From IMG/VR virus record IMGVR_UViG_3300008259_003073: DNA of 64,000 nucleotides; one strand, written 5' to 3'. A program made the translations under genes and the position numbers. Of this stretch, positions 1 to 64,000 are shown one piece after another. The notes under the pieces were generated by a model. That model was not told where the DNA came from. It searched no databases and saw nothing but the letters and a program-made list of their open reading frames with translations. Origin of the DNA: a virus (taxonomy: Duplodnaviria; Caudoviricetes). Within the stretch, counting starts at the first letter, position 1. Every line of letters starts with the position of its first letter.

Positions 1-2510
1 TTTGTGTTTCGGAATGCCACTCGTTTAGAACTTCCTGCTGCCGAACCCAAATTAAAGGATGCGGTAACCGCAGGTGCAATTAATGCTACCGATGAAGTAA
101 ATGATGTAGATGAATGTTGATAAACAAAATTTGCATTTGCTCCAGCGATTTCTATACCAGCGCCATCTGCCGTTGCCGATGATGTTGAACCACTTGCTAA
201 TGTAATTAATTTATCTTCTACTATTAATGTTGCAGTGTTTAATGTTACAGTATTACCTTGTACTACTAAATCACCACCTACTACTACATCACCTGTCGTT
301 GTTACTTTTGCAAATGTTACATTATTGCCAGTACCTACTCCTTGTATTGTTCCAGTTCCTTCTAATGTATCTAATCTACTATCTACTGAAGAACTGAATG
401 TTGTTCCAAAAGATGAAGTAAATGAGTTGATATTCGTAATAGAAATATCTACACTAGCTGATTTCGAATTTAAGTTAGTGATAGAAACACTAGCAGCGGA
501 TGCCGATGAAATCAATGAACCACTAACTACGCCGATTTCAGTCAATCTCGTATCAACGCTTGCAGTATAAGTTGCTAAAGTTGAATTTTGAGTTAATTGA
601 GAACCACTAAATGTGTTTAAGTTTGTTATTGAAATATTAGCAGCGGATGCGGAACTAATTAATGAACCACTTACTGTTGCTAATGCAGTATTTTGAGTTA
701 ATTGAGAACCACTAAATGAATTTAATGCGTCAATTGATACTTGCTGTGATGCAGAGGATGAGTTTAATGCAGTTACCGAAGTATTTACACTTGCACTAAA
801 TGTATTTAAGTTTGTTATAGAAACTCCTTGTGAATCATTTGTAGTTTTTGCTGCCGAAGCTGAAGCAATTAAACTTCCACTAACTACTCCTATTTCCGTT
901 AATCTAGTTTCAACTGAAGCAGTGTAGGTTGCTAAAGTTGAATTTTGAGTTAATTGAGAAGATGTAAATGAGTTTAAGTTTGTTATGGAAACTCCAACAC
1001 CAGAACCTACGTTTGCAACTACTTCTGCGATTGATGCGGATACTGAACCACTAAATGAACTAAAGTTTGTAGTTTGAGTTACATCAATTTGAGATGAACC
1101 ACTCACTACTCCGTTAGTTGCGTTTAATGTTCCAACACTCAATGAACCTGTTACGATTACATCACCTGCTACTGAAATACTTGTCGTACCATTCTGTGTG
1201 ATAATGGAACTTCCAATGTGGTCTTCACCAAGCGCAACCATAATTTTACCAGCTGTCAATACGGTTTCATCACCCAATGAACCAGTATTGATTGGACCGT
1301 ATATTAGTACTGCGGAATTGGCAACTTCTGTTGAACTTGAAGGTCTAACTGAAACCCAATGGTCTCTTAATGAATCCCAATAAAGTGAACCTGTAGCTTG
1401 AGTTGAACCAGAATCAATTACATCGATACCTGCAAATCTAATTGCTGGGGTTGAGGTGTTCAATACGATTGTATTATCACCTAATTGTAATACACTCGCA
1501 GTTACATTTAGAAGTGATGATGAACCATAAACAACTAAATCTTGTGTAATATATAATGAACCAGTAATTACTTGTGTTCCATTAAATACATTACCACTAT
1601 CAGTTCTTGCATAAGAACCACTATCTGCTTCAATTGCATCTAATCTTTGTTCGTGATTTGATGCAGTTGCGATTAATGAACCTGTGATGGTTGCTAATGC
1701 AGTATTTTGAGTTAATTGAGAACCACTAAATGAGTTTAAGTTTGTTATTGAAACACTAGCTGCACTTGCAGATGAAATCAATGAACCACTAACAACTCCG
1801 ATTTCAGTAAATCTAGTTTGAGCGGATTCAGTAAATGAGTTTATGTTACTAACTGAAGTATTTAAACTTGCAGTTGTAGAATTCAAATTAGTTATTGAAA
1901 CGTTTTGAGAATCATTTGTAGTTTTAGCTGCTGATGCGGATGCTATTAAACTTCCACTTACAACGCCAACTTCTGTTAATCGTGTTTCAACGGAACCTGT
2001 ATAAGTTGCTAACGTACCATCTTTTTCTAATTGAGAAGAACTGAATGAATTTAGTGCTCCTAAACTAACTAAAGTACTACCACTAAAAGTATTTAATGCC
2101 GCTACAGATGTACCAATTGCACCACTACCAATTGATGCACTTAATGCGTTGATTGATGATGCAACCGATGAACTAAAGTTACTAATGTTACCTGTTAAAT
2201 CAGGAATATCATTGGCTCCTTCACCCAACAAATATAAGGTAGAACTACCACTTGCGTAGTAAGGAACTCCTTTTACTAATCCGTTGTAAGTACCAGCCGC
2301 AAATGTATTTGGTGCTGCGTTTCCTACGAGAAATCTATTTACCGCTTGTACCTGTCCATTTTCTGGAACTGCAAATACAATCGATGCACCATTCGTTACC
2401 GTAAGGTTAGATGAGCCTGAAGCAATTACTAATTCACCTTTCTGTAAGGATGATGTTACTGCGGATAGGGCTTCTAAACTACCGCGTCTGTGTTTAATGA
2501 TTTGTGCCAT
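1..2510 (-). CDS. Ser/Thr-rich virion fibre/structural protein with internal repeats (partial, runs off the left edge; absent from the ORF track)
   Basis: ATG at 2510 (MAQIIKHRRGSLEALS...). Frame read open to position 1 (...SKRVAFRNT), >836 aa. Four copies of TRxTE(I/V)GVVSGSLIxSASAA plus several NxFSGSQLTQN repeats. The plus-strand ORFs 235-570 and 1198-1383 are its antisense shadows. Confidence 0.8.
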   Translation of the reverse strand, partial: MAQIIKHRRGSLEALSAVTSSLQKGELVIASGSSNLTVTNGASIVFAVPENGQVQAVNRFLVGNAAPNTFAAGTYNGLVKGVPYYASGSSTLYLLGEGANDIPDLTGNISNFSSSVASSINALSASIGSGAIGTSVAALNTFSGSTLVSLGALNSFSSSQLEKDGTLATYTGSVETRLTEVGVVSGSLIASASAAKTTNDSQNVSITNLNSTTASLNTSVSNINSFTESAQTRFTEIGVVSGSLISSASAASVSITNLNSFSGSQLTQNTALATITGSLIATASNHEQRLDAIEADSGSYARTDSGNVFNGTQVITGSLYITQDLVVYGSSSLLNVTASVLQLGDNTIVLNTSTPAIRFAGIDVIDSGSTQATGSLYWDSLRDHWVSVRPSSSTEVANSAVLIYGPINTGSLGDETVLTAGKIMVALGEDHIGSSIITQNGTTSISVAGDVIVTGSLSVGTLNATNGVVSGSSQIDVTQTTNFSSFSGSVSASIAEVVANVGSGVGVSITNLNSFTSSQLTQNSTLATYTASVETRLTEIGVVSGSLIASASAAKTTNDSQGVSITNLNTFSASVNTSVTALNSSSASQQVSIDALNSFSGSQLTQNTALATVSGSLISSASAANISITNLNTFSGSQLTQNSTLATYTASVDTRLTEIGVVSGSLISSASAASVSITNLNSKSASVDISITNINSFTSSFGTTFSSSVDSRLDTLEGTGTIQGVGTGNNVTFAKVTTTGDVVVGGDLVVQGNTVTLNTATLIVEDKLITLASGSTSSATADGAGIEIAGANANFVYQHSSTSFTSSVALIAPAVTASFNLGSAAGSSKRVAFRNT

Positions 2511-2555
2511 ATTGTGTTGGTTAATCCCTTTTTGATTTAATTACGATTATACTTT

Positions 2556-2564
2556 AATAAATAT
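2556..2564 (-). promoter_or_regulatory. ATATTTAT(T) promoter-like motif, variant
   Basis: Intergenic, 45 nt upstream of the ATG at 2510. One mismatch to the recurrent ATATTTATA motif. Confidence 0.45.
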
Positions 2565-2612
2565 GTTTTTTTTTACGAACCGAATGTTTCGCATGTTACA
2601 TTTATATTTTTT

Positions 2613-3032
2613 TTACCATTCACCCATGTCGATGTTAATGTTTGATTGGGATAAGGTAAGTTCTGCATCTGTTGCAAATGTATTATCCAACGATGCGGTG
2701 AATTGGTTAATAGATGCGGAATGTTGGTTCAATGGATTTAATATATCAATTACTTGTGATGAACCAGAAACTAATGTTGGTCTATTTAGTATATTTTCAT
2801 ATTCTATTGATGATGCCTGTGTTCCACCAACTACTCTAGAACCTGTGAGACTTCCCGTAGTATCTGATAATACAACTTGTGCCGATGAAGATATAACTCC
2901 TTCGGGTAATACTGCACCAACTTCCGATGTAATAACATTAATTACAGATTGCGAAAAATCGTTACCAACTTGTGCCGCCGTATTTAATGCCGAACCACTT
3001 TCTATTTGTTTTAATCTTATAAAGTTTGCCAT
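2613..3032 (-). CDS. Small virion structural protein
   Basis: 139 aa with VISSSAQV / VSGSSQV motifs shared with neighbouring fibre proteins; lies in the structural module. Confidence 0.55.
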   Translation of the reverse strand: MANFIRLKQIESGSALNTAAQVGNDFSQSVINVITSEVGAVLPEGVISSSAQVVLSDTTGSLTGSRVVGGTQASSIEYENILNRPTLVSGSSQVIDILNPLNQHSASINQFTASLDNTFATDAELTLSQSNINIDMGEW

Positions 3033-3036
3033 ATCC

Positions 3037-3045
3037 TATAAATAT
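3037..3045 (-). promoter_or_regulatory. ATATTTATA promoter-like motif
   Basis: Exact motif on the coding strand, 4 nt before the ATG at 3032. Confidence 0.6.
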
Positions 3046-3081
3046 CTTTCTTTATTATAATCCGTTTATTCAATTTTTTTA

Positions 3082-4476
3082 TTATGCAAATCTAGGAGAT
3101 AAGAAATTATATTGTTGTTGTATTTCGTTCAATGATAATTTTCTATTATATAAATACAAATTAGCCAAATATCCCCAAGGTTGACTAACTACATCATTAT
3201 TACCCCAACCCCAATGAATATTTCCACCTACACCTTGTGCAATTGAATTTCCCACTTGTGAACCATTTATATAAAATGTTTGGGATGAATTATCACCAAC
3301 TACTGCAAATTGAGTCCAAACTTCTTGAAATGCCGATGCATCGTATCCTGAACTTCTGAATGCAGTATCCCAATAACCCAATATACTTCCACCATTTGAA
3401 ATAGTAATCGGTGTATATCTTGGTGAACTTGTATAAAGTAATGTTCTAAATCCAGAATTATTATTTATCAATCTTGTCCAAGTAATGTATGTGTATCCCG
3501 TTGTTGGTAGGGTTGGACCTGTTCCGTTTACTGCAACTCTATTATTTCCGGTTGTGCAATCAAAACATTTTACACCATTTAATGTAGTAAATGTTGCACC
3601 TATCATTGTATGATTATACGAATTAGTTAAATCATAAACAGTTGTTCCACTACCAGGATAACTTGTTGAATTATTTGCATCTAATTGAATTAACAATCCA
3701 TCGGTGGTTAAATTAGGAAGTGTTGATACGGTAGAATTATAATTAGATAATATCTGTGCATCGGTTAGAGCAGAATTATATACTCTCATTATACCAAATC
3801 TACCATCGAAATTAGTTCCATCACCTTGACTTGTAGAATCTGCAAAACCAAAATTCATATAAAATGCCATAGAACTATTCATTGGTGAATCCCATGCTAC
3901 ATTTACCGAACCTTTATATACACCATCGATATATCCTTTACATACCGAACCATTATAAGTTAAAACTATTTGATGCCATTGATTAAATGAAACTGCACCT
4001 ATGTTGCCACTTGATGTTACTATACCACCATTCCAAAATCCAACTTCTAAATTACCACCAACTATTTCTATTGCGGAATGGTGATATGATGTGTTTGGAC
4101 TTGTACTATTATTGTACTGAACTAATACTCCATTATTGGTTGGATATACCCATAATTCTACTGAATGGGTTTCATTAGCCGATGTTATTAGTGAACTTAA
4201 ATTTGGTGTTGTTATATAATCATCAACAAAGGTAAAATAATTACCAGTCCAAGTTGGAGAACCTGTAATTGTTCCATTTCTACTATTACCACTTATATCA
4301 ATAATAGTTACCCCACTACCATTATATGATGCCGTATTAAATGTGTTATAATGTAAAAGTAAATTTTGAGTAACTACTGCAGATGTAGTTGGCCATATTT
4401 GATTATTATTCAAAAATGCTTTTGTTGCACTTACTCCGTTAAATTTTATATCGGTTGCATTTCCAAATACTGGCAT
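3082..4476 (-). CDS. Virion protein with two LamG/concanavalin-A-like domains
   Basis: Two LamG-type units: SVELWVYP...WHQIVLTYNG...YIDG...FDGRFGIMRVYNSALT, and YTYITWTR...WTQFAVV...FYING...LYLYNRKLS. The N-terminal ...AFLNNNQIWP motif is typical of phage fibre accessory proteins. Confidence 0.75.
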   Translation of the reverse strand: MPVFGNATDIKFNGVSATKAFLNNNQIWPTTSAVVTQNLLLHYNTFNTASYNGSGVTIIDISGNSRNGTITGSPTWTGNYFTFVDDYITTPNLSSLITSANETHSVELWVYPTNNGVLVQYNNSTSPNTSYHHSAIEIVGGNLEVGFWNGGIVTSSGNIGAVSFNQWHQIVLTYNGSVCKGYIDGVYKGSVNVAWDSPMNSSMAFYMNFGFADSTSQGDGTNFDGRFGIMRVYNSALTDAQILSNYNSTVSTLPNLTTDGLLIQLDANNSTSYPGSGTTVYDLTNSYNHTMIGATFTTLNGVKCFDCTTGNNRVAVNGTGPTLPTTGYTYITWTRLINNNSGFRTLLYTSSPRYTPITISNGGSILGYWDTAFRSSGYDASAFQEVWTQFAVVGDNSSQTFYINGSQVGNSIAQGVGGNIHWGWGNNDVVSQPWGYLANLYLYNRKLSLNEIQQQYNFLSPRFA

Positions 4477-4479
4477 AAC

Positions 4480-5355
4480 TTATCCTATTATAATGTAAAG
4501 AGTTCCACTTACGGGTGTCAATGCTGCGTATGAAGCCGATGTTATGGTTTGTATTGATGCTACATTTGATGAACTAACAAAACTAGCACTCAATGCATAT
4601 CTTGTATCAAATGAAGATGTTAATTGTGATGAACCACTAATTACACTATCTCCACCAATTGTTAAATATCTTGCATCGTATGATGAAGTTAATTGAGATG
4701 AAGAACTTATTGCTCCACTTAAACTTGTCAAAAATGAACCCGTTTCACTTTCAGTAATCCAACTACCACTTACACTCTCAATTGCATTTAATCTATTTAC
4801 TAAACTACCAGTCGAAATACTTGCAGTATATTCATTAAAAGAAGATGTAGTTACTAAATGTGTTAAACTTTGTTCGTTTGTTGCTGCAATAATTCTATTA
4901 TCTACCGATGCACTAAATGTATCAAATGAACTGGTTTGTAATCTAGCATTTATTCCGTTTGTAAATGCAGTATTTAGTGTAGATTGTGAAGATGTAAATG
5001 AATTCAATGAACTTATATCTACTGATTCGGATATAAACCCAAATGATGTTATTTGTGCAGATGAAGATATAGTTCCCGTTGGTATCGTTACCGATGAACT
5101 AATAAATCCAAATGCGGTTATTTGTGCAGATGAACTTATAACACTTCTACCTTTTGATTCAAACGAAGATGTTACAGATTCTAACGATGTTAATCTATCT
5201 CTATCTAATATATTTACTCTCGATGTAACTGCGTCTGCAAGAACATCCAATTCTATTCTATAAGTTGTACCACCATCTACACCAACAATTGTTGTATCTA
5301 ATGATGCGGATGGTAGTGGAGTTAATTCTAGTATTCTTTTTCTTACGTTTGCCAT
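4480..5355 (-). CDS. Ser-rich virion fibre-like protein
   Basis: Duplicated ISSSAQITxFGFISxS segment; C-terminal TSASYAALTPVSGTLYII motif of minor tail proteins. Confidence 0.6.
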   Translation of the reverse strand: MANVRKRILELTPLPSASLDTTIVGVDGGTTYRIELDVLADAVTSRVNILDRDRLTSLESVTSSFESKGRSVISSSAQITAFGFISSSVTIPTGTISSSAQITSFGFISESVDISSLNSFTSSQSTLNTAFTNGINARLQTSSFDTFSASVDNRIIAATNEQSLTHLVTTSSFNEYTASISTGSLVNRLNAIESVSGSWITESETGSFLTSLSGAISSSSQLTSSYDARYLTIGGDSVISGSSQLTSSFDTRYALSASFVSSSNVASIQTITSASYAALTPVSGTLYIIIG

Positions 5356-5358
5356 TTA

Positions 5359-5913
5359 TTATATTATTATATCTAAACCATCTTCGGTTGTTATGATAAA
5401 ATTATCTTCAGTTGCAATTGGAATATCTACCAATTTACCTATAACATATATATCGTTTATTGTTATGGAATCATAATCTATATAATTATCTAATAATGTG
5501 ATTACCACATTGTTTCCAACTTCTTTAACAGTGTAATGTCCTGGTAAATGTAATCCATAAACTAATATCTCAAAATTTTCAGGAGATGCTCCTTCAGTTC
5601 CATAATCCAATGCTACATTATAAATCGTAAGAGTTCCAAAACCAGTATTATCAAAAGCATCTATTAGTCTTGATACCACCCTTCCACTAAATTGTAAAAT
5701 TTCATTATGAAATTCTGATATTTTTGTTTTATTATTTACTAATTTAGTTGGGTTTGGATTGGATTTAGAATTTGAATTAAATTTATTTGTAGTCGGTGAT
5801 TCTATATTCAACAAGCTACCTGTGATGTATAACTCATCATTTAAATTATTAGGATTTATTTTTGGTATAATCCTATTTAATTTTTTCGCATTTGAATTAA
5901 ATCTATTAAGCAT
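5359..5913 (-). CDS. Virion structural protein (neck/tail region)
   Basis: C-terminal IATED...TTEDG motif; beta-domain similar to those of the two adjacent genes (5906-6235 and 6235-7350). Confidence 0.55.
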   Translation of the reverse strand: MLNRFNSNAKKLNRIIPKINPNNLNDELYITGSLLNIESPTTNKFNSNSKSNPNPTKLVNNKTKISEFHNEILQFSGRVVSRLIDAFDNTGFGTLTIYNVALDYGTEGASPENFEILVYGLHLPGHYTVKEVGNNVVITLLDNYIDYDSITINDIYVIGKLVDIPIATEDNFIITTEDGLDIII

Positions 5914-6235
5914 ATTGTTCTATATCACCTGTTACTTCAATATAATCATCGTCATCCAACTCAAATTCAAAATTATTTTTTATAAATTTGATTAGTATCC
6001 CTTCACTTCCTTGCTCTACTATATAATCGTTTGCAGAAATATATTGAGTGTTAATTATTACTCTCAATCTATCCTGCATTGCTCTGTATTCTATTTCTCT
6101 TAATAACTCAACAAATCTCCAACCTTTTGCTTCCCATATCGAATATGTAGGATGATTTAAATCCTTTGGAGTCAATTCAGGATCACCTAATTTTCTACTA
6201 ATTTTTTGAGTTATATCTAAAAGGCTTCTCTTCAT
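5906..6235 (-). CDS. Small virion structural protein
   Basis: Translationally coupled to neighbours; RVIINTQYI...FELDDDDYIEVTG domain resembles the C-terminus of the gp15-like protein. Confidence 0.55.
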   Translation of the reverse strand: MKRSLLDITQKISRKLGDPELTPKDLNHPTYSIWEAKGWRFVELLREIEYRAMQDRLRVIINTQYISANDYIVEQGSEGILIKFIKNNFEFELDDDDYIEVTGDIEQYA

Positions 6236-7350
6236 TACACATTTATAAATTTACCTGTTATGGAAATTTCATCACCGCTATCAACTTCAAATCCTAAATT
6301 TGCTTGAATAAAATTAATAATTAAAGATGATGATGTTATACTGATAGAAAAGTGTGTATTATGATAATATCTTGTACCATTTATATAAACTTTAATATCG
6401 TATGTATTATCACCAACGGTTATACCACCAGTAACTACGGATGTTAAAGCAGCTGGAGTTTTTATTAGTTTTATTCCAGCAAATGTAATCGTATTAGATG
6501 CTATTGGATTTTGTATTTTACTATTATTTAAAGAAAGAAAATCAATCAAATCTTTATTATCATAATATGGTGATGGTGTAGTTAATATACCTTCCAATCT
6601 ACCAGTCCCACTTGTTACATCCGTTTCAGTTGATACCACCACTCTTTTCGTAGAAAATGATTTTTTAGTAGTATCTTCTCCATCAAATTTTTCAGGAAGT
6701 AAATGAGCTTTAACTGATAAACTAAATTCAATTCTGTTAACTCTTTCAGTACCATCCCCAACTTCGTTTATTACATTAAAATCTCCTAAACTAGTTCTAA
6801 ATTGAAACCCATTTTTATCTCCCCAATATGTACCTGTGTATTGTAATTGTTCTATTACAGAATTTAAATGCTCTATATAAGAAGTCCAAACCATACAATC
6901 GTAGTTTAGTTCTACATATTCTGGCATTTGAATTTTATATATTTCATACTTTGGTTGAGAATTATTTCCCAATAATGTAAATCTATCATATCTATTATCT
7001 TTTGAGTATTTTGTGATACCCTGATATGTTACATGCCGATTTTGCATTGGCATAGCATCATCTTTTGCAATAGATGTTCTACGAATCATCATAATCGGTA
7101 ATTGAAGTTTACCGTTTGCATCTCTGAAAACTCCCTGTCTCCTTGCTCCATTCCATCGTTCGGAATTACCATATATGACAGGTATTTTTAAAGCTTTACC
7201 ATTATCATCTAATGTAGGTAATGCAGTATCCTCCAAATAAGACATCATAGCATAATCAATATCAAATAAAGATATCGATTGTCTTAATTCTCCTTTTTCC
7301 TTTTTAGTTTGAAGAATTCTCTCCTGTTTTCTTAATGGGTTTGTAGACAT
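6235..7350 (-). CDS. gp15: Tail terminator / tail completion protein, T4 gp15-like, with C-terminal extension
   Basis: KIPVIYGNSERW, KLQLPIMMIRRT and PEYVELNYDCMVW motifs; position follows the gp13-gp14 pair. Confidence 0.7.
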   Translation of the reverse strand: MSTNPLRKQERILQTKKEKGELRQSISLFDIDYAMMSYLEDTALPTLDDNGKALKIPVIYGNSERWNGARRQGVFRDANGKLQLPIMMIRRTSIAKDDAMPMQNRHVTYQGITKYSKDNRYDRFTLLGNNSQPKYEIYKIQMPEYVELNYDCMVWTSYIEHLNSVIEQLQYTGTYWGDKNGFQFRTSLGDFNVINEVGDGTERVNRIEFSLSVKAHLLPEKFDGEDTTKKSFSTKRVVVSTETDVTSGTGRLEGILTTPSPYYDNKDLIDFLSLNNSKIQNPIASNTITFAGIKLIKTPAALTSVVTGGITVGDNTYDIKVYINGTRYYHNTHFSISITSSSLIINFIQANLGFEVDSGDEISITGKFINV

Positions 7351-7354
7351 ATTT

Positions 7355-7810
7355 TTATGTTATTCTCTTTTCAATATTAAGATTAGATTTGCTTACTAAA
7401 AATGCAAAACATACTATACTATAAGTATTATTAGGTAAGCCACCAATAAATTGTACTTCATTCATATTACCTATTTCATAATACTGATTATCAAAATAAA
7501 CAACATCACCTATTTCAGGATGTATATTTCGTTCTTCTAACAATCCTCTATCGAATTTAAATACAACATCTTGGTTTGTATCAGGTCCAAATCCTTCATA
7601 TAGAGCCGATTCGGGTTCTTTATCAATTAATGCGTATAGTTCTACGCCAGTATGCCAGGTTTTATTTAATGCTTCACCATAGATATTTACCTTCGTTTCG
7701 TTCAAATTTATTTTGTATAAAACGACAGTATTTTCTATGACAGTATCAACCAATTCTCTGGCTATACTTTTGAAAAAATCAATATCTCTACCTAATAAAA
7801 ACTTTGGCAT
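7355..7810 (-). CDS. gp14: Neck/head-closure protein, T4 gp14-like
   Basis: TKVNIYGEA, ELYALID, FGPD...DVVFKF and PEIGDVVYF..YEI motifs; synteny. Confidence 0.7.
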   Translation of the reverse strand: MPKFLLGRDIDFFKSIARELVDTVIENTVVLYKINLNETKVNIYGEALNKTWHTGVELYALIDKEPESALYEGFGPDTNQDVVFKFDRGLLEERNIHPEIGDVVYFDNQYYEIGNMNEVQFIGGLPNNTYSIVCFAFLVSKSNLNIEKRIT

Positions 7811-7811
7811 A

Positions 7812-9020
7812 TTATCCTACATATATTTTAAGTGGAACTTTTCTCAACATTTCTTGCTGATGAGTTGATTCATGTGCTTTATTTTCCATCACATTTTTTC
7901 TACTCAATTCTTCCAAATTTTCTCTTAATTGATTTATCAACATATCCTTCTCCACTTGTGCTTCAGCTCTTAATGCAGCACCATCCAATGATACTTCACC
8001 ATCAGGTATCGGAACATTTGAGTATTTCTCTCTAATTGCTCCTAATAATTCTTTTGAAAGTGCCAATGTGTATTTTCTAATCCATTGTTTACCAACATCA
8101 TTTATATTTGAGTATTGAATAAAATCATATGGAACATCGGAATAATCGGAAAGAGAATCTGCTTGAACGGTTTGTGAATCATGTTCAAACTCATCTCTAC
8201 TCATATATTCAAAATATATTCTACTAACCGTTCCTTCGGTTGGTATTGGGAATATTTCTAATTTATTATCTACAATGTTAAAGGTATGTGCGGATTTACG
8301 AATGTGGTCATTAAACTCAATTTGTTGCATTCTCAATACATCCTCATATATTGGCATCATTAAGAATTGTGCAGCAGGTGAGAAATTACCAAACCCTAAT
8401 TCACTAATTAAGTTTAGAGTACCTTGTGCACCAACTGAATATGGGTCAAAGAAACGTGCAATAGCAGGGGTTGCTTCGTGATACATTCTAGTTACATCAA
8501 TTGTAGAGCTTCCTGAAAATAATGTTGTAAATGATGCCGATGTTTCCACATCAATAGATGCACTCATTATATTGTATTTCTGTTGTCCAGGAGTTAAATT
8601 GATATATGCTTTCTTAATAGATGTATGCCCCCCAACTCCTGCCAATGTACCATATTGTTGGGACATACGAACTGCAGTTGGAAGAAACGAACCTTCGACA
8701 AGTGTTTGTGAATAGTTTGCAACTTTACCTTTCGGTTGTCCTTTTAGAATATCAAGGTTATTACGAAGATTGAATTGATTTATTTGTGCAGAATACTCTG
8801 AAGTTGCTTCTTCAAAACACGCCCAAATTTGTTGGTTATCCAATTCTATGTTTATAACTGGATACCCCAATCGTTTTGCAACCCATACGGCTGTTTTAGG
8901 TGCATCAGTTCTAAATTCTGAATCTGAATCATATAATCCAAACGGAGTTGCTTCTGCCGATGCCGATGCCGATAAAAATGCTGCTGCCGTTGAACCCGAC
9001 CAATATGTGTTTATAGACAT
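7812..9020 (-). CDS. gp13: Neck/head-tail adaptor protein, T4 gp13-like
   Basis: KRLGYPVINIELDNQQIWACFEEA and WIRKYTLALSKELLG...KY..VPIPDGEVSLDG..L..EA motifs. Confidence 0.85.
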   Translation of the reverse strand: MSINTYWSGSTAAAFLSASASAEATPFGLYDSDSEFRTDAPKTAVWVAKRLGYPVINIELDNQQIWACFEEATSEYSAQINQFNLRNNLDILKGQPKGKVANYSQTLVEGSFLPTAVRMSQQYGTLAGVGGHTSIKKAYINLTPGQQKYNIMSASIDVETSASFTTLFSGSSTIDVTRMYHEATPAIARFFDPYSVGAQGTLNLISELGFGNFSPAAQFLMMPIYEDVLRMQQIEFNDHIRKSAHTFNIVDNKLEIFPIPTEGTVSRIYFEYMSRDEFEHDSQTVQADSLSDYSDVPYDFIQYSNINDVGKQWIRKYTLALSKELLGAIREKYSNVPIPDGEVSLDGAALRAEAQVEKDMLINQLRENLEELSRKNVMENKAHESTHQQEMLRKVPLKIYVG

Positions 9021-9044
9021 AATTCTTAATTATAGTTTTACGAC

Positions 9045-9053
9045 TATAAATAT
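9045..9053 (-). promoter_or_regulatory. ATATTTATA promoter-like motif
   Basis: Exact motif 24 nt upstream of the gp13 ATG. Confidence 0.6.
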
Positions 9054-9072
9054 AAGAATAAAAAAAGAAGTG

Positions 9073-9756
9073 TTATGCTATTTGTGTAATTGTTGCAATA
9101 ACGGATGGTGTACCTGGAATTGATGGTGTTCCTGCATCCGTATGTAAGATTCCACCATTATCATTACATGTCCATTTTATCTCCAAATAATCATTATCAT
9201 TTAAATCTGATAGGAAATTCCAAGCAGCAGGTACTTTACCCAATTGTGCCGATTGTGCTTTTGCAACATCAACGTGTGTGTTTGAATTTGGTATTGAATT
9301 ACCATTTTTTGCAAACCAAATGTTGAATACTATATTAGTATTTACAGTATTTTCTAATTGTGCACTAAATTGTAAATTATAAACACCTGCATTTTCAACT
9401 TTGATTTGTGAACCACTTACAATTGAAACACCCTCACTTAAATCGGTTGTGTTTAATTTCATTGATTGAATTGAACCAGATGAACCACTTTGAGAAGTCA
9501 TATCATAAAACTGACCATAGTTATATTGTTTGTGGCCATTATAATATAATGAACCACTAATTTGTAAACTACCTGTAATTGTTTGTGTTCCTATTAAGTC
9601 ATTGGAGCCAGTTGTTGCCAATTGTCCTGCGGAAATATACCCCAAATATCCGTCTTCTTGCTTTACTACAAATTCATCGGATTGTTCTAATGTATATACT
9701 TTTGTATATTCTTTTGCGGTTTCTTGTCTATGATATTGTTTTTCTGGATACCCCAT
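9073..9756 (-). CDS. Putative capsid decoration/structural protein (start revised to 9756, MGYPEKQY)
   Basis: The ORF-track start at 9798 crosses a terminator and promoter motif. The N-terminus from 9756 matches that of 9834-10178. C-terminal beta-sandwich (AGVYNLQFSAQL...DYLEIKW...PSVIATITQI). Confidence 0.6.
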   Translation of the reverse strand: MGYPEKQYHRQETAKEYTKVYTLEQSDEFVVKQEDGYLGYISAGQLATTGSNDLIGTQTITGSLQISGSLYYNGHKQYNYGQFYDMTSQSGSSGSIQSMKLNTTDLSEGVSIVSGSQIKVENAGVYNLQFSAQLENTVNTNIVFNIWFAKNGNSIPNSNTHVDVAKAQSAQLGKVPAAWNFLSDLNDNDYLEIKWTCNDNGGILHTDAGTPSIPGTPSVIATITQIA

Positions 9757-9770
9757 TATATGATGTTTTA

Positions 9771-9779
9771 TATAAATAT
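9771..9779 (-). promoter_or_regulatory. ATATTTATA promoter-like motif
   Basis: Exact motif directly after the terminator U-tract, 14 nt before the ATG at 9756. Confidence 0.6.
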
Positions 9780-9780
9780 A

Positions 9781-9815
9781 AAAAAAAAGAGATAACATTT
9801 CTATTATCTCTTTTT
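9781..9815 (-). terminator. Intrinsic terminator (possibly bidirectional)
   Basis: Inverted repeat aaaaagagataa-catttcta-ttatctcttttt with A/T tracts on both sides, just downstream of 9834-10178. Confidence 0.75.
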
Positions 9816-9833
9816 AATAAATTTAATTATACT

Positions 9834-10178
9834 TTATGATAATCTTACTTTAACCGCTCCTTGTGAGTGATACATTTGCCCAACCGCAACACCTGCCGCA
9901 GATGCCGATGCATCGTTCCAAGCCGCCGATGCTGAACCTGTGATATATGCAAATGATGTGTTTGCCATTTTAGTTGCAACACTACCACTTAAATTAGTAA
10001 TATCGGTATCAGTTGCTAAACCTGCACCATCTAATGTTGTTTGTAAGTTGGATGCAGAGATATATCCCCAATTACCATCTTGATTTTTTGCTAATAAAGT
10101 TGTTCCTGTTACACTTTGATATTCAGGAAAGTCCATTGCTGCTCCAAATACGGAGTATTTTTGTTCGGGATATGCCAT
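9834..10178 (-). CDS. Putative capsid decoration protein
   Basis: Immediately downstream of the major capsid gene; 114 aa ending in a DASASAAGVAVGQMYHSQGAVKVRLS motif typical of small phage structural proteins. Confidence 0.55.
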   Translation of the reverse strand: MAYPEQKYSVFGAAMDFPEYQSVTGTTLLAKNQDGNWGYISASNLQTTLDGAGLATDTDITNLSGSVATKMANTSFAYITGSASAAWNDASASAAGVAVGQMYHSQGAVKVRLS

Positions 10179-10213
10179 TTTTAATTTGTTTTTAGTTATT
10201 GTTAAATTACTAA

Positions 10214-10222
10214 TATAAATAT
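10214..10222 (-). promoter_or_regulatory. ATATTTATA promoter-like motif
   Basis: Exact motif abutting the U-tract of the major capsid terminator. Confidence 0.6.
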
Positions 10223-10252
10223 AAAAAAAAGAGGGAACATTACTGCTCCCTC
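10223..10252 (-). terminator. Intrinsic terminator after the major capsid gene
   Basis: Hairpin gagggaaca-ttac-tgctccctc followed on the minus strand by T8. Confidence 0.8.
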
Positions 10253-10276
10253 AATTTTTATTTAAAACTCTAAATA

Positions 10277-11890
10277 TTAAAGAGTTTCTAAACCATCTAC
10301 GAGAATCTTACCGTAGAATTCTGGTCTTACGATTTTCTTTGCGTAACGAGTCATAACACCTCTACGTGGAGTAAAGTTGGTTGGGTCGTACACTAAAGGA
10401 GTCATAATCAATGGTACATAAGGTGCGTAAACTGCTCCAGTCTCGAAGAAGTTAGAACCTTTGAAACCTAACAAGATTACGTTTTCAGTCATGTAAGGGT
10501 TTTTGTAAACATCGTATCTGTTAGAGATTGAACCGATGTTAGTTACACCTGCTGCGAAAGTCAACGCATCTTTACCAGGGTTTGCAGAGAATCCGTTCAT
10601 TGATTCCAAAATTGTAGCTACGTTTGGAGAAACAACCAAGAAGTTTGCTCCACCACGCATAGTCAATTGGTGAATTTTGTTAGATACTTTCTGCAATTTG
10701 ATACCCAAAGTTTGGAACCAAGTATTCTTTTGGTAAGCCGAAGCAGCTGCTGCGTTAGAATCAATAGCGAATCCAGCACCAGTCCACTCATATCCTACTT
10801 TAGATGACCAGTATTCAGTTGTGAATGCGTTCTGCTGCAACATCTCAAGGATTTCCAAATCAATCTCCAAAGAGATGTATTCAGATAACATTTGAGTCAA
10901 TTCAGCTTCTGCATCTACAGAGTGATATGCGTTCAAATCTTGCGCCAATTCAGGAGTCCAAATTGCCTTCAACTTACGTGTTTTAGCAACGATAGGCTCT
11001 GATTTCAATTCCAATTCAATTTCTGGAATTGCCAAATCTGTTCCTCTATCTTCGAAATCACCACGAGAAATATCAGTAGGTTGTACGTGATATGCCAATG
11101 ATACACCAACAGTTGTAAGGTTAGATAAACCAGTTACAGATGCAACGAATTCAACATTTGAACCATTTTTAGTTGTGTATTGTGGATAGTATCCTGTTAC
11201 AGAACCTGTTAATAAAGTTGGTTCGAAAGCTCTAACACCATTGAAATCAGCATCAGCTGGTAAAGCTACAACGATTTTCTTCAATGTGTTACCTGCGAAT
11301 GATGCAGAAACTGAACCAGAAGATAAATCATAATCGATATCAGCTAAAGATGCAGATGCAAAAGTAGCAGTGATAGCAGCAGTAGCGTTGTTGATTGTAT
11401 AACCAAAACGTCCTGCACCATAAAGACCTCCTTCTGGAGATTGAGTTGAACCTAGTTTGTTACCAGCTGGAGATAAAGAATCTTTACCGAAAGTACCACT
11501 GTTACCAAACAAAGATGAACCTGTGAAATTTGGATTACCCGCTGGGTTAGTACCATATTTGAAGTCCATGTAGAAAATAAGACCTGATGGTAAGTTCATT
11601 GGTTGAACTGAAACGAATTCTTTCGCTGCAATAGAACCGAAGATACGTCTTACCAAAGGAAGAGCCACACCAGCCCACTCTTCAGAACCTGAAGAAGTAC
11701 CAGTACGAGTTGCCTCATCCAATAATTGTTTAGCCTGGTTTTCTAACATTACTGCCATACCATGCTTTGTAGTTTCAGAACCTACTCCTTCAAGTAGACC
11801 TGTTCTTTCCCATTTGCCTTTCAAACCTCTGGTTTGCTCAAGCATCACGCTCTGTGGGTTCGCGCCGCTCATTAATTTTTTAATGTTCAT
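10277..11890 (-). CDS. gp23: Major capsid protein, T4 gp23-like
   Basis: VQPMNLPSGLIFYMDFKY, AKTRKLKAIWTPELAQDLNAYHSVDAEAELT and YAPYVPL...DPTNFTPRRGVMTRY motifs. Confidence 0.97.
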   Translation of the reverse strand: MNIKKLMSGANPQSVMLEQTRGLKGKWERTGLLEGVGSETTKHGMAVMLENQAKQLLDEATRTGTSSGSEEWAGVALPLVRRIFGSIAAKEFVSVQPMNLPSGLIFYMDFKYGTNPAGNPNFTGSSLFGNSGTFGKDSLSPAGNKLGSTQSPEGGLYGAGRFGYTINNATAAITATFASASLADIDYDLSSGSVSASFAGNTLKKIVVALPADADFNGVRAFEPTLLTGSVTGYYPQYTTKNGSNVEFVASVTGLSNLTTVGVSLAYHVQPTDISRGDFEDRGTDLAIPEIELELKSEPIVAKTRKLKAIWTPELAQDLNAYHSVDAEAELTQMLSEYISLEIDLEILEMLQQNAFTTEYWSSKVGYEWTGAGFAIDSNAAAASAYQKNTWFQTLGIKLQKVSNKIHQLTMRGGANFLVVSPNVATILESMNGFSANPGKDALTFAAGVTNIGSISNRYDVYKNPYMTENVILLGFKGSNFFETGAVYAPYVPLIMTPLVYDPTNFTPRRGVMTRYAKKIVRPEFYGKILVDGLETL

Positions 11891-11919
11891 TTTAAATGAA
11901 TTTATTTGTTTTATTTAAA

Positions 11920-13173
11920 TTATTTAATAATACCTGCTAATTTCTTAAATCTGTTAGCAAAATTAGCTGATTCATTGATTACCGCTTTAGATTGAGCAGG
12001 TTTTGTAGATTTAACTGCTTTACTAGCGATACCTTCTGAAATAGCCTTTTTAGTTAATTTGTTAGAAGATGAAGTATATTTGAAATTCTCTGCTAATGTA
12101 GAGAACACTAATTTAACCTCTCTTACTGATTTTGTTCTATCCAAAGTTTCAATCACTTTCACTTTTTGTTCGTTAGTCATGTTATGAGCTCTGAATAATT
12201 TGTTTGCAAACAATAATTTGGCGTTCAATAAGTTCACCTCATTAATAGTTTTTTGAAGAGTTCTGATAGTTCGGTACGCCTCATTCAAGTCTTTCTTTAG
12301 AGATTCTGCCTTTGGCTCTTCTTCACTTGAACCATACTCATCTTCCATTTCTCTCAAGATTTCTGCTAAATCAACCGTATCTTCATCTTCTTCTTCACCT
12401 TCGTTAGTTACCACTACTTTAGGGTCTTCACCTTTATCAGTACCTGCTTCTGAACCATCTGCTAAATTTTCGTTAGCTGGGAAAGGGTTTTCTTCGTATT
12501 CTTCTTCTTCACCTTCCATAGCTGGCTCTTCTTCATCACCTAACTGTGCTTCTAATTCTCTGATGATAGCTTCCAATCCCATTTCGTCTTCTTCTTCACC
12601 CTCCATTGGGTCTTCTCCAAAAGAATCTTCTTCACCACCAGCCATTGCCATTGGGTCTTCTTCTTCTGTTGCTGCGAAAGGGTCACCTTCTTCTTCACCA
12701 CCGAATTCATCTGCACCACCAAATTCGTCTTCACCTTCTAATTCTGCTAATCTTGCTTTTAATTCAGCAATTTCTGCATCCTTATCAGATTCTTCTTCAC
12801 CACCGAAGTCGAATTCATCTTCTTCGTTAATATCTGCTACTTTTTTGTAGTCAGTACCTGCTGCCTCTGGCTTACCACTATCTTTCTTTACACCTACTGA
12901 TAAATCAGTAATTGCATCGTAAGATGGATTTGCTCCAGGGGTTTCAGGGTATCCAGCATCTGATTTAGACCCGATACCATCTGAACTTAATTCCTCGTCT
13001 ACTTGTTCTGCATCATCTTCCATTTCTGCTTCTGCTCTCATCTTTTGAGATAAGATAGATTGAAGTCGTGGAGTAAATGCCTCTTCAAGCGCAAGTTTTG
13101 CGTTTGCTAAAGCGGTTTCTTTAACGGCTTTGGCATCAGCGATTGCTTCTTTCAATAATTTTGAATTTGCCAT
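11920..13173 (-). CDS. gp22: Prohead core scaffolding protein, gp22-like
   Basis: Directly upstream of the major capsid gene; very acidic centre; coiled-coil C-terminus NEVNLLNAKLLFANKLF...REVKLVFSTL; many [IL]xE sites. Confidence 0.8.
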   Translation of the reverse strand: MANSKLLKEAIADAKAVKETALANAKLALEEAFTPRLQSILSQKMRAEAEMEDDAEQVDEELSSDGIGSKSDAGYPETPGANPSYDAITDLSVGVKKDSGKPEAAGTDYKKVADINEEDEFDFGGEEESDKDAEIAELKARLAELEGEDEFGGADEFGGEEEGDPFAATEEEDPMAMAGGEEDSFGEDPMEGEEEDEMGLEAIIRELEAQLGDEEEPAMEGEEEEYEENPFPANENLADGSEAGTDKGEDPKVVVTNEGEEEDEDTVDLAEILREMEDEYGSSEEEPKAESLKKDLNEAYRTIRTLQKTINEVNLLNAKLLFANKLFRAHNMTNEQKVKVIETLDRTKSVREVKLVFSTLAENFKYTSSSNKLTKKAISEGIASKAVKSTKPAQSKAVINESANFANRFKKLAGIIK

Positions 13174-13317
13174 TTTTGTTGTATGTTGATTGTGAAGTTA
13201 TTTCTAAAAAACTCCAATAGGATTATGCTGATTGTTCGGTCACATCTTATATGAAAGAGTATTCGTTAATCAACTGTACTTTAATTAAAAAATCCTATAT
13301 GAGATAGGATATTCGAA

Positions 13318-13326
13318 AATAAATAT
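13318..13326 (-). promoter_or_regulatory. ATATTTAT(T) promoter-like motif for the scaffold/capsid transcript
   Basis: Variant motif 144 nt upstream of the scaffold ATG, just after the bS21 stop. Confidence 0.5.
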
Positions 13327-13343
13327 ATAAATTTTTTAGAAAA

Positions 13344-13532
13344 CTAAAGAAAACCCAAATCTTTTTGATTCTTTCTTATAGCTTTTTCTTTTTCTAATCT
13401 ATTTTTAACGGATGGTTTAACAAATGTCTGCCGTTCTCTTAACTGCTCTACTTGTTTAATGTTCTGAACTTTTCTCTTATATTGTTTCAGAGCTAGTTCT
13501 ATATTACCGTTTTTAATATCAATTATAATCAT
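13344..13532 (-). CDS. rpsU: Ribosomal protein bS21 homologue, Bacteroidota-type
   Basis: 62 aa, basic; IELALKQYKRK...QLRERQTFVKPSVKNR matches the bS21 signature (ALKRxKRK...LRxRxxFxKPS). Confidence 0.9.
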   Translation of the reverse strand: MIIIDIKNGNIELALKQYKRKVQNIKQVEQLRERQTFVKPSVKNRLEKEKAIRKNQKDLGFL

Positions 13533-13537
13533 AATTA

Positions 13538-13909
13538 TTATTGATGATTTACTAATTTGTATTTTGTTCTATATAACAGAGATACAACCGTATCAATATC
13601 GTTTTGTAACCAACTATCTTTTAATTTAGGATTTTGTCTTAATCTAGCTACCATATTACATAAAGTATCAAAGTATTTAATGATATTTTTAATATCATTA
13701 TTTTTATCCAATGTTCCAATGCCAGATAATTGAATTAATCCTTCTTTACCCTGATATGTTTCTACTAACCCATCAATCAATCCACCAATTGAATCATAGT
13801 AATCTCCCAATGCCAAATGAGCAGAATGAGAACCAATTCCTTTAACTCCTAAATGAAATGAGTGAGCTTGGGTTCTACTTTGTAATAATAATGATGCTAA
13901 TTCTTCCAT
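13538..13909 (-). CDS. Ferritin/Dps-like four-helix-bundle protein (phage family)
   Basis: AHSFHL...SAHLALGDYY..I..LIDGLVETYQG...LQNDID.VV.LL..T.YKL pattern. Confidence 0.6.
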   Translation of the reverse strand: MEELASLLLQSRTQAHSFHLGVKGIGSHSAHLALGDYYDSIGGLIDGLVETYQGKEGLIQLSGIGTLDKNNDIKNIIKYFDTLCNMVARLRQNPKLKDSWLQNDIDTVVSLLYRTKYKLVNHQ

Positions 13910-13915
13910 TTATTT

Positions 13916-14353
13916 TTATGCTTTCCATTTCATTGCCTGCATTTTCTTACTCATGTCAGATGTTATTCCTCTTTCGGTAGCCTCATCATTCATTGCTTTG
14001 GTTGCAGTTCTTGTCAATTCCAATTCTAATTCTTGGTAATTAATATCTGGATCGTCTTTATATTGTTTTAATATCCGTTGTGTATATGAATCGTTAACAA
14101 ATGCAGTTATCCAAGCTGGTCCAATTCCAGTAGTAGAAACAATATCATTCATTCTACTAATAAACCCTCTGTTACCATATAATTTTTTGTAAATATCTTT
14201 TAATGCTCTCTGTACTCCAACACTTCTACCATGATAATATGCATCGACATTATCGGCTAATTTACTAAAGAACATAGTAATAAACCCAAAGAATGCAATA
14301 GTGCCAAGTATTGCCAATAATCCTAGTTCATTCAAAGGTTCTTTTTGTGACAT
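13916..14353 (-). CDS. Putative internal head protein with hydrophobic helix after an LNE site
   Basis: MSQKEPLNE followed by the hydrophobic LGLLAILGTIAFFGFITMFF; paralogue of the 15869-16270 module. Confidence 0.5.
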   Translation of the reverse strand: MSQKEPLNELGLLAILGTIAFFGFITMFFSKLADNVDAYYHGRSVGVQRALKDIYKKLYGNRGFISRMNDIVSTTGIGPAWITAFVNDSYTQRILKQYKDDPDINYQELELELTRTATKAMNDEATERGITSDMSKKMQAMKWKA

Positions 14354-14365
14354 TATTTTTATATT

Positions 14366-15001
14366 TTAATATTTTGGACCCATATTACCTTTTGCCATAG
14401 AATCTGCCCAAATTTGGAACATCTTCTTTAAATCAGCAGGTAATTGTTTATCTCTAATGGATAGTTTTCCATCAGGTGAAATATGTGCGATTATTTTGTA
14501 ATCACCATGTTGTTCTTCTGCTCTATTCCAAATAGTTAAACCATTTCCCATATAGCCAGAACCAATATCGTATTTTTTAGCTTCTTGAATTGAACTTCTA
14601 CCCAATCGTTGCTTCATAACTTCTTCAGATACATCAGCAATTTCAAAGTATCTACCCAATACATGACCCATATCTTCGTACAATGCTTCTAATCTTTCTT
14701 CCTGTGCTTTTGCTTCAAGTGATTCTTTTTCGAATGCAGATTGTAATTTTTTCAATTCATTCATATTACGCTTAATTGTAACTCTATCGAACCAATCACC
14801 ACCCTCTCTTAAAGTATATTCTTGTGCAGCATCTGCAATCCCACCTAAAGTTTCTGCAATAGTTCTGATGTCAGATTTTCTACGCATTCCCTCTCTATGC
14901 TGTCCATAGGTAGAAATAATTTCCAAAAAGTGTCTTTTCAACTCTGTTGGGAGTTGTTGAAGTTCTTCTGATTCTTTGAGTAAATTTTTTAAACGTATCA
15001 T
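14366..15001 (-). CDS. Putative internal head protein
   Basis: N-terminal MIRLKNLLKE propeptide-like segment; a second module follows IQE; located in the head gene cluster. Confidence 0.55.
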   Translation of the reverse strand: MIRLKNLLKESEELQQLPTELKRHFLEIISTYGQHREGMRRKSDIRTIAETLGGIADAAQEYTLREGGDWFDRVTIKRNMNELKKLQSAFEKESLEAKAQEERLEALYEDMGHVLGRYFEIADVSEEVMKQRLGRSSIQEAKKYDIGSGYMGNGLTIWNRAEEQHGDYKIIAHISPDGKLSIRDKQLPADLKKMFQIWADSMAKGNMGPKY

Positions 15002-15002
15002 A

Positions 15003-15269
15003 TTATTTCTTTAATATATCGTTTTTCTTAATTTTTGAAACGTATCTCATCATTTCTTGCTTATCAATTCCCATAGCATCGATTACCTTTGCTAATACAA
15101 GAATTTCTTTTTTACGAGAAAGACTCATTCCTTTGATTTGAGCTACCATTTTATCCAAATATCTTTCTATCGATACTGGTAAGTTAGTGTCCAAATCATC
15201 CAATGCTTCTTTGATTGTTGGTTTTGGAGCTGCGTTTCTGCCTGGTATAAAATTTACTAATTTTGCCAT
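15003..15269 (-). CDS. Conserved hypothetical head-region protein
   Basis: 88 aa, coupled to neighbouring genes, IKE site near the N-terminus. Confidence 0.5.
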   Translation of the reverse strand: MAKLVNFIPGRNAAPKPTIKEALDDLDTNLPVSIERYLDKMVAQIKGMSLSRKKEILVLAKVIDAMGIDKQEMMRYVSKIKKNDILKK

Positions 15270-15276
15270 ATTTTTG

Positions 15277-15867
15277 TTAATTTAATTCTATTATAATTTC
15301 TCTCATTAAATCTTGTGATTTACACCACTTACCACATTCTTCTGCCATTTTAGCCCACTGCTTTGATTCATTCATTGGTGCCATAAATGCTCCATGTGTG
15401 GATGGATTAGAAACGAAATCCCAACCAACCAATTCGAAATCTTCCTGAACCATTACGGTCCCATCTTTTAATTCCTTTACTGAACCTAATCCTCGTGATG
15501 AAATACCTAAACGGATATTATTTTTTAATAATTCTTTTAAGATATTACCAGATGGAGTTGAAAGAATTTCTACTACACCACATACATCATCACCTTCCCA
15601 ATAAATTTCTCTAATGTTGTGGGATACATTTTTTAAGTTGATAACAGGAGAATCTGGATGGTCCAACTCACCTAGCGCTCTACGTTCTTTAATAAGTTGT
15701 TTGTATTTTGCACATTCTCTTTCTAAAATTTCTCTAGGATAGCGTCTACCATTTTGATTAGCAGCACCTGCTCTTTGTAAGATGCCCTTTACCAAATATG
15801 TTCCATTTTCTTCTTGTTGAAGTTTTGCTTCAAACAAATGGGTTTCTATCAATAATCCTTTATTCAT
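15277..15867 (-). CDS. gp21: Prohead protease, T4 gp21-like
   Basis: NQNGRRYP, ALGELDHP, VSH, LGISSRGLGS and DFVSNPS motifs. Confidence 0.95.
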   Translation of the reverse strand: MNKGLLIETHLFEAKLQQEENGTYLVKGILQRAGAANQNGRRYPREILERECAKYKQLIKERRALGELDHPDSPVINLKNVSHNIREIYWEGDDVCGVVEILSTPSGNILKELLKNNIRLGISSRGLGSVKELKDGTVMVQEDFELVGWDFVSNPSTHGAFMAPMNESKQWAKMAEECGKWCKSQDLMREIIIELN

Positions 15868-15868
15868 C

Positions 15869-16270
15869 TTACTTTATATCGTTTTTAACCTTTTCAATTG
15901 CTTTCTTACTATCGTTAGACCAAGCTTTCAAAAATATATTTTTTAAACCACTTTCAATATCTTCTTTATCAACATTATCGTTATTTACTTTTTTAATAAG
16001 AGATTGAATATAATCAGATTTAACCATTTTATCTGCAGCTGCAGCGTTTACTCCGTTATTCTTTTCAATATATTCAGTAACATCACTTATAAATTTTTTA
16101 TTTGATTGTAATTCATCTAATATTCCTGATATTTCTTTTTCAGTTTCTTTAGAACCACTAAAGTATTTAATTCCTTTTTCTATTAAACCCCCTATGTAAT
16201 ACATTGCAATTTTACCAATAATGATACCAGTTAGTGTTGCCAGTATTCCAATAGCTATATTTTCATTTAC
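15869..16270 (-). CDS. Membrane-anchor module in the -1 frame behind a slippery site (ORF track calls only 15869-16204)
   Basis: The frame is open upstream of the ATG at 16204 as VNENIAIGILATLTGIIIGKIA, up to the A11 run; aligns with 13916-14353. Confidence 0.6.
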   Translation of the reverse strand, partial: VNENIAIGILATLTGIIIGKIAMYYIGGLIEKGIKYFSGSKETEKEISGILDELQSNKKFISDVTEYIEKNNGVNAAAADKMVKSDYIQSLIKKVNNDNVDKEDIESGLKNIFLKAWSNDSKKAIEKVKNDIK

Positions 16271-16290
16271 TTTTTTTTTTTAACCCCCTC
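16267..16290 (-). other. Candidate -1 frameshift / slippage site GAG GGG GTT AAA AAA AAA AAG TAA
   Basis: A11 run (16271-16281) ending in the A-AAA-AAG heptamer immediately before the stop codon; the -1 frame continues as a coherent protein. Confidence 0.55.
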
Positions 16291-16956
16291 GTTTGTTGAT
16301 TCAGTTGTTATCTTATTTTTTTTGAAATATGCAATTACATCTTTACCAGTATCAAATGCTTTTTGACCTCCCCAAGAAGAATGATACATCCAATATGAAT
16401 TGCTTCCATCTTCCCAATCAAAATCACCCGAAGATATTTCTCTACCATCATAGGTTAAATACCCAACACCTTGTTTAGAATAAAAACGATATTTACCATC
16501 TCTAAAATTAACATCTTCGTTTACTTTTGATTCGCTTTTGTTTATTTCTTTACCAGCTTTTACCGCATCTTTATGTGCATCAGAATTACCATGTGCAGGT
16601 TCTTCTCCTCTGGCTTTTTTAGCTCTTATGTTAGCCCACAACCCTGGATTTTCTTCTTCTACTTTTTTACCAGCTCTTAATGCTGCTAAATCGGAACCTT
16701 CAATTTCACCATCACCATCGGTATCAATTTTCTTTTGACCCGCAGTTAATTCAGCTTCATTATATCCTCTTAATCTTCCTTCAGATTTCGCTTTGTAAGC
16801 GGTATCTACTGCATTAAAAAATTTCTTCTTTTGTTCATCAGACATATCAGTAATTGATTTACCAACTTTATCCAACATATGTTTAAAAAGTTGTTGATAG
16901 TCTTGTTCCTCTCTAACAACATTTTTAATAAGTTCCAATAATTGTGATTTTTTCAT
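16267..16956 (-). CDS. Modular putative internal head protein
   Basis: MKKSQLLELIKNVVRE leader; DxDxDG EF-hand-like loop (IDTDGDGEIEGSD); GLWANIRAKK module; VNE/TNE boundaries; ends in KKKK at the A-run. Confidence 0.6.
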   Translation of the reverse strand: MKKSQLLELIKNVVREEQDYQQLFKHMLDKVGKSITDMSDEQKKKFFNAVDTAYKAKSEGRLRGYNEAELTAGQKKIDTDGDGEIEGSDLAALRAGKKVEEENPGLWANIRAKKARGEEPAHGNSDAHKDAVKAGKEINKSESKVNEDVNFRDGKYRFYSKQGVGYLTYDGREISSGDFDWEDGSNSYWMYHSSWGGQKAFDTGKDVIAYFKKNKITTESTNEGVKKKK

Positions 16957-16987
16957 TATTTGTACTTTTAGTATTACTTCTATAATG

Positions 16988-16996
16988 TATAAATAT
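16988..16996 (-). promoter_or_regulatory. ATATTTATA promoter-like motif
   Basis: Exact motif, intergenic, upstream of the ATG at 16956. Confidence 0.6.
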
Positions 16997-17003
16997 ATGT
17001 ATT

Positions 17004-18677
17004 TTATTTATCCGTAGTAGATTTACCAAAAACTCTTTGTATTTCCGGTCCTTTTGAAGAATCTACTTTTGATTTTATAATTTTAAGTGCATCTTTTTTT
17101 AATTCACTAGGATGAGAATTAAACCATTCTGAAATATCTTCATTACTCTTTATTGCTCTTCTTCTTTGTCCACCATCATCGATATAATTTGTGTAAAAAT
17201 CATACCATCTTAATACGGAATCCGCTAATTCTTTTCCAGTTTTGGCAGGTGTGTTTTGACTTGCTTCGTTTACTGATTCGTATTTAATCATATCTGGATT
17301 AAACTTTTCAAAATTCTTTCTTGCCCATTTTACGGCAGCTTCATAAGAATTGAATTTAATCCTATCCTGTTTGAACCCCTTTGCCTTATTTAAGAAATCA
17401 ATATAAACTTTTTCTTCGTTTATAGATTCTTGAATTTTATTTCTTTTCATCCATTCTTCTAAATTACGAATTGCTGAATCAAATACTCTACTTCTATCAT
17501 GGTCCATTCCAAAGTTTTTGAAGTATTCTTTCATCATCTGATACGGTGAATCTAATTGCTCACCGTTTCTTTTCATATCTTTGATATTCATAGCAACTTG
17601 ATAAGCTGCCATCTTACCACCAAAGAAAATAGCTTCGGATGTAATATCATTCCAAAATCTATCCACCAATGAAGATAATGGTTTTCCTTTTGAGCGATAC
17701 CCAAATTTTTCGTTACCTAATGATTCTACAAAGTAAATCAATCTTTCTGCGTTGGTTACTTTATCTAAAAACTTTTCCTTTACCATTCCTTGAAGAACTT
17801 TTTCACCCTGTGATGAAATTGGAATTTTGTTGATTCCTAATTCTTTCATTTTAGAATCAACATCACGAGGCATCATAAATTCGTTTATTGATTTACCTTC
17901 ACTAATTACTTTATTACTTGGAAATGATACTGATGGTTGGTTTCCAAATGTTTTATCAACTTTAGCATTGATTCCAAATTGTGATTTTAACATTTTTACA
18001 ACACCACTGCCAAACTTTATATCAGTAAGTTTAAGATAAATGTAATTTCTATTAGGTGCATTCTTAATTTCACCACTTACAAACTTTGAACCTATTAATT
18101 TAATAATATCATCTACTACATCTGCTGCAAGGTATCCTTTAAGTTCGGATTCTTTTACTACGGAATATCCAGTTAAATCGGCTTGCCTCTTTCCCTTTTT
18201 CTCTTCACTATCTTTACCACTAAATGCGAATGGAGTATTGTATCCTTCAACACCACCAGTAGTATTCATCTCATCTACTTTTAATTCGGCATCTTTGTAC
18301 ATATCACTAACTTTGTCATTCAATTCTGCTGCCAATTTTTTCTTTTGTGCAGTTAGTGTTTTTAGTTGTTGTATGTGTTGTTTTTCGGCAGGAGTACCTT
18401 TGGATTTTTTATATGCTTCTAAACTCTTTTCCATAGAATCTAAAACTTTTGCATAATCCGTTTGAATGGCCTTAACAGAACGTAATTCAGCCAACACCAT
18501 TTCTTTTATTTTATCAGGCAATCCTTTGTGAGATGTTGATGCAAAATCTTTAGCATCTTTATCACTCATTGAATCTGCTGCTTTTTCAACTTCTGGGGAT
18601 GGGTTTTCCATATCGCCCTTTTGAGCGGCGTGTACCATACCCATAAATTTTTGTTGTGCTTTAGATACTGCTGGCAT
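17004..18677 (-). CDS. Modular putative internal head polyprotein
   Basis: N-terminal MPAVSKAQQKFMGMVHA motif; unrelated-looking modules separated by IKE, VDE, VKE, ISE, INE, ES(I/V)NE. Confidence 0.6.
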   Translation of the reverse strand: MPAVSKAQQKFMGMVHAAQKGDMENPSPEVEKAADSMSDKDAKDFASTSHKGLPDKIKEMVLAELRSVKAIQTDYAKVLDSMEKSLEAYKKSKGTPAEKQHIQQLKTLTAQKKKLAAELNDKVSDMYKDAELKVDEMNTTGGVEGYNTPFAFSGKDSEEKKGKRQADLTGYSVVKESELKGYLAADVVDDIIKLIGSKFVSGEIKNAPNRNYIYLKLTDIKFGSGVVKMLKSQFGINAKVDKTFGNQPSVSFPSNKVISEGKSINEFMMPRDVDSKMKELGINKIPISSQGEKVLQGMVKEKFLDKVTNAERLIYFVESLGNEKFGYRSKGKPLSSLVDRFWNDITSEAIFFGGKMAAYQVAMNIKDMKRNGEQLDSPYQMMKEYFKNFGMDHDRSRVFDSAIRNLEEWMKRNKIQESINEEKVYIDFLNKAKGFKQDRIKFNSYEAAVKWARKNFEKFNPDMIKYESVNEASQNTPAKTGKELADSVLRWYDFYTNYIDDGGQRRRAIKSNEDISEWFNSHPSELKKDALKIIKSKVDSSKGPEIQRVFGKSTTDK

Positions 18678-18689
18678 TTTTAGTAAAGT

Positions 18690-18914
18690 TTAGGCTAATA
18701 CATAAACAGAACCACCATTGGTTACTGTTACACTTTTAACATAGCAAGGGAATGGTTCTCCTGCGGTTAGATGTGCTAACGAAATAGTTGTTCCACCTTC
18801 CAATGTAATTGTACCAGTTACACCACTTACAGGCAATACTCCCCAAACTCTATCTATTAATGAAGCAGAACCAGATGTTACTAATTTTGCGTCAAATGCT
18901 CTATAATTTACCAT
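18690..18914 (-). CDS. Small beta-rich structural protein
   Basis: 74 aa, mostly beta-type sequence, located in the head module. Confidence 0.45.
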   Translation of the reverse strand: MVNYRAFDAKLVTSGSASLIDRVWGVLPVSGVTGTITLEGGTTISLAHLTAGEPFPCYVKSVTVTNGGSVYVLA

Positions 18915-18916
18915 TT

Positions 18917-19792
18917 TTATTTATTTAAACTATTTTTTAATTCTTTTAACAACTCATAACTCATCATCATTGCCGATAAATGTTGTTCCTTAATTTTTTT
19001 AACTGATTTAATTTTTCTAATGTTAGATATAGTTTCAGCTAATTTAATTTTTGTTACCTTATCTGGTATTTTAGAACCAACTTCTTTCAACCCATTAATT
19101 AATTTAATAATTTCGGTTGAAATATATTCATTCAATTTACCAGTATTATTAATGTTATTTATGTATTCTCTCAATAAAAGTTTTTGTTCTTCTGTAAGGT
19201 TTTTGTATTTGTTATTAAAAGATTCTACCAACATCTTATAAGAGATTGCTCTCAAATCTTCGTCCTGCTTTTTATATTCTTCCAAAACTGCATCTTTGAT
19301 TCTAGCATCTTTATTTTGAATGGATGAATTGATTATACTTTCAGCAATAGTAAAACGAGAACTTACAATATCCGTTGGGTCATATTGTTGATTAGTTGAT
19401 ACTACTTCGAATATTTTATATATAGATGCTAATGTTTTATAATTAGAAATTGGAGATTTAATAAACTCATCTAAACCATAAGTTTCTTTAATTTGTTTAA
19501 TTAAATTATACTTTTCTTTTATAAGCTTCTTTTCATCCAATTGCTTTCGTGCTTCCAGAATTGTATCTATAAATTTTTCAGCTTTAACTTCTGAATTATA
19601 TTTTTCATTTATCAAAAATTGATATAATTTTAATTCTTTGGATAATTCCTTTTTAGAATTAAAATGCTCTTTCAATATACTTTCTGCTACTGATTTATTT
19701 GCAGACATTATTTCTGATGTAATTTGTCTTACAAGCAATTCAAATATAAATCCAGTATTTTTAAACTTTGAATGTTTTATTTTTTTCATCAA
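18917..19792 (-). CDS. Conserved head-assembly-region protein downstream of portal
   Basis: 291 aa, helical, MKKIKHSKFKNTGFIFELLVRQIT N-terminus; occupies the position of T4 prohead core genes. Confidence 0.5.
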   Translation of the reverse strand: MMKKIKHSKFKNTGFIFELLVRQITSEIMSANKSVAESILKEHFNSKKELSKELKLYQFLINEKYNSEVKAEKFIDTILEARKQLDEKKLIKEKYNLIKQIKETYGLDEFIKSPISNYKTLASIYKIFEVVSTNQQYDPTDIVSSRFTIAESIINSSIQNKDARIKDAVLEEYKKQDEDLRAISYKMLVESFNNKYKNLTEEQKLLLREYINNINNTGKLNEYISTEIIKLINGLKEVGSKIPDKVTKIKLAETISNIRKIKSVKKIKEQHLSAMMMSYELLKELKNSLNK

Positions 19793-19810
19793 TTTTTATA
19801 ATTTGTCAGA

Positions 19811-19819
19811 TATAAATAT
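19811..19819 (-). promoter_or_regulatory. ATATTTATA promoter-like motif
   Basis: Exact motif between the portal stop and the next ATG. Confidence 0.6.
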
Positions 19820-19836
19820 ATTTTTATATTTCTTTA

Positions 19837-21579
19837 TTACTTTTTGGTTAAATCTTCTGTCAAAATAGTTTTTTTATTACCATCCATATCCTTAAAAACT
19901 TCAAAATATGAACTCTTTCTCGGTTTGTATGGAACAGAACCTTCTTTTGCTTTAAGAGTTTTTATTCCTAATGGGTCTCTACCTTCAGGATGGTCATCAT
20001 GCCCATATCTAACAGGGTCTTTTGGTCTACCAACCTGTCCATCTAATTCAAGTTTTAACTTATTCAACTCCTCTTCAACATTAGTTGGTCCACCTTCAGT
20101 TCCAGTTTCTTTTGCTGGGTCTACACCTTGTGTTTCAATTGAAGTTAAACGGAACATTTGTTTAGTATCATCTAATACCTGCAATGTTAATTCATCCTGC
20201 TCATCTTTTGCCATCTTCATTACGGATTCATACATCCATTCTTTGGAGAACATCTTTGTTTGTTGCATTTGTTGAATTAGGGCTACTTTTGAAGTGTATA
20301 GTTCAACCTGCTCCTGCTCATAAATTCTAGATGGAACTGTTAATTCCAATGTAAAGTCTGTTAAACGGTCATCGTTAATACCTTGTGCGTATAAATGAAC
20401 GATTGCAATTTTAGTTAATTCGGAAATCAATACTCTCTGAACTCTTTCAATTGTTTTGGCAAAACGAATATCCATTGATGCCAATGTTGCTTTACCATTA
20501 GTATCTTCCTCATAACCCAAATATGCTTTTGGAATTTTAAGTGCAGCCATCAACTTCCCTTTTAAGTAATTGATGTCATCAATCATATTGTACTCTAAAC
20601 CTTTTAGGGTATCAATTGAAGTTCCATTATCACTACCTCGAACTGGCATATAATAATCTTCAATAAGATTCATCATATTGTACTTTAAGTTGTACTCACC
20701 CGTTCTTTCATCAACAAATGGAACTTTCTTTGATGCGTTGATGATTTTTTGCATGTAGTTATCCACTTCGTTTGGTGGGATATTACCAACATCCACTTTA
20801 AAAATTCTCTTTTCAGGAGCTCTCATTACTCTGTGGATTAACATTGCATCTTCCATCAACATTAATTGTTTCCAAACTCTTCTAGCTCCTTCAACCATAG
20901 ATTTTCCATAAGGTAAGAAGTTTGAATCTGAATTTAAACGGAAGTGAGCAATCTCATAGTTTTCAAATTCCTTTTTAGTAGTTTGACCTACTGCCATATA
21001 TGGGTTTTGATATGGGGCATATACGAATTTAACTCTTTGTGGATTTTCAGGATCAAATCCCTCTACTCTACTCATTTCGTATGATGATAATGGCATTACG
21101 TTTATAATTCCCAATTCATCTGCAATTTCTAATTCTAAAAAGAAATCACCATATTTTACCAAGTTTCGTGTCCAAGGCCATAAGTTGAACTCAATGTTAA
21201 GAATATCGTAAAATAAGTTTTCTAATATTTGTTTGATGTTATCATCATCGTGATGAATTTTTAAAATACTACCATGTTCGTTTTTAGCGGTACATTCATC
21301 TGCATATACATCCAATGCGGATGATAAAATGGGGTCCATATCCATTGAATCGTAATCTCTAAACAAATCGATACGAACTTGTTGGTATGCCATTGCAGAT
21401 TCCACCCCACCTACACCGTAGTTACTTACTTTGAGTTTCATATAACGGTCTACAAGGTTAGTTGTCATATTCTGATACTCATCAGTATCGACTATTTTAA
21501 CTCCTTTTTCCGTTTTTCTTACTATGGTATTTGTTGAAAATAATTTCTGTAACCTACCGAATAATGTTTTATCTGCCAT
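19837..21579 (-). CDS. gp20: Portal protein, T4 gp20-like
   Basis: LMEDAMLIHRVMRAPEKRIFKVDVGNIP, EDYYMPVRG...TSIDTLKG and DDINYLKGKLMAALKIPKAYL motifs. Confidence 0.95.
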   Translation of the reverse strand: MADKTLFGRLQKLFSTNTIVRKTEKGVKIVDTDEYQNMTTNLVDRYMKLKVSNYGVGGVESAMAYQQVRIDLFRDYDSMDMDPILSSALDVYADECTAKNEHGSILKIHHDDDNIKQILENLFYDILNIEFNLWPWTRNLVKYGDFFLELEIADELGIINVMPLSSYEMSRVEGFDPENPQRVKFVYAPYQNPYMAVGQTTKKEFENYEIAHFRLNSDSNFLPYGKSMVEGARRVWKQLMLMEDAMLIHRVMRAPEKRIFKVDVGNIPPNEVDNYMQKIINASKKVPFVDERTGEYNLKYNMMNLIEDYYMPVRGSDNGTSIDTLKGLEYNMIDDINYLKGKLMAALKIPKAYLGYEEDTNGKATLASMDIRFAKTIERVQRVLISELTKIAIVHLYAQGINDDRLTDFTLELTVPSRIYEQEQVELYTSKVALIQQMQQTKMFSKEWMYESVMKMAKDEQDELTLQVLDDTKQMFRLTSIETQGVDPAKETGTEGGPTNVEEELNKLKLELDGQVGRPKDPVRYGHDDHPEGRDPLGIKTLKAKEGSVPYKPRKSSYFEVFKDMDGNKKTILTEDLTKK

Positions 21580-21636
21580 TTTAATATTTTGTATCTAATT
21601 TATAAAGATAAGTAAATTTTTGGAAATTTCCAAGTT

Positions 21637-22140
21637 TTACCATTTTCTACAAGACCAATATCTAGCTTTATGTCTAGGTCCTGGTTGGTCACAATTATGT
21701 CTTGCTCTAAAACTTCTTCTTCTATCTGGATTGTTCTTTTTAATTTTTACACCCTTTTGTCCAAAGTTTACTTTAACAACATTACCTTGTGGATTTTTTA
21801 CATATACTTTAAATTTCTTAACATCACCTGCCATTGGTTTTCCCAACTGCACTTCTCTACCCTGATATTCTGCTTCTCGTAAACATTGACAACCTTCATT
21901 TAATGTTTTATCGTACCCTCTCATAAAAGAAATAAAATCTTCCATGTCCTCATCTTCTACATCGTATTCTTCTGGTTCAACATATCCATAATTTACATCA
22001 TCATCACTATCTATATCTTCCGACATAGGTACACAATTGGGAACTTCTCTACCATCTTTGGTTTTCATTCCAACTTGCTGATACCCTTTCCAACAAGGTC
22101 CTTGTTTTTCTTTTAAAGGAATTAAATTTATTAGTCTCAT
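21637..22140 (-). CDS. Modular putative internal head protein
   Basis: MRLINLIPLKE leader; PCWKGYQQVGMKTKDGREVPNCVP module; C-terminal RRRSFRARHNC...ARYWSCRKW module. Confidence 0.6.
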   Translation of the reverse strand: MRLINLIPLKEKQGPCWKGYQQVGMKTKDGREVPNCVPMSEDIDSDDDVNYGYVEPEEYDVEDEDMEDFISFMRGYDKTLNEGCQCLREAEYQGREVQLGKPMAGDVKKFKVYVKNPQGNVVKVNFGQKGVKIKKNNPDRRRSFRARHNCDQPGPRHKARYWSCRKW

Positions 22141-22158
22141 ATTATAATAGTTTCAACA

Positions 22159-22167
22159 TATAAATAT
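22159..22167 (-). promoter_or_regulatory. ATATTTATA promoter-like motif
   Basis: Exact motif just after the terminase stop. Confidence 0.6.
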
Positions 22168-22174
22168 ATAAAAT

Positions 22175-23782
22175 TTAACGAAGTAACCAAGTTAGGTTTT
22201 CTACATCACCTTTACCTACTTCCATTTCGTATGGATTCTTACCAGACCAACCAGTGGAGTACACACCACTAAACTGATTTATTTGAGTTGAGTTCAACAT
22301 ACTCTTTGTTAAATCAATACCTTCTTGTCTCAAACGAAGTGCAGTGTTACGAACCCACAACCCAATTGCCAATGCCATTACCAAGTCATCATTGTACCCC
22401 TTCATTGCTTCTGCTCTACCACCATGCCATATAAAGGTAAACATCTCATCTATTAAACGATTTGAACGTATTAGAATATCTTTATCACTCATATATGTAT
22501 CCAATGCTGAAATGATAAGAGGACGAGTTTTAGATGTTGTGGAGAATCCGGCAACCATTTGTTTTTCATCTCTGTAAAACTTATTACTCATTTGTTTTTC
22601 AACATCAATATATTTCAAATCGTTACTCATATAAAACAGATTTGGATACCCTCTATCTATGATTTGTTGAATACATGCCCAACCTACGTTTGAATTTTCT
22701 ACAACTAATAAAGCGTTGTTATATTCAGTTGCTAATGAAGTTAAAAAATTACCAAAATCTTTTGTTTCAATTTTACCTCTGTATTCTGCTACTTGACAAC
22801 AATCTTCTATATCAATTACCTGTGCAGTAGAATAATCGGCTCCATCTCCTCTCGCAACGTCAGCACATACCATGTACTGCTTGTTATAGTTTGGGTACTC
22901 CCATATCCATAAGTTATTATCAAACCCTCTCTTCTCAACTGGGTCCATCACATAGGTATCTTTGTACCAAGTTAATAATGCGGGGTCAATTACGGTATCA
23001 CCTGAACCAATAAAGTCACAATCACATTCTTGTGCTGCACCTTTAACCCCCAAAATACGAGTCTGTTCATCTCTCCAAGCCTGGTTTCTTTCAGGGTGTA
23101 CTGTCCAATGTAGGTTAATACAATTGAAACCATTTGCACCACTTTCACCTTCTACCCACATTTTATGGAACCAGTTACCAACACCGTTTGGTGTAGATAA
23201 TACTATTGCGTTACCACCTGTTGATAGGGTTGATTGTGCCGATAACCAAATTTCATCGATATCTCTAATGAATGCCGCTTCATCCACTACTAAAAGTGAT
23301 AGAGCTTCCGAACGACCTGCATCTGGTGAAGATGCAATTGCCTTTACCTGTGAACCATTCTTTAATTTAAGTGATAGTTTGTTATCTTCAGCCGCTGCAG
23401 TTCCACCATCTCTCAACCATACTGGCAATAAATCGTGCATAACCCTAACCTTTTCTACAAGGTTTTTGGCTACCGTTACTTTTGTTGCAATAACCAATGC
23501 GTTAAAGTCCTGATTGAATATCATTTTCCAAAGAATAAATCCCGCAGAAAGTGTTGATAAACCTAACTGACGAGATTTTAGAATGATATTAAAACGATGG
23601 TCTTTAAAATCAGTTAAACACTCCTCTTGAAAAGGATAAAGGTGAAAGGGAATTTTCCCTCTCACCGGATGTTGAATAACACAATACTTCTTCATAAAGT
23701 AAATGGGGTCAGCCGCACATTTACGATATTCTTCAGAAATTATTTCTTTTAAAGTTTTTTTTGGTTGTCCTTGAACTCCCAT
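22175..23782 (-). CDS. gp17: Terminase large subunit, T4 gp17-like
   Basis: LYPFQ adenine motif; Walker A ILKSRQLGLST; Walker B LLVVDEAAF; STPNG; nuclease ADVARGDGADYS and DDLVMALAI. No intein evident. Confidence 0.97.
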   Translation of the reverse strand: MGVQGQPKKTLKEIISEEYRKCAADPIYFMKKYCVIQHPVRGKIPFHLYPFQEECLTDFKDHRFNIILKSRQLGLSTLSAGFILWKMIFNQDFNALVIATKVTVAKNLVEKVRVMHDLLPVWLRDGGTAAAEDNKLSLKLKNGSQVKAIASSPDAGRSEALSLLVVDEAAFIRDIDEIWLSAQSTLSTGGNAIVLSTPNGVGNWFHKMWVEGESGANGFNCINLHWTVHPERNQAWRDEQTRILGVKGAAQECDCDFIGSGDTVIDPALLTWYKDTYVMDPVEKRGFDNNLWIWEYPNYNKQYMVCADVARGDGADYSTAQVIDIEDCCQVAEYRGKIETKDFGNFLTSLATEYNNALLVVENSNVGWACIQQIIDRGYPNLFYMSNDLKYIDVEKQMSNKFYRDEKQMVAGFSTTSKTRPLIISALDTYMSDKDILIRSNRLIDEMFTFIWHGGRAEAMKGYNDDLVMALAIGLWVRNTALRLRQEGIDLTKSMLNSTQINQFSGVYSTGWSGKNPYEMEVGKGDVENLTWLLR

Positions 23783-23783
23783 A

Positions 23784-24434
23784 TTATTTTTTCAATTTAA
23801 TCTTCCAATATGTTCCAAATCCAACATAAGGAGAGAATGCGCCAGTTGTTCCATCAGTGGTTCTATTGTTAACACCAATGTTTAAGTTGTAAATTTTATC
23901 TTTTTTAGTTTTAAGAATTAAACCAGCTCCAACTGCTGATACATAATCTTCTTTATTAAATCCCCCATTCAAACCGAAATATACTTGATTTTTTGCGGGT
24001 TCTTTAACAATGAGTTCTTCTCTTATAGTTCTTTCTCTAACTTTAGCATCAAATGTTCTACCTAAAATTCTGTTTTGAGATATAGTATCAGTTACCGATA
24101 CGGTTCCCAATGAATCAGGTAATACTAATACATCTTTGTATAAAACTTTAGAATAGTAATTTTTTAACAATGCTGCCGTATCTATTACCGCAGGAATTTT
24201 TACTTCTTTTTCAACAATTATTTCATGATAGATGTCATCTCCTTTTTTGGTTACTACTTTGGTTTTGATTACATCAACGGTATCAATTGTATGTTTAATT
24301 ACTTCGTATTTTTTACCGTCTATTTTAATAATCCTACCACCTGGCATTACTCCACCTGGGTTAAACCATTGTAATAATACATAGATAATTAGTACTGCTA
24401 TTGCAATGTTTTTAAATGTTACAAATTTTTTCAT
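23784..24434 (-). CDS. Membrane-anchored protein, possibly lysis/spanin-related
   Basis: N-terminal TM helix (IAIAVLIIYVLLQWF), TDTI-type repeats, beta-rich C-terminus. Confidence 0.4.
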   Translation of the reverse strand: MKKFVTFKNIAIAVLIIYVLLQWFNPGGVMPGGRIIKIDGKKYEVIKHTIDTVDVIKTKVVTKKGDDIYHEIIVEKEVKIPAVIDTAALLKNYYSKVLYKDVLVLPDSLGTVSVTDTISQNRILGRTFDAKVRERTIREELIVKEPAKNQVYFGLNGGFNKEDYVSAVGAGLILKTKKDKIYNLNIGVNNRTTDGTTGAFSPYVGFGTYWKIKLKK

Positions 24435-24437
24435 AAT

Positions 24438-25106
24438 TTAGTTTTTTATTAATTCTGAATGATTCAACTCTCGTAACTTATTTTCTAATGCCAATTTACG
24501 TTCTAACAATGCTTCAATTGCATCGTAAGCACCTTCAATATCAGTTTTTAAATCAGATTTTACTTTTTCAATGTCAATATCCCATTGCCATTTACTAAAT
24601 GTACCATCTTCATTAACCATTTCAATTTGTTGCGTTACACTATCCAACGCTTCTTCTAATTGTGATTTAGTATCTCTAACAAAATCCAATTTATTTAATG
24701 TTATTCTATAATCTTCATAAAAAGGCCAACTACCATCTTCTCGTAATGATTGTTCTATTTTCCTCATACAAGTTACACAATACCCAGTTCTAACAATTAA
24801 TTTTTTATCTGCACTACTGTATTGTATTGTTCCACAATTTTCAGAAGAACAAGTTGTTATTTTTTTCAAATACTCTCTGGCATCATCTAATTTAGTGGCA
24901 TTGATTTTGAAACCTTCTTTTTGTTCCCATTCGATACCATTTTCATCTACCCAAATTTCGCCAACTTCTCGTTTTGTTTCATCTGCCTTTTCATAACCAA
25001 ACACATTTTGATTATCATCAGTTCTACCAAAAACCGTATCAATAATTAATTGACGGGATTTGTGTATGTGTTTATTTTTTTCGTCAAAACTTTTTCTTTT
25101 TGCCAT
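24438..25106 (-). CDS. Conserved hypothetical protein with putative Cys4 zinc site
   Basis: CSSENC...CVTC; coiled-coil C-terminus. Confidence 0.5.
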   Translation of the reverse strand: MAKRKSFDEKNKHIHKSRQLIIDTVFGRTDDNQNVFGYEKADETKREVGEIWVDENGIEWEQKEGFKINATKLDDAREYLKKITTCSSENCGTIQYSSADKKLIVRTGYCVTCMRKIEQSLREDGSWPFYEDYRITLNKLDFVRDTKSQLEEALDSVTQQIEMVNEDGTFSKWQWDIDIEKVKSDLKTDIEGAYDAIEALLERKLALENKLRELNHSELIKN

Positions 25107-25151
25107 TTTTCTATATTGTTATAACCTATTTATTAATTATATATATTAAAA

Positions 25152-28100
25152 TTATTCGTAAAATATACCTAATATCTGATTTAGTGGTGCAAATGTGCCT
25201 GTAAGTTTGTATGTATTACCCTTATACACAAACACTATACCTTCATTAGGAACTATCTTACCCTTACCACCAATACTAGCTAATCTACTTAATTCCATTT
25301 TTAATTTAGCTATTTTAGATACATCACCACTACCTCTTACTTTTTCCGCAGTAGATTCCAATCTGTTTTTCATATCGGCAACTGCTGCATTTGGATTTGC
25401 AGTTAAAACTGAACTCATAAACGAAAGAACATCGGCACCAACTCCCAAAAATATCTCTTCAAATTGTCTAACATTTTCTTTTTGTTGCTTTACTACATTT
25501 ACTTTATCATTATCCATTGCCCACTTTTGAGCTTCCTTATCTACAATTGCATTTAAACGGAATGATTTATCACCAAACGCCCATCTCTTTATTAATGCAT
25601 CTCTTTCAAATTTCTCTAATTTAACTTTTGATTTATCTATAAAATTAGACCACCATGCTTGATGATATTCGGAAACACCATCGTTGTTAGATAATTGAAA
25701 TTCAGATTGTAATTTTTGTAATTTACTTAAATACTTACCTTGCTTTGAACTCAAATTTTCATTTTTAGGAAGTTGTGTAACAGGAGGTCCTTGTATAGTA
25801 TATTTAGATTGAACATCCGCATTCACTTGCTTAATCATCCCTGCCAATTTAGTTGCTGCAGATTGGTCAGCAGAAACTGCTTTACCACTTTCATCATAAC
25901 AAGTTGTGTTATGAAATACCAATAAAGCCTGTCCGTAAGGAATAACATTTACAGAAGTTGGCCATATTACTTCCAAATTCATAAAACAATGTCCTTCATT
26001 AAATATTTTCTTTCGTTGTGGTTCCGAAAGAGATTGGATTGCCGCTGATAAATCTTTCATTGCAAAATTATATGCATCGGTTAATCCACCTCTACCACTA
26101 AATTTAGATGCAACATCTTCAATTCCCATTGCGTTTGCTCCACCATTTGCCAAATGTCCTTTGTTTCTTGCTGCAATCAATCTACCATTCTTCCAGCTAA
26201 TTGCTAATGCCTGTCCATCGGTTTTTTCTCTTGTCAATTCTAACTCACCAGTCAATGCTCCTGTGATTATATTTTTTAAATCACCAAAAGTTAAATCCAT
26301 ATCATCAAATGGGTGAGACATGTGACCGTATGCACCACCTTCAGTTAAAATCGTTTCATTTGTCTTTTTTTTTAAGTTTCTTTTTTGAAGAACTAATTTA
26401 TTTAATTCTGAAAATAAATCAGCAATATCTTTATCCAATTTTTTTTCATCAGCTGACATTGGGGATTCAATATCTACATTGGAATAAAGTTTTTTCTTTT
26501 TAGCAATTAAAGCATCTACTTTTTTAAGTAAATCATTCTTTGCCGTATCTAAATCTTTTATTATATCTTCCGTTGATGATTCGTTTAGCTTAACCCCCGC
26601 ATAATCTAATCTATATTCATAATACGCCTTTTTAATATCAGCAGGAATCTTTGAATTTTTAGTGAATATTTGGTCTACCATCTTACGAGTATCATTTGAT
26701 GATAGATTCCATTTTAACTTATTTTTATCTAATGTAAAGAAAGTATTTAAAGTAAAATCTATCTTACTCAACATTGGTTTCAAAATTTCATTTTCAAAAA
26801 ATGAATCGTATTCCTTTCGCTGCTCTCTCTCTAAATAATTAAGAGCGAAGTTCCCATCATACAAATACGCTTTTAATGCTTTTCCAACCATCACCAACAC
26901 ATACTTTTTATCGTTAGGACCTAAATACTTTTCATCGGAATTACCAATCACATATGTGTACTGATTACCTACCAAGTCCTTTAATTTTACTTCGTTTAAT
27001 TTACCGGTATCCGTTTTAAAGAATGGACCTCTTCTTACACTTCTAAAATCTAAACTCATTTCGTTTCCAAAAATCTCTTTCGGTGCAAGTACTTTTACTC
27101 TAATAGTTCCATTTTTGTTATCTACACCTATTGTTTCAAAATCAATTTCGGAGTATTTTTTACCTTTAAATCCTAAATTTTTACCAGTAATAAACTTATG
27201 AACTTTACCACTACTAACTGCCTGTGCTTCACTTACAGGTTCATATCCATTATCTTCGGTATCTTTTATATTGGGTTGATGTCCTGGCTGTCTTTTTCTA
27301 TTATCATCAAAATCTACAGTATCTAATTCAGCTGATTGCCCAATATCGTTCTTGTGATTGTTTGTAAAATCTTTTACGGCTTGAGATATAGATTCACCAC
27401 GTGGTATTCTAAATGTTGTTGCCTTCTTACCATTGATTGTAGGCATTCCGTGGTCATCTTTACCAATATCTTTAACGGTAACTCTTTTATTTTTAAACTT
27501 ACCCATTAAAACCTCATCACCCTTATCAACATCTACATTAATATCTTCTTTGACAAAATCAGTTTCAACATATTCTACACTTGGTAAGTTTTTTATAGTA
27601 TATTTTATAGTTCTTTCTTCCGCATCATCATCACCAAATATAGCATCTGCTTTTGGAAAATCGGTTTGAGTGTATCCACCATTCGCATACCAGGATTCAG
27701 GTCTATCGGAATCTAATTTTCTTTTTTTACCTTTTTTAATAAATGAACCATCTGGAACATCTGCGGTATTTGCAGTTCCAACATTACTAACCTCTGTGTA
27801 AATTTGTTTGTTGATTCTACCATATTCTCTCATAAGAATACCTGCTACGGCATGTGCTTGGTTTTCAACTGGCGAACCATCTGCCCCATCTTTAACTTCG
27901 TTTCGTATAAACCCCAACTCATCTTGTTTTCTATGAACCATTTCATGTGCAAGTGTTCTCAATATATCCGCAGTTAATCTACCTTCAGTTGCAACATATA
28001 TTGATTTACTAATCGGGTCATATCCACCCAACGATGTTTTGGCTTCTGCAAATTTTCTACCACCAACTAAAGTTATTTTTGGAGTTTCTTTTAATTTTAA

Positions 28101-30347
28101 TCGTTTAGTTGCAAACTCTACAAAATTTTGAATAGATTGTTGTTTTGTTTCTGAAAGATTTTCTTTCATCAAATCCGAAGCATTAGCCATAGATTGATTT
28201 TTAGTTCCTTCTTTTTTATATCTAGCAATCGTTTGTATTAATTGTTCATCGGATAGTTTATAGTTTTGCATTATTTCTAATGTTTTTTCTATAAAGTTTG
28301 GTACAAATTTTTTCGTATCAAATCCTTCTTCTCCCTTTTTATTTTCAAATATACCAGCTACTCCCAATGCAATACCACCTGCAGAAGCTTGTGCCGCATT
28401 AGCACCTAAAGCTTCAAACGCAGAGTGTTTTATTATGTCTTTAACTATGTAAGACCCCAAATGACCTCCACCAAATTTAGCTGCTATTTTTGCTCCGGCT
28501 GCTTGTGCAATACCACTAGCACTAGCACCTTTTGATGCTGCAGATATGCCACCCATTAAACCACCTGTCGTTGCAATTGAACCCATTATTATTGCGGAAG
28601 TTTTTACAAAATTTCCAAGACCCTTTTTTTGTTTTTGACTTTCATTCCAAGACTTTTCTGCTAATTCCCGTTGTTCTGGAGTTAAATCTTTTCTATATAC
28701 AGGTTCTTTTTTTGTTTTTGGTTTTCCTAATATAGTTTTAGCCTGTATAGGATTACCATTTTCATCTTTAATCGGATGTCCATGCTTATCTTCTTTGTAA
28801 ACAGGAACATCTTTCATTTTAGGTTTTACTTTTCCTTGAAAATCTAGTTTACGAGTTGTTGAATCTGGTTCTGTAAAATCATCCCAATGTTTAGTTTTAC
28901 CTTCTGAATCTTTAACAGCCCCAAATCTTCCAGTAGTTGCCAATGATTTTATAGCACTAGCAGTTCCCACCAGCATTTCTTTGTTATGCTTGAATGTATG
29001 CATAATACCATGCCCTACATACGATGCTGCTTTTTTTAGTATATTCATAGCCCCTTTTCTTTCTTCAGATTGTGGGTTATTTGCTTTATCAATTGATTCG
29101 TTATCTCCTTTTGATAAACCTTTTCTGGCATCAGTTACTTGTTGACTTGTTTCCGCATCTTTCTTTTCTTTATCAGATTTTTCAGCAGACGCTTTTAATT
29201 CAGAACCACTTAATTTTTGAGGTGATGTAGGCGGTGGCGGAGGTGGTGGTGGTGGCGGTTTTGGGACACCTTGTTTTTGTTTCGTTGCATCCACCTTACC
29301 TTGTGCAGTAGCTCCCTTATTTACAGGTTGTCCAGGTTGTGATGGTTTTGGTTGATTTGCAGGTGCATCCGATGGTCCCTGTGCCATTCCTTTTTTCTTA
29401 ACTGCATCAGCTTCAGCAGGAGTTAGGGTTCTGATTTTACCATCTTCAGATTTATGACTCGCAGGTTGTCCTTCTTTACCATAGTATCCACCACCCAAAT
29501 GTTTCAATCCCATTTTTTCGGCTTCGGATTCTTCTTTGAAATATGTTCTGGTAAATTCTTCGAACATTTCTTCCATTGCAACTCTACCAATTATTTCTGC
29601 AATTGGATTATATAATTCGTCCGTTGGATGTTCAATTTGATGTCGAGTAGGATGTGGTTCGGGTCTCATTTCATACGATGGCTTCGTATTATTAGTCTCA
29701 TCTACTGAACCCGTTGGTGCTCCATTAATATATCCTCCTGGAAGATTTAATCCAGTTCCTATACCGCCTGGAAACCCATTTTCATTTAATTTACCTGTTA
29801 TCATACCGAATACCTCTTTATCAAATTTTGGATATGCTTTTAAAAATCCCTTTTTCTTTTCATCATCACTTCCCTTACCTAACCAATTACGAACATCTGT
29901 TCCACTAATTGGGTTTGGTTCGGCGGGAACGGCATATACATATCCAATTTCATCGTATCCGTATCCAGCTTTTTCGTTATATGGTTTAAAGTATTTACCC
30001 GCTAATCTATCTGCATCCTTTTCTCCAACTGCTGCTACATACGCAGTAGTTTTACCATCAAATTGAGATAATATTTCTTTTGGAGCATACGGATTACGAA
30101 CTTGAACTATCTTATCTTCCGGTATTCCAAACATTGTAGTAATTATTTTCACCTTCTCATTAAAATTAAAAGGAGATTTAGGACCTGATGTATCATTGGA
30201 TGTTCCAATATATACATTTGATTTTCCAAATTTTTGAGCAAGCTTTAAATAAGAAACATAATGTCCCTTATGGAATGGTTGAAAACGACCTGAATATACT
30301 ACTATGGTCCTTTTTACTATCGGTTTATCTTTTTCGTTCAAATTCAT
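25152..30347 (-). CDS. 1731-aa multidomain polyprotein: HIGH nucleotidyltransferase, Gly/Ala-rich hydrophobic segment, HExxH zincin, ligase-like nucleotidyltransferase
   Basis: SGRFQPFHKGH plus ISGTDVR; Pro10 linker; LAHEMVH; EKTDG...NLEVI...EGIVF...YKL. Modules are bounded by LNE/LSE/VKE/VSE/LTE. Confidence 0.75.
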   Translation of the reverse strand: MNLNEKDKPIVKRTIVVYSGRFQPFHKGHYVSYLKLAQKFGKSNVYIGTSNDTSGPKSPFNFNEKVKIITTMFGIPEDKIVQVRNPYAPKEILSQFDGKTTAYVAAVGEKDADRLAGKYFKPYNEKAGYGYDEIGYVYAVPAEPNPISGTDVRNWLGKGSDDEKKKGFLKAYPKFDKEVFGMITGKLNENGFPGGIGTGLNLPGGYINGAPTGSVDETNNTKPSYEMRPEPHPTRHQIEHPTDELYNPIAEIIGRVAMEEMFEEFTRTYFKEESEAEKMGLKHLGGGYYGKEGQPASHKSEDGKIRTLTPAEADAVKKKGMAQGPSDAPANQPKPSQPGQPVNKGATAQGKVDATKQKQGVPKPPPPPPPPPPTSPQKLSGSELKASAEKSDKEKKDAETSQQVTDARKGLSKGDNESIDKANNPQSEERKGAMNILKKAASYVGHGIMHTFKHNKEMLVGTASAIKSLATTGRFGAVKDSEGKTKHWDDFTEPDSTTRKLDFQGKVKPKMKDVPVYKEDKHGHPIKDENGNPIQAKTILGKPKTKKEPVYRKDLTPEQRELAEKSWNESQKQKKGLGNFVKTSAIIMGSIATTGGLMGGISAASKGASASGIAQAAGAKIAAKFGGGHLGSYIVKDIIKHSAFEALGANAAQASAGGIALGVAGIFENKKGEEGFDTKKFVPNFIEKTLEIMQNYKLSDEQLIQTIARYKKEGTKNQSMANASDLMKENLSETKQQSIQNFVEFATKRLKLKETPKITLVGGRKFAEAKTSLGGYDPISKSIYVATEGRLTADILRTLAHEMVHRKQDELGFIRNEVKDGADGSPVENQAHAVAGILMREYGRINKQIYTEVSNVGTANTADVPDGSFIKKGKKRKLDSDRPESWYANGGYTQTDFPKADAIFGDDDAEERTIKYTIKNLPSVEYVETDFVKEDINVDVDKGDEVLMGKFKNKRVTVKDIGKDDHGMPTINGKKATTFRIPRGESISQAVKDFTNNHKNDIGQSAELDTVDFDDNRKRQPGHQPNIKDTEDNGYEPVSEAQAVSSGKVHKFITGKNLGFKGKKYSEIDFETIGVDNKNGTIRVKVLAPKEIFGNEMSLDFRSVRRGPFFKTDTGKLNEVKLKDLVGNQYTYVIGNSDEKYLGPNDKKYVLVMVGKALKAYLYDGNFALNYLEREQRKEYDSFFENEILKPMLSKIDFTLNTFFTLDKNKLKWNLSSNDTRKMVDQIFTKNSKIPADIKKAYYEYRLDYAGVKLNESSTEDIIKDLDTAKNDLLKKVDALIAKKKKLYSNVDIESPMSADEKKLDKDIADLFSELNKLVLQKRNLKKKTNETILTEGGAYGHMSHPFDDMDLTFGDLKNIITGALTGELELTREKTDGQALAISWKNGRLIAARNKGHLANGGANAMGIEDVASKFSGRGGLTDAYNFAMKDLSAAIQSLSEPQRKKIFNEGHCFMNLEVIWPTSVNVIPYGQALLVFHNTTCYDESGKAVSADQSAATKLAGMIKQVNADVQSKYTIQGPPVTQLPKNENLSSKQGKYLSKLQKLQSEFQLSNNDGVSEYHQAWWSNFIDKSKVKLEKFERDALIKRWAFGDKSFRLNAIVDKEAQKWAMDNDKVNVVKQQKENVRQFEEIFLGVGADVLSFMSSVLTANPNAAVADMKNRLESTAEKVRGSGDVSKIAKLKMELSRLASIGGKGKIVPNEGIVFVYKGNTYKLTGTFAPLNQILGIFYE

Positions 30348-30350
30348 ACA

Positions 30351-30359
30351 TATAAATAT
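30351..30359 (-). promoter_or_regulatory. ATATTTATA promoter-like motif
   Basis: Exact motif 3 nt before the ATG at 30347. Confidence 0.6.
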
Positions 30360-30361
30360 AA

Positions 30362-31804
30362 TTAAATGAGAGTCTTATTAAAAGATAGTAAAAATTTTAA
30401 TACTAATTGCATTTCGGCATTGTTTTTTATATCTCCAAATGAAGCTTTACCATATTTTAAAAACAAACTTTGATTATAAATACATATTTCTTTTACATTG
30501 TTTAAAAACTCATCTTTTTCTTCTTTTGTTTTATTTGAAAATTTAGTAATTTCTTGCTGAATCAATCGTAGTCTAGAAAAATCATCACACTCCATATCAT
30601 AACTCTCATCAATATAAGGATGAAATGTTTTAAATCCAAATCTATTTTGTAAGTATTCTAATGATTTTGCAGGTCCTGCTAATATAAATGGTTGACAATG
30701 CCCAATTGGTTTCCATATTTTTTCTGAAAGATATCCTGTTGGGAAATTTACAAATATATCATCAACTCCTTTTGATTGGAAAAATACCGATTCGGTTACA
30801 ATGCTTACATACGAGTTTAGATAGATATTTTTATCTTCAAACCCAAACCCCGCTATTTTAGTTAAATCATTTATATCCAATACAGAAGATGTTTCTTCGA
30901 TTAATTTACCAAATTCTTCATTTCTGTCATGCACATACATTTCTTCCACTGCATTTTTTGAATAAAATCTTTTATCCCAAGATACTAAACTTTTATCCAA
31001 TCCTAATTTATGCAAATGACTCAATAATAATAATCTATGTAATTTCCAATGTCTCGACAACAATAAAAAATCTTTTTTATCTTTTCCAATACTTTCTTCA
31101 AATTCTTCACAAGTTGCAACGGTAGATATGCCAGATTTAATAGCTCCTACCTGTGGTTCGTTTGAGTTCTCACCCCAATAACGAAAATCTGGATTATTTA
31201 TTATATTATTAAATTCTTGAGATTTGGCAACCATATTTAATGCATAATCGGCTACATTGTATTTCAATCCTAGCTTTTTAAGATTATTTTTTAATTTAAA
31301 ATCTGCAAATAAAAAATAAACTTTTTCTTCAGGTATTTCTTTATCACGAATATTTTTAATTAATCTTTCAAAGTTTTCTATTGTAACACCTTCACCACCA
31401 TCTATTGTATAATGAAAAAATAATTTACCATTACCATTTTTTATTTCATCAATTGCTACTTTTGACATGAAATTTAGGGCAAATTCATGTATTGGGTGAT
31501 TTCCAAAAAATTGATTTAAATTGCCAAATGGCTCTACAATGTAAAACCAATCATAATTAATACCGTTTCTTCTATCTTCTTTTATTTGATAAATTGATTT
31601 TTTTTCAACACATCTTTCAAAATAATTACTATTGTATACTGCCCAATCACAATTCCATCTTTTAGAAAAAAAGGCACCTGAATTTGAAAAGTCAAAATCA
31701 GATGCGTTATGTATTGTATTTATATATTTTGGATTCATACAATTAGGCAATTCACCATTGTATGTTATTATATCATACCCAAATATTAATTTTTTATCGC
31801 TCAT
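30362..31804 (-). CDS. Putative glycosyltransferase (GT-B-like, TE..SEK..KP family)
   Basis: YVSIVTES...LSEKIWKPI...QPFILAG...GFKTFHPYIDESYD; paralogue of three other ORFs in the window. Confidence 0.55.
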   Translation of the reverse strand: MSDKKLIFGYDIITYNGELPNCMNPKYINTIHNASDFDFSNSGAFFSKRWNCDWAVYNSNYFERCVEKKSIYQIKEDRRNGINYDWFYIVEPFGNLNQFFGNHPIHEFALNFMSKVAIDEIKNGNGKLFFHYTIDGGEGVTIENFERLIKNIRDKEIPEEKVYFLFADFKLKNNLKKLGLKYNVADYALNMVAKSQEFNNIINNPDFRYWGENSNEPQVGAIKSGISTVATCEEFEESIGKDKKDFLLLSRHWKLHRLLLLSHLHKLGLDKSLVSWDKRFYSKNAVEEMYVHDRNEEFGKLIEETSSVLDINDLTKIAGFGFEDKNIYLNSYVSIVTESVFFQSKGVDDIFVNFPTGYLSEKIWKPIGHCQPFILAGPAKSLEYLQNRFGFKTFHPYIDESYDMECDDFSRLRLIQQEITKFSNKTKEEKDEFLNNVKEICIYNQSLFLKYGKASFGDIKNNAEMQLVLKFLLSFNKTLI

Positions 31805-31880
31805 TGATTTACATATAAATTATAACTATATTATGATTTTATATCACTTTTCTAAATATGGTGCATATAATTCCCATATC

Positions 31881-32006
31881 TTAAAATGATTTGTAAACAA
31901 ATGGGTCTCTTTTTTTAAGTTCTTCTAATTTTTTCTTAATTTTTTTCTTTGTTTGGTATGCCTGATACCATTTTACAAAGAATGAAATGATAGGTAAATT
32001 TTTCAT
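31881..32006 (-). CDS. Small basic hypothetical protein, 41 aa (not in the ORF track)
   Basis: MKNLPIISFFVKWYQAYQTKKKIKKKLEELKKRDPFVYKSF; fills the intergenic gap in operon orientation. Confidence 0.6.
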   Translation of the reverse strand: MKNLPIISFFVKWYQAYQTKKKIKKKLEELKKRDPFVYKSF

Positions 32007-32011
32007 ATTAG

Positions 32012-32554
32012 TTAGTTTTCGTAGTATAATGCAGGCCATTCAACAATAATATGAACCCCTCCTTCATTATACGCATTTGTGTATATCTTATAAATATCGT
32101 TTGGATTTTTTAATTCCCAAATTTTTGTAAATTGTAATATAGATTTGAATTCTTGTGTATAATCGTTTCTATGTTGAATGCCTGGGTCTAATGGATTGGT
32201 GCTTCCTACACCTACTCTAATTATAATATTTGCATTTTTACCAGTCATGTTTTCAAACTTATCAGCATGATTTATTAACTGATTTGCCGCAGATACTAAA
32301 AAATCCCATCGTGGATAGAATGATATAACGGTTTTTCCTGTAATTGCCAATCCTAAACTGATTCCCATTTGAGTTTCTTCCATAACAGGTAGCTCAATCA
32401 TTTTTTCTTTTGGTACTTCCGTTAAGGTTGTACTCATTGGATTTCCAGCATAAACTATTTGTTGTCCAATGAAGATTGTATCTTCTTTTTGGGCAAGAAA
32501 TGTCATTGCTTTGGATAATTCATCTTTATACGGAGATGTTTGTGGAGTACTCAT
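32012..32554 (-). CDS. TPP-dependent enzyme beta subunit (transketolase/E1-beta pyrimidine-binding domain only)
   Basis: FIGQ, ELPVMEETQMGISLGLAITG and YPRWDFL...NQLINH motifs; no C-terminal domain. Confidence 0.8.
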   Translation of the reverse strand: MSTPQTSPYKDELSKAMTFLAQKEDTIFIGQQIVYAGNPMSTTLTEVPKEKMIELPVMEETQMGISLGLAITGKTVISFYPRWDFLVSAANQLINHADKFENMTGKNANIIIRVGVGSTNPLDPGIQHRNDYTQEFKSILQFTKIWELKNPNDIYKIYTNAYNEGGVHIIVEWPALYYEN

Positions 32555-32555
32555 A

Positions 32556-33683
32556 TTATTTGTTTAAATGATTAAAATTATGACCTATGCAAATCTTATC
32601 GTTTACAAGGGTATGATTATTTATTTTATTTAGTTCTTCTAAAAATTCAGGAAACAATTCATGCTCTTCATTAAATACCTGTAATTCTTTTAATGTATCC
32701 GAATCATAGGTTCCCCAATCTACTAATTGTCTATAATTTATGTCCAAATGAAATGTTGAATCTTTAAATATATTGGTTACTAATTCATAAAACGCAAACA
32801 TTTCTTTGTAATTGTGTTTACTCACAACCATAGAAACAATAAACCATCCTATTGTATCAACAGTTGATAAAAACTTTAGATTTTTAATTAACCTATCCCA
32901 ATTACCATTTAATCTCGTTTTATTTTCATAGGTATCTTTTGTAGCAGCATCTATACTAACTTCAATTGTTTTGATGTAAGGACTTGCTTTCATTTGATTC
33001 CACAATTTTTCATCTAATAAATTACCATTTGTAATTATTTGCAATTGTTCTAAATTAGGATATTTAGATATGTCAAAATTTATTAAATAATCTCTATAAA
33101 TTTTTGAATAAAATGGGTCTCCACTACCTGTTATCATAATTCTTTTTAGATTACTCGCAAAGTTATCTTCTATAGATTTTAGTAAATGTAGTTTTGCGTT
33201 ATGTTGTGGTGATTCTAAATTATCATTTGGAATTAGAGATATTCTACAAGATGGGCATTTTAAATTGCAACTTCTATCAAACCCAAATAAAATTTCTTCT
33301 GGTGAAGTTTTAAAATTTACAATATCTTCTTCTGTGTGGATATTGTATACTTCTCTAAATTCTTCAATTTTCCTAAAAAAATATGGGGTTCTATCAGTAT
33401 TTATTAGTTCATTTAATCTTGGACATATCGTATGGTCGCAATATTTATAGCTACCGTCTAAAACGGATTTACGAATATTTTGTGCCCGTACTGATGTCCA
33501 ATTTCTCATTACATCATCGGTTTCATCTACTGGAAACCAATTTTCATTTCCATTAGAATCTACTCTGATATTGTGTGGTGCCCAAGATGGGCAACACACA
33601 AATTGAGATACAGTTTGTACATCGGAATACATAAATGGCATTTCACAAACGTATTTTTTAAGTATCTCTTTTTTATCATTCAT
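32556..33683 (-). CDS. Radical SAM protein with N-terminal Cys-rich segment
   Basis: RSCNLKCPSC (CX3CX2C); ITGSGDPF; IITNG; VSIDAA; extra N-terminal cysteines. Confidence 0.85.
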   Translation of the reverse strand: MNDKKEILKKYVCEMPFMYSDVQTVSQFVCCPSWAPHNIRVDSNGNENWFPVDETDDVMRNWTSVRAQNIRKSVLDGSYKYCDHTICPRLNELINTDRTPYFFRKIEEFREVYNIHTEEDIVNFKTSPEEILFGFDRSCNLKCPSCRISLIPNDNLESPQHNAKLHLLKSIEDNFASNLKRIMITGSGDPFYSKIYRDYLINFDISKYPNLEQLQIITNGNLLDEKLWNQMKASPYIKTIEVSIDAATKDTYENKTRLNGNWDRLIKNLKFLSTVDTIGWFIVSMVVSKHNYKEMFAFYELVTNIFKDSTFHLDINYRQLVDWGTYDSDTLKELQVFNEEHELFPEFLEELNKINNHTLVNDKICIGHNFNHLNK

Positions 33684-34675
33684 TATGGTTTCGAATTTGG
33701 ATTGTATTGATGTTTGTTTGTTTTATACCACTCAATGGTTTCTTTTAGAGCTTGTTTTAAATCTCTTTTTGGTTTCCAACCCAAATCATTAATCTTTTTA
33801 GAAGATAATAATCGAATCGGAATCATTGGTGCTTTATTATTTACATACTCAATAGGATTAGTGTTTCCATCTAATTCTTTAATTGTGGCAAGTGTTTCGT
33901 TTACTGTAAATCCTTCACCATAACATACATTGAAAATATCATATGTATCATTGTTCTCTGCAACAAAGATAAAACCATCTGCCATATCTTCAACGTGCAA
34001 CAAATCTCTCACTTCTGTTCCATCCCCCCAAACAGGAATAGGATTCAATCCATCTGCTACTTTACGGATGTTAGCAGGAGTAACGTGACACTTTTCGTAA
34101 TCAAATTTATCATTTGGTCCGAATGCATTAGATGGTCTAACAATCAAACATTGCATTGGTTCGTGAATCTGATTAGAAAAGAAATCACATAACATCTCAC
34201 CATACCGTTTCATACCACCAACTGCTTTGTAAACTGGTAACATTGGAGTTGCGTGTACATTTATATCTTCAGTACAAAATTCAGTACCCATATCTGGATA
34301 TGTTGTATTTGATGAAATAAATAAGAATTTACGAACTTTATTTTTCCAACTTTGTTCCATTAAATTCGTATTCATCTCCACATTTGGAGTGACGTGAAGT
34401 AATGGATTGAATTTGGTATCCAACGCGTTTGATGTATTTGCTGCACAATGGAATACTACATCTACATCTTTACTAACCAACTCACAAAACTCTGCAGTTT
34501 GTAAATCTCCTTTAATGTGTTCTACATTTTCAGTACCTTCGAAATCGTTTCTTAAATCTCTACTAAATGAGGTTGAGCGTAGGTTTTTGTACCCCTTTTC
34601 CCAAAGTAATCTTAATAAATGTGAACCAATAAATCCACTTGCACCTGTAACTAAAATCTTGTCTGTTTTTTTCAT
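33683..34675 (-). CDS. NAD-dependent sugar epimerase/reductase, GDP-fucose-synthase-like SDR
   Basis: TGASGFIG; RPSNAFGPNDKF...CHVTPANIRK; VWGDGTEVRDLLHVED. Confidence 0.85.
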   Translation of the reverse strand: MKKTDKILVTGASGFIGSHLLRLLWEKGYKNLRSTSFSRDLRNDFEGTENVEHIKGDLQTAEFCELVSKDVDVVFHCAANTSNALDTKFNPLLHVTPNVEMNTNLMEQSWKNKVRKFLFISSNTTYPDMGTEFCTEDINVHATPMLPVYKAVGGMKRYGEMLCDFFSNQIHEPMQCLIVRPSNAFGPNDKFDYEKCHVTPANIRKVADGLNPIPVWGDGTEVRDLLHVEDMADGFIFVAENNDTYDIFNVCYGEGFTVNETLATIKELDGNTNPIEYVNNKAPMIPIRLLSSKKINDLGWKPKRDLKQALKETIEWYKTNKHQYNPNSKP

Positions 34676-34683
34676 AACTTTTT

Positions 34684-35727
34684 TTATTTAAATATATCCC
34701 ATTTTAAAACTACATCATTTACAAATTTATGAGTTAATATGGATGATGTGTGTCCATACCAACTTCTTTCTAAATACTTTTTTTGTTCCTCAATACTCAT
34801 ACCGTTCATCTCTCTCCATAAAACTTTTGGCAGATTATCTTTCTCCAATTCGAAATTAAAATTTCTTATACTCCATTCTATTATTCCTCCGTATAAAGAT
34901 ACTAAATTTTCTTCAAAAAACCAAAAATATCTACTAAAATCTATCTTATCTGCATAAGTTTTTACATACGCATTATCAAATTCTAATTGTTTTTGTTCCC
35001 AAGTATTACAAATATCTTTATTTTCAATTATACACTCATAAACTGATTTATTGGTTGGTGTATGATAATATGGTGGGGTTCTACCTTCTCTTAAATAATT
35101 TTTAGAAAAGTTATTACTCATATTAAAAAACTTTATTTTTGTAATTCCATTTATTTCTAAAAAGTTGAGCAATAATAAAATATATTCGAACCATTCAAAA
35201 TATCTTTCATTATAAGTCATAACTTTATCCAACCATTCAAATGTAACTGGGTCTATATTAATAGGATTTTTGGTTGGATTGAAACCACCAGTTAAATGAA
35301 AATAACCATGTTCGTATTCTGTTGTTTTATCTTTACCACCTATTAAGTAATCACTGGTATGTACCCAGCTATCATTTTGTTTAATATAACTGATTGCAGG
35401 GTTTTTGTTAGATTCATATTTTTCAGGTGAAATAAAAAATGAATTTCGTGTCAGAGTTGTCCATTGAGCAACTACCGATATATCATTTGGGTTTACACCT
35501 TGCTTTAATAAATCAGAAACTTTGTAAATAATAGAACGAGCAATTGTTTTATTATCATGTGTAATAGTTCCATAATTATGTAATGTGTGTGTATCTTTTA
35601 ATTTTTCTTGCAACCAATTGGCCCAAGTCCAATTTTCTATCGGGTCTCGTTCCCATCTTCTTTCATCACCAATATTAATTCTAAAATTGTTAGTAAATGA
35701 ACAACCTGATACTACTATATGTTTCAT
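34684..35727 (-). CDS. SGNH-fold protein (GCSF variant)
   Basis: VSGCSFT; QWTTLTR; C-terminal GH. Confidence 0.55.
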   Translation of the reverse strand: MKHIVVSGCSFTNNFRINIGDERRWERDPIENWTWANWLQEKLKDTHTLHNYGTITHDNKTIARSIIYKVSDLLKQGVNPNDISVVAQWTTLTRNSFFISPEKYESNKNPAISYIKQNDSWVHTSDYLIGGKDKTTEYEHGYFHLTGGFNPTKNPINIDPVTFEWLDKVMTYNERYFEWFEYILLLLNFLEINGITKIKFFNMSNNFSKNYLREGRTPPYYHTPTNKSVYECIIENKDICNTWEQKQLEFDNAYVKTYADKIDFSRYFWFFEENLVSLYGGIIEWSIRNFNFELEKDNLPKVLWREMNGMSIEEQKKYLERSWYGHTSSILTHKFVNDVVLKWDIFK

Positions 35728-36440
35728 ATATAATTTAATGTTTGTAATTTATTTGATAGAAAATTTGCCCACATTTCATGTCCTTCTTTATTAGGATGTT
35801 CATTTTCAGTTGTTTTAGTGTATCCACCAAATGTTTCTTTTAAAAAATTTGGATAATTTGATATTTCATTATCTGAAATCATGCAGTTATCCCATCCAAA
35901 AAAGTGCAAATGTTTATAACCATTTAATTCCAAATATGCATATAGTGATTTTATATAATTTTTTGTTTTATTTATTTGATATTCTGTATCTAAAAAATAT
36001 CTTATAAATCTTTGAAAATCATTATCATATAATTCTATTAATTTTTTTCTGTCTTCATCCGTTCTATTATAATCTATATTTTCATTCATTACAAATTTAG
36101 TAAAATTCCCATAAAAATTTACATCTTTTAGTATTTTATCTGCCGATGCGTGTAATGCGTTTGGTATTGTAAAATACCAGTTCTTATTATTGTGTGTTGT
36201 AATAAGTTCTGTACGAATATAATTCGTCCATTGAATTATTAATACATCTTCTTTTTTAAATTCTTCATTTAAAATATAAAATACTTTTCTAAAAACATAA
36301 TCGTTGGATGCTCCACAATTTCCAAAGTTATAACAATCTACTTTATGTTTTTCAGAAAGTAATTTTGTATAATTTTCTATTTCACAATTTTCTAACCCCT
36401 GACCTTCTGTAAACGAGCATCCAACGGAATATAATTTCAT
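35724..36440 (-). CDS. SGNH-fold protein (GCSF variant)
   Basis: VGCSFTEG; NFGNCGASNDY; IQWT; HPNKEGH. Confidence 0.7.
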   Translation of the reverse strand: MKLYSVGCSFTEGQGLENCEIENYTKLLSEKHKVDCYNFGNCGASNDYVFRKVFYILNEEFKKEDVLIIQWTNYIRTELITTHNNKNWYFTIPNALHASADKILKDVNFYGNFTKFVMNENIDYNRTDEDRKKLIELYDNDFQRFIRYFLDTEYQINKTKNYIKSLYAYLELNGYKHLHFFGWDNCMISDNEISNYPNFLKETFGGYTKTTENEHPNKEGHEMWANFLSNKLQTLNYI

Positions 36441-37438
36441 TACAATCTACTTTTGTATTCTAAAATTGATTTTGTTAAACCTTCTTTCAAAGATGTTTGT
36501 GGTAAAATTCCATATTTTTTTTGCTTATCAGCTCCTAAACATCTAATTGGGTCACCATTTGTTTTGGTTTCATCCCATACTATGTTTTTAGTTTTGCCTG
36601 TAATTTCGGTATAACACTCGACAATGGTTTCAATTGTATCTTTGATACTTACTGCTTCTGCACATCCAAAGTTGATAATATCCCTAACTTCTTTTTTAAC
36701 AACATCAATCGATGCCTGTGCAACATCATCTCCAAATACAAAATCCCTTTTAGATGAACCATTACCCCAACAAACCATATCATCACCTTCTACATTGAAT
36801 AGTTTCCAAATGTTAGATGATATTACAGTTGCATCTTGTGCAAAGTTATCGTTTGTTCCGTAGATATTTGAAGGTCTGATTACAGTCCAATTATCCCAAC
36901 CATACTGAACTCTCAATGAATCCAAAGTAAGTTCTCCCATTCTTTTTGTCCAACCTGGATGCCAATCTAAACGAGATGGAGTTGATGCCCAAGTTTCTTC
37001 CTGATTCCATGTATCTTCTTCGTTCATTATATCTGCTGGTCTATAAACCCCAACCGATGAAAGATACACAAACCAATCAACTTTGGCATCAAACGATGCT
37101 TTAATCATATTGGTGTTAAACATCAACATTGGGAATAGATAATCAGCAGGACAAGTTGATGACCTTGCTGGTGAACCTTTTACTCCTGCGATATGTAATA
37201 CAATATTAATATCATCTAACTTAAATAAATTCTCACAATGTGAAAGATATGTTAAATCGGTTTTAACCAATTCCAATCTATCTGTGTATTGTGCTTTTAA
37301 GAAGTTTAAATTTTCACTAAATTTAAGGTCTACTGCATATACTTTATCAGCTCCTTCTTCTAAACATTTTCTAACGGTTGGTAATCCTACCAACCCATTT
37401 GCTCCTGTAACCAGAACGGTTTTTCCTTTTAATTCCAT
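36440..37438 (-). CDS. NAD-dependent sugar epimerase/reductase SDR
   Basis: TGANGLVG; RPSNIYGTNDNF; WGNGSSKRDFVF. Confidence 0.85.
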   Translation of the reverse strand: MELKGKTVLVTGANGLVGLPTVRKCLEEGADKVYAVDLKFSENLNFLKAQYTDRLELVKTDLTYLSHCENLFKLDDINIVLHIAGVKGSPARSSTCPADYLFPMLMFNTNMIKASFDAKVDWFVYLSSVGVYRPADIMNEEDTWNQEETWASTPSRLDWHPGWTKRMGELTLDSLRVQYGWDNWTVIRPSNIYGTNDNFAQDATVISSNIWKLFNVEGDDMVCWGNGSSKRDFVFGDDVAQASIDVVKKEVRDIINFGCAEAVSIKDTIETIVECYTEITGKTKNIVWDETKTNGDPIRCLGADKQKKYGILPQTSLKEGLTKSILEYKSRL

Positions 37439-37445
37439 TTTATTT

Positions 37446-38876
37446 TTATTTTGTTGTGTAATCTATTTTTATTTTTTCAAATATTTCATCAAAACACTCA
37501 TAGTTTTCAAATGAGTATATATGCTTTTGGTTATATAATAATATATCAATTATTGAATAATACCAATTATGTAATTCCTCAATTGGCATGTTTTTTAGTT
37601 TAATTAATTCTTTTTCTAAAAGTAACATTCGCTTTTTAGGGTCTTTTTCTAAATCATAACTTTCATCTATAAATGGTTCAAAGGTTTTAAACCCTAATCT
37701 CCGTAATTCTGCTAATGTTAAATAATCCCCAAATACTAAAAATGGTTGTAAATTTGATATTGGTTTAAATATTTTTTCTGAAAGGAATACGTTTGGTCCA
37801 AAGAATGTTTCGGTTACTAAATGAAAATATGAATTTGCGTACCATTCTTTTTTATTATTTCTAACTCCAAATGCTCTTTTTTTATCAGATGGCAATTCCT
37901 TTGTATCATCTTCATAAGGTAATAATTTCTCTAATTCAGATGTATATTTTTCAACATTTTCCTCCGTATCCTCATATACTTTATTTACAATATTTTTTAA
38001 TATATTTTTTTCTAATTTTTCAATAAATGTAAATAATCCATCTTTTAATAAATCGTATTTTAGTGCAAAATATCCCAACATAGTTCTTTGTGGTTTATTC
38101 ATTGTTCTATTTGGGGATAAAAATTTATGTTTTCTAATTTTAGTGGAATCTAAATCTTTTTCTTCAAGTAACTCACACAAATATCCCAAATTACCAATCA
38201 TTGGAAATGAATTTATTTCATCGGCATATCCTCTTATAAATAAATGCCCATTATATATTTTTATTTTACTATCAGGATATATTTCATAGTATTCCGAAAA
38301 TTTACTTCCTCCTAAAATTATGATATTAGAAGCATCTACTCCTAATTCATTTAATTGGATTTCAAATTGTTGTATATTGTGTGAATCATATAAAGGGTCA
38401 TGTATCATATTTACTAATATTTTTACTTTGCCCGATTTAATTAAATCAAATAATTCAGGTTCTATAATGTCTTTTAAAAACCAAGTATATTCTGTATCAT
38501 TTAACAAAAAACTGTTTTTATTATGTAGTGCAGAAAGTGTATCTTTTATTTCTAATGGATATACATAAATGAAATCATCATCTTTAATTTGATTAAATGA
38601 TATTATATTTTTAGGAAAATTTCTAGAAAAATAATTAAACAATTCCGAATGGTCGAATTTTATACCCTTTTGTTCTGATTTATATTGTAGTATTTCATAC
38701 CAATCTATTTTTAAATTGTTTTTTAAAACATATTGAATAAATTTAGTAATAACAGGATGCATTCCATTACCAAATGGCTTGAGTTGACCGTGGTCAATAT
38801 ACCAATCGGTATATATCATTTTAAAATTTGAACCATGTATTGCATTCATATTAATATCTGTATATTTTTTTAACAT
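37446..38876 (-). CDS. Putative glycosyltransferase (GT-B-like, TE..SEK..KP family)
   Basis: FHLVTET...LSEKIFKPI...QPFLVFG...GFKTFEPFIDESYD. Confidence 0.55.
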   Translation of the reverse strand: MLKKYTDINMNAIHGSNFKMIYTDWYIDHGQLKPFGNGMHPVITKFIQYVLKNNLKIDWYEILQYKSEQKGIKFDHSELFNYFSRNFPKNIISFNQIKDDDFIYVYPLEIKDTLSALHNKNSFLLNDTEYTWFLKDIIEPELFDLIKSGKVKILVNMIHDPLYDSHNIQQFEIQLNELGVDASNIIILGGSKFSEYYEIYPDSKIKIYNGHLFIRGYADEINSFPMIGNLGYLCELLEEKDLDSTKIRKHKFLSPNRTMNKPQRTMLGYFALKYDLLKDGLFTFIEKLEKNILKNIVNKVYEDTEENVEKYTSELEKLLPYEDDTKELPSDKKRAFGVRNNKKEWYANSYFHLVTETFFGPNVFLSEKIFKPISNLQPFLVFGDYLTLAELRRLGFKTFEPFIDESYDLEKDPKKRMLLLEKELIKLKNMPIEELHNWYYSIIDILLYNQKHIYSFENYECFDEIFEKIKIDYTTK

Positions 38877-39810
38877 TATTTCCTACATAATTGTTATCGT
38901 GAAAGAAACTTTCAAATAACAATTCATTTTTTATATAATCTTTAGTACACATTAAATTAAAAATATTATCTGAAATTTCTGGTGATAGATTATAATTTAT
39001 ATTAGCATTCAGCATATCATTTACGAAATTTTTAATTCCATCTACTATTTTTATTTTATCACTAAAGTATTTTTGATTTTCTGTATCGTTTTCGTTTATA
39101 AACTCACCATTAACAATATCGATATATGTTCCAACTTTATCGGTAAATACTGATTCAAAGAATATGATATTGTTTTTAAAATTACATTTTTCAAAATCAT
39201 AAAAACCTTTTGTATTTTTCAAATCTATATTTCCTTTATAGGTCATATACCTGCCTTTCAAATCCAAATCAAATGTTTTTTGTAAATAATATTGAGTAGT
39301 ACCTTGATAACCACTATCTACCATATATACATTTTTACATTCTCCAATCGTATTATTAATATATTTTCTATACGAATCTCTTAATACCTTTGATTTACCC
39401 AATATATCTGGAGCACATAAATTTAAATTTGGTAATCTATTTGAAGTATCAATTTGAATATCATTTTCAATAATGTAATTTATTTGAAATCTATCTTTAA
39501 GTAATTCGGATAAATTACCTTGGTATCTATGTAAATTAAATGATTCATAAACATCATATTCAGATACAAACGAAGATAGTGATGCCAATTTTCTTGATGT
39601 TTTAAAATAAACTGAATTTGGTAAATTATATTTTATTTTAAAATCTTGATATAATTGATTAAGAAAATATCCTTCTCGTGAGTTAAATAAAATCAAATCA
39701 CCGTCTTTTACTTCATCTTTTAACCAATTAAAATAATTAAATACTAATGGTCCAAAAAAGATATAACCAAGTTCTTCCAATGATTCTGGATTTTTAACAA
39801 TGTGGTCCAT
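38851..39810 (-). CDS. Glycan-cluster protein resembling the C-terminal part of HAD-family hydrolases
   Basis: FGPLVFNY, FNSREGYFL, YFKTSR and VDSGYQGTTQ motifs seen in polysaccharide-cluster HAD fusion proteins. Confidence 0.5.
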   Translation of the reverse strand: MDHIVKNPESLEELGYIFFGPLVFNYFNWLKDEVKDGDLILFNSREGYFLNQLYQDFKIKYNLPNSVYFKTSRKLASLSSFVSEYDVYESFNLHRYQGNLSELLKDRFQINYIIENDIQIDTSNRLPNLNLCAPDILGKSKVLRDSYRKYINNTIGECKNVYMVDSGYQGTTQYYLQKTFDLDLKGRYMTYKGNIDLKNTKGFYDFEKCNFKNNIIFFESVFTDKVGTYIDIVNGEFINENDTENQKYFSDKIKIVDGIKNFVNDMLNANINYNLSPEISDNIFNLMCTKDYIKNELLFESFFHDNNYVGNNVKKIYRY

Positions 39811-40241
39811 TATAAATAAACTTTAAATGAAGGTATACCAAGTGAATTCCACAAATCAATTATTTCTTGTTTATCATCAAATGCACAAAACACATCATCT
39901 TTGATAAAATCATTGTACATTTTTCGTTTTAATTCTACATCTTTAATATAATGATTTTCTTCACCTCTCATAAACAATCCATCATATTTAATCCCATATA
40001 TTTCTAACCAATCCTGTGTAGAATTAAGTATCATTCGTGGTCTACTAGTTAGTATATAAATCCCATAATCATTATATAGGTGATTTATAATATCAATCAT
40101 AGGTGCGTTTGGTTTATCTGATATTACATTTTTATAATCATATAAAACATCCCAATCGATACTACCATCAGATTTAGTTGCAAGTGCATACCTCTTTTTA
40201 TTTATTGAAAGAGTATTATCTATATCTACTATAACAATCAT
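39810..40241 (-). CDS. HAD-family phosphatase, PseT/polynucleotide 3'-phosphatase-like
   Basis: VDIDNT motif I; TSRP; LFMR...D.ELK; AFDDK. Confidence 0.75.
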   Translation of the reverse strand: MIVIVDIDNTLSINKKRYALATKSDGSIDWDVLYDYKNVISDKPNAPMIDIINHLYNDYGIYILTSRPRMILNSTQDWLEIYGIKYDGLFMRGEENHYIKDVELKRKMYNDFIKDDVFCAFDDKQEIIDLWNSLGIPSFKVYL

Positions 40242-41437
40242 TTTCGTAAACCTTGTTCTTTATAAGTTACTGGTATTTTAATACCAGTATTACACCCATT
40301 ACAATTATCACAAAATGTGATGTATCCAAGTTCGGTAAATCCCAAATCAAACTTAATTAAATCTTTGGGGTATACTTCTGATAAATTTACATAATCATTT
40401 TCGTTTGGTGAAAACAATTTAGTTAGAACTGCGCTTGTATTAAGGTGACAATAATAAAACTTGCCATCATTCAATCCTCTAAATGGAGCAGTGCAACTAT
40501 CAAAGTGATTTATGAGTTCTTCTTCACTCATATTATTTTTAATTCTCAAATCACCAAAATCATACCACTCGATATTATTCCTTACATAGTGATTGATATT
40601 TTTCTCTTGGTAAGTTCCTAAAACTCTATCAACTTTACTTTTTAATTTTTCTAATTTATTAGAGTAATTACTTACACTTAAAATAACATTATTATTTTTT
40701 AACACTTCTAGTATTTCTTCTTTTGGGAGGACTGTACCATTAGTGGTTATTATAAACTTATCAATCTTATCTGAATACTTTTCTAAAATGTATTCGATTA
40801 CATCTTTGATATTTGGGTGTAAAAACGGCTCTCCACCAACTAAATGGAAAATACTTACATAATCAACAAGATTAAAATATAAGTCAATATCATTTAAGAT
40901 AGTTTGAGTATCTCTGTGTTTTGGTAGTTCGTAATGTGGTATAAACATATTACAAAACGAACACGCCAAATTACATTTTTCAGTCACCAATACATCTGTT
41001 TGAAATATGTGAACCTTTTGTTTGTGTATAAATGGCCAAATAGATGCAATGTTTTTATACCAAGTATATTTTACATTTAGTTTATCTAAATATTCTTTAT
41101 AGTATTGTCTATACTCATCTGATGTGATAATTACATTTTCACCAGTTGGTTCAAAGTTATCTATATGAACTAATTTTAAATTCTCACGAGTGTTGACGAG
41201 GTTTTTTGATTGATGATAAAATGAACTAATTTCGTTTACATTCAATATAGTTGATTCATCTTTAACATCGTGGTCAACTATGTATTTTATTTTTAAAACA
41301 TTATTACCCAACAAATAATCTACACTTCTAATAAATTGGACACACTCTTTACTTGCACCGAATAGAACATATTCGGTTTCAGTATCCCATTCTTGGATAA
41401 ATTTCTCAAAATTATGTAGATTAGGATTATATTTCAT
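40238..41437 (-). CDS. Radical SAM protein with N-terminal Rossmann-like domain
   Basis: EKCNLACSFC; LVGGEPFLHP; ITTNG; C-terminal C..(LNDGKFYYC)..CDNC cluster. Confidence 0.85.
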   Translation of the reverse strand: MKYNPNLHNFEKFIQEWDTETEYVLFGASKECVQFIRSVDYLLGNNVLKIKYIVDHDVKDESTILNVNEISSFYHQSKNLVNTRENLKLVHIDNFEPTGENVIITSDEYRQYYKEYLDKLNVKYTWYKNIASIWPFIHKQKVHIFQTDVLVTEKCNLACSFCNMFIPHYELPKHRDTQTILNDIDLYFNLVDYVSIFHLVGGEPFLHPNIKDVIEYILEKYSDKIDKFIITTNGTVLPKEEILEVLKNNNVILSVSNYSNKLEKLKSKVDRVLGTYQEKNINHYVRNNIEWYDFGDLRIKNNMSEEELINHFDSCTAPFRGLNDGKFYYCHLNTSAVLTKLFSPNENDYVNLSEVYPKDLIKFDLGFTELGYITFCDNCNGCNTGIKIPVTYKEQGLRK

Positions 41438-41440
41438 ATA

Positions 41441-42070
41441 TTAAAATACTACCCATTTACCACTTCCGTAGTGCGGATACTTTGATTTATATTTGTAGTG
41501 AATTACATCGGATGGAATATCTTTCTTTTTATTCCAAGTTGCTTCCGTTGGTGTGTAAGTTGAAACATCATTATCTTCAACTATAAAATGTAAAGGTAAA
41601 TCAAAATTTCTAGCGTATTTATGAACTTCATAGAATATACCACTCTCAAAACTCATATCTCCTATAAATACCCAAACCTTTTCATCACTACCTTTGGCCT
41701 TAATTCCCATTGCTACACCCAATGCAATAGAAAGAGTTCCACCTACAATTGCGGATGAATAAAACTTCTCATCTATCTTACAAAGAGTTATAGATTTACC
41801 ATCAAGTATTTCATCGGTAATCCATTGTGGAGATATTCCTTTTAATAAAGCATGGTAGTGAGACCTCCAAGTTGAAAACACCCAATCGTTTTTAGATATT
41901 CTTTTGAATACCTCTATTAGTTGTTCTTCATTTCCGTTTGATAAGTGAATTGGTCCTCTGATTTTACCATCTTCCCAGTTTTGAACTATATCATTCTCAA
42001 ACTGAATGAGTTCTTCTGCATTCCAATTATGTTCTCTAACTATTGGATATTGTTCTAAATTTTGTATCAT
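41441..42070 (-). CDS. TPP-dependent dehydrogenase E1 alpha-like subunit (short)
   Basis: RGPIHLSNG; FSTWRSHYH; SAIVGG; GDM...EDN TPP-binding motif. Confidence 0.85.
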   Translation of the reverse strand: MIQNLEQYPIVREHNWNAEELIQFENDIVQNWEDGKIRGPIHLSNGNEEQLIEVFKRISKNDWVFSTWRSHYHALLKGISPQWITDEILDGKSITLCKIDEKFYSSAIVGGTLSIALGVAMGIKAKGSDEKVWVFIGDMSFESGIFYEVHKYARNFDLPLHFIVEDNDVSTYTPTEATWNKKKDIPSDVIHYKYKSKYPHYGSGKWVVF

Positions 42071-42603
42071 CTATCTCTTTTTTGTAGTATTGGATTGTTT
42101 GTTGGCCATTCCATTTGATATTCAGGGTCATTCCACTTTACCACACCTTGTTCATTTGCATCCACATAACCGTCTTTGTAAAATAAGTTATAGTGAAACA
42201 TACAATCAGTTAATGCATAGTGTCCGTTTGCAAATCCTGGTGGAACTAATACCTGATTTCTTAATCTTTCCGTTATAATAAAACTTTCCCACTCCCCAAA
42301 GGTAGGACTATTTTCTCTCATATCCAAAACAACTAAATAGATATCACCTACTGCTGCTTGTACCAATTTCCAAGTCTTTTTATCCCAGTGTAATCCTCTC
42401 AATACACCTTTATAAGAACGAGAGAATCTACCATGTACTTCACATTTGCCATCGATATAATCAACTATTGGGTGCTCAATTGAATGAAATGTTGTCCATA
42501 TTTCACCTCTGTATTCTCTAAATACGGATGGTTGAAATACTGGAACCTCATGTCCAAATTTTTTTGATGGAGTAATTTGAAACTCATCCCATTTACTACT
42601 CAT
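42067..42603 (-). CDS. rfbC: dTDP-4-dehydrorhamnose 3,5-epimerase (RmlC/cupin)
   Basis: SRSYKGVLRGLHW; KLVQ...G.IYLVVLDMR..SPTFG; VPPGFANGH; WNDP. Confidence 0.9.
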   Translation of the reverse strand: MSSKWDEFQITPSKKFGHEVPVFQPSVFREYRGEIWTTFHSIEHPIVDYIDGKCEVHGRFSRSYKGVLRGLHWDKKTWKLVQAAVGDIYLVVLDMRENSPTFGEWESFIITERLRNQVLVPPGFANGHYALTDCMFHYNLFYKDGYVDANEQGVVKWNDPEYQMEWPTNNPILQKRDR

Positions 42604-42604
42604 A

Positions 42605-43570
42605 TTATGTATTATTTGCGTATCCTAAAGGAAATCCATTTCTAAATTCTGCTCCCATTTTTGGAACAATCATTTGGTATGCGTGAATTAATTCTTCGAT
42701 ACCTCTATCTAACCCCCACTCTGGTACCCATCCAGTTTCCTCTAGCTTTGCGTTAGAAACTATGTAATCCCTCTTATCGGGGTCTTCGTAATAATCGTTG
42801 TATGATACGGCAAAATCCTTTACCTGGGATTGAATCTTTTCTAATAATTCTTGCTTTGAAAGATTGGCATTACTCAACCCTACATTAAATACTTGTCCTT
42901 TATATTTTTCGTAATTTATAATCATAAATAAAAATGTAAATGCTACATCTTGAATATGAATAAAATTTCTCTTAAAGTTTTTCTCAAATACTACAATGTA
43001 TTTATCAGTAATTGCTTTATAAACAAAATCGTTTACCAATAAATCGGTTCTCATACGAGGTGATACACCAAATACAGTTGCCAATCTAAATGTAATTGCC
43101 GATGTGGTTGCTCTTAAAAAAGTTTCAGCATCACACTTTGTTTGTCCATACACTGATATAGGTGTTAAAGGTGAATCTTCGGTGCATTCAGTTTGTCCAA
43201 CTCCAATACCATAACCACTATTTGTATTTGGATATAAAATTTTTTTATCCTTTGCAAATTTTACTATGTTACATATTTGGTCAAAATTGATTTCCCTTGC
43301 CAGCTTTGGGTCTGCTGCGCAAGCTGGGAACCCAACAATTGCAGCTAATGGAATTATTACATCAGCTTCATTACACAACTTTTCTAAAAGAGATTCATTA
43401 CGAACATCTCCATATATGAATTTGAATTTAGGATTTGAAGTATATTGTAATAATGAGGTTTGATTAAATAATAGTTTATCCAATACTACTACCTTATAGT
43501 TTTGTTCCAATAACATACCAACTAATACAGAACCCAAATAACCTGCACCACCTGTAATTAATACTTTCAT
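42605..43570 (-). CDS. NAD-dependent epimerase/dehydratase (extended SDR)
   Basis: TGGAGYLGS; YGQTK (canonical YxxxK); FRLATVFGVSPRMRTDLLVN. Confidence 0.9.
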   Translation of the reverse strand: MKVLITGGAGYLGSVLVGMLLEQNYKVVVLDKLLFNQTSLLQYTSNPKFKFIYGDVRNESLLEKLCNEADVIIPLAAIVGFPACAADPKLAREINFDQICNIVKFAKDKKILYPNTNSGYGIGVGQTECTEDSPLTPISVYGQTKCDAETFLRATTSAITFRLATVFGVSPRMRTDLLVNDFVYKAITDKYIVVFEKNFKRNFIHIQDVAFTFLFMIINYEKYKGQVFNVGLSNANLSKQELLEKIQSQVKDFAVSYNDYYEDPDKRDYIVSNAKLEETGWVPEWGLDRGIEELIHAYQMIVPKMGAEFRNGFPLGYANNT

Positions 43571-43574
43571 AATT

Positions 43575-44354
43575 TTAAAAATAAATGTTCTTTTCTATGT
43601 AAAATTGTGGATAGTTTCCACTAAAACTAACATCCCATACTTTATATCTATTGTAATGGTTAAAATCACATAAAAATGCAAAATTATTTCTATATGGATA
43701 ATCGTAATTTAATTTTCGTAAATCATTAAAAACTATATGTGAATACTGTTTTTCATAATTATCAATAAAATCTTGAATTTCTTCAATTTTTAATTTTTTG
43801 TTTAATACAAACGCCATTTCAAATTCAAAATCTCCAATATGTTGATGTTCCTCTGGTCCAATCATACTACCACATCCGAACCAATAGAAAGAATTTTCGT
43901 ATTTCACTTTTTCACCATCTTCAAATTCAATAATTCCTACCAACTTTCCATTTTTATAGCATTTAATATTTCTTTCCAAAAAATGGTCACAAATCATAGC
44001 GTACTCATTGAATTCATTAGTTTCTTCTGGTAATAATCCGGTAAAAATTTGTTTTGAATACATTTCTGTTTTACCATCTATTTCTTTTGAAAACCAATAT
44101 GTAAATGCAATTGAAACAATTCCCAAATTATCTTTATAAGCAGAAATACCAGAATGCATTCCATTTCTGGCAATAGCAAATGATTCTTTATTTTGAGCTA
44201 CAGTATCAGGAAATATTTTAAACTTTAAGAATAAAGAAAAATCTTCATCCATATGTTTATCAATTCTAGATGATACGGAGTATCTACTTTCCGGCAAAAC
44301 GAAAAATATATTATCTTTGTTTACTCTTAAACTCATATTTTTATTGTTGAACAA
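43575..44354 (-). CDS. Stand-alone LamG-like domain protein
   Basis: DFSLFLKFK...CYKNGKLVG...FGCG...FVLNKKL..EEI pattern resembles the inserts of the neighbouring GT7 proteins. Confidence 0.5.
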   Translation of the reverse strand: MFNNKNMSLRVNKDNIFFVLPESRYSVSSRIDKHMDEDFSLFLKFKIFPDTVAQNKESFAIARNGMHSGISAYKDNLGIVSIAFTYWFSKEIDGKTEMYSKQIFTGLLPEETNEFNEYAMICDHFLERNIKCYKNGKLVGIIEFEDGEKVKYENSFYWFGCGSMIGPEEHQHIGDFEFEMAFVLNKKLKIEEIQDFIDNYEKQYSHIVFNDLRKLNYDYPYRNNFAFLCDFNHYNRYKVWDVSFSGNYPQFYIEKNIYF

Positions 44355-45748
44355 AAGTTATAAAATTCTTCTAATTCAGGAAATGTTTTACAAAAATCAG
44401 TTCCTCTACGTTTATCGTGGTTTGAAAAATATTGATAAAAACTATATCTATTTTTCATTTGTTGAGTCGCATCCTGTGGAGAAATCATCCAATCATAAAT
44501 TCTTTTTACTTTTTGAACCTCAACATCGGAGTAACCAATGTGTTTTGGGTCAAATGATGGAGCTGCGTAGTAAGTGATTAATTTAGCCTGGTCAGTTATA
44601 TATTTAGCATAATCAAATGGAAGTACTTGGACAGTTTGATGTAAAGGGTATCGTAGATATGATGAATCTAAAAACACTGCAGAATTCCAATATCTATCAG
44701 TGGATGCGTATACATCTTTTAATGTGTAAATATTATGAATTAATTGTTCATAATTAAAAACACTTAACGCATTATATGTCGACATGAATGTTATAATAGT
44801 TCTTGGGCATTTTGTAAGAATTTTATTTACATTATCCCAAAATTTATTAAATTCTAATCCAGTACGAATGTATTCTGCTTGCTCTCCCCATGTATCAACC
44901 GATGTAAATATGACAATTTCTTTTGCTCTACCTTCATCTTCTATTTTTTGTATCTTTTCGATTAATTTATCTATCAACTTATCTGGAACTCCCAAATTAG
45001 AATTAATAGCCAGTTTCAATTCAGTATTTGGATTTGGATGTTCTATGATATAATCAAGTACTCCCCAAGTATCTTTACTCATAAGAGGTTCTCCGCCTGT
45101 GATTCTAAATGTATGAAGGTCTCTATACAAATCAGGCCACCATTTCCAAAATGCTTCTACATATGGATTATGTTCTTTATTTGGAATTGGTAATTTATCT
45201 TCGTTTTTCATCCAATCAACGGAATTAAAATTATCCAAAGTTGGGTATGCACCATGCTTTTCAATTTCTTCCATCCACGCCGAACTATACGCAGGACCAC
45301 AATATGAACATTTGAAATTACACGCATTACTAAATGCAACTTCTACATATTTTGGATTAAAATCATCTCTCCAATCAGATTGAATAATGTCATTGATAAA
45401 TGGATAAGACCAACTTTCACCAGATTTAAATATTCTATCCGAAAATCTATCCGAATTATCTTCTACATTCCAACAATAATCACATTCAGAAGGTCTTGCT
45501 CCCTGTAACATTTCCTTTCTACGAAGTTTCTTATATCTCGTATTATGAAGTGCTGATGGGTTTCTAGCAATTTCAGTTTCTGAAATTTTATGTGTTTTGG
45601 GGTGGTGACATGAATGATTATGTCCACTTTGTAATTGTAGTGTAACTTGCGTCCATTTGGCAGCACACATACCAGGACCAACCACATTTAACTCGTCTTT
45701 AACGCGTAAATAAATTGGATTTTCACTATAAGTTTTATCTTCTGCCAT
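44333..45748 (-). CDS. Twitch-type radical SAM protein
   Basis: NACNFKCSYC; ITGGEP; N-terminal C..KW...HSCHH...ECDYCW cluster. Confidence 0.85.
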   Translation of the reverse strand: MAEDKTYSENPIYLRVKDELNVVGPGMCAAKWTQVTLQLQSGHNHSCHHPKTHKISETEIARNPSALHNTRYKKLRRKEMLQGARPSECDYCWNVEDNSDRFSDRIFKSGESWSYPFINDIIQSDWRDDFNPKYVEVAFSNACNFKCSYCGPAYSSAWMEEIEKHGAYPTLDNFNSVDWMKNEDKLPIPNKEHNPYVEAFWKWWPDLYRDLHTFRITGGEPLMSKDTWGVLDYIIEHPNPNTELKLAINSNLGVPDKLIDKLIEKIQKIEDEGRAKEIVIFTSVDTWGEQAEYIRTGLEFNKFWDNVNKILTKCPRTIITFMSTYNALSVFNYEQLIHNIYTLKDVYASTDRYWNSAVFLDSSYLRYPLHQTVQVLPFDYAKYITDQAKLITYYAAPSFDPKHIGYSDVEVQKVKRIYDWMISPQDATQQMKNRYSFYQYFSNHDKRRGTDFCKTFPELEEFYNFCSTIKI

Positions 45749-45752
45749 ATTT

Positions 45753-47219
45753 TTATTTTAAACAATGAACATTTATTAATTTGTGTTTATCAAAAATGAT
45801 TTTAGTACTGATATGTTTATACTTCATATTATTTATACCATCTTTTTTATAATCAATTTTACCTTGCTGCATTTCTAATACATATCTTCTTTCGTTTCTT
45901 GCAGTGGTTTCACCTTTAGCCCATTTTTCAATACCACCTTCTTTAATTAAACCTTCAGTTTCATGTGGTAAACAGAAAAATTTACCATCTCTTCTATGTG
46001 GTAGTATTACATGGGGTATTTGTATTTCTCTTTCTTCAATACCAACATTATACAATACACCATCGTTTAATTCGGCCTGGTCTATTACAAATTTATCATC
46101 AACTATTTCATCAAAGTTATAGTGTAATACCAAACTATCGGTTGAATACTGCTTATGTAATAAATTAACTTCTTCACCAGTTAACGCTCTATCCCACATT
46201 TTAATATCAGCTATTTCACCTTTAAAAAATGCGTTTGGTTCAAATGGTTCAACCGTTGTCGTATGCCCTACATAAAATGGTTCATTTCCATATCGTTTTA
46301 AGTTATACTGATATTCAAACGGTGATTGCGTACCCGTTCCATTTCTAGCATCACTTTCATTTCCATTTAGATAAAAATGCATTTTCTTTTCCAAATCATC
46401 AATTACCATCGTAACCCACGTCCATTCTCCCTCATACCTTTTAAACCATTGGTAGATATGTTCTCTATGAGCATTCCATAACATACCAGTATATGCCCTA
46501 CTATTGTTAAATGATAATCCCCAATCATAACCTGGTTTTCTGAATATAGGATATTCTACGAATTTTCTGTTTGAATCACCAATTAACCAAATAGGGACTT
46601 TTTCTATTTGTTGGTCTGCCTTTACTAATACAGAAATTGTATGTGAATTGGATATTGCTATTCTATTTTTTTCAGAAGATGGTATTTTGATGTATGAACT
46701 TTTACCATCAAATACTGCTACATTTTTTACTTTAGCGAAATCAATAGTTTGTTTATTAACATATCCTTCCATCACACATCTCCAAAACAAATCATCATCT
46801 TCCATGCCCCAATCCCAATAATCATTTGAATAACCATTGGTTGCTAAAACTTGCTCTTTTGTAAAAACAACCGCACCACCAAAGTATTCCTGATATTTTA
46901 ATTGGTAATCCGATTGTGAGATACGAACTGCAATGTGTTGTGGATTTTCCATAGGATATGAATAATCACAACTATCATCTTCGGGTACCATATCAATATC
47001 ATGCCAAACTATGTAATCACATCCATCATCAATTGCATGTTTTGCAGCAATGTTTTTCATCAATCCTCTATTGAATAGATATTCATCACACTGATGTGCA
47101 ATATAAATGGTGTGGTCAATTCCTTTCTTTGTTAAGAAATTAGTAACCCAAGGAACAAATTGATTCATATGTTCCTCTCTGTTTCTATATGGTACGCAGA
47201 CCCCTAACTTATGCCCCAT
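45753..47219 (-). CDS. GT7 (beta-1,4-galactosyltransferase-like) glycosyltransferase with inserted LamG domain
   Basis: VPYRNR, FNRG..KN, HDID, YFGG, NGYSNDYWDWGMEDDD; LamG insert; C-terminal H...N..R...DGINNMKY. Confidence 0.85.
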   Translation of the reverse strand: MGHKLGVCVPYRNREEHMNQFVPWVTNFLTKKGIDHTIYIAHQCDEYLFNRGLMKNIAAKHAIDDGCDYIVWHDIDMVPEDDSCDYSYPMENPQHIAVRISQSDYQLKYQEYFGGAVVFTKEQVLATNGYSNDYWDWGMEDDDLFWRCVMEGYVNKQTIDFAKVKNVAVFDGKSSYIKIPSSEKNRIAISNSHTISVLVKADQQIEKVPIWLIGDSNRKFVEYPIFRKPGYDWGLSFNNSRAYTGMLWNAHREHIYQWFKRYEGEWTWVTMVIDDLEKKMHFYLNGNESDARNGTGTQSPFEYQYNLKRYGNEPFYVGHTTTVEPFEPNAFFKGEIADIKMWDRALTGEEVNLLHKQYSTDSLVLHYNFDEIVDDKFVIDQAELNDGVLYNVGIEEREIQIPHVILPHRRDGKFFCLPHETEGLIKEGGIEKWAKGETTARNERRYVLEMQQGKIDYKKDGINNMKYKHISTKIIFDKHKLINVHCLK

Positions 47220-47220
47220 T

Positions 47221-48651
47221 TTACAATAATACTGATAGATGATGATAGTTATTCATTGATACATCATTTAATACCTGATATAAACAATTGTTTAAACCAT
47301 CCTTATCTGTGTTATATAATTTAGTTTTAATTTGATTTAAAAATCTTAATTGGTTTATACGAGTTTCTCTATGAACCCAGTTTTTCTCATTCCAACTATT
47401 TGTTTTATGAGATAATAATTTAAATAAAGATTTTCTTCTATACGGAACCGTCATTTCTCTACCTAATGATTCATGTGATTTTATGAAATGGCAATTATTA
47501 ATTTCACCATTATTACCGTTAAAAGATAAATCTAATAGAGTATTTTCTTTGTAGAATTTAAAATCATAATATAATTTTAAATGTTCCGCCGATTTATACG
47601 CTCTAAAATTTTCTAATAAAGAATTTTCCAAAACATTATCTGCTAATATAGAAATTTCTTTATCTTTCAATTTACAATCGTATATTGCAAATTCAGAAAT
47701 CATTCCATAAAAAAAGTTTGGGTTAGAATCCCTTTCAGGTGAACCAACGCCTAAATAAAAGTATTCTTCATCTGAATAATCCTTTGGAGCATTCTTTAGT
47801 TTTTCTGTACCTACTAATTCACCATCTTTATAAAAAGAAATTTCATTTTTTTTATAATCAAAAGTTAAACAAATTTGAGTAAAATGATTAGTTAGTATTT
47901 CTGAATTAATAGAAGTGCAATCATCGGTATCATCCCAAAAATCTACTTTATATCTTCTAAAAGAATTATAACTTATATTCGTATCGTATCCAGGTATTGA
48001 AAATACAGTATATTCATCATAATCATTATTTGGATTTGATATTATTTCATCAGGTTTAAATGTAATTATTATTGATGTATCTTTTTCAAAATCTAATAAG
48101 TCTTTCTTTAGTATCCTGATGTAAGAATCATTTCCACTAAAAGATAACCCATATAATTTTTTGGTTTCATTTTTACCAATAATTTTTGAATCCAATGGAA
48201 TGCTCTTTTGATTAACCCTAAATAAAAGGTCATCATCTTCAAACCCCCATCCCCAATATAAATTAGAATATCCATTTACTCTTTCAAATGTATCAGAACT
48301 AAACATAGTTACACCTCCAAAATAATCATCAAATGATAAGTTTTTGGATTTATCATATTCTAATTCAAAATTGGTTGCAAGGTGCATGGGTAATTCAGAA
48401 TAAGAATAATCAACCTCAATTGGTAGCATATCCACATCGTGAAATACAATATATCCACATCCTAATTCTTTTGCTTTGATATACCCAATATTTAATAACT
48501 TCCCTCTATTAAACGGTTTATCATCGGTCTGTTCAACTACGATAATCTCGTGTTTAATTTTTTTGGATTTTAAATATGAAGACATAGTTTCACCGAATCG
48601 TGCTAAATGCGATTCTCTATCTCTGTATGGTACAATTATTCCTAACTTCAT
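47221..48651 (-). CDS. GT7 glycosyltransferase with inserted LamG domain
   Basis: VPYRDR, FNRGKLLNIG, HDVD, YFGG, NGYSNLYWGWGFEDDD; LamG insert; DGLNN.LY. Confidence 0.85.
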   Translation of the reverse strand: MKLGIIVPYRDRESHLARFGETMSSYLKSKKIKHEIIVVEQTDDKPFNRGKLLNIGYIKAKELGCGYIVFHDVDMLPIEVDYSYSELPMHLATNFELEYDKSKNLSFDDYFGGVTMFSSDTFERVNGYSNLYWGWGFEDDDLLFRVNQKSIPLDSKIIGKNETKKLYGLSFSGNDSYIRILKKDLLDFEKDTSIIITFKPDEIISNPNNDYDEYTVFSIPGYDTNISYNSFRRYKVDFWDDTDDCTSINSEILTNHFTQICLTFDYKKNEISFYKDGELVGTEKLKNAPKDYSDEEYFYLGVGSPERDSNPNFFYGMISEFAIYDCKLKDKEISILADNVLENSLLENFRAYKSAEHLKLYYDFKFYKENTLLDLSFNGNNGEINNCHFIKSHESLGREMTVPYRRKSLFKLLSHKTNSWNEKNWVHRETRINQLRFLNQIKTKLYNTDKDGLNNCLYQVLNDVSMNNYHHLSVLL

Positions 48652-48656
48652 TTAGA

Positions 48657-48998
48657 TTATACTTTTTCTATATCTTTTTTAGGTCTTGCTCTACGAGGTG
48701 GCGGTAATTCTGCATCATTTTCAATTTGAGCAGGTTCGGTGGGAATACTTCCTTTAAAAGATGTTTCTGAACTAGATGATGACCCATTTTCTTTTGCAAT
48801 GTTGTAGAATTCATAAAGATAATACGCAACTCTATCACTCCATTCTGATTTGTTAATTTCTTCAAACCAAATAGTAAGTGCATCTAAAGAATTGGCAATT
48901 TTTTCCAATGCTTTAACTTTTCTAGTTTCCAATACTACCGATTCCAAATTTTGTTCAGGTGTAGTTGTTGTGTCAGATTGTAACTTAACTTTCGCCAT
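48657..48998 (-). CDS. Hypothetical protein
   Basis: 113 aa, in operon orientation between GT7 genes; no recognised motif. Confidence 0.45.
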   Translation of the reverse strand: MAKVKLQSDTTTTPEQNLESVVLETRKVKALEKIANSLDALTIWFEEINKSEWSDRVAYYLYEFYNIAKENGSSSSSETSFKGSIPTEPAQIENDAELPPPRRARPKKDIEKV

Positions 48999-49004
48999 TT
49001 ATTT

Positions 49005-50462
49005 TTATATTTTAATTTGATGCTTATAAACTCCTGTTTTAATTTCTTCTGTTGATACTAAATCATATGATAATGTATTTAATCCAAATTTATCAGTATC
49101 TAATATATCAGTTGCAATTTCATAAAAGAAAATACCTTCATTTTCTTCAAAAATATCATCTTTTACTTTCCAACTATAATTTTGTAATTTAGTGAATTTT
49201 TTTGAATTTTCCAAGATTTGAAACCGTCCATTTGATTGTTCTGGCATATCAAATTCATAAGACAGGTTTAATTGTTCAGAATACAATTCCTGATGTAACC
49301 CAGTTGATACTATTCTTGGATTTGAAAATGTTTTAGAATCATCTACATAAAAATCTCCAAACTTTTTATCAAATGGTACATTTATAACTGCTTCAAAATT
49401 TGTAGTTATTGTATCATTTATTGTTTTATACCCATCGGTGTATAGTTTTAATATTTCGGATTCTGCCAATGGGTAATCGAATAATAATAGGTTAGATATT
49501 TTGCCATTAAATGAATTTTTAAATGCCAAACTACCAATCCACAAATCTTTTCCTTTAAAGTCCATTAAATAATTTGGTAATCCATCCAGTGCTTGTACAA
49601 GTTTGCCATCAATGTATAGACCGGCTTTTTTCTTATCCATATCAACCTTTAATGACAGGTTTATCCATTGATTGACATGTGCTTTGTGTGAATACCACAT
49701 TTGATGTAAACTCTTATTATCATCCCACAATTGAACTACAATTGCATCGTTTTTCATAATAAAAATTCCCATATCATAACCTTGTTTCCCAATAATACAC
49801 GCATCGTTTGATTGATTATCGTTAATGAAAACATTCATTGATATTGTAAATGAATCTTCAAAAATATAATCGGTTGTTTTGCTTGCTCTTATAAACACAC
49901 AATTATTTTCATTTGAATCAAAAGGATATATTGTTTTTTTAATATATTTATTTACCTCTTTTACATCTGTTAAAACATGCGGTTTATATATATTTTTAGT
50001 AAAAAATCTCTTTGCAGATAATAATTTGTGTTTTTTTAATCTATATAAGAAATCTATCCAATGAAAAGAACCTCCCCAATAATCGTTACTGAACCCGTTT
50101 GCTTCGAAGAAATTTTCTTTTGTAATTTTAAAAGCTCCGCCTATCCAATGAGGATACGGTTTTAAATTTGCGGCTAAATGTGTTGGGTAGTATTCAAAAT
50201 CATAATTACACGATTCTTGTCTTGGTAGAATATCAATATCGTGGAATATATAATAATCGGAACGATTTTGTGTTATATCCGCACCAATATTACACAGTTT
50301 TCCATAATTAAAATAAACATCCGCATCTATTTGTTCGATGAAATGTATTTCGTAATCTATTTTATCTTTTAAAAAGTATTCCATGTGACCCACAAAGGTA
50401 TACAGGTCTTGTAAACGATTGGAGTACGGTACTATAATTGATAACTTTTTACTATTCGCCAT
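49005..50462 (-). CDS. Degenerate GT7-LamG paralogue
   Basis: VPY, FNYG..CNIG and HDID retained; WGxEDDD replaced by YWGGSFHWID; same LamG insert; FGLN.LSY. Confidence 0.75.
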   Translation of the reverse strand: MANSKKLSIIVPYSNRLQDLYTFVGHMEYFLKDKIDYEIHFIEQIDADVYFNYGKLCNIGADITQNRSDYYIFHDIDILPRQESCNYDFEYYPTHLAANLKPYPHWIGGAFKITKENFFEANGFSNDYWGGSFHWIDFLYRLKKHKLLSAKRFFTKNIYKPHVLTDVKEVNKYIKKTIYPFDSNENNCVFIRASKTTDYIFEDSFTISMNVFINDNQSNDACIIGKQGYDMGIFIMKNDAIVVQLWDDNKSLHQMWYSHKAHVNQWINLSLKVDMDKKKAGLYIDGKLVQALDGLPNYLMDFKGKDLWIGSLAFKNSFNGKISNLLLFDYPLAESEILKLYTDGYKTINDTITTNFEAVINVPFDKKFGDFYVDDSKTFSNPRIVSTGLHQELYSEQLNLSYEFDMPEQSNGRFQILENSKKFTKLQNYSWKVKDDIFEENEGIFFYEIATDILDTDKFGLNTLSYDLVSTEEIKTGVYKHQIKI

Positions 50463-50476
50463 CTTAATAACCTATT

Positions 50477-51325
50477 TTATATAGATATAATTTTTTTAAA
50501 TAATTGTTTCCATTTTGAGTATCCTGAATAATGATAAGTTGGTGATAATTCGAATCCAAATCTCACATCATCCAATGGTAATTTAAATCTAAATTTTGCC
50601 AATTCTCTATACATTTTTCGATATTCTTCTGAATATGAGTAATCTTTATTTATGTTTGCAACTGCTCTAATTCTTTCTCCACAAGTACTATCCCATTTAA
50701 AATGATGTACTTGCACACTGCATTTGTTAATTGGTGCAATCAGTGGATGATTCCAACCTTGCCATTTCCAAGTAGTATGTCCGTCTATTTTTGCATAATG
50801 CTGTCCGTTTGTAATTTCAACATACCCCTTTGCTATACAAATTTTATTAGGATTAGCACCACTTAACGGAAATCTAAAAAATCCTGCGTATGGAAACTTT
50901 TCAAATATGTCATCCGTATCTAATAATTCAACAAATTCACCATCCTCTCCAATTCTATCTATAAATCCACCTCTTACCATTTCCCATCCATTTACATCAC
51001 AATTTGATGTGATACTTCGTAATGAATCCGAATAGACATGGAACTCATCATCATCGGATATTACCCACCAATCGTTTGGATGAGTTGATTTTACTTCATT
51101 GTAAAGTCTTGTTACCTTTTCCCAATTATACTTCTCTTCAATTACCGTTTTTACAATTTTAGCATTTGGAAATTGAGATACTATGGTTTTAACTTCTGAT
51201 AAATTAGATTGCTCTTCCCAATCATATACAACAATATACATTTCATCCACTTTATCTTTGTAGTGGTTTAACATATGTTTTAATGTTGTTGTTCTAGAAC
51301 CTGTTACCGTAACTAATCTAATCAT
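50477..51325 (-). CDS. GT2-like (GT-A fold) glycosyltransferase
   Basis: LKHMLNHY...VDEMYIVVYD; WWVISDDDEF; HHFKW. Confidence 0.7.
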   Translation of the reverse strand: MIRLVTVTGSRTTTLKHMLNHYKDKVDEMYIVVYDWEEQSNLSEVKTIVSQFPNAKIVKTVIEEKYNWEKVTRLYNEVKSTHPNDWWVISDDDEFHVYSDSLRSITSNCDVNGWEMVRGGFIDRIGEDGEFVELLDTDDIFEKFPYAGFFRFPLSGANPNKICIAKGYVEITNGQHYAKIDGHTTWKWQGWNHPLIAPINKCSVQVHHFKWDSTCGERIRAVANINKDYSYSEEYRKMYRELAKFRFKLPLDDVRFGFELSPTYHYSGYSKWKQLFKKIISI

Positions 51326-52080
51326 TTTCTTTTAACTAATGTTAATCCAGTTGATGATGGTTTATTTTTTACTATTCCAAAATTGAATAAATCAAATGTT
51401 TCCCACTTTGGATTATCTTTAAGTTCTTTAGCAAATGTAATTGGTCCATGCCAATCATCAAAATCACCTCTATCTTTTACTTCGTTTGTAACAATGTAAC
51501 TATCTGCATAATTAGGGTCCGTATCGTGGATAGAAATGATACCATTTGGAGAAAGTAACTGCGAATATAGTTCAAAATCCTCTTTTACATTCTCATAACT
51601 ATGACCAGCATCTATATGTAAATAATCTATCTGAATATCATTAAGAATAAAGTAATTATGAAAAGCGTCTTCTGTTGTTTTATTAATAATTCGTGGATGA
51701 AATGTTCTTCTGAAAAATGATTCTTCTCTAAACCAATTTACATGTCCACCAATACCGTTCATAGCATCAACAACATAAGTAACACCAATATCTCCCCAAT
51801 TTAAATCAGAATTTCCTTCAAAAATGCCTTGTTTATGTAAATCGTAACGAGCCTGTGTCATTAATCTAGGTACAAATCCTCCACCTGAACCTAAACATAC
51901 ACAAGTTTTTGCTCTCATATACTGAATAAGAGAATAGATTATTAAACCATCTCCTAAATGATTATCAGTTGCTCCATGTGACCATCTATACGGAACTGGA
52001 ACTTCTTCTTGCTCCTGATATTCGTTATATTCTAAATTGTTTGTTAGATAATTCTTTAAGTATTGTAAATCTTGTAGCAT
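51322..52080 (-). CDS. Class I SAM-dependent methyltransferase
   Basis: CLGSGGG; IDYLHIDAGHSYENVKEDF...L.PNGIISIHD. Confidence 0.85.
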   Translation of the reverse strand: MLQDLQYLKNYLTNNLEYNEYQEQEEVPVPYRWSHGATDNHLGDGLIIYSLIQYMRAKTCVCLGSGGGFVPRLMTQARYDLHKQGIFEGNSDLNWGDIGVTYVVDAMNGIGGHVNWFREESFFRRTFHPRIINKTTEDAFHNYFILNDIQIDYLHIDAGHSYENVKEDFELYSQLLSPNGIISIHDTDPNYADSYIVTNEVKDRGDFDDWHGPITFAKELKDNPKWETFDLFNFGIVKNKPSSTGLTLVKRK

Positions 52081-52142
52081 TAGATTAGTTGATAAAGTAA
52101 AGTGAATACAATATACTAAAAAAAATCTAAATTTACAACACT

Positions 52143-53030
52143 TTATTCATTTATTTTAGTATGATATTTTTCTACATCATCTTTAATTTTTGGCCATAGG
52201 AAATTTGTAAAGAAATCAATTGATTGTTCTTTTGATGGATGAAACCAACCACCCAACATTGTTTGATTTTTGTTGGCAAAGTATTCCAATATACCACCTC
52301 CAAATCCTTTTATCCTAACATCATCGGTAAATATAAATTTATCAAAATCAATTTTTTCTAATAGTTCTGGTATTATATCTGCTTCAAACCAAGAATTTTC
52401 AAATGGTTCTAATTTATCAAATAAACTTTCTGTTTTTAATGTAGCGTAATTTCCTGTATCCACATCAGCTCTTTTTTGAAGATTATATAATTTGTCTACC
52501 GCAACATCCATTTGAAACAAATTACCAATTGTAATCATTTTATATGGTATATTTTTTTCTTTAAAATACTGTTGAGTGTGATATATACTTTCTAATGTTT
52601 GTAATATAGCACCATATATTGAATAATAATTTTCAAAAAATTCTTTCCCATACCCAAATATATCAGTTCCATTTAACATATAGTTTATTTTACCAATTCT
52701 TTCAGGATGCATACTCATTCTTGGAAAATTTTTTGCTCTATCTTCGTTTACAAATACAGGATAATCCCATCTATCGATTGTAGACCATTGAACTATTGCA
52801 TAATCTACATTCGAGTGTGGTTTAGTTGGATTTTTGTAATGTGGTGAATTTAAAAATCTGAATACCTTTCTTCGCATTATATCATTTCCAGAACCACCAC
52901 ATGCTGCATTATACACATCAAACGGGTCTGATGTTTTTTTTGGATTAAATAAGGAATATCCTTCCATTTCAAACCCAATAGGCCAGTTTTCATCTCCTGC
53001 AGTAAAAGAGCATCCGTTTATTAATATCAT
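52143..53030 (-). CDS. SGNH-fold protein (GCSF variant)
   Basis: NGCSFTAG; NAACGGSGND; VQWSTIDR; FHPS. Confidence 0.7.
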   Translation of the reverse strand: MILINGCSFTAGDENWPIGFEMEGYSLFNPKKTSDPFDVYNAACGGSGNDIMRRKVFRFLNSPHYKNPTKPHSNVDYAIVQWSTIDRWDYPVFVNEDRAKNFPRMSMHPERIGKINYMLNGTDIFGYGKEFFENYYSIYGAILQTLESIYHTQQYFKEKNIPYKMITIGNLFQMDVAVDKLYNLQKRADVDTGNYATLKTESLFDKLEPFENSWFEADIIPELLEKIDFDKFIFTDDVRIKGFGGGILEYFANKNQTMLGGWFHPSKEQSIDFFTNFLWPKIKDDVEKYHTKINE

Positions 53031-54349
53031 AGCAATTTATTTATATTATTCATTATATTACAATAATGTGTTATTAATTTTTGTTTGTTTTCTCGTAATA
53101 TTACTGTATTTTTTATAAAAACATTTTTAATGTTATCTACATTTTTATCTTTTAAAAAATTCACTATCATATCGATTTGTTCTAATTCATTTTTATTTTC
53201 AATTCCATTTAATCCAAAATCTTCTAAAAATAAATTTATACCTATTCTATTATATTCTTCATATACTTTATTTGAACCAAATATTAATGCAAACTTTTCA
53301 GATAATACTGGTTTTATTGATTTTTCTGTAAAGAATCCATATTTTAAATTAAAAATACAATGAGTTTCTCCAACCACTTCAAAATATGATAAATCGTATT
53401 CTTTTTCTCTAAAATAATAAAGTAAATGGTCAAATTCAAATGGAGCATTTAATGGTGTAACATTTATTTCATTTCGTAAAGATTTGAGTTTATCAAAATT
53501 TTTAGTTGTAAAGTATTTTATATGATTATCGGTATGTGTTTTAGTATGGTCTGTGTATATATGCCCTTCACTAACCATTTGTGAGTATTCTAATAAAAAT
53601 TTTTCATTTATACAATTCAAACCTGTTTTTAATATATCAAATTCTTTTGCTTTTAACAAAAATTGAACTCTGTGAAATCTCGGTTTCAATGCCTGACTAG
53701 AATATACATATGGTTTTTCAGCATTATGTGTTATATTGAGATTTTTAAACACATCAGAAAAATTGTTATTATACGGTAATTTACCATTAGTATGATGTGG
53801 AAATAAAAAATGTGTAAATTGTCCCTCCGCCATTAAATGAAACATACAATAGAATGAATCATAGTGAAAGTTTTTACCTTCATTAAATAATTCATAGTCT
53901 GTTATTTTAATATAATTAAATTTAAAATCATATCTAAAATATTTTTCATCTATTTCATATTCGTTTGCTTCTAAAAATGCAAAATTGAATAAAACTTTTG
54001 TGTTTCTTTCAACATATAATTTTTCCAATTTATCAAATTCAATTGGATTTTTTTTCATCAATGGTAAATAGAATTCACTCCATATTTTTCTATCAACCAC
54101 AATTATTAAATTATCAATTGGGTTTGAATACAATAAATCAAAAGTAGTTATACCATCAAATGATTTTAAATGATTTAATATATTATATGGGTTTTGTATA
54201 TAATGATGTATTTCAATTTCTTCACCACCATTATTTATAACAATTTTATGATGCTTTTCTATTTCTATTACATTTACAGAAATTAAATTTGCTTCTGGAA
54301 ACAAATTTTGTAACTCATTATATGTTGCTAATATATTTAGTGACCTCAT
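53027..54349 (-). CDS. Putative glycosyltransferase (GT-B-like, ET..TEK..KP family)
   Basis: FEVVGET...FFTEKSIKPV...ALIFG. Confidence 0.5.
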   Translation of the reverse strand: MRSLNILATYNELQNLFPEANLISVNVIEIEKHHKIVINNGGEEIEIHHYIQNPYNILNHLKSFDGITTFDLLYSNPIDNLIIVVDRKIWSEFYLPLMKKNPIEFDKLEKLYVERNTKVLFNFAFLEANEYEIDEKYFRYDFKFNYIKITDYELFNEGKNFHYDSFYCMFHLMAEGQFTHFLFPHHTNGKLPYNNNFSDVFKNLNITHNAEKPYVYSSQALKPRFHRVQFLLKAKEFDILKTGLNCINEKFLLEYSQMVSEGHIYTDHTKTHTDNHIKYFTTKNFDKLKSLRNEINVTPLNAPFEFDHLLYYFREKEYDLSYFEVVGETHCIFNLKYGFFTEKSIKPVLSEKFALIFGSNKVYEEYNRIGINLFLEDFGLNGIENKNELEQIDMIVNFLKDKNVDNIKNVFIKNTVILRENKQKLITHYCNIMNNINKLL

Positions 54350-55301
54350 TTATCCAATTTTGTTTGTTTGTATAAAAATATAATCTTGTTGATAGTTTAT
54401 GAAATTCAGAACTAACTATATCCATATCATCTTCTAAAATTTGTAAATACATTTGATGAAATTCTCCTTTACTATTTGCCCTATATTTGTAATCGATGTG
54501 TGGCATCCAATCGGTATGTATAATTGGAATTTTACCATTATCAACTGCGTCAAAAATTGCATATCCAAATGGTTCTTTTGTATAACATCCGTGAAATATT
54601 TGAAAATTACTTTCAAAAAACTTTTGATGGAATCGATAATCGAATTCTATAAACCTATGGTAATCTGAATTGATTTTAGAACCTTCTAACATTCGTTTGT
54701 AATCATATTTGTTTGAAAATATAATTGATGGAATGTAATCTAAATAATGTGCGTTTTTTCTGGTTTCACATCTAGCAGCATATCCAATTTTGTTAGATAT
54801 AACGCCTGTAAATGGTTTTTTATTTTTCCATTCGTAATAATTTGTGATTGTAATGGTATTTGGATACATTTTATGCATAGTATCGTTTTCATATCCAATC
54901 CAAACTATATTATCGGAATTATCTAGTATTTCTTTTTGCCATTTCCAATCCACTTTAGTCATTAGATTTTCATACTCATCGTTCAATCCTAACATATCAG
55001 GAATAAAAGCATGCACAAAAGTAGTATGAATTTTGTGTAAATAATCTTTCAGTAAATCGTATGGTTTGTAGGGGTGATGTAAGATTACAATTTTATCACA
55101 TTGTTGAAAAATTTTACGAACTTCATTATCGTTTTCGTAAGTATAAACCGCACCTTCTTCTCTAATCAAAGGTCTGCCAACTACAACTATTTTGTAATCT
55201 TCTTTTACTAATGGCAATATATTTTCTACAAAGTTATTGCACCAAATATCTGAACCACCAATAATGTTTTTACCATAACCTGTTGTGATAAATACTATCA
55301 T
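54318..55301 (-). CDS. GT4-like (GT-B fold) glycosyltransferase
   Basis: N-terminal GG..IW loop; EPFGYAIFDAVDNGKIPI (EX7E-like motif). Confidence 0.7.
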   Translation of the reverse strand: MIVFITTGYGKNIIGGSDIWCNNFVENILPLVKEDYKIVVVGRPLIREEGAVYTYENDNEVRKIFQQCDKIVILHHPYKPYDLLKDYLHKIHTTFVHAFIPDMLGLNDEYENLMTKVDWKWQKEILDNSDNIVWIGYENDTMHKMYPNTITITNYYEWKNKKPFTGVISNKIGYAARCETRKNAHYLDYIPSIIFSNKYDYKRMLEGSKINSDYHRFIEFDYRFHQKFFESNFQIFHGCYTKEPFGYAIFDAVDNGKIPIIHTDWMPHIDYKYRANSKGEFHQMYLQILEDDMDIVSSEFHKLSTRLYFYTNKQNWINEVTKYISNI

Positions 55302-55336
55302 ATATAACCACTAATCAATAACTTTTTAATTTCAGA

Positions 55337-55513
55337 TTATTCTGCAGATTCTACGGGAATTAAAATGTATTTGTGAGTATCACCACATTCGTTTGGTTCA
55401 TCAAAAATTTCTTGATGTTCGGCAATCCATTCCATTGCTTGCTCATTAGTTAATGATTCACAACCTTCAATGGGTGTATCTGTTCCTGATAATACTATTT
55501 TCCAAAGTTCCAT
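55337..55513 (-). CDS. Small acidic hypothetical protein, 58 aa (not in the ORF track)
   Basis: MELWKIVLSGTDTPIEGCESLTNEQAMEWIAEHQEIFDEPNECGDTHKYILIPVESAE; preceded by the promoter-like motif. Confidence 0.6.
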   Translation of the reverse strand: MELWKIVLSGTDTPIEGCESLTNEQAMEWIAEHQEIFDEPNECGDTHKYILIPVESAE

Positions 55514-55532
55514 AATTGTTAGTTTTATTTAG

Positions 55533-55541
55533 TATAAATAT
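55533..55541 (-). promoter_or_regulatory. ATATTTATA promoter-like motif
   Basis: Exact motif 19 nt upstream of the ATG at 55513. Confidence 0.6.
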
Positions 55542-55565
55542 AATATTTTTTTGATAAAAGTGATA

Positions 55566-56666
55566 TTAGTTCAACAGTTTCTTAAAAGTGGTTTCCATTT
55601 CCGAATAATCATTTAGGTATTCTATCAACTTATATCTATTTTCTATAGATTTTTCTAAAGAATGATTATATCTTTCTTCTATTTCATCATCTGATGTATT
55701 ATATAACCATTCTGAAAACAGATTTATACTTCTTTCCACATCTTGGGCATTTGTTATATTTTGTACAAAATCAAAATTTAATAAATAAAATCCCATATTT
55801 TTAAGTTCATTTAATGTTTCACTACATGCTACTAAAATTATCGGTTTTCCAAAAAATAAACCCTTATATATTTTTTCTGTAATAAATCTTTCTGGATTAT
55901 TTCTATAATCCAATGTCTCAAATATTAAATTATAATTACAATATACATAATCATTTATTGCTTCGAAATGTTTGTACTTTGGATATAACAAATCATACGC
56001 ATCGTTTGCAGAATCTTTTGGATTTAACATTTTTTCAATTAAAGGATTATTATTAAGAATATCCATTCTCCAGCTACCAGTACGATGTGCTCTTATATAT
56101 GAAAATAACTTTGATTTAGATTTATCATATTTAGGTAATGATATATTATTTACCAATTCTTCTAAATAATAATATCCAATATAGTATCTGAAATATCTAA
56201 ATGGAAATAACAAATCAAAATAAAAATTAGATTCCGTTTCCAGTATTGGTCTTTTTGACCCCGAAAGGATTAAATCATAATTAATTTCCTGTACTCTTTT
56301 TACAAATGCAATATCAAATACTTCACCATAATGCCATATAAATACTTTTTTTATGTTTATATGATTGGTGTTTAACTCAAATAGTTTATCCTCTAATAAT
56401 TTATTTTCTAATTCTCCTGCAAATACTATACATCTATTAAATTTTTTAAAAAATTCAATTGGTTCTTTTATAAAATTACTTAAATTGTTGTAAAAATATA
56501 TTTTACTGTTTAGTTCTTTATGATAGTATATTTGCTTTTCAGAATTATCAAATTTTGTTGCATCAAATTCAGATAAATAATCTACATTTTCTTTACCGAA
56601 CATACCAAGCATTATTGGTAATTGGTTTGAATAAGTTATAAAAACCATTAGATTTTCCTCTATCAT
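55566..56666 (-). CDS. Putative glycosyltransferase (GT-B-like, ET..TEK family)
   Basis: YNLIFET...FITEKIYKGLFFGKPIIL...LKNMGF. Confidence 0.5.
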   Translation of the reverse strand: MIEENLMVFITYSNQLPIMLGMFGKENVDYLSEFDATKFDNSEKQIYYHKELNSKIYFYNNLSNFIKEPIEFFKKFNRCIVFAGELENKLLEDKLFELNTNHINIKKVFIWHYGEVFDIAFVKRVQEINYDLILSGSKRPILETESNFYFDLLFPFRYFRYYIGYYYLEELVNNISLPKYDKSKSKLFSYIRAHRTGSWRMDILNNNPLIEKMLNPKDSANDAYDLLYPKYKHFEAINDYVYCNYNLIFETLDYRNNPERFITEKIYKGLFFGKPIILVACSETLNELKNMGFYLLNFDFVQNITNAQDVERSINLFSEWLYNTSDDEIEERYNHSLEKSIENRYKLIEYLNDYSEMETTFKKLLN

Positions 56667-57391
56667 ATTCCTCCTCCTCCTGAATCTGCTTCAATAAAAT
56701 GGACAAATATTGCTTGTACATTATTAATATCGTTCCAAGGTATAGTTATTGTCAAATCGGAAACAGTTCCACCATCAGAAAAATAAGTATTAAAACTATT
56801 AACTGGAGTCCCATCTGGTCCGTTTCCATTGATACTACAATTTTCTATTGTTGGAGATACACCACATTGGTCGGATATTCCTCTATATCTTCCACTCGAT
56901 TTACTATTAACTACAATTTCAAAACCACTTGAATAATTATTTGAGTAATCCCAATAGATATCAAATCTACCACACCCACCCAAGCTATTATCATTACCAA
57001 GAACTCCTGCCAACGAACGAGGATTAAATGAACCACAATTGGAAACATAAATTGATGTGTAATTGTTATGAATTTTACTTCTTGGGATTTTTATTTCACC
57101 ATAAGTATAGGCAAGACTATCTACCATAAAAGCTTGAATTCCACCTGCTAATCCAATGTTGGTTTCAAAATCAAAAAATAAAGAATTACCAAATCCACTT
57201 ACATCTTGTGTTTGGTCATTAGCAGAAAATTGTGTCAAATCAGGAATATATTGATTTTCTGCTATATTAGGCCAACGAATTTCAATTGGAAAAAATGCGT
57301 ACGGAGTTGATGAGGTAGGTAAAACAGCACCTTGTCCTGATAAGTGATGTTTTAATTGTATTCTCGATGTTGGTATTGTTATAGCTGACAT
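56663..57391 (-). CDS. Hypothetical protein, probably virion-associated
   Basis: Coupled directly behind the tail fibre gene; beta-rich and Gly/Ser-rich. Confidence 0.4.
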   Translation of the reverse strand: MSAITIPTSRIQLKHHLSGQGAVLPTSSTPYAFFPIEIRWPNIAENQYIPDLTQFSANDQTQDVSGFGNSLFFDFETNIGLAGGIQAFMVDSLAYTYGEIKIPRSKIHNNYTSIYVSNCGSFNPRSLAGVLGNDNSLGGCGRFDIYWDYSNNYSSGFEIVVNSKSSGRYRGISDQCGVSPTIENCSINGNGPDGTPVNSFNTYFSDGGTVSDLTITIPWNDINNVQAIFVHFIEADSGGGGI

Positions 57392-57392
57392 A

Positions 57393-60300
57393 TTACCTAT
57401 TTAATAACTTTTTAATTGATATTATTTCATTTTTTAATTCAACAATTTCACTATTTTGTTCTTTTATTCCCTCAATCAATAAAGCAATTATCTTTTCATA
57501 ATCAACTCCTAAATACCCATCTCCTTTTTCTCTTACAACTTCTGGTAAAACTTCTTGAATTTCTTGTGCTAAAACCCCAACCTCTTGAATATTTTTTGGT
57601 TTGTTAGAAATACCGTTCCAATTAAAAGTATATCCTCCAATTTTTTTAATCTTATCCATTGGGTTTGAAATGGGAATAATATTTTCTTTTAATCTTTTAT
57701 CAGAACTAGATAGTGCGTACATATCACCAGTTGCTCTAATATCACCATTAATAGTTAATACCCCACTTGATATTGAGATTTCACCAACTGATAAATTTGT
57801 TATTGCACCATTTGTTGCACTTAATGTTGAGAATGTACTCAAACCTGTAAAGTTTGATGACCCTTTTACTGTCAGAAAATTGGTAGAAGATAAACTGGTA
57901 TCAACTTTGAATTGGTTTGACCCATACAAAGATTGTAAACCTGCTTGGCAAATTTCAACACTTCTTGGAGCACTACCTACCACTGCGTTAACACCACTAA
58001 AGTTTGGTGTTTTTAATGTTATACTTTCACCACTAACTAAATAATTTACACCAATTTGATGTTTTATTCTAACATCATATGTTCCGCCTGAAGGGATTAT
58101 TATGGATGCTCCACCAGTAGAAGTTATACTTCTTTCATAATTTGGATTATTATAAAAAACATATCCAGATGCAATTAACGCTTCCCCTACACCTACAACT
58201 TCCAAACTTATCCAATGATAGGTCTGAACGTAAGTAGCAGTAGATATTTGCATTAAGTACGAAGTACCAAGAGAGTTTGAAATCATTGCCGATATTTCCG
58301 CATCTGTCATAGAAACCTCTGTTCCAGCTGCAACAACACCCGTTGATACGGTATTTGAATTAAAAGTAGTACTCGCTTCAGCTTGTAAGTTTTGTCCAAA
58401 TACAGGACCGTTTCTTGTTGTTGAACTTGTGCCACTAAAATCGGATAAAGCGGATGTAGAACTTGCTATTCTAAATGAAGTATCATCCGTCATAATTACT
58501 GCGTTTCTAGACCCATCTTTTATGAAGAATCCTAAATCGGATGAATTTATTTCAATTGTACCAGTACTAGTTTTACTTATCTTATCATTAGAAATTGACC
58601 AACCTCCAATTGTAGCACCTAATGCGGATAATTCACTTACTGTTATTTTATTAGCGGTTACCGCGCCAGCTGCTATTGTGGTTGCGGTTACTGCGTCAGC
58701 TGCAATTTTACCTGCAATAATTGCACCAGCTGCTATTGTGGTTGCAGTTACTGCGTCAGCTGCAATTTTACCTGCAACTATTGCATTTGCAACTATTTTA
58801 CCAGAAGTAACTGCATCTGCTGCTATTTTACCTTCCGTTACTGCATTAGCCGCTAATTCTGCATTTGTTACGGTACTTAAAGTTGCCAATCCACCTAATC
58901 CAGTAACTTGTCCAGTTGATACGGTGTTTTGAGTTGCTAATGTTCCAAGACCAGTAACTTGACCAGTTGTAACACTATTTGCAGTTGCTAATGTTCCCAA
59001 TCCAGTTACTACAGTATTTGGAACTGTACTACCAACACTTAAATTACCAACTATGTTTAGATTTGTTCCATCCCAAGTTAAAGAATTTGTTGCAGATTTT
59101 AAAGAAAGTTTGGAAACTCCACTATCTTGACCTAAAAATATACCAGTATTATTAAACCCTTGAGAGGATTGTCCAATCGAAATATAAGGATTTGTAGAAC
59201 CACCCGCTATAGTTATATTTGCCGAACTTAATGTGGTTGAAGTCGTACCAATGTTTATTGTATTTTGAACAAATGAATCTTCAAATATACCTATTTTAGC
59301 TGCAACAAAGAAATCTTGTGCACCCAATGATATCCAACCCGTTTGTGATGATTGATGTGGTGCACCATCCGCGACGTTTCCTGTAGCTGAAAGATGTTGT
59401 CTAGTGGTTGCGTAGTAAGTATTATACGGTGGTGAGCCAGTTGAACTCCATAGAACAGTATCTCTTCTACCTGTCCCAGTTGTTAACCCATCTGAAAATT
59501 GGTATGTTCTACCACTTGTCCAAACTCCAGTATGAACTACACCAGGTCCAGTTTGGCCATTGGCACCATTTGCACCATTTGCTCCCGTTGCTCCCGTTGC
59601 TCCCGTTGCTCCGGTATTACCGATTCCACTTACTCCAACTTCAAAATCAATAGTTCTGCCAGTAAATGCAGTACCTTCAGAGTTTCTGTAAGAAATAGTT
59701 ATTACACCACTTGTACCACTAATACTAGTTGGAGTGTTTGGGGTGATTGTACCATTGCCATTATTTGTAGCGTTTGTGACACCAGTTATATTAAAAGTAT
59801 TTGCTCCACTTGTATTGTATGTATAATTTGACCCACCTTCGTTTACTACAACGGTTACATTACTAGGTGTCCCTATACCAACTAACGAACCACTAACTAC
59901 GGTTTGTGATTGTGGATTTGCAGAAATGTTTACAACGGGTGCAGAACTTCTTACTCTAGAAATCGTAGCAGTTACATTCTTTGTACCTGAAACACCTTCA
60001 CTATCGGTGAAATTGACAGGAATTGTTACTGTTCCACTATCGGATGTCATCGAAGATGCATTACTTGAAAACACTATTGTATTAGAAGAAACACTACCCG
60101 CTAATCCATTTGTATAAGTAGGTGTTCCTAATGATGTAAATCTACTTATACCACCTTCTAATGCAGTTACAGTTAGGGTTTGTGGTGTAGCTGAACCACT
60201 ACCACGAGAATTTGATTGGATTGATTGTGCAGTTGGTGAAACTGAAACTTCCACATTTGGTACTCCTCTCTTACTTTTTGAATAGGTTACCACCTTTGTT

Positions 60301-62633
60301 ACATCAGTTGTATCTCCTGCTCCATCTTTATATCTTACTAATAACGTTAAAGAACCACTATCGGCAGTTAAAGTAGTAATACCATAAGTTGCATCATCAG
60401 GTGTTGAATCGTTTGCAATACAATTCACAGCAGTTGCAGAAATTACATCAAATCTATTATTTGTTGATAATCCTTCCTCTCTTGTAATATCTTCTCCACC
60501 AACTTTAACACTTACCGAACCACTTGTTGCTGCAAATGAAGCACTTGCTACAAATCCAGTTGATAATGCTGGTAATGTTGCGTTCTCATTTGTAAGATTT
60601 ACCGATAATCCATCTAATATTTTTACAGGAGTTACTTTTATAGCATCTGAAAATTGATTACCAAATTGGTCTGAACCCGAAATGAAGTATGTAGTTTCGC
60701 CTGTTAAAAATGGATAAGATGCACCCGATAATGTGTAGGTATCTACTCCGTTTGTCGCATTTGTATCTACAAATGTTAACGGTGGTTTACCACTACCCGA
60801 ATTTACGGTCAATGGAGTTGTTGCCGATGCTAAATTCTTACGTTTAGCTTCGATTGTTATTATTTGACCTACTGGGTTTAAAGATAAATCAGTTGCTTTA
60901 TAAATGAATTGGTTTGTATTAGATGTTACAAATAATCCAGGTGCATTTTCACCATCTTCAAATCTGTATACAGTTTCAAATTGTTCCAATCCCTCACAAG
61001 ATGCAGTATATACAATTGAACCAACTAATACTGATGATATACTACCACTAAAATTTGCAATAGTTAGTGTTGCACCCGCATCACTTACATTTGTTAATGT
61101 TCCAGGATAAGTTCCTCCGTATGATGATGGGTCTATGTAATTTCCTAAAGTGTCAAACGCAGACCTACCGTATGTAACAGAACCTGTTAAATTTGATTTT
61201 GAAACCTTAAATCCCAATTGTTGAAAAGCAGGATTACCAAATGAACCACTAGAAAATCTAAATGCAGTTCTATCCGAATCAAATGTTAATAATTTAGTGG
61301 TTATTCCTGCAGTTCCACCTGTAAAATTTGCACTTTGTGTTACCGATACTGGAACAAAATTATTGTTCACATCGTAAAATTCAAATTTAAAATTATATGT
61401 TTCATTACCAATAACTGTAGGCATTGTTGTAATAAACGAAATCTCATCTGGTGAAAATGCGGTATCTTCGGAAAGTCTTAAACTTATATTTCCAACATGC
61501 CATTCTCCTTGTGATTGAGAAAAATATAAAGAACCACTTTCAAAATCAGAATCTACTTTAAAAGGAACTACTGTATCTAATAAATTTTTTGTAGGAGTTA
61601 TTCCATTTAATGTAGTAATTAAAACATCACCCCCATCGGACCCACTTATGTATATTCCTAAATTACTTGCAGTAGATGATGAATAGAACGCATCCAAATT
61701 TAACTCGTAAGTATTTGATGCTTTTATATTCAATGATTGTGAATAAGTTAATAATCCACTTCCATTCAATTTCAATCCACCCTCAACTCTACTAGATGTT
61801 AATTCAGTGGTTAATGAACCAGTGTTCCAAAATAAAGGCAATACTTCGGATGTAAATGTACCAGTGTTACCTATAACACTTCCACTTAATTGTGTAGTTG
61901 TTAATAATTCTTTTGATTCTACTAATATATCTTGTATTAAATTAAAATCAGAAATATCTCCTTCAGAAGTTCTAAATACTTTTACTCTTTTTACATCACC
62001 CGCGAATGTTTCTAAATTTGAAAGTTTTATATCAGCAAATGATTGATTTACTCCAGAATCAACTTTTGAACCACTTTCTATTCTGTATATTGGGGATAGT
62101 ATTTCGTTAATAGTGGCAGTTGGTCTTTTATAAAAACGAATTTTGGTAGTATTTGCTAATGTAGGATTAACATTAACAGTTCTTTGCCACTTTACATTGT
62201 AAGTACCCTGCCAATCAATTGGTATAGGTGTTAATAACCCGTTGCCATCATAGTATGAACTTAATTCACCTAGTATTGTAATTGTACATGGACCATACGC
62301 GGTTGTATCTGGATAAACATATACTGCTACAACTTTTGATACTCCTTCGTAGTATTCTGTAACAAATGTTTCACCATCTATGGAAGAGGATACTATACCT
62401 TCTCCAGGTTCGTGATATATAGTATTTCCCGCAGCATCTTTAATTTCAATTTTAACTAAAGTATCGGCTACCAATTCTTTTGAACCTGCTATTAAAAATG
62501 CGTTTTTACCACCAGTAAATGCATCAGGTATTTCTGTTACATTGAAGTAAGTACTGTTTGGAGCACTATCTACTACGAATGTATTATACTTGTCTAAATT
62601 TTCAGCAAAAAGCGTTTTCTTTATTACGGCCAT
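57393..62633 (-). CDS. Baseplate/tail fibre protein with collagen-like and GKIAA repeats and C-terminal S74 intramolecular chaperone
   Basis: C-terminal SSDKRLKENI...GYTFNW...GVLAQEIQEVLPEVV...VDYEKIIALLIEGIKE; internal repeats; N-terminal domain of about 440 aa. Confidence 0.85.
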   Translation of the reverse strand: MAVIKKTLFAENLDKYNTFVVDSAPNSTYFNVTEIPDAFTGGKNAFLIAGSKELVADTLVKIEIKDAAGNTIYHEPGEGIVSSSIDGETFVTEYYEGVSKVVAVYVYPDTTAYGPCTITILGELSSYYDGNGLLTPIPIDWQGTYNVKWQRTVNVNPTLANTTKIRFYKRPTATINEILSPIYRIESGSKVDSGVNQSFADIKLSNLETFAGDVKRVKVFRTSEGDISDFNLIQDILVESKELLTTTQLSGSVIGNTGTFTSEVLPLFWNTGSLTTELTSSRVEGGLKLNGSGLLTYSQSLNIKASNTYELNLDAFYSSSTASNLGIYISGSDGGDVLITTLNGITPTKNLLDTVVPFKVDSDFESGSLYFSQSQGEWHVGNISLRLSEDTAFSPDEISFITTMPTVIGNETYNFKFEFYDVNNNFVPVSVTQSANFTGGTAGITTKLLTFDSDRTAFRFSSGSFGNPAFQQLGFKVSKSNLTGSVTYGRSAFDTLGNYIDPSSYGGTYPGTLTNVSDAGATLTIANFSGSISSVLVGSIVYTASCEGLEQFETVYRFEDGENAPGLFVTSNTNQFIYKATDLSLNPVGQIITIEAKRKNLASATTPLTVNSGSGKPPLTFVDTNATNGVDTYTLSGASYPFLTGETTYFISGSDQFGNQFSDAIKVTPVKILDGLSVNLTNENATLPALSTGFVASASFAATSGSVSVKVGGEDITREEGLSTNNRFDVISATAVNCIANDSTPDDATYGITTLTADSGSLTLLVRYKDGAGDTTDVTKVVTYSKSKRGVPNVEVSVSPTAQSIQSNSRGSGSATPQTLTVTALEGGISRFTSLGTPTYTNGLAGSVSSNTIVFSSNASSMTSDSGTVTIPVNFTDSEGVSGTKNVTATISRVRSSAPVVNISANPQSQTVVSGSLVGIGTPSNVTVVVNEGGSNYTYNTSGANTFNITGVTNATNNGNGTITPNTPTSISGTSGVITISYRNSEGTAFTGRTIDFEVGVSGIGNTGATGATGATGANGANGANGQTGPGVVHTGVWTSGRTYQFSDGLTTGTGRRDTVLWSSTGSPPYNTYYATTRQHLSATGNVADGAPHQSSQTGWISLGAQDFFVAAKIGIFEDSFVQNTINIGTTSTTLSSANITIAGGSTNPYISIGQSSQGFNNTGIFLGQDSGVSKLSLKSATNSLTWDGTNLNIVGNLSVGSTVPNTVVTGLGTLATANSVTTGQVTGLGTLATQNTVSTGQVTGLGGLATLSTVTNAELAANAVTEGKIAADAVTSGKIVANAIVAGKIAADAVTATTIAAGAIIAGKIAADAVTATTIAAGAVTANKITVSELSALGATIGGWSISNDKISKTSTGTIEINSSDLGFFIKDGSRNAVIMTDDTSFRIASSTSALSDFSGTSSTTRNGPVFGQNLQAEASTTFNSNTVSTGVVAAGTEVSMTDAEISAMISNSLGTSYLMQISTATYVQTYHWISLEVVGVGEALIASGYVFYNNPNYERSITSTGGASIIIPSGGTYDVRIKHQIGVNYLVSGESITLKTPNFSGVNAVVGSAPRSVEICQAGLQSLYGSNQFKVDTSLSSTNFLTVKGSSNFTGLSTFSTLSATNGAITNLSVGEISISSGVLTINGDIRATGDMYALSSSDKRLKENIIPISNPMDKIKKIGGYTFNWNGISNKPKNIQEVGVLAQEIQEVLPEVVREKGDGYLGVDYEKIIALLIEGIKEQNSEIVELKNEIISIKKLLNR
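58667..58785. repeat. Near-perfect 60-bp tandem duplication within GKIAADAVT repeats
   Basis: cagctgctattgtggttgc(g/a)gttactgcgtcagctgcaattttacctgcaa... at 58667 and 58727. Confidence 0.9.
59545..59627. repeat. 9-bp tandem repeats encoding collagen-like (G-X-Y)n
   Basis: gctcccgtt x3 plus (t/g)gcaccatt copies, giving GNTGATGATGATGANGANGANGQTGPG. Confidence 0.85.
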
Positions 62634-62649
62634 TATATAATATCTTTAC

Positions 62650-62658
62650 TATAAATAT
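62650..62658 (-). promoter_or_regulatory. ATATTTATA promoter-like motif for the tail fibre operon
   Basis: Exact motif 16 nt upstream of the ATG at 62633. Confidence 0.6.
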
Positions 62659-62678
62659 CCTTAAAAAATAAATCTAAC

Positions 62679-62687
62679 ATATTTATA
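62679..62687 (+). promoter_or_regulatory. ATATTTATA promoter-like motif, plus strand (divergent)
   Basis: The same motif in plus orientation upstream of the only plus-strand gene. Confidence 0.6.
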
Positions 62688-62736
62688 TAAAGAAAACTAA
62701 TAAATACTTTAATAAACTAAAGATAACTAAAGAGTT

Positions 62737-62910
62737 ATGAAATACGCAATGTTACAAATCAAAAAAGAAACCCACGAACTTCTCAAAAATTATTGTGAAG
62801 AACATGGATTTAAAATGGGAAGTTTAGTTGAAAACTTAATTAAGAAACATGTTGGTGTTCCTAAAATTCAAAACGGTGTGTTAAAAGCAGATAAAATTAA
62901 ATCTTTTTAA
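62737..62910 (+). CDS. Ribbon-helix-helix DNA-binding protein, 57 aa (not in the ORF track)
   Basis: MKYAMLQIKKETHELLKNYCEEHGFKMGSLVENLIKKH...: alternating beta-strand followed by two helices joined by a G turn. Its stop overlaps the convergent stop at 62907. Confidence 0.7.
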   Translation: MKYAMLQIKKETHELLKNYCEEHGFKMGSLVENLIKKHVGVPKIQNGVLKADKIKSF

Positions 62911-63620
62911 TCCTCGTGTGAGTAGAATGATACTATATTATATTTAATATCATTCTTTACTTTTTCAACTTCATGGAATAAATTTTTATCAGAATCTAAT
63001 ACTACAAAATTAGGAAAAATTGGATTTACTTTAATATCATTTCCATTTAAATCATGTAATATCAAATGCCCACCGTTTGATTCACCCCATTCATTATTTA
63101 AAAAATACAAAAATACACATATTCTGTTGTTAGGTTGTCCATCATCGTGTAATTTTATTTCGCAACCTTCATTGTAAAATTGCAGTTTTGTATTTTCAGT
63201 AAATCTACCAAACGATTTTTCAGGATAGTATTTTTTTACAAAGTTTTTTTGAAAATTTCTTAATACTTCATTGTTTATTTTTCCATTTATTTCTGAATTC
63301 ATAGAGGTACCAAATACCCAAGTTGGATAAAATCCACATTCTTCAATTTTTTTCAATTGATATTGATGTGCTTTATTATAAACATAATCGGCAGTATTTA
63401 AATCTTTATCATTTTTTAAATACCCATCATACACCAATTCTTCCATATATGATTGGTCGTTGTATTTAAACCAATAATCATATCTAGAATGTCTTACAAA
63501 ATTTGTATTATCTATATAATCTTTTATTTGTTTAAACCCATCTAAATCGATTAGTTCGGAATAATCTTCCAACTTACCGTAAATGTATCCACTATTTCTG
63601 TAATTTTCTATACTTTCCAT
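62907..63620 (-). CDS. 2OG-Fe(II) oxygenase, prolyl-4-hydroxylase-like
   Basis: KLHDDG (HxD); VFLYFLNNEW...GGHL; LFHEV (distal His). Confidence 0.8.
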   Translation of the reverse strand: MESIENYRNSGYIYGKLEDYSELIDLDGFKQIKDYIDNTNFVRHSRYDYWFKYNDQSYMEELVYDGYLKNDKDLNTADYVYNKAHQYQLKKIEECGFYPTWVFGTSMNSEINGKINNEVLRNFQKNFVKKYYPEKSFGRFTENTKLQFYNEGCEIKLHDDGQPNNRICVFLYFLNNEWGESNGGHLILHDLNGNDIKVNPIFPNFVVLDSDKNLFHEVEKVKNDIKYNIVSFYSHED

Positions 63621-64000
63621 TAGAAATTAATTTTACTATATCCATTTTCTTTTTTAATTTCAATCAATCCATCTACTATATCTCTCATTTGTTCTAAATG
63701 GGAAATTATCCATATAAAATCAAATTGAGTTTTAAGATATTGCATCATCATAAATAGTGATGATAAATTATCTGAATCCAATGTGCCAAATCCTTCATCG
63801 ATTACCAAAAAATTTGGACGAGGTAAGTTACACACATTGATAAGAGCAACTCTAATTGCCAATCCACTAACAAATTTTTCCATACCACTACACATCTCCA
63901 ATGGCCATTCTTGGTCATCATAAACAATTTTGGCATTGATTGATTTTCCATCCATCTCCATCGTAACTCCAAAATCAACTACTTGTGCCAAAATATTATT
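63620..64000 (-). CDS. gp46: SbcC/Rad50-like recombination ATPase C-terminus, T4 gp46-like (partial)
   Basis: CSGMEK signature; FLVIDEGFGTLD Walker B/D-loop; IISH. The frame stays open beyond the ORF-track start to the window edge. Confidence 0.9.
   Translation of the reverse strand, partial: NNILAQVVDFGVTMEMDGKSINAKIVYDDQEWPLEMCSGMEKFVSGLAIRVALINVCNLPRPNFLVIDEGFGTLDSDNLSSLFMMMQYLKTQFDFIWIISHLEQMRDIVDGLIEIKKENGYSKINF

Follow-up and report, generated by a model that had tools for sequence, protein, structure and literature searches.

A minimal two-piece ThDP enzyme in a phage GDP-sugar locus, a candidate for carbon branching of an unusual sugar

The window, the whole 64,000-nucleotide stretch of DNA that was analysed, is part of a 201,940-bp (~202 kb) water phage record that CheckV estimates to be 100% complete. 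Every gene of the locus lies on the minus strand. The mini-E1 alpha gene (41441-42070, 209 aa) encodes the diphosphate-binding (PP) domain of a ThDP enzyme (E1_dh, E 1e-14; phrog_34187, E 1.4e-53), and the mini-E1 beta gene (32012-32554, 180 aa) encodes the pyrimidine-binding (Pyr) domain (Transket_pyr, E 2.4e-5; phrog_34187, E 5.9e-24). Both match the same PHROG profile, alpha at positions 2-197 and beta at positions 235-401, and the gap between the two genes is 8,886 bp (~8.9 kb). Alpha covers only positions 6-172 of the 300 in Pfam E1_dh and scores 86.9 bits (E 1e-24) against TIGR03182 (PDH E1 alpha), for which the cut-off is 393.85 bits; ~40 internal and ~90 C-terminal residues of E1-alpha (~130 in total) are missing. 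Beta matches only positions 6-140 of 327 in the NCBIfam profile for PDH E1 beta (E 1.5e-8), and Transketolase_C has no match in beta or elsewhere in the 201,940-bp record by profile search. Across the same record E1_dh matches once, and 2-oxoacid_dh (E2), Biotin_lipoyl and Pyr_redox_dim (E3) have no match. These profile searches bear out an earlier sequence-only reading, which had described a 209-aa alpha and a 180-aa beta without its C-terminal domain, about 9 kb apart and with no E2, E3 or lipoyl protein.

The catalytic residues are retained in both halves. In the alignment, alpha keeps the Mg/ThDP motif GDM-X28-N (Asp138, Asn167) together with Arg69 and His71, and the loop His of true E1-alpha is matched by His200. 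In beta, Glu59 is the cofactor-activating Glu, and His128 within QH.N corresponds to the QHSQ of E1-beta. These positions are invariant or near-invariant throughout the family, and both proteins are predicted from sequence to be catalytically competent. The closest sequences and folds are those of heterotetrameric E1 (PDH, BCKDH and acetoin AcoA/AcoB), with which mini-E1 shares the Mg/ThDP motif, the activating Glu and both active-site His. Compared with these enzymes, mini-E1 lacks the beta C-terminal domain, the ~130 alpha residues and any E2/E3/lipoyl partner, and it falls far below the family cut-offs. The model of a naturally fused homologue superposes as a whole on the PP and Pyr domains of transketolase (Z 20.9), and its beta half superposes on residues 1-180 of E1-beta (Z 23.6, rmsd 1.7 Å). 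Transketolase (TK) and DXPS belong to the same superfamily and have the same PP-then-Pyr order, but they retain a third, C-terminal domain and exceed 600 aa, and their sequence similarity to mini-E1 is marginal (E 1e-3 to 1e-7).

Alpha and beta occur together in every related locus with enough sequence for testing. In phages the two genes are separated by 6 bp to 11.4 kb; in SAR11 genomes they are adjacent. Among 80 related phage loci from IMG/VR, beta lies <10 kb from alpha in 70 and 10-11.4 kb away in four more; contig ends truncate five of the other six, and the spacing count covers all but the last (L065). Unlike the split pair in the window, the cyanophages P-TIM68 (gp190) and S-SM2 (SSM2_198, 'transketolase central region-containing protein') carry single fused polypeptides of ~380-400 aa. 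Both are true members of the family, with 45%/33% (P-TIM68) and 40%/29% (S-SM2) identity to the window alpha/beta, and both lie in sugar (heptose) clusters; fusions are also found in ~55 metagenomic clusters. The fusion in cyanophages, the adjacency in SAR11 and the constant co-occurrence support reading alpha and beta as one enzyme in two pieces, a minimal ThDP enzyme whose PP and Pyr domains are encoded separately. The assembly would be alpha2beta2, the counterpart of a dimer of the naturally fused protein.

The genes around the two halves belong largely to nucleotide-sugar metabolism, and their frequencies were counted over the same 80 loci. Constant among these neighbours are the generator of a GDP-4-keto sugar, either a Cj1427-like dehydrogenase or Gmd, together with a Cj1430-like epimerase, reductases resembling GDP-fucose synthase, and GT-B transferases. 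Upstream of alpha, an SDR (42605..43570; 59/80 loci) is a putative Cj1427-like GDP-sugar C4-dehydrogenase that would make a 4-keto intermediate; residues 2-308 match PDB 6VO6/6VO8 (E 2.7e-105), the former of which we take to be C. jejuni Cj1427. This SDR is swapped for Gmd in SAR11 and jumbo-phage loci; Gmd, alpha and beta are contiguous in four SAR11 loci, and Gmd is upstream of alpha in jumbo phages. The SDR is followed by an RmlC-fold epimerase gene (42067..42603; Pfam dTDP_sugar_isom, E 3.2e-32; 63/80 loci), whose stop codon overlaps the alpha ATG in a shared ATGA. Its product is of the GDP-4-keto-heptose 3- or 3,5-epimerase type, with best PDB matches to the C. jejuni GDP-D-glycero-4-keto-D-lyxo-heptose epimerases 8DCL, 8DCO and 7M14 (~2e-38), compared with ~3e-23 for dTDP RmlC. 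Two further SDRs lie between alpha and beta. The first (36440..37438; 66/80 loci) is a GDP-fucose-synthase-like ketoreductase/epimerase (NF047922, E 6e-34; PDB GDP-fucose synthases, ~1e-17), and its SAR11 counterpart is directly after beta. The second (33683..34675; 67/80 loci) is of the GDP-fucose-synthase or Cj1428-like C4-reductase type (NF047922, E 7.2e-42), with PDB matches that include 7ANH, 7M13 and 7ANC, each titled 'GDP-L-fucose synthase'. The usual gene directly after alpha is u476 (37446..38876; 66/80 loci), a GT-B-fold glycosyltransferase (AF2 pLDDT 93.0) whose model matches the GT-B enzymes SdgB and OtsA in Foldseek (~1e-5); ESM Atlas gives a weak lead to GT10. Its GT-B paralogue u480 (30362..31804; 27/80 loci) is the usual gene directly after beta. 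In the close relative L003, the C-terminal halves of both u480 and u476 find their matches in the same stretches; u480 is also present in alignment A3, and hhalign (99.6%) shows homology of u476 to the C-terminal region of beta-fusion proteins.

The remaining genes are accessory. In the window, alpha and u476 are separated by a three-gene cassette, found in only 14/80 loci, of a radical SAM protein (40238..41437; Radical_SAM, E 3.7e-15), a HAD phosphatase (39810..40241; HAD_PNKP, E 2.4e-17) and a 319-aa protein, u319 (38851..39810), with no Pfam or PHROG match. Between the two SDRs lie a rare 238-aa protein (35724..36440; 4/80 loci) with no family match and a 347-aa protein (34684..35727; 28/80 loci) with only a weak match to DUF6071 (E 0.0014). 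The second SDR is followed by another radical SAM gene (32556..33683; Radical_SAM, E 2e-9), whose stop is separated from the beta start by 1 nt. The gene orders reported earlier around alpha and beta are confirmed. The 9-kb separation and the radical SAM gene before beta, both noted earlier, are lineage-specific cassette insertions rather than core features; this radical SAM gene occurs in only 9/80 loci and is absent from L003. Genes for sugar decoration (methyltransferase, radical SAM and carbamoyltransferase) are also present in the glycan island, and a GHMP kinase and a SIS-domain protein are encoded in other parts of the phage genome.

The mini-E1 family (PHROG 34187) is large and common in phages and SAR11 bacteria, with at least 530 IMG/VR contigs and ~7% of the sampled Pelagibacteraceae species genomes encoding it. 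Our literature search found no study of the family or of the fused members of P-TIM68 and S-SM2. The mini-alphas form one clade (99/100 support, stem of 1.86 substitutions/site) apart from SAR11 PDH E1-alpha and AcoA. In Pelagibacteraceae genomes, no mini-alpha scores below 184 bits and no true E1-alpha above 71 bits. Fusion partners of beta are a GT-B domain, in 46 clusters, and a B12 radical SAM domain, in P0330 and P0335. In P0219 alpha carries a fused APH kinase, and a GHMP kinase adjoins alpha-beta in four loci (L005, L017-L019). No lipoyl domain was found in three complete or near-complete phage genomes, the source phage and two further complete relatives; E2 and E3 were searched for, and not found, in the source phage.

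The constant GDP-sugar neighbours and the beta fusions to GT-B and B12 radical SAM domains therefore make a sugar-pathway role, not a PDH role, well supported. The sugars handled here appear to be GDP-linked, with chemistry like that of the C. jejuni heptoses (Cj1427-, Cj1430- and GDP-fucose-synthase-like) rather than of the dTDP-rhamnose type. Three constant neighbours are close homologues of the C. jejuni capsular GDP-heptose module (Cj1427 C4-dehydrogenase, Cj1430 C3/C5-epimerase and Cj1428 C4-reductase). In that module, GDP-heptose is converted to a 4-keto sugar, then to epimers, and is finally reduced (PMC10680097). The same paper, a survey of the C. jejuni heptose pathways, makes no mention of thiamin (PMC10680097), whereas the phage and SAR11 versions insert a ThDP enzyme. 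Mini-E1 is invariably accompanied by genes for GDP-sugar modification, so its most likely role is to add a carbon branch to an unusual sugar, not to feed energy metabolism.

The precedents for such branching are E1-alpha-like and E1-beta-like pairs. AviB1/AviB2 (avilamycin) and Pau11/Pau12, the same as Plm8/Plm9 (paulomycin), are genetically linked to a pyruvate-derived C2 chain on 4-keto sugars (PMC4425429, PMC4802897). C2 addition to sugar C4 followed by ketoreduction is proposed for these pairs from genetics (PMC4425429, PMC4802897, PMC4753412), and C-4 hydroxyethyl-branched octoses are described in Gram-negative polysaccharides (PMC4753412). Like mini-E1, these pairs lack E2/E3 and lie among sugar genes giving a 4-keto intermediate, including a 3,5-epimerase. 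Unlike the window pair of 209 and 180 aa with its truncated beta, Pau11 (325 aa) and Pau12 (345 aa) are full length; the AviB and Pau pairs belong to actinomycete antibiotic clusters with dTDP-type deoxysugars, whereas mini-E1 occurs in phages and SAR11 in a GDP-heptose/mannose-type context. The precedent named earlier was YerE, an acetolactate-synthase-type flavoprotein. YerE would have a TPP_enzyme_N/M/C architecture, whereas the window proteins are of the E1/transketolase type (E1_dh, Transket_pyr) with PP-then-Pyr order; it is a functional analogue of mini-E1, not a relative, and the AviB and Pau pairs are the closer precedent. According to PMC4425429, YerE of the yersiniose A pathway is the only ThDP enzyme characterised in vitro for C2 branching of a nucleotide-4-keto sugar, with a pyruvate-derived unit.

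Our reading of the locus as a whole, a minimal two-piece ThDP enzyme that adds a C-acetyl branch inside a GDP-sugar modification pathway, is given a probability of about 0.5. A Cj1427-like C4-dehydrogenase (the 4,6-dehydratase Gmd in SAR11 and jumbo phages) would produce a GDP-4-keto-heptose or GDP-4-keto-hexose, and the Cj1430-like cupin epimerase would adjust C3 and/or C5. By decarboxylating a small 2-oxo acid, which is most likely pyruvate, the ThDP enzyme would form an acyl-anion equivalent on its cofactor; addition of this unit to the carbonyl of the sugar would yield a C-acetyl branch. One GDP-fucose-synthase-like SDR could then convert the branch to 1-hydroxyethyl, and the GDP-dependent GT-B transferases beside alpha and beta would attach the sugar to a glycan, possibly of the virion or the host envelope. 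Donor, acceptor carbon, branch chemistry and quaternary structure are all inferred here. The earlier proposal of branched-sugar synthesis is supported in part, for a nucleotide-sugar pathway through a 4-keto intermediate; C-branching with a pyruvate C2 unit, as with AviB1/AviB2 and Pau11/Pau12, is our best inference by analogy.

Several observations weigh against C2 branching. The C. jejuni-type module runs without a ThDP enzyme, its C4-reductase simply reducing the 4-keto sugar (PMC10680097), so the two reductases here could consume the keto group. The full length of the AviB and Pau proteins weakens the precedent. The cyanophage fused gene adjoins a Zn-ADH and sugar kinases, not a 4,6-dehydratase, and the GHMP and APH kinases adjacent to alpha/beta or fused to alpha in several relatives would fit action on a sugar phosphate too. 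These kinases also count for an enzyme of the carbon chain, which is the less likely but strongest rival: TK/DXS-like C2 ligation to a sugar-phosphate or nucleotide-sugar aldehyde, for chain extension or for supply of a heptose or deoxy-ketose precursor, or C-C cleavage next to a keto group. It is favoured by the match of the whole fused model to transketolase, by the GmhA, heptose kinase/adenylyltransferase and carbohydrate kinase genes at the cyanophage fused-gene loci, and by the GHMP kinase and SIS-domain protein of the source phage. DXPS, moreover, performs pyruvate-dependent carboligation to an aldehyde within a TK-type fold (PMC8015787). However, the closest sequences are 2-oxo-acid E1 proteins rather than TK or DXS, a canonical split transketolase is already present beside mini-E1 in SAR11 islands, and mini-E1 is linked most tightly to enzymes that generate GDP-4-keto sugars (as contiguous Gmd-alpha-beta or as Cj1427-like-RmlC-alpha).

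A non-oxidative 2-oxo-acid decarboxylase or acyloin synthase is unlikely. Such an enzyme would supply an aldehyde or acyloin, attached later as a non-carbohydrate decoration, or would decarboxylate a sugar-borne keto acid, and the decorating genes of the glycan island could serve it. Minimal two-domain ThDP decarboxylases do exist, namely ComDE and the split phosphonopyruvate decarboxylase, but in both of these the domains run the other way round (Pyr then PP) and the proteins come from a different ThDP family, and Pfam TPP_enzyme_N is absent from the window pair. The beta-GT-B fusions and the direct adjacency of Gmd favour action on the sugar itself.

In PDH complexes, the C-terminal domain of E1-beta serves as the docking site for E2. 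A true auxiliary metabolic E1 (pyruvate, acetoin or branched-chain 2-oxo-acid dehydrogenase) that borrows host E2/E3 to rewire central carbon metabolism during infection, against which the sequence-only reading had also argued, is very improbable: relatives are auto-annotated as 'pyruvate dehydrogenase E1 component alpha subunit' and both catalytic His for reductive acylation are retained, but the docking domain is missing from beta and from the rest of the phage, alpha is shortened at both sites, lipoyl domains were not found in three complete or near-complete phage genomes nor E2/E3 in the source phage, the mini-alphas form a separate clade, and mini-E1 invariably lies among sugar genes, in contrast to a genuine acoAB operon, which is accompanied by E2 and lipA.

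The window lies in a 201,940-bp phage record that CheckV estimates to be 100% complete. Terminase, portal and T4-like major head protein genes occupy 10-24 kb of the window, 57-63 kb holds a tail-fibre gene that includes an endosialidase-chaperone domain, and the long run between them holds co-oriented glycan genes on the minus strand. For alpha (41441-42070, minus strand; 209 aa), the Pfam E1_dh match spans positions 6-172 of the 300 in the profile, and human PDH E1-alpha is hit at E 4e-9. Beta (32012-32554, minus strand; 180 aa) matches Transket_pyr and, of PDH/BCKDH E1-beta, only the N-terminal part. The pair that the sequence-only reading had described is genuine, with the sizes as reported and a separation of 8,886 bp. 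The local arrangement also agrees with that reading: the alpha start overlaps the RmlC-like epimerase gene (42067-42603) in an ATGA, and the genes on the beta side follow the order SDR, radical SAM, beta.

Both genes fall within a single family, termed mini-E1 here. The 405-position profile phrog_34187 matches alpha at positions 2-197 (E 1.4e-53) and beta at positions 235-401 (E 5.9e-24). In the cyanophages P-TIM68 and S-SM2, both halves form one protein of ~380-400 aa annotated as 'transketolase central region-containing protein'; an alpha-beta fusion also occurs in ~55 metagenomic clusters, and the two genes are neighbours in SAR11 genomes. The spacing was surveyed in 80 IMG/VR loci with a close alpha and 10-kb flanks. 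Beta was found inside the flank in 70 loci and 10-11.4 kb off in the full record in four more; five of the other six loci end at contig borders, and one, L065, was left out of the check. The spacing ranges from 6 bp to 11.4 kb, with the order inverted in three loci. Because alpha and beta adjoin elsewhere and their spacing varies among loci, the 9-kb gap of the window is a derived state, and a variable cassette of GT-B genes, SDRs and a radical SAM-HAD-u319 set is inserted between the two genes.

The AlphaFold model of P0138, a natural alpha-beta fusion, has a pLDDT of 89.3 and a pTM of 0.91. In human, Thermus and Geobacillus E1-beta alike, it is residues 1-180 on which its beta half superimposes (Z 23.4-23.6, rmsd 1.7-1.8 Å). 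These residues, of ~325, are exactly the N-terminal pyrimidine-binding (Pyr) domain, and beta stops at that boundary. The whole chain aligns with the diphosphate-binding (PP) and Pyr domains of transketolase with a Z of 20.9 in VIA-align, which cleared up the poor global rmsd that Foldseek gave for the full fused model against transketolase and DXS. Aligned with true E1-alpha and AcoA, mini-alpha has lost ~40 internal and ~90 C-terminal residues. Alpha retains the GDM...N Mg/ThDP motif (Asp138 and Asn167), Arg69/His71 and the C-terminal YPHxG loop, whose His200 lines up with the His in the corresponding loop of true E1-alpha. Beta retains the cofactor-activating Glu59, which aligns with the E1-beta Glu, and His128 of the QHSQ motif. 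Since the ThDP/Mg motif and these Glu and His residues are kept, mini-E1 looks catalytically complete despite the loss of its outer parts, the C-terminal domain of beta among them.

An exhaustive HMMER search recovered 117 clusters (50% identity) at E <= 1e-30, usually ~200-215 aa in length. A 90%-identity database contains 5,362 relatives at E <= 1e-5. Mini-E1 is abundant, being encoded on at least 530 IMG/VR contigs; it is present in the two cultured cyanophages, and a mini-alpha (>=184 bits) is found in 22 of 301 Pelagibacteraceae species genomes (~7%), in which true PDH E1-alpha scores at most 71 bits. In a maximum-likelihood tree, all 44 mini or fused alphas form a single clade with support of 99/100 and a stem of 1.86 substitutions per site, relative to an outgroup limited to six SAR11 E1-alpha sequences and one AcoA. 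The SAR11 copies are sister to the alpha of the window, and fusions arose at least three times inside the clade. Individual relatives carry an intein within alpha (P0150), a LAGLIDADG domain ahead of it (P0134) or an APH-type kinase domain joined to it (P0219). Two contigs, filed under a Pelagibacterales MAG (VHCC01000006.1) and a Flavobacteriales MAG (NZWA01000006.1), are syntenic with the phage glycan island, with alphas 79% and 70% identical, respectively; they are probably phage DNA binned into bacterial genomes.

The constant neighbours of alpha and beta encode a particular kind of sugar-nucleotide enzyme. The upstream SDR (42605-43570) matches PDB 6VO6 at E 2.7e-105, which we take to be Cj1427, the C. 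jejuni GDP-heptose C4-dehydrogenase. The RmlC-like protein is closer to GDP-D-glycero-4-keto-D-lyxo-heptose 3- and 3,5-epimerases (~2e-38; 8DCL, 8DCO and 7M14) than to dTDP RmlC (~3e-23). The remaining two SDRs (36440-37438 and 33683-34675) resemble GDP-fucose synthase or C4-reductases; the SDR of 33683-34675 matches 7ANH, 7M13 and 7ANC at ~1e-19 to 1e-27. Homologues of all three members of the C. jejuni GDP-heptose module, the C4-dehydrogenase, the C3/C5-epimerase and the C4-reductase, stand beside mini-E1, where their substrate may be either GDP-heptose or GDP-mannose. The same three-enzyme logic is described for C. jejuni capsular heptoses, where thiamin is unmentioned (PMC10680097). In four SAR11 loci, the GDP-sugar 4,6-dehydratase gene Gmd, alpha and beta are contiguous; what comes next is SDR-epimerase-SDR-GHMP kinase in some and an ALS-like ThDP enzyme with a split transketolase in others. 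Jumbo phages of the 333-kb class carry Gmd ahead of epimerase-alpha-beta, with 61-63% identity to SAR11 Gmd. Since either a Cj1427-like SDR or Gmd lies beside mini-E1, two routes to GDP-4-keto sugars are each linked to it. That mini-E1 belongs to a nucleotide-sugar pathway and acts there at the 4-keto stage, as proposed from the sequence, is therefore well supported by these constant neighbours.

Further enzymes occur in individual loci. One SAR11 island (L006:116-3450, with matching parts of L007-L009) encodes three ThDP enzymes side by side, namely the mini-E1 pair, an ALS-like 557-aa enzyme (TPP_enzyme_N/M/C, YerE-type) and a split transketolase with N and C subunits. On a 333-kb IMG/VR contig, a PhyH-type Fe/2-oxoglutarate dioxygenase gene (L048:8716-9459) lies two genes upstream of alpha and immediately precedes the RmlC-like gene; the beta-GT-B fusion is followed by a carbamoyltransferase gene (L048:12382-14046). 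The C2-branch step of avilamycin also uses a non-haem iron enzyme, AviO2 (PMC4425429).

The commonest gene after alpha, in 66 of the 80 loci, encodes the 476-aa protein of 37446-38876. Its fold in the AF2 model (pLDDT 93.0) is that of GT-B glycosyltransferases, and a weak lead from the ESM Atlas points to GT10, whose members use GDP-fucose. This protein and its paralogue (30362-31804) share a conserved ...ET...SEK... motif that, we presume, recalls the GDP-binding motif of GT10 fucosyltransferases; their family is much expanded, with 134 ORFs in 82 related loci and up to 3-4 paralogues per locus. In a jumbo-phage lineage, beta is itself fused to a GT-B domain of this type (46 clusters, P0388-P0433; ~565-601 aa, typically ~578), as at L048:10644-12377, and some of these clusters have >100 member sequences. 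The fused domain is homologous to the window protein (hhalign probability 99.6%).

A second type of fusion ties the ThDP enzyme to radical chemistry: P0330 (681 aa) and P0335 (659 aa) join beta to a B12-binding domain and a radical SAM domain, on contigs too short for gene context. The B12 radical SAM portion of P0330 had no BLAST match among the radical SAM proteins of the window. The radical SAM genes beside alpha and beta were rejected as obligatory partners, being present in 14 and 9 of the 80 loci. The radical SAM-HAD phosphatase-u319 trio (38851-41437) behaves as a single mobile cassette, found in 14 of the 80 loci and always directly after alpha. A separate N_Twi radical SAM gene (44333-45748; NF033640, E 2.9e-105) occurs in 52 of the 80, often in a tandem array of two or three ahead of the epimerase and alpha genes.

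Sugar-branching pairs resembling E1 are already known from actinomycete antibiotic clusters. Genetic evidence ties the E1-alpha/beta-like AviB1/AviB2 and Pau11/Pau12 (= Plm8/Plm9) to a modification of 4-keto sugars in which C4 receives a two-carbon chain derived from pyruvate and a ketoreduction follows (PMC4425429, PMC4802897, PMC4753412). Mini-E1 resembles the AviB1/AviB2 type as an E1-alpha/beta-like pair that lacks E2/E3 and is encoded among nucleotide-sugar genes, including those for a 3,5-epimerase and an enzyme that forms the 4-keto sugar. Pau11/Pau12 are longer (325/345 aa (PMC4425429) versus 209/180 aa). YerE performs the same C2 addition but has an unrelated ThDP fold: the YerE/acetolactate-synthase type consists of TPP_enzyme_N/M/C in the order Pyr-then-PP, whereas alpha is E1_dh, beta is Transket_pyr and the fused relatives are PP-then-Pyr. 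Because AviB1/AviB2 and Pau11/Pau12 provide the precedent for two-carbon branching, mini-E1 may by analogy be a branching carboligase, a reading to which we assign a probability of about 0.5.

A broader joint claim is tentative and falls somewhat short of even odds. It holds that mini-E1 proteins are the smallest known transketolase-superfamily enzymes (PP and Pyr only, ~390 aa in total), widespread in phages, SAR11 and DPANN-like organisms, and that they would work in a physical complex with a GT-B protein, sometimes also with a radical SAM protein, to convert GDP-4-keto-heptoses into sugars of the nine-carbon class, either carbon-branched or chain-extended. These would be a new sugar class on the surfaces of abundant aquatic phages or of their hosts. 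On this view, branching may take place during the glycosyl-transfer step or later, a timing also suggested for avilamycin and paulomycin.

The main rival is chain-directed, transketolase- or DXS-like chemistry on a sugar phosphate or aldehyde, which the repeated occurrence of mini-E1 beside or fused to sugar kinases and heptose-precursor genes would suit. However, SAR11 islands already encode a separate canonical split transketolase; we consider this rival unlikely. Transketolase and DXS have three domains (PP, Pyr and TKC, in a single chain or split N/C), the third of which mini-E1 lacks. A role as a small-molecule decarboxylase appears improbable.

A true 2-oxo-acid dehydrogenase E1 (PDH, BCKDH or AcoAB) shares with mini-E1 the activating Glu and the ThDP/Mg motif, which in its general E1-alpha form is GDG-X(25-30)-N, but such a role is hardly tenable. 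The Transketolase_C domain at the beta C-terminus docks E2 in PDH complexes; E1-beta of PDH, BCKDH and AcoB has this domain, whereas mini-beta does not, and the complete phage genome contains no match to it. Alpha scores 86.9 bits against TIGR03182 (cut-off 393.85), and beta 33.9 bits against NF006667 (E1 beta; cut-off 321). As the sequence-only reading had stated, E2, E3 and lipoyl partners are missing: PF00198, PF00364 and PF02852 were not found among the phage's own genes in the complete genome, nor PF00364 in two complete relatives. A search of the cluster for a hidden lipoyl-like protein, with Pfam at E up to 5, yielded no match for the 113-aa ORF or for four unknown proteins. That reading had also named clustering with true PDH or acetoin E1 as the contrary outcome; the tree places the mini-alphas in their own clade, outside the six SAR11 E1-alphas and AcoA. 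Its view that the pair is not a PDH auxiliary gene is well supported by the absent partners, the lost C-terminal domain of beta and this separate clade. Mini-E1 also contrasts with CAKLQH020000018.1 ('Acinetobacter phage MD-2021a'), a record that is probably bacterial DNA and encodes full-length E1 subunits in a complete lipA-acoA-acoB-E2 operon.

Our literature searches did not find the minimal two-domain version, its GDP-heptose-type context, the fusions to GT-B or radical SAM domains or the abundance in phages and SAR11 described, and returned nothing relevant on the cyanophage 'transketolase central region' protein or on GDP-heptose, thiamine and branched sugars together. Pipelines automatically label mini-E1 genes 'pyruvate dehydrogenase E1 alpha', and viral-ecology surveys could therefore count them as central-carbon auxiliary metabolic genes; the present evidence says that they are glycan-building genes. 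If the carboligase reading is true, mini-E1 would be a compact ThDP scaffold, of two domains, able to form C-C bonds on nucleotide sugars. It would also imply that the surface glycans of some of the most abundant ocean and lake organisms, and of their phages, contain branched higher-carbon sugars not known so far, with consequences for adsorption and host range of phages. The natural fusions (alpha-beta, beta-GT-B and beta-B12 radical SAM) are ready constructs for biochemistry.

Outside the window, the phage encodes a 350-aa GHMP kinase (29126-30178 of the whole contig) and a 166-aa SIS-domain protein (200092-200592), which could be heptose-precursor enzymes. The PF00483 nucleotidyltransferase was not found in the phage. 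The 1731-aa protein of the window (25152-30347) was rejected as a sugar nucleotidyltransferase; it was matched in 1 of 80 loci, for which the 10-kb flanks were sometimes too short. An APS-kinase-like P-loop protein and a Cpn60 chaperonin are encoded near the GHMP kinase, and a 765-aa Hint/intein-containing protein near the SIS gene.

Follow-up and report, generated by a model that had tools for sequence, protein, structure and literature searches.

A conserved phage glycan-assembly module with paired GT7 glycosyltransferases, a LamG domain nested in their catalytic fold, and a degenerate third paralog

An uncultured aquatic phage with a 202-kb genome (IMGVR_UViG_3300008259_003073) encodes a conserved glycan-assembly module, fed by neighbouring nucleotide-sugar genes, in which two GT7-family glycosyltransferases, GT7B and GT7C, each carry a LamG domain nested inside the catalytic fold and form an ancient, ancestral and non-redundant pair. 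A third protein of the same build, GT7A, is a lineage-specific paralog that was once an active enzyme, and is now a predicted pseudo-enzyme. The analysis covered a stretch of 64,000 nucleotides (the window), in which an earlier note had reported three GT7 ORFs; all three were found where that note had placed them, on the minus strand (Table 1).

Table 1. Features of the module and its surroundings, in positions of the window.
Feature	Coordinates	Strand	Evidence
Free-standing LamG protein, 253 aa from ATG at 44336	43575..44336	-	BLASTP to GT7 inserts E 9e-7; hhalign; model
N_Twi_rSAM radical SAM enzyme, N-terminal twitch domain	44333..45748	-	NF033640 E 2.9e-105; CNFKCSYC
GT7C, 488-aa GT7 glycosyltransferase, full catalytic residue set	45753..47219	-	Pfam, clade logo, tree
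LamG insert of GT7C, residues ~160-412, approximate	45984..46742	-	Laminin_G_3 E 1.4e-13; BLASTP to GT7B insert E 2e-13
GT7B, 476-aa GT7 glycosyltransferase, full catalytic residue set	47221..48651	-	Pfam, AF2 model, clade logo
LamG jelly-roll insert of GT7B, residues ~160-400	47452..48174	-	DSSP of model; structure matches Z 22
Small 113-aa protein, conserved ~45-aa helical core	48657..48998	-	Between GT7A and GT7B; 57-homologue alignment
GT7A, third GT7-LamG paralog, 485 aa, catalytically degenerate	49005..50462	-	Pfam, clade logo
LamG insert of GT7A, residues ~150-410, approximate	49233..50015	-	Laminin_G_3 E 8e-12; BLASTP to GT7B insert E 5e-7
282-aa GT2-like protein, module core member	50477..51325	-	Weak Glyco_tranf_2_4 match, E 2e-4
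Class I SAM methyltransferase (Methyltransf_24), module core member	51322..52080	-	Pfam E 2.9e-12
Ser/Thr-rich tail fibre, 1746 aa, C-terminal Peptidase_S74 intramolecular chaperone	57393..62633	-	PF13884 E 3.7e-16, residues 1644-1701

The nested arrangement that had been proposed, with LamG between the WGxEDDD motif and the C-terminal segment, is recovered in GT7A, GT7B and GT7C by Pfam and in the AF2 model of GT7B. The Glyco_transf_7N profile matches all three proteins (E 4e-14 to 1e-19; scores of 52.8-70.7 against a cut-off of 27), as does Laminin_G_3 (51.7, 51.2 and 46.0 bits against 27.6), and Glyco_transf_7C scores 66 in GT7C, 62 in GT7B and, just below the cut-off of 23, 22.5 in GT7A. 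The Glyco_transf_7C match covers only profile positions 2-60 of 78, all of them before the insert, a jelly roll of ~240 aa that separates the WGxEDDD catalytic helix from the His/lid/DGLN tail. Completion of the GT-A fold by the C-terminal segment, a further point of the earlier note, is evident from two co-linear matches of the family profile to b4GalT1 (profile 2-150 and 424-473), the second of which covers the final 50 residues of that enzyme, DGLNSLTY included, and from superposition of the GT7B model (pLDDT 93.5, pTM 0.87) on bovine b4GalT1 (1tvy_A 180-398; 210 aligned residues, Z 26.5, rmsd 2.2 A), in an alignment that spans model positions 1..476, i.e. both halves of the fold.

In a structure search with the model, GT7B residues 164-398 match the LamG domain of PAPP-A and BACOVA_03559 at Z 22, in agreement with the proposed identity of the insert, and pentraxins at Z 17-19. 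The fold alone is no proof of sugar binding: the ligands of many LamG domains are proteins instead. Two long beta strands (154-172 and 388-402 by DSSP of the model) tie the insert to the GT7 core, and in the model the LamG has grown out of a beta-hairpin between the catalytic-base helix and the His/lid/DGLN tail, a hairpin that we take to sit just before the metal-binding Met/His of b4GalT1. The insertion point and the high pTM would place the LamG beside the lid and the acceptor side of the active site. No description of a GT7 enzyme with a lectin-fold domain nested beside the mobile lid was found in the searchable literature.

GT7B reads PYRDR, FNRG, HDVDM, WGWGFEDDD, H415 and DGLN at the family motifs, and GT7C reads YWDWGMEDDDLF, HDIDM (its DxD motif), CLPH and DGIN. 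Across 64 GT7B and 65 GT7C sequences E138, D139 and H415 are invariant, with R10, R12, FNRG, HDxDM and D141 invariant or nearly so, and D139 of GT7B aligns with D211 of b4GalT7, the Asp that was mutated in the inactive D211N structures. The catalytic domain starts at residue 2, leaving room for neither anchor nor stem, and sequence and model together identify GT7B and GT7C as predicted CAZy GT7 glycosyltransferases of the inverting, metal-dependent GT-A type, soluble and cytoplasmic. The sole hint as to the donor is a Tyr, conserved in the phage GT7s and aligned with the YFGG motif of b4GalT1, which by analogy hints at a non-acetylated hexose; this reading presumes that the b4GalT1 residue concerned is Tyr289. 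In the tree GT7B and GT7C are separate old clades, and GT7C directly follows GT7B in 60 of 62 loci. Thus, the earlier description of the enzymes as a triplicate is correct for this genome but not for the ancestral state, since GT7B and GT7C are the universal pair and GT7A is present at 10 of 55 loci, all in one subclade.

The same note had called these enzymes eukaryote-like, a label that does not survive comparison: the GT7 core shares 40-52% identity with short bacterial GT7s as against ~30-35% with animal b4GalT1/7. With animal b4GalT1 and b4GalT7 (PDB 1TVY, 1O0R, 4IRQ, 3LW6; 30-35% identity) the phage proteins share the GT-A fold (Z 26, rmsd ~2 A), the PxRxR, FNR, DxD and WGxEDDD motifs (catalytic Asp included), the His at the lid hinge, the Tyr of YFGG and the C-terminal strand DGLNxL(T/K)Y, but they are cytoplasmic, lack a membrane anchor or stem, and carry the nested LamG. 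The short bacterial GT7s (190-320 aa), found in Chlamydiota, Planctomycetota, Verrucomicrobiota, Bacteroidota, Pseudomonadota and other phyla, are the closest relatives of the catalytic core (the above identity being over residues 2-156) and share a G-x-(F/Y)-x-x-L-x-H ... DGL(S/N)xL tail, which in them, without a LamG insert, directly follows the catalytic helix. To our knowledge, no function has been characterised for these short proteins.

The full GT7N, LamG_3, GT7C architecture also occurs, rarely, in bacteria, in ORFs of 493-496 aa from a Spirochaetaceae MAG (L095, whose ORF is 500 aa from a TTG start) and from 'bacterium bin_47' (L094), and these proteins group with clade C in the tree. 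Unlike the phage enzymes they are single copies without the partners of the phage module, and lie in cellular glycan clusters with GT2, GT4 and ABC transporter genes, the latter being ABC-2 permeases with an ATPase in one cluster and fused ABC exporters in the other. A catalytic domain joined to a lectin is familiar from the polypeptide GalNAc-transferases (GT27), where a ricin-type lectin domain appended to a GT-A domain steers acceptor choice. There, the lectin is a C-terminal beta-trefoil on a flexible linker, whereas in the phage GT7s it is a nested jelly roll on a rigid two-stranded ribbon.

In the case of GT7A, the third copy was said to keep DxD and to have lost EDDD, and it indeed reads HDIDI and WGGSFHWID, the latter in place of the WG(W/D)WGxEDDD of GT7B and GT7C. 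In GT7B numbering the changes are R10S, R49Y, W135G, E138H, D139W and H415N, such that GT7A has PYSNR at PxRxR, FNYG at FNR and Asn at the lid His position, and lacks the catalytic Asp, the mobile Trp, the lid His and two Arg that presumably line the UDP-sugar pocket in b4GalT1. GT7A forms its own clade, sister to GT7C, and intermediates lead stepwise to its motif (FEDLD, YHDLD, FADLD and FEYLD, then FHWxD), which is kept across at least 45 orthologue clusters and in orthologues of 96% down to 58% identity. Its dN/dS is 0.109 against L010 and 0.100 against L014, as compared with 0.07-0.13 for GT7B and GT7C, and conservation is as high in its dead core as in its LamG. A dN/dS of ~0.1 despite the lost catalytic residues is indicative of a maintained pseudo-enzyme, and GT7A can be read as a GT7 member by descent that is predicted from its lost residues to be inactive. 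Purifying selection supports a putative non-catalytic role and, as it extends over the whole length of the protein, GT7A probably serves in binding rather than catalysis, as a lectin-like subunit or as a partner of GT7B/GT7C. Nonetheless, GT7A still has its DxD and the last Asp, with a conserved His in place of the Glu, and may instead use an altered catalytic mechanism.

The six genes of the module run in the order methyltransferase, GT2-like, small helical protein, GT7B, GT7C and N-twitch radical SAM, and are found in more than 500 IMG/VR contigs, with the nested design itself, always within this module, also making up dozens of large protein clusters whose members are all viral. Both the architecture and the gene order are shared by 62 non-identical viral loci, and are therefore not due to chance. 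The methyltransferase and the GT2-like gene are each present in 54 of 55 loci, start and stop codons overlap in relatives, and the module sits in a late structural gene string, where a large protein homologous to the tail fibre is encoded upstream in 30 of 40 loci, as the fibre gene is here. The neighbouring nucleotide-sugar cluster includes SDRs, RmlC, a split TPP enzyme and further rSAMs. The module is absent from GenBank phages, no cultured phage was found with these genes, and neither GT7-LamG proteins nor the six-gene module appear in PMC7029224 or PMC12619734.

The twitch radical SAM and the stand-alone LamG that had been noted downstream are both present, in the same translationally coupled gene string. 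The former matches NCBIfam NF033640 (N_Twi_rSAM) at 352.6 bits against a cut-off of 170, over profile positions 3-398 of 398, and has CNFKCSYC as its CX3CX2C motif. A homologue of this enzyme (rSAM471) lies within the next ~3 kb after the GT7B-GT7C pair in 60 of 61 loci, which makes it plausible that a radical SAM step is functionally linked to the pair. The free LamG, present in 27 of 60 loci, aligns with insert positions 173-388 (hhalign probability 99%, E 3.7e-18), and its model (pLDDT 94) matches the PAPP-A LamG at Z 18.9. The small protein, present in at least 50 of 60 loci, is always encoded immediately before GT7B and, in an alignment of 57 homologues, combines the core LLExRKVKALEKIANSLDALTxWFEEIDKxEW with a variable C-terminus that in many cases ends KPKDPTI(N/D)G. 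It has no match in Pfam, NCBIfam or PHROG, and in the Atlas only viral hypothetical clusters were found.

As to function, the explanation that we tentatively favour is that the GT7B/GT7C pair, within the conserved module, adds successive hexoses to a LamG-held acceptor, most likely the tail fibre, with GT7A as a non-catalytic subunit. Here, GT7B and GT7C would in turn each add a different beta-linked hexose to a shared acceptor. The LamG, fixed rigidly next to the lid, would keep this acceptor in place, and GT7A would act as the binding subunit described above. The acceptor would be the Ser/Thr-rich tail fibre, whose gene is just upstream, or a glycan that the fibre already bears, the main alternative being a host envelope polysaccharide. 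The fibre is suggested by the position of the module, which abuts the gene for a fibre with a Peptidase_S74 domain, and by the lack, in the phage genome, of any initiating transferase of the Bac_transf or WecA type and of any ABC-2 permease. There is a precedent in mycobacteriophages, whose virion proteins are glycosylated by phage glycosyltransferases (Freeman et al. 2023, cited in PMC12619734). These enzymes belong to families other than GT7. Against the fibre, the bacterial GT7-LamG genes beside ABC transporters point to polysaccharide assembly as the putative cellular role of the family, although such clusters fit polysaccharide assembly as well as protein glycosylation.

It is possible, if rather doubtful, that the module instead remodels the host surface, acting during infection on lipid-linked O-antigen or capsule intermediates of the host, with LamG binding the growing polysaccharide chain, and that the outcome is superinfection exclusion or progeny kept from re-adsorbing. 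The phage has no initiating or export genes of its own, and the host initiating transferase and exporter would thus be needed. The bacterial relatives lie among GT2/GT4 genes and ABC transporters, in one case with two ABC-2 permeases and an ABC ATPase, in keeping with such a role. In addition, T4-like marine myophages carry large, variable host-recognition-cluster islands within the structural region that mix tail-fibre genes, glycosyltransferases and radical SAM cassettes, much as at this locus, and the glycosyltransferases of these fibre islands in pelagimyophages have been read as modifiers of the host O-chain (PMC7029224), an interpretation that counts against the fibre as acceptor. The linkage of the module to a tail-fibre gene in a late structural gene string, the solubility of the enzymes, which have no membrane anchor, and the ~25 kb of phage genome spent on sugar genes all speak against remodelling of the host, but none of these is decisive.

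That GT7A, GT7B and GT7C assemble into an obligate hetero-oligomer for elongation, physically tied to the radical SAM enzyme and with GT7A as a scaffold or specificity subunit in the manner of alpha-lactalbumin, seems unlikely. The concept of a non-catalytic protein that alters or enables a glycosyltransferase is shared with lactose synthase (b4GalT1 plus alpha-lactalbumin) and with Cosmc, the pseudo-glycosyltransferase partner of C1GalT1 in another family, and GT7A, as well as the small protein encoded beside GT7B, could be likened to such partners; the fold of alpha-lactalbumin is unrelated to either. The maintenance of GT7A with a dead core as constrained as its LamG, translational coupling in relatives, and strict co-occurrence of GT7B and GT7C would all suit a complex. 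However, GT7A is absent from 45 of 55 loci, where GT7B and GT7C evidently work without it, and the default for GT-A enzymes is the sequential action of independent glycosyltransferases. Still less probable is another target altogether, either phage DNA or the small protein, which in a RiPP-like scheme would serve the rSAM as carrier or precursor. Such schemes would be consistent with the highly conserved core and variable C-terminus of the small protein, with the 4-6 rSAM paralogs at some loci and, for DNA, with the DNA-hypermodifying phage glycosyltransferases cited in PMC12619734. On the other hand, the phage genome encodes no thymidylate-synthase-family hydroxymethylase, there are few conserved Ser/Thr in the small protein core (the Ser-rich tail seen here is not conserved), and the neighbouring nucleotide-sugar genes fit glycan building.

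A wider form of the favoured reading, which we consider improbable as a whole, is that the six-gene module represents an unrecognised, widespread phage system for decorating tail fibres or virions with a glycan of unusual sugars, in which the nested LamG would act as acceptor reader and, in some lineages, the dead GT7 and the free LamG as lectin-like product readers. If so, the glycans of aquatic phages would help to set host range or would protect the virions, and the nested LamG would offer a case from nature of acceptor targeting built into a GT-A fold.

GT7 enzymes are textbook enzymes of the animal Golgi, and here their catalytic machinery is rebuilt in a phage around a nested lectin-fold domain, which probably sits close to the mobile lid. 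With more than 500 IMG/VR contigs, this design is not a curiosity of one genome, and the module that carries it is unstudied. GT7A decayed step by step, and its intermediates, which end in a conserved dead copy, document how a pseudo-enzyme came about. Were the module to glycosylate virions or to remodel the host surface, it would bear on host range and phage-host recognition in large aquatic phages.

The glycosyltransferases GT7A, GT7B and GT7C each carry a LamG domain nested within the catalytic fold, an architecture that is real and well supported. All three proteins match Glyco_transf_7N and Laminin_G_3 in Pfam, with the Glyco_transf_7C match ending at profile position ~60 of 78, immediately ahead of the LamG insert. 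In the case of GT7B, residues 2-151 match b4GalT7 and b4GalT1 (phmmer, E 1e-24 to 1e-26). A phmmer search of the PDB with the C-terminal 82 residues alone returned nothing significant, and the homology of this segment to b4GalT1 is visible only by family profile and by structure. The family profile, built from 127 members, matches b4GalT1 twice and co-linearly, at positions 2-150 on the N-terminal catalytic part and at 424-473 on the last 50 residues, the latter match including N..RF...DGLNSLTY. The AF2 model of GT7B (pLDDT 93.5, pTM 0.87) superposes on residues 180-398 of bovine b4GalT1 over 210 residues that range from 1 to 476 of the model (VIA-align, Z 26.5, rmsd 2.2 A). Since the part preceding the insert comprises only ~156 residues, at least ~54 of the 210 aligned residues belong to the C-terminal segment; a local alignment by Foldseek reaches no further than the fold's N-terminal half, and it is VIA-align that bridges the insert. 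Residues 164-398 of the model form LamG/pentraxin jelly rolls, with matches to the PAPP-A LamG and BACOVA_03559 at Z 22 and to pentraxins at Z 17-19. The earlier note had placed a LamG domain inside three near-tandem GT7 proteins and had the C-terminal segment completing the GT-A fold, and both proposals were borne out. Matches of GT7B to a PHROG 'tail terminator' and of GT7A to a family of no known function were weak (E above 1e-4), fell on the LamG part, and were disregarded.

Features of the GT7 gene cluster and its surroundings (window positions)
Feature	Position	Strand	Remark
GT7A	49005-50462		first of six genes in transcription order
113-aa ORF (small protein)	48657-48998	-	second
GT7B	47221-48651		third
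GT7C	45753-47219		fourth
Radical SAM gene	44333-45748		fifth
253-aa ORF (free LamG)	43575-44336		sixth
Tail fibre	57393-62633		1746 aa, Ser/Thr-rich, Peptidase_S74 chaperone domain; upstream flank of the sugar island
1731-aa protein	25152-30347	-	opposite edge of the island
2OG-Fe(II) oxygenase	62907-63620	-	prolyl-hydroxylase type; directly upstream of the tail-fibre gene

The site of insertion can be placed by comparison with short bacterial GT7s, in which the fold is uninterrupted and the motif G-x-(F/Y)-x-x-L-x-H ... DGL(S/N)xL(x)Y follows soon after the catalytic helix. The phage tails SLFKLLSH...DGLNNCLY (GT7B) and GKFFCLPH...DGINNMKY (GT7C) align to this motif, and thus the insert site is the hairpin directly upstream of the Met/His that bind metal in b4GalT1 and of its mobile lid. 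In the GT7B model the insert is connected to the core through a pair of long strands (154-172 and 388-402), and its residues D212, G221, D223, Y274 and D276 make up a conserved patch on the LamG. The inserts of the three proteins are mutually homologous, so that the insertion is probably older than the duplications. Short, insert-free GT7s occur in many phyla and stand closer to the phage cores (40-52% identity) than the animal enzymes do (30-35%); the label 'Eukaryote-like' given in the earlier note therefore does not hold as a statement of ancestry, and reflects which members of the family have been studied.

The copies differ in the state of their active sites. Among the distinct sequences of related loci, 64 of B-type and 65 of C-type, PYRxR, FNRG, HDxDM, W-G-(W/D)-W-G-x-E-D-x-D and the tail His are invariant or nearly so, and the catalytic Asp, D139 of GT7B, aligns with the Asp that is replaced in 4LW3 and 4M4K, structures of the inactive D211N form of b4GalT7. 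As had been noted from the sequence, GT7A retains DxD and has lost EDDD, and its changes are conserved across orthologues: in GT7B numbering, R10 is S or T, R49 is Y (an invariant FNYG signature), W135 is G, E138 is H, D139 is W and the lid His (H415) is N, states that are kept in orthologues of 96% to 58% identity. Remoter members of the FNYG lineage have lost less and less of the motif: a contaminant contig has FEDLD and locus L073 YHDLD, with further intermediates FADLD (~32% identity) and FEYLD (~44% identity). It follows that the lineage was active at first and degenerated in steps. GT7A is being maintained rather than lost: its degenerate core and its LamG are equally conserved, and dN/dS values of 0.109 and 0.100 against two relatives (GT7B, 0.073 and 0.128; GT7C, 0.069 and 0.077) indicate purifying selection. 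Catalysis by an altered mechanism, relying on the conserved His and the final Asp, is possible.

A search for the GT7N-LamG-GT7C architecture, as the earlier note had suggested, returned many metagenomic matches. Among scored candidates (90% clusters), 2786 proteins were found at E <= 1e-5, and in the best 120 of these Laminin_G_3 and Glyco_transf_7C are present in all but one (P0072) and Glyco_transf_7N in most. Insert plus tail are matched by ~45 full-length representatives at 50% identity, more than 24 Atlas clusters with 50 or more members apiece are exclusively viral, and IMG/VR holds at least 541 confirmed stretches. By tblastn, GT7C and GT7B had no match in 50,697 GenBank phage records, E 0.01 included; blastn of the region against GenBank phages gave one match only, of 323 bp within the radical SAM gene (window 45037-45359, 67.7% identity to a hypothetical gene of Ralstonia jumbo phage RsoM2USA). 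The exception P0072, a 506-aa 'unnamed protein product' of Cyprideis torosa at NCBI, is a chimeric gene model from a eukaryotic assembly in which the N-terminal halves of three GT7s, of A-, B- and C-type, are fused, with the LamG parts seemingly skipped; most likely a phage contig is present in the ostracod assembly and was mistaken for a gene with introns. Likewise, a 315-kb contig of the very fragmented assembly GCA_013573075.1 (NCBI; locus L007), whose module has a 697-aa radical SAM fusion, could be the genome of a jumbo phage lying unnoticed in a non-phage assembly.

Gene context was counted at 62 loci with distinct B proteins, the denominators differing by feature. GT7C directly follows GT7B in 60 of 62, a homologue of the radical SAM protein lies within ~3 kb after the pair in 60 of 61, a methyltransferase upstream and a GT2-like protein within the module are each present in 54 of 55, and the small protein directly precedes GT7B in at least 50 of 60. 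The free LamG (27/60) and GT7A (10/55) are less constant. The six genes from GT7A through the free LamG are closely packed, and in relatives the genes from the GT2-like one through the radical SAM gene overlap by 1-4 bases. In a tree from core columns only, A, B and C each form a clade of their own, A being sister to C (SH-aLRT 85). Taken together, the counts and the tree identify as the conserved unit the B-C pair within a six-gene module made up of the methyltransferase, the GT2-like protein, the small protein, GT7B, GT7C and the radical SAM enzyme; the triplicate described in the earlier note is present in the window, and is a lineage-specific elaboration.

The other genes of the operon fit their initial description as a twitch radical SAM enzyme and a stand-alone LamG. 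The former is N_Twi_rSAM (NCBIfam, 352.6 bits against a cut-off of 170). In some loci (L024/L025/L042, L087, L088 and others) four to six radical SAM paralogs stand straight after the GT7 pair, and the GT2-like gene of L024/L025/L042 has been relocated behind GT7C, with the small gene still attached to GT7B. The 253-aa protein is a free LamG specifically related to the GT7 inserts, as evidenced by BLASTP against the GT7B insert (E 9e-7), by hhalign against insert positions 173-388 (probability 99%, E 3.7e-18), and by a model (pLDDT 94) whose best structural matches are those of the insert. The small protein has no family match in Pfam, PHROG or NCBIfam, and the Atlas gives no known family. Its helical core of ~45 residues, LLExRKVKALEKIANSLDALTxWFEEIDKxEW, is 57-79% identical, compared with about 41-47% for GT7B outside the close clade, and its conservation exceeds that of the neighbouring enzymes (loci L004-L089). 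The C-terminus varies by clade, ending KPKDPTI(N/D)G in many homologues, and in the GT7A-bearing clade as a longer basic tail with RPKKDIExV; the association of this tail with GT7A represents one phylogenetic event, and is thus no evidence of co-evolution.

The prokaryote search, with one genome per species, gave full-length matches in two groups. Four contigs (L090-L093) with the whole phage module are binned in Flavobacteriales, Flavobacteriaceae and Pelagibacterales MAGs, and one spans 248 kb; these look like phage contigs mis-binned into MAGs, with possible hosts. A few other matches are single copies in a cellular context. For instance, the copy of a Spirochaetaceae MAG (L095) neighbours two ABC-2 permeases, an ABC ATPase, GT4, GT2, an FkbM methyltransferase and a radical SAM gene, and that of L094 adjoins a GT2 gene and two ABC exporters, which rules out a phage-exclusive family.

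The phage is tailed, with a T4-superfamily-type major head protein, a portal and a large terminase. Its capsid protein shares 54% identity with the counterparts in Flavobacterium phage immuto, Microcystis phage Mel-JY01 and an uncultured phage of 484 kb. For phages with the module, this similarity and the mis-binned MAG contigs hint at Flavobacteriales or SAR11-type hosts. The window represents bases 99568-163567 of a 201,940-bp IMG/VR record that CheckV rates complete, with a GC content of ~30% and essentially all genes on the minus strand. The GT7 genes lie in a sugar island of ~25 kb (about 32-57 kb of the window) whose content includes three radical SAM enzymes, three SDR epimerase/dehydratases, RmlC, a split TPP enzyme, a HAD phosphatase, a methyltransferase and a GT2-like protein. 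The layout is like that of the 'host recognition cluster' islands of T4-like marine myophages, which mix tail fibres, glycosyltransferases and radical SAM cassettes (PMC7029224). The tail fibre has a short collagen-like run, GATGATGATGANGANGANG, and the adjacent oxygenase matches PF13640 (E 9e-11). At the start of the 1731-aa protein, residues 17-153 match a cytidylyltransferase-like domain (PF01467, E 4e-5), so that a giant enzyme of several domains is more probable than a fibre.

With respect to function, GT7B and GT7C would both be active and non-redundant, adding two successive residues, and the LamG, rigidly tied to the lid-adjacent hairpin, would present the acceptor. The Tyr aligned with that of the b4GalT1 YFGG motif is kept in both proteins; in b4GalT1 this residue, Tyr289, disfavours N-acetylated donors. 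A complex of all three GT7s, with GT7A as scaffold or specificity subunit, was proposed in the earlier note and, as an obligate one, seems unlikely, a judgement on organisation that is separate from the choice of target; an oligomer that would act on a virion acceptor is plausible.

As to the target, the best explanation, held tentatively, is the fibre or virion, because of the linkage to the fibre gene (a large-fibre homologue is upstream in 30 of 40 loci), the soluble, anchorless nature of the enzymes, and a genome with neither an initiating phosphoglycosyl transferase nor an ABC-2 permease. Searches of the genome for Bac_transf, Glycos_transf_4 and ABC2_membrane genes found none, and a self-contained lipid-linked pathway was rejected on that account. 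That the enzymes instead modify a host polysaccharide, for which the genomic context of the bacterial homologues (L094, L095) and the published reading of such islands (PMC7029224) both speak, is somewhat less likely, and a target other than these two is improbable. DNA glycosylation via hydroxymethyl-pyrimidines was rejected on the lack of a Thymidylat_synt-family gene in the genome, which is weak evidence. Literature searches on the Glyco_transf_7N/7C pair, on Glyco_transf_7N in phage, and on GT7, LamG and bacteriophage gave nothing relevant. The GT7-LamG proteins are members of a known enzyme family in an unstudied and widespread phage glycan module.
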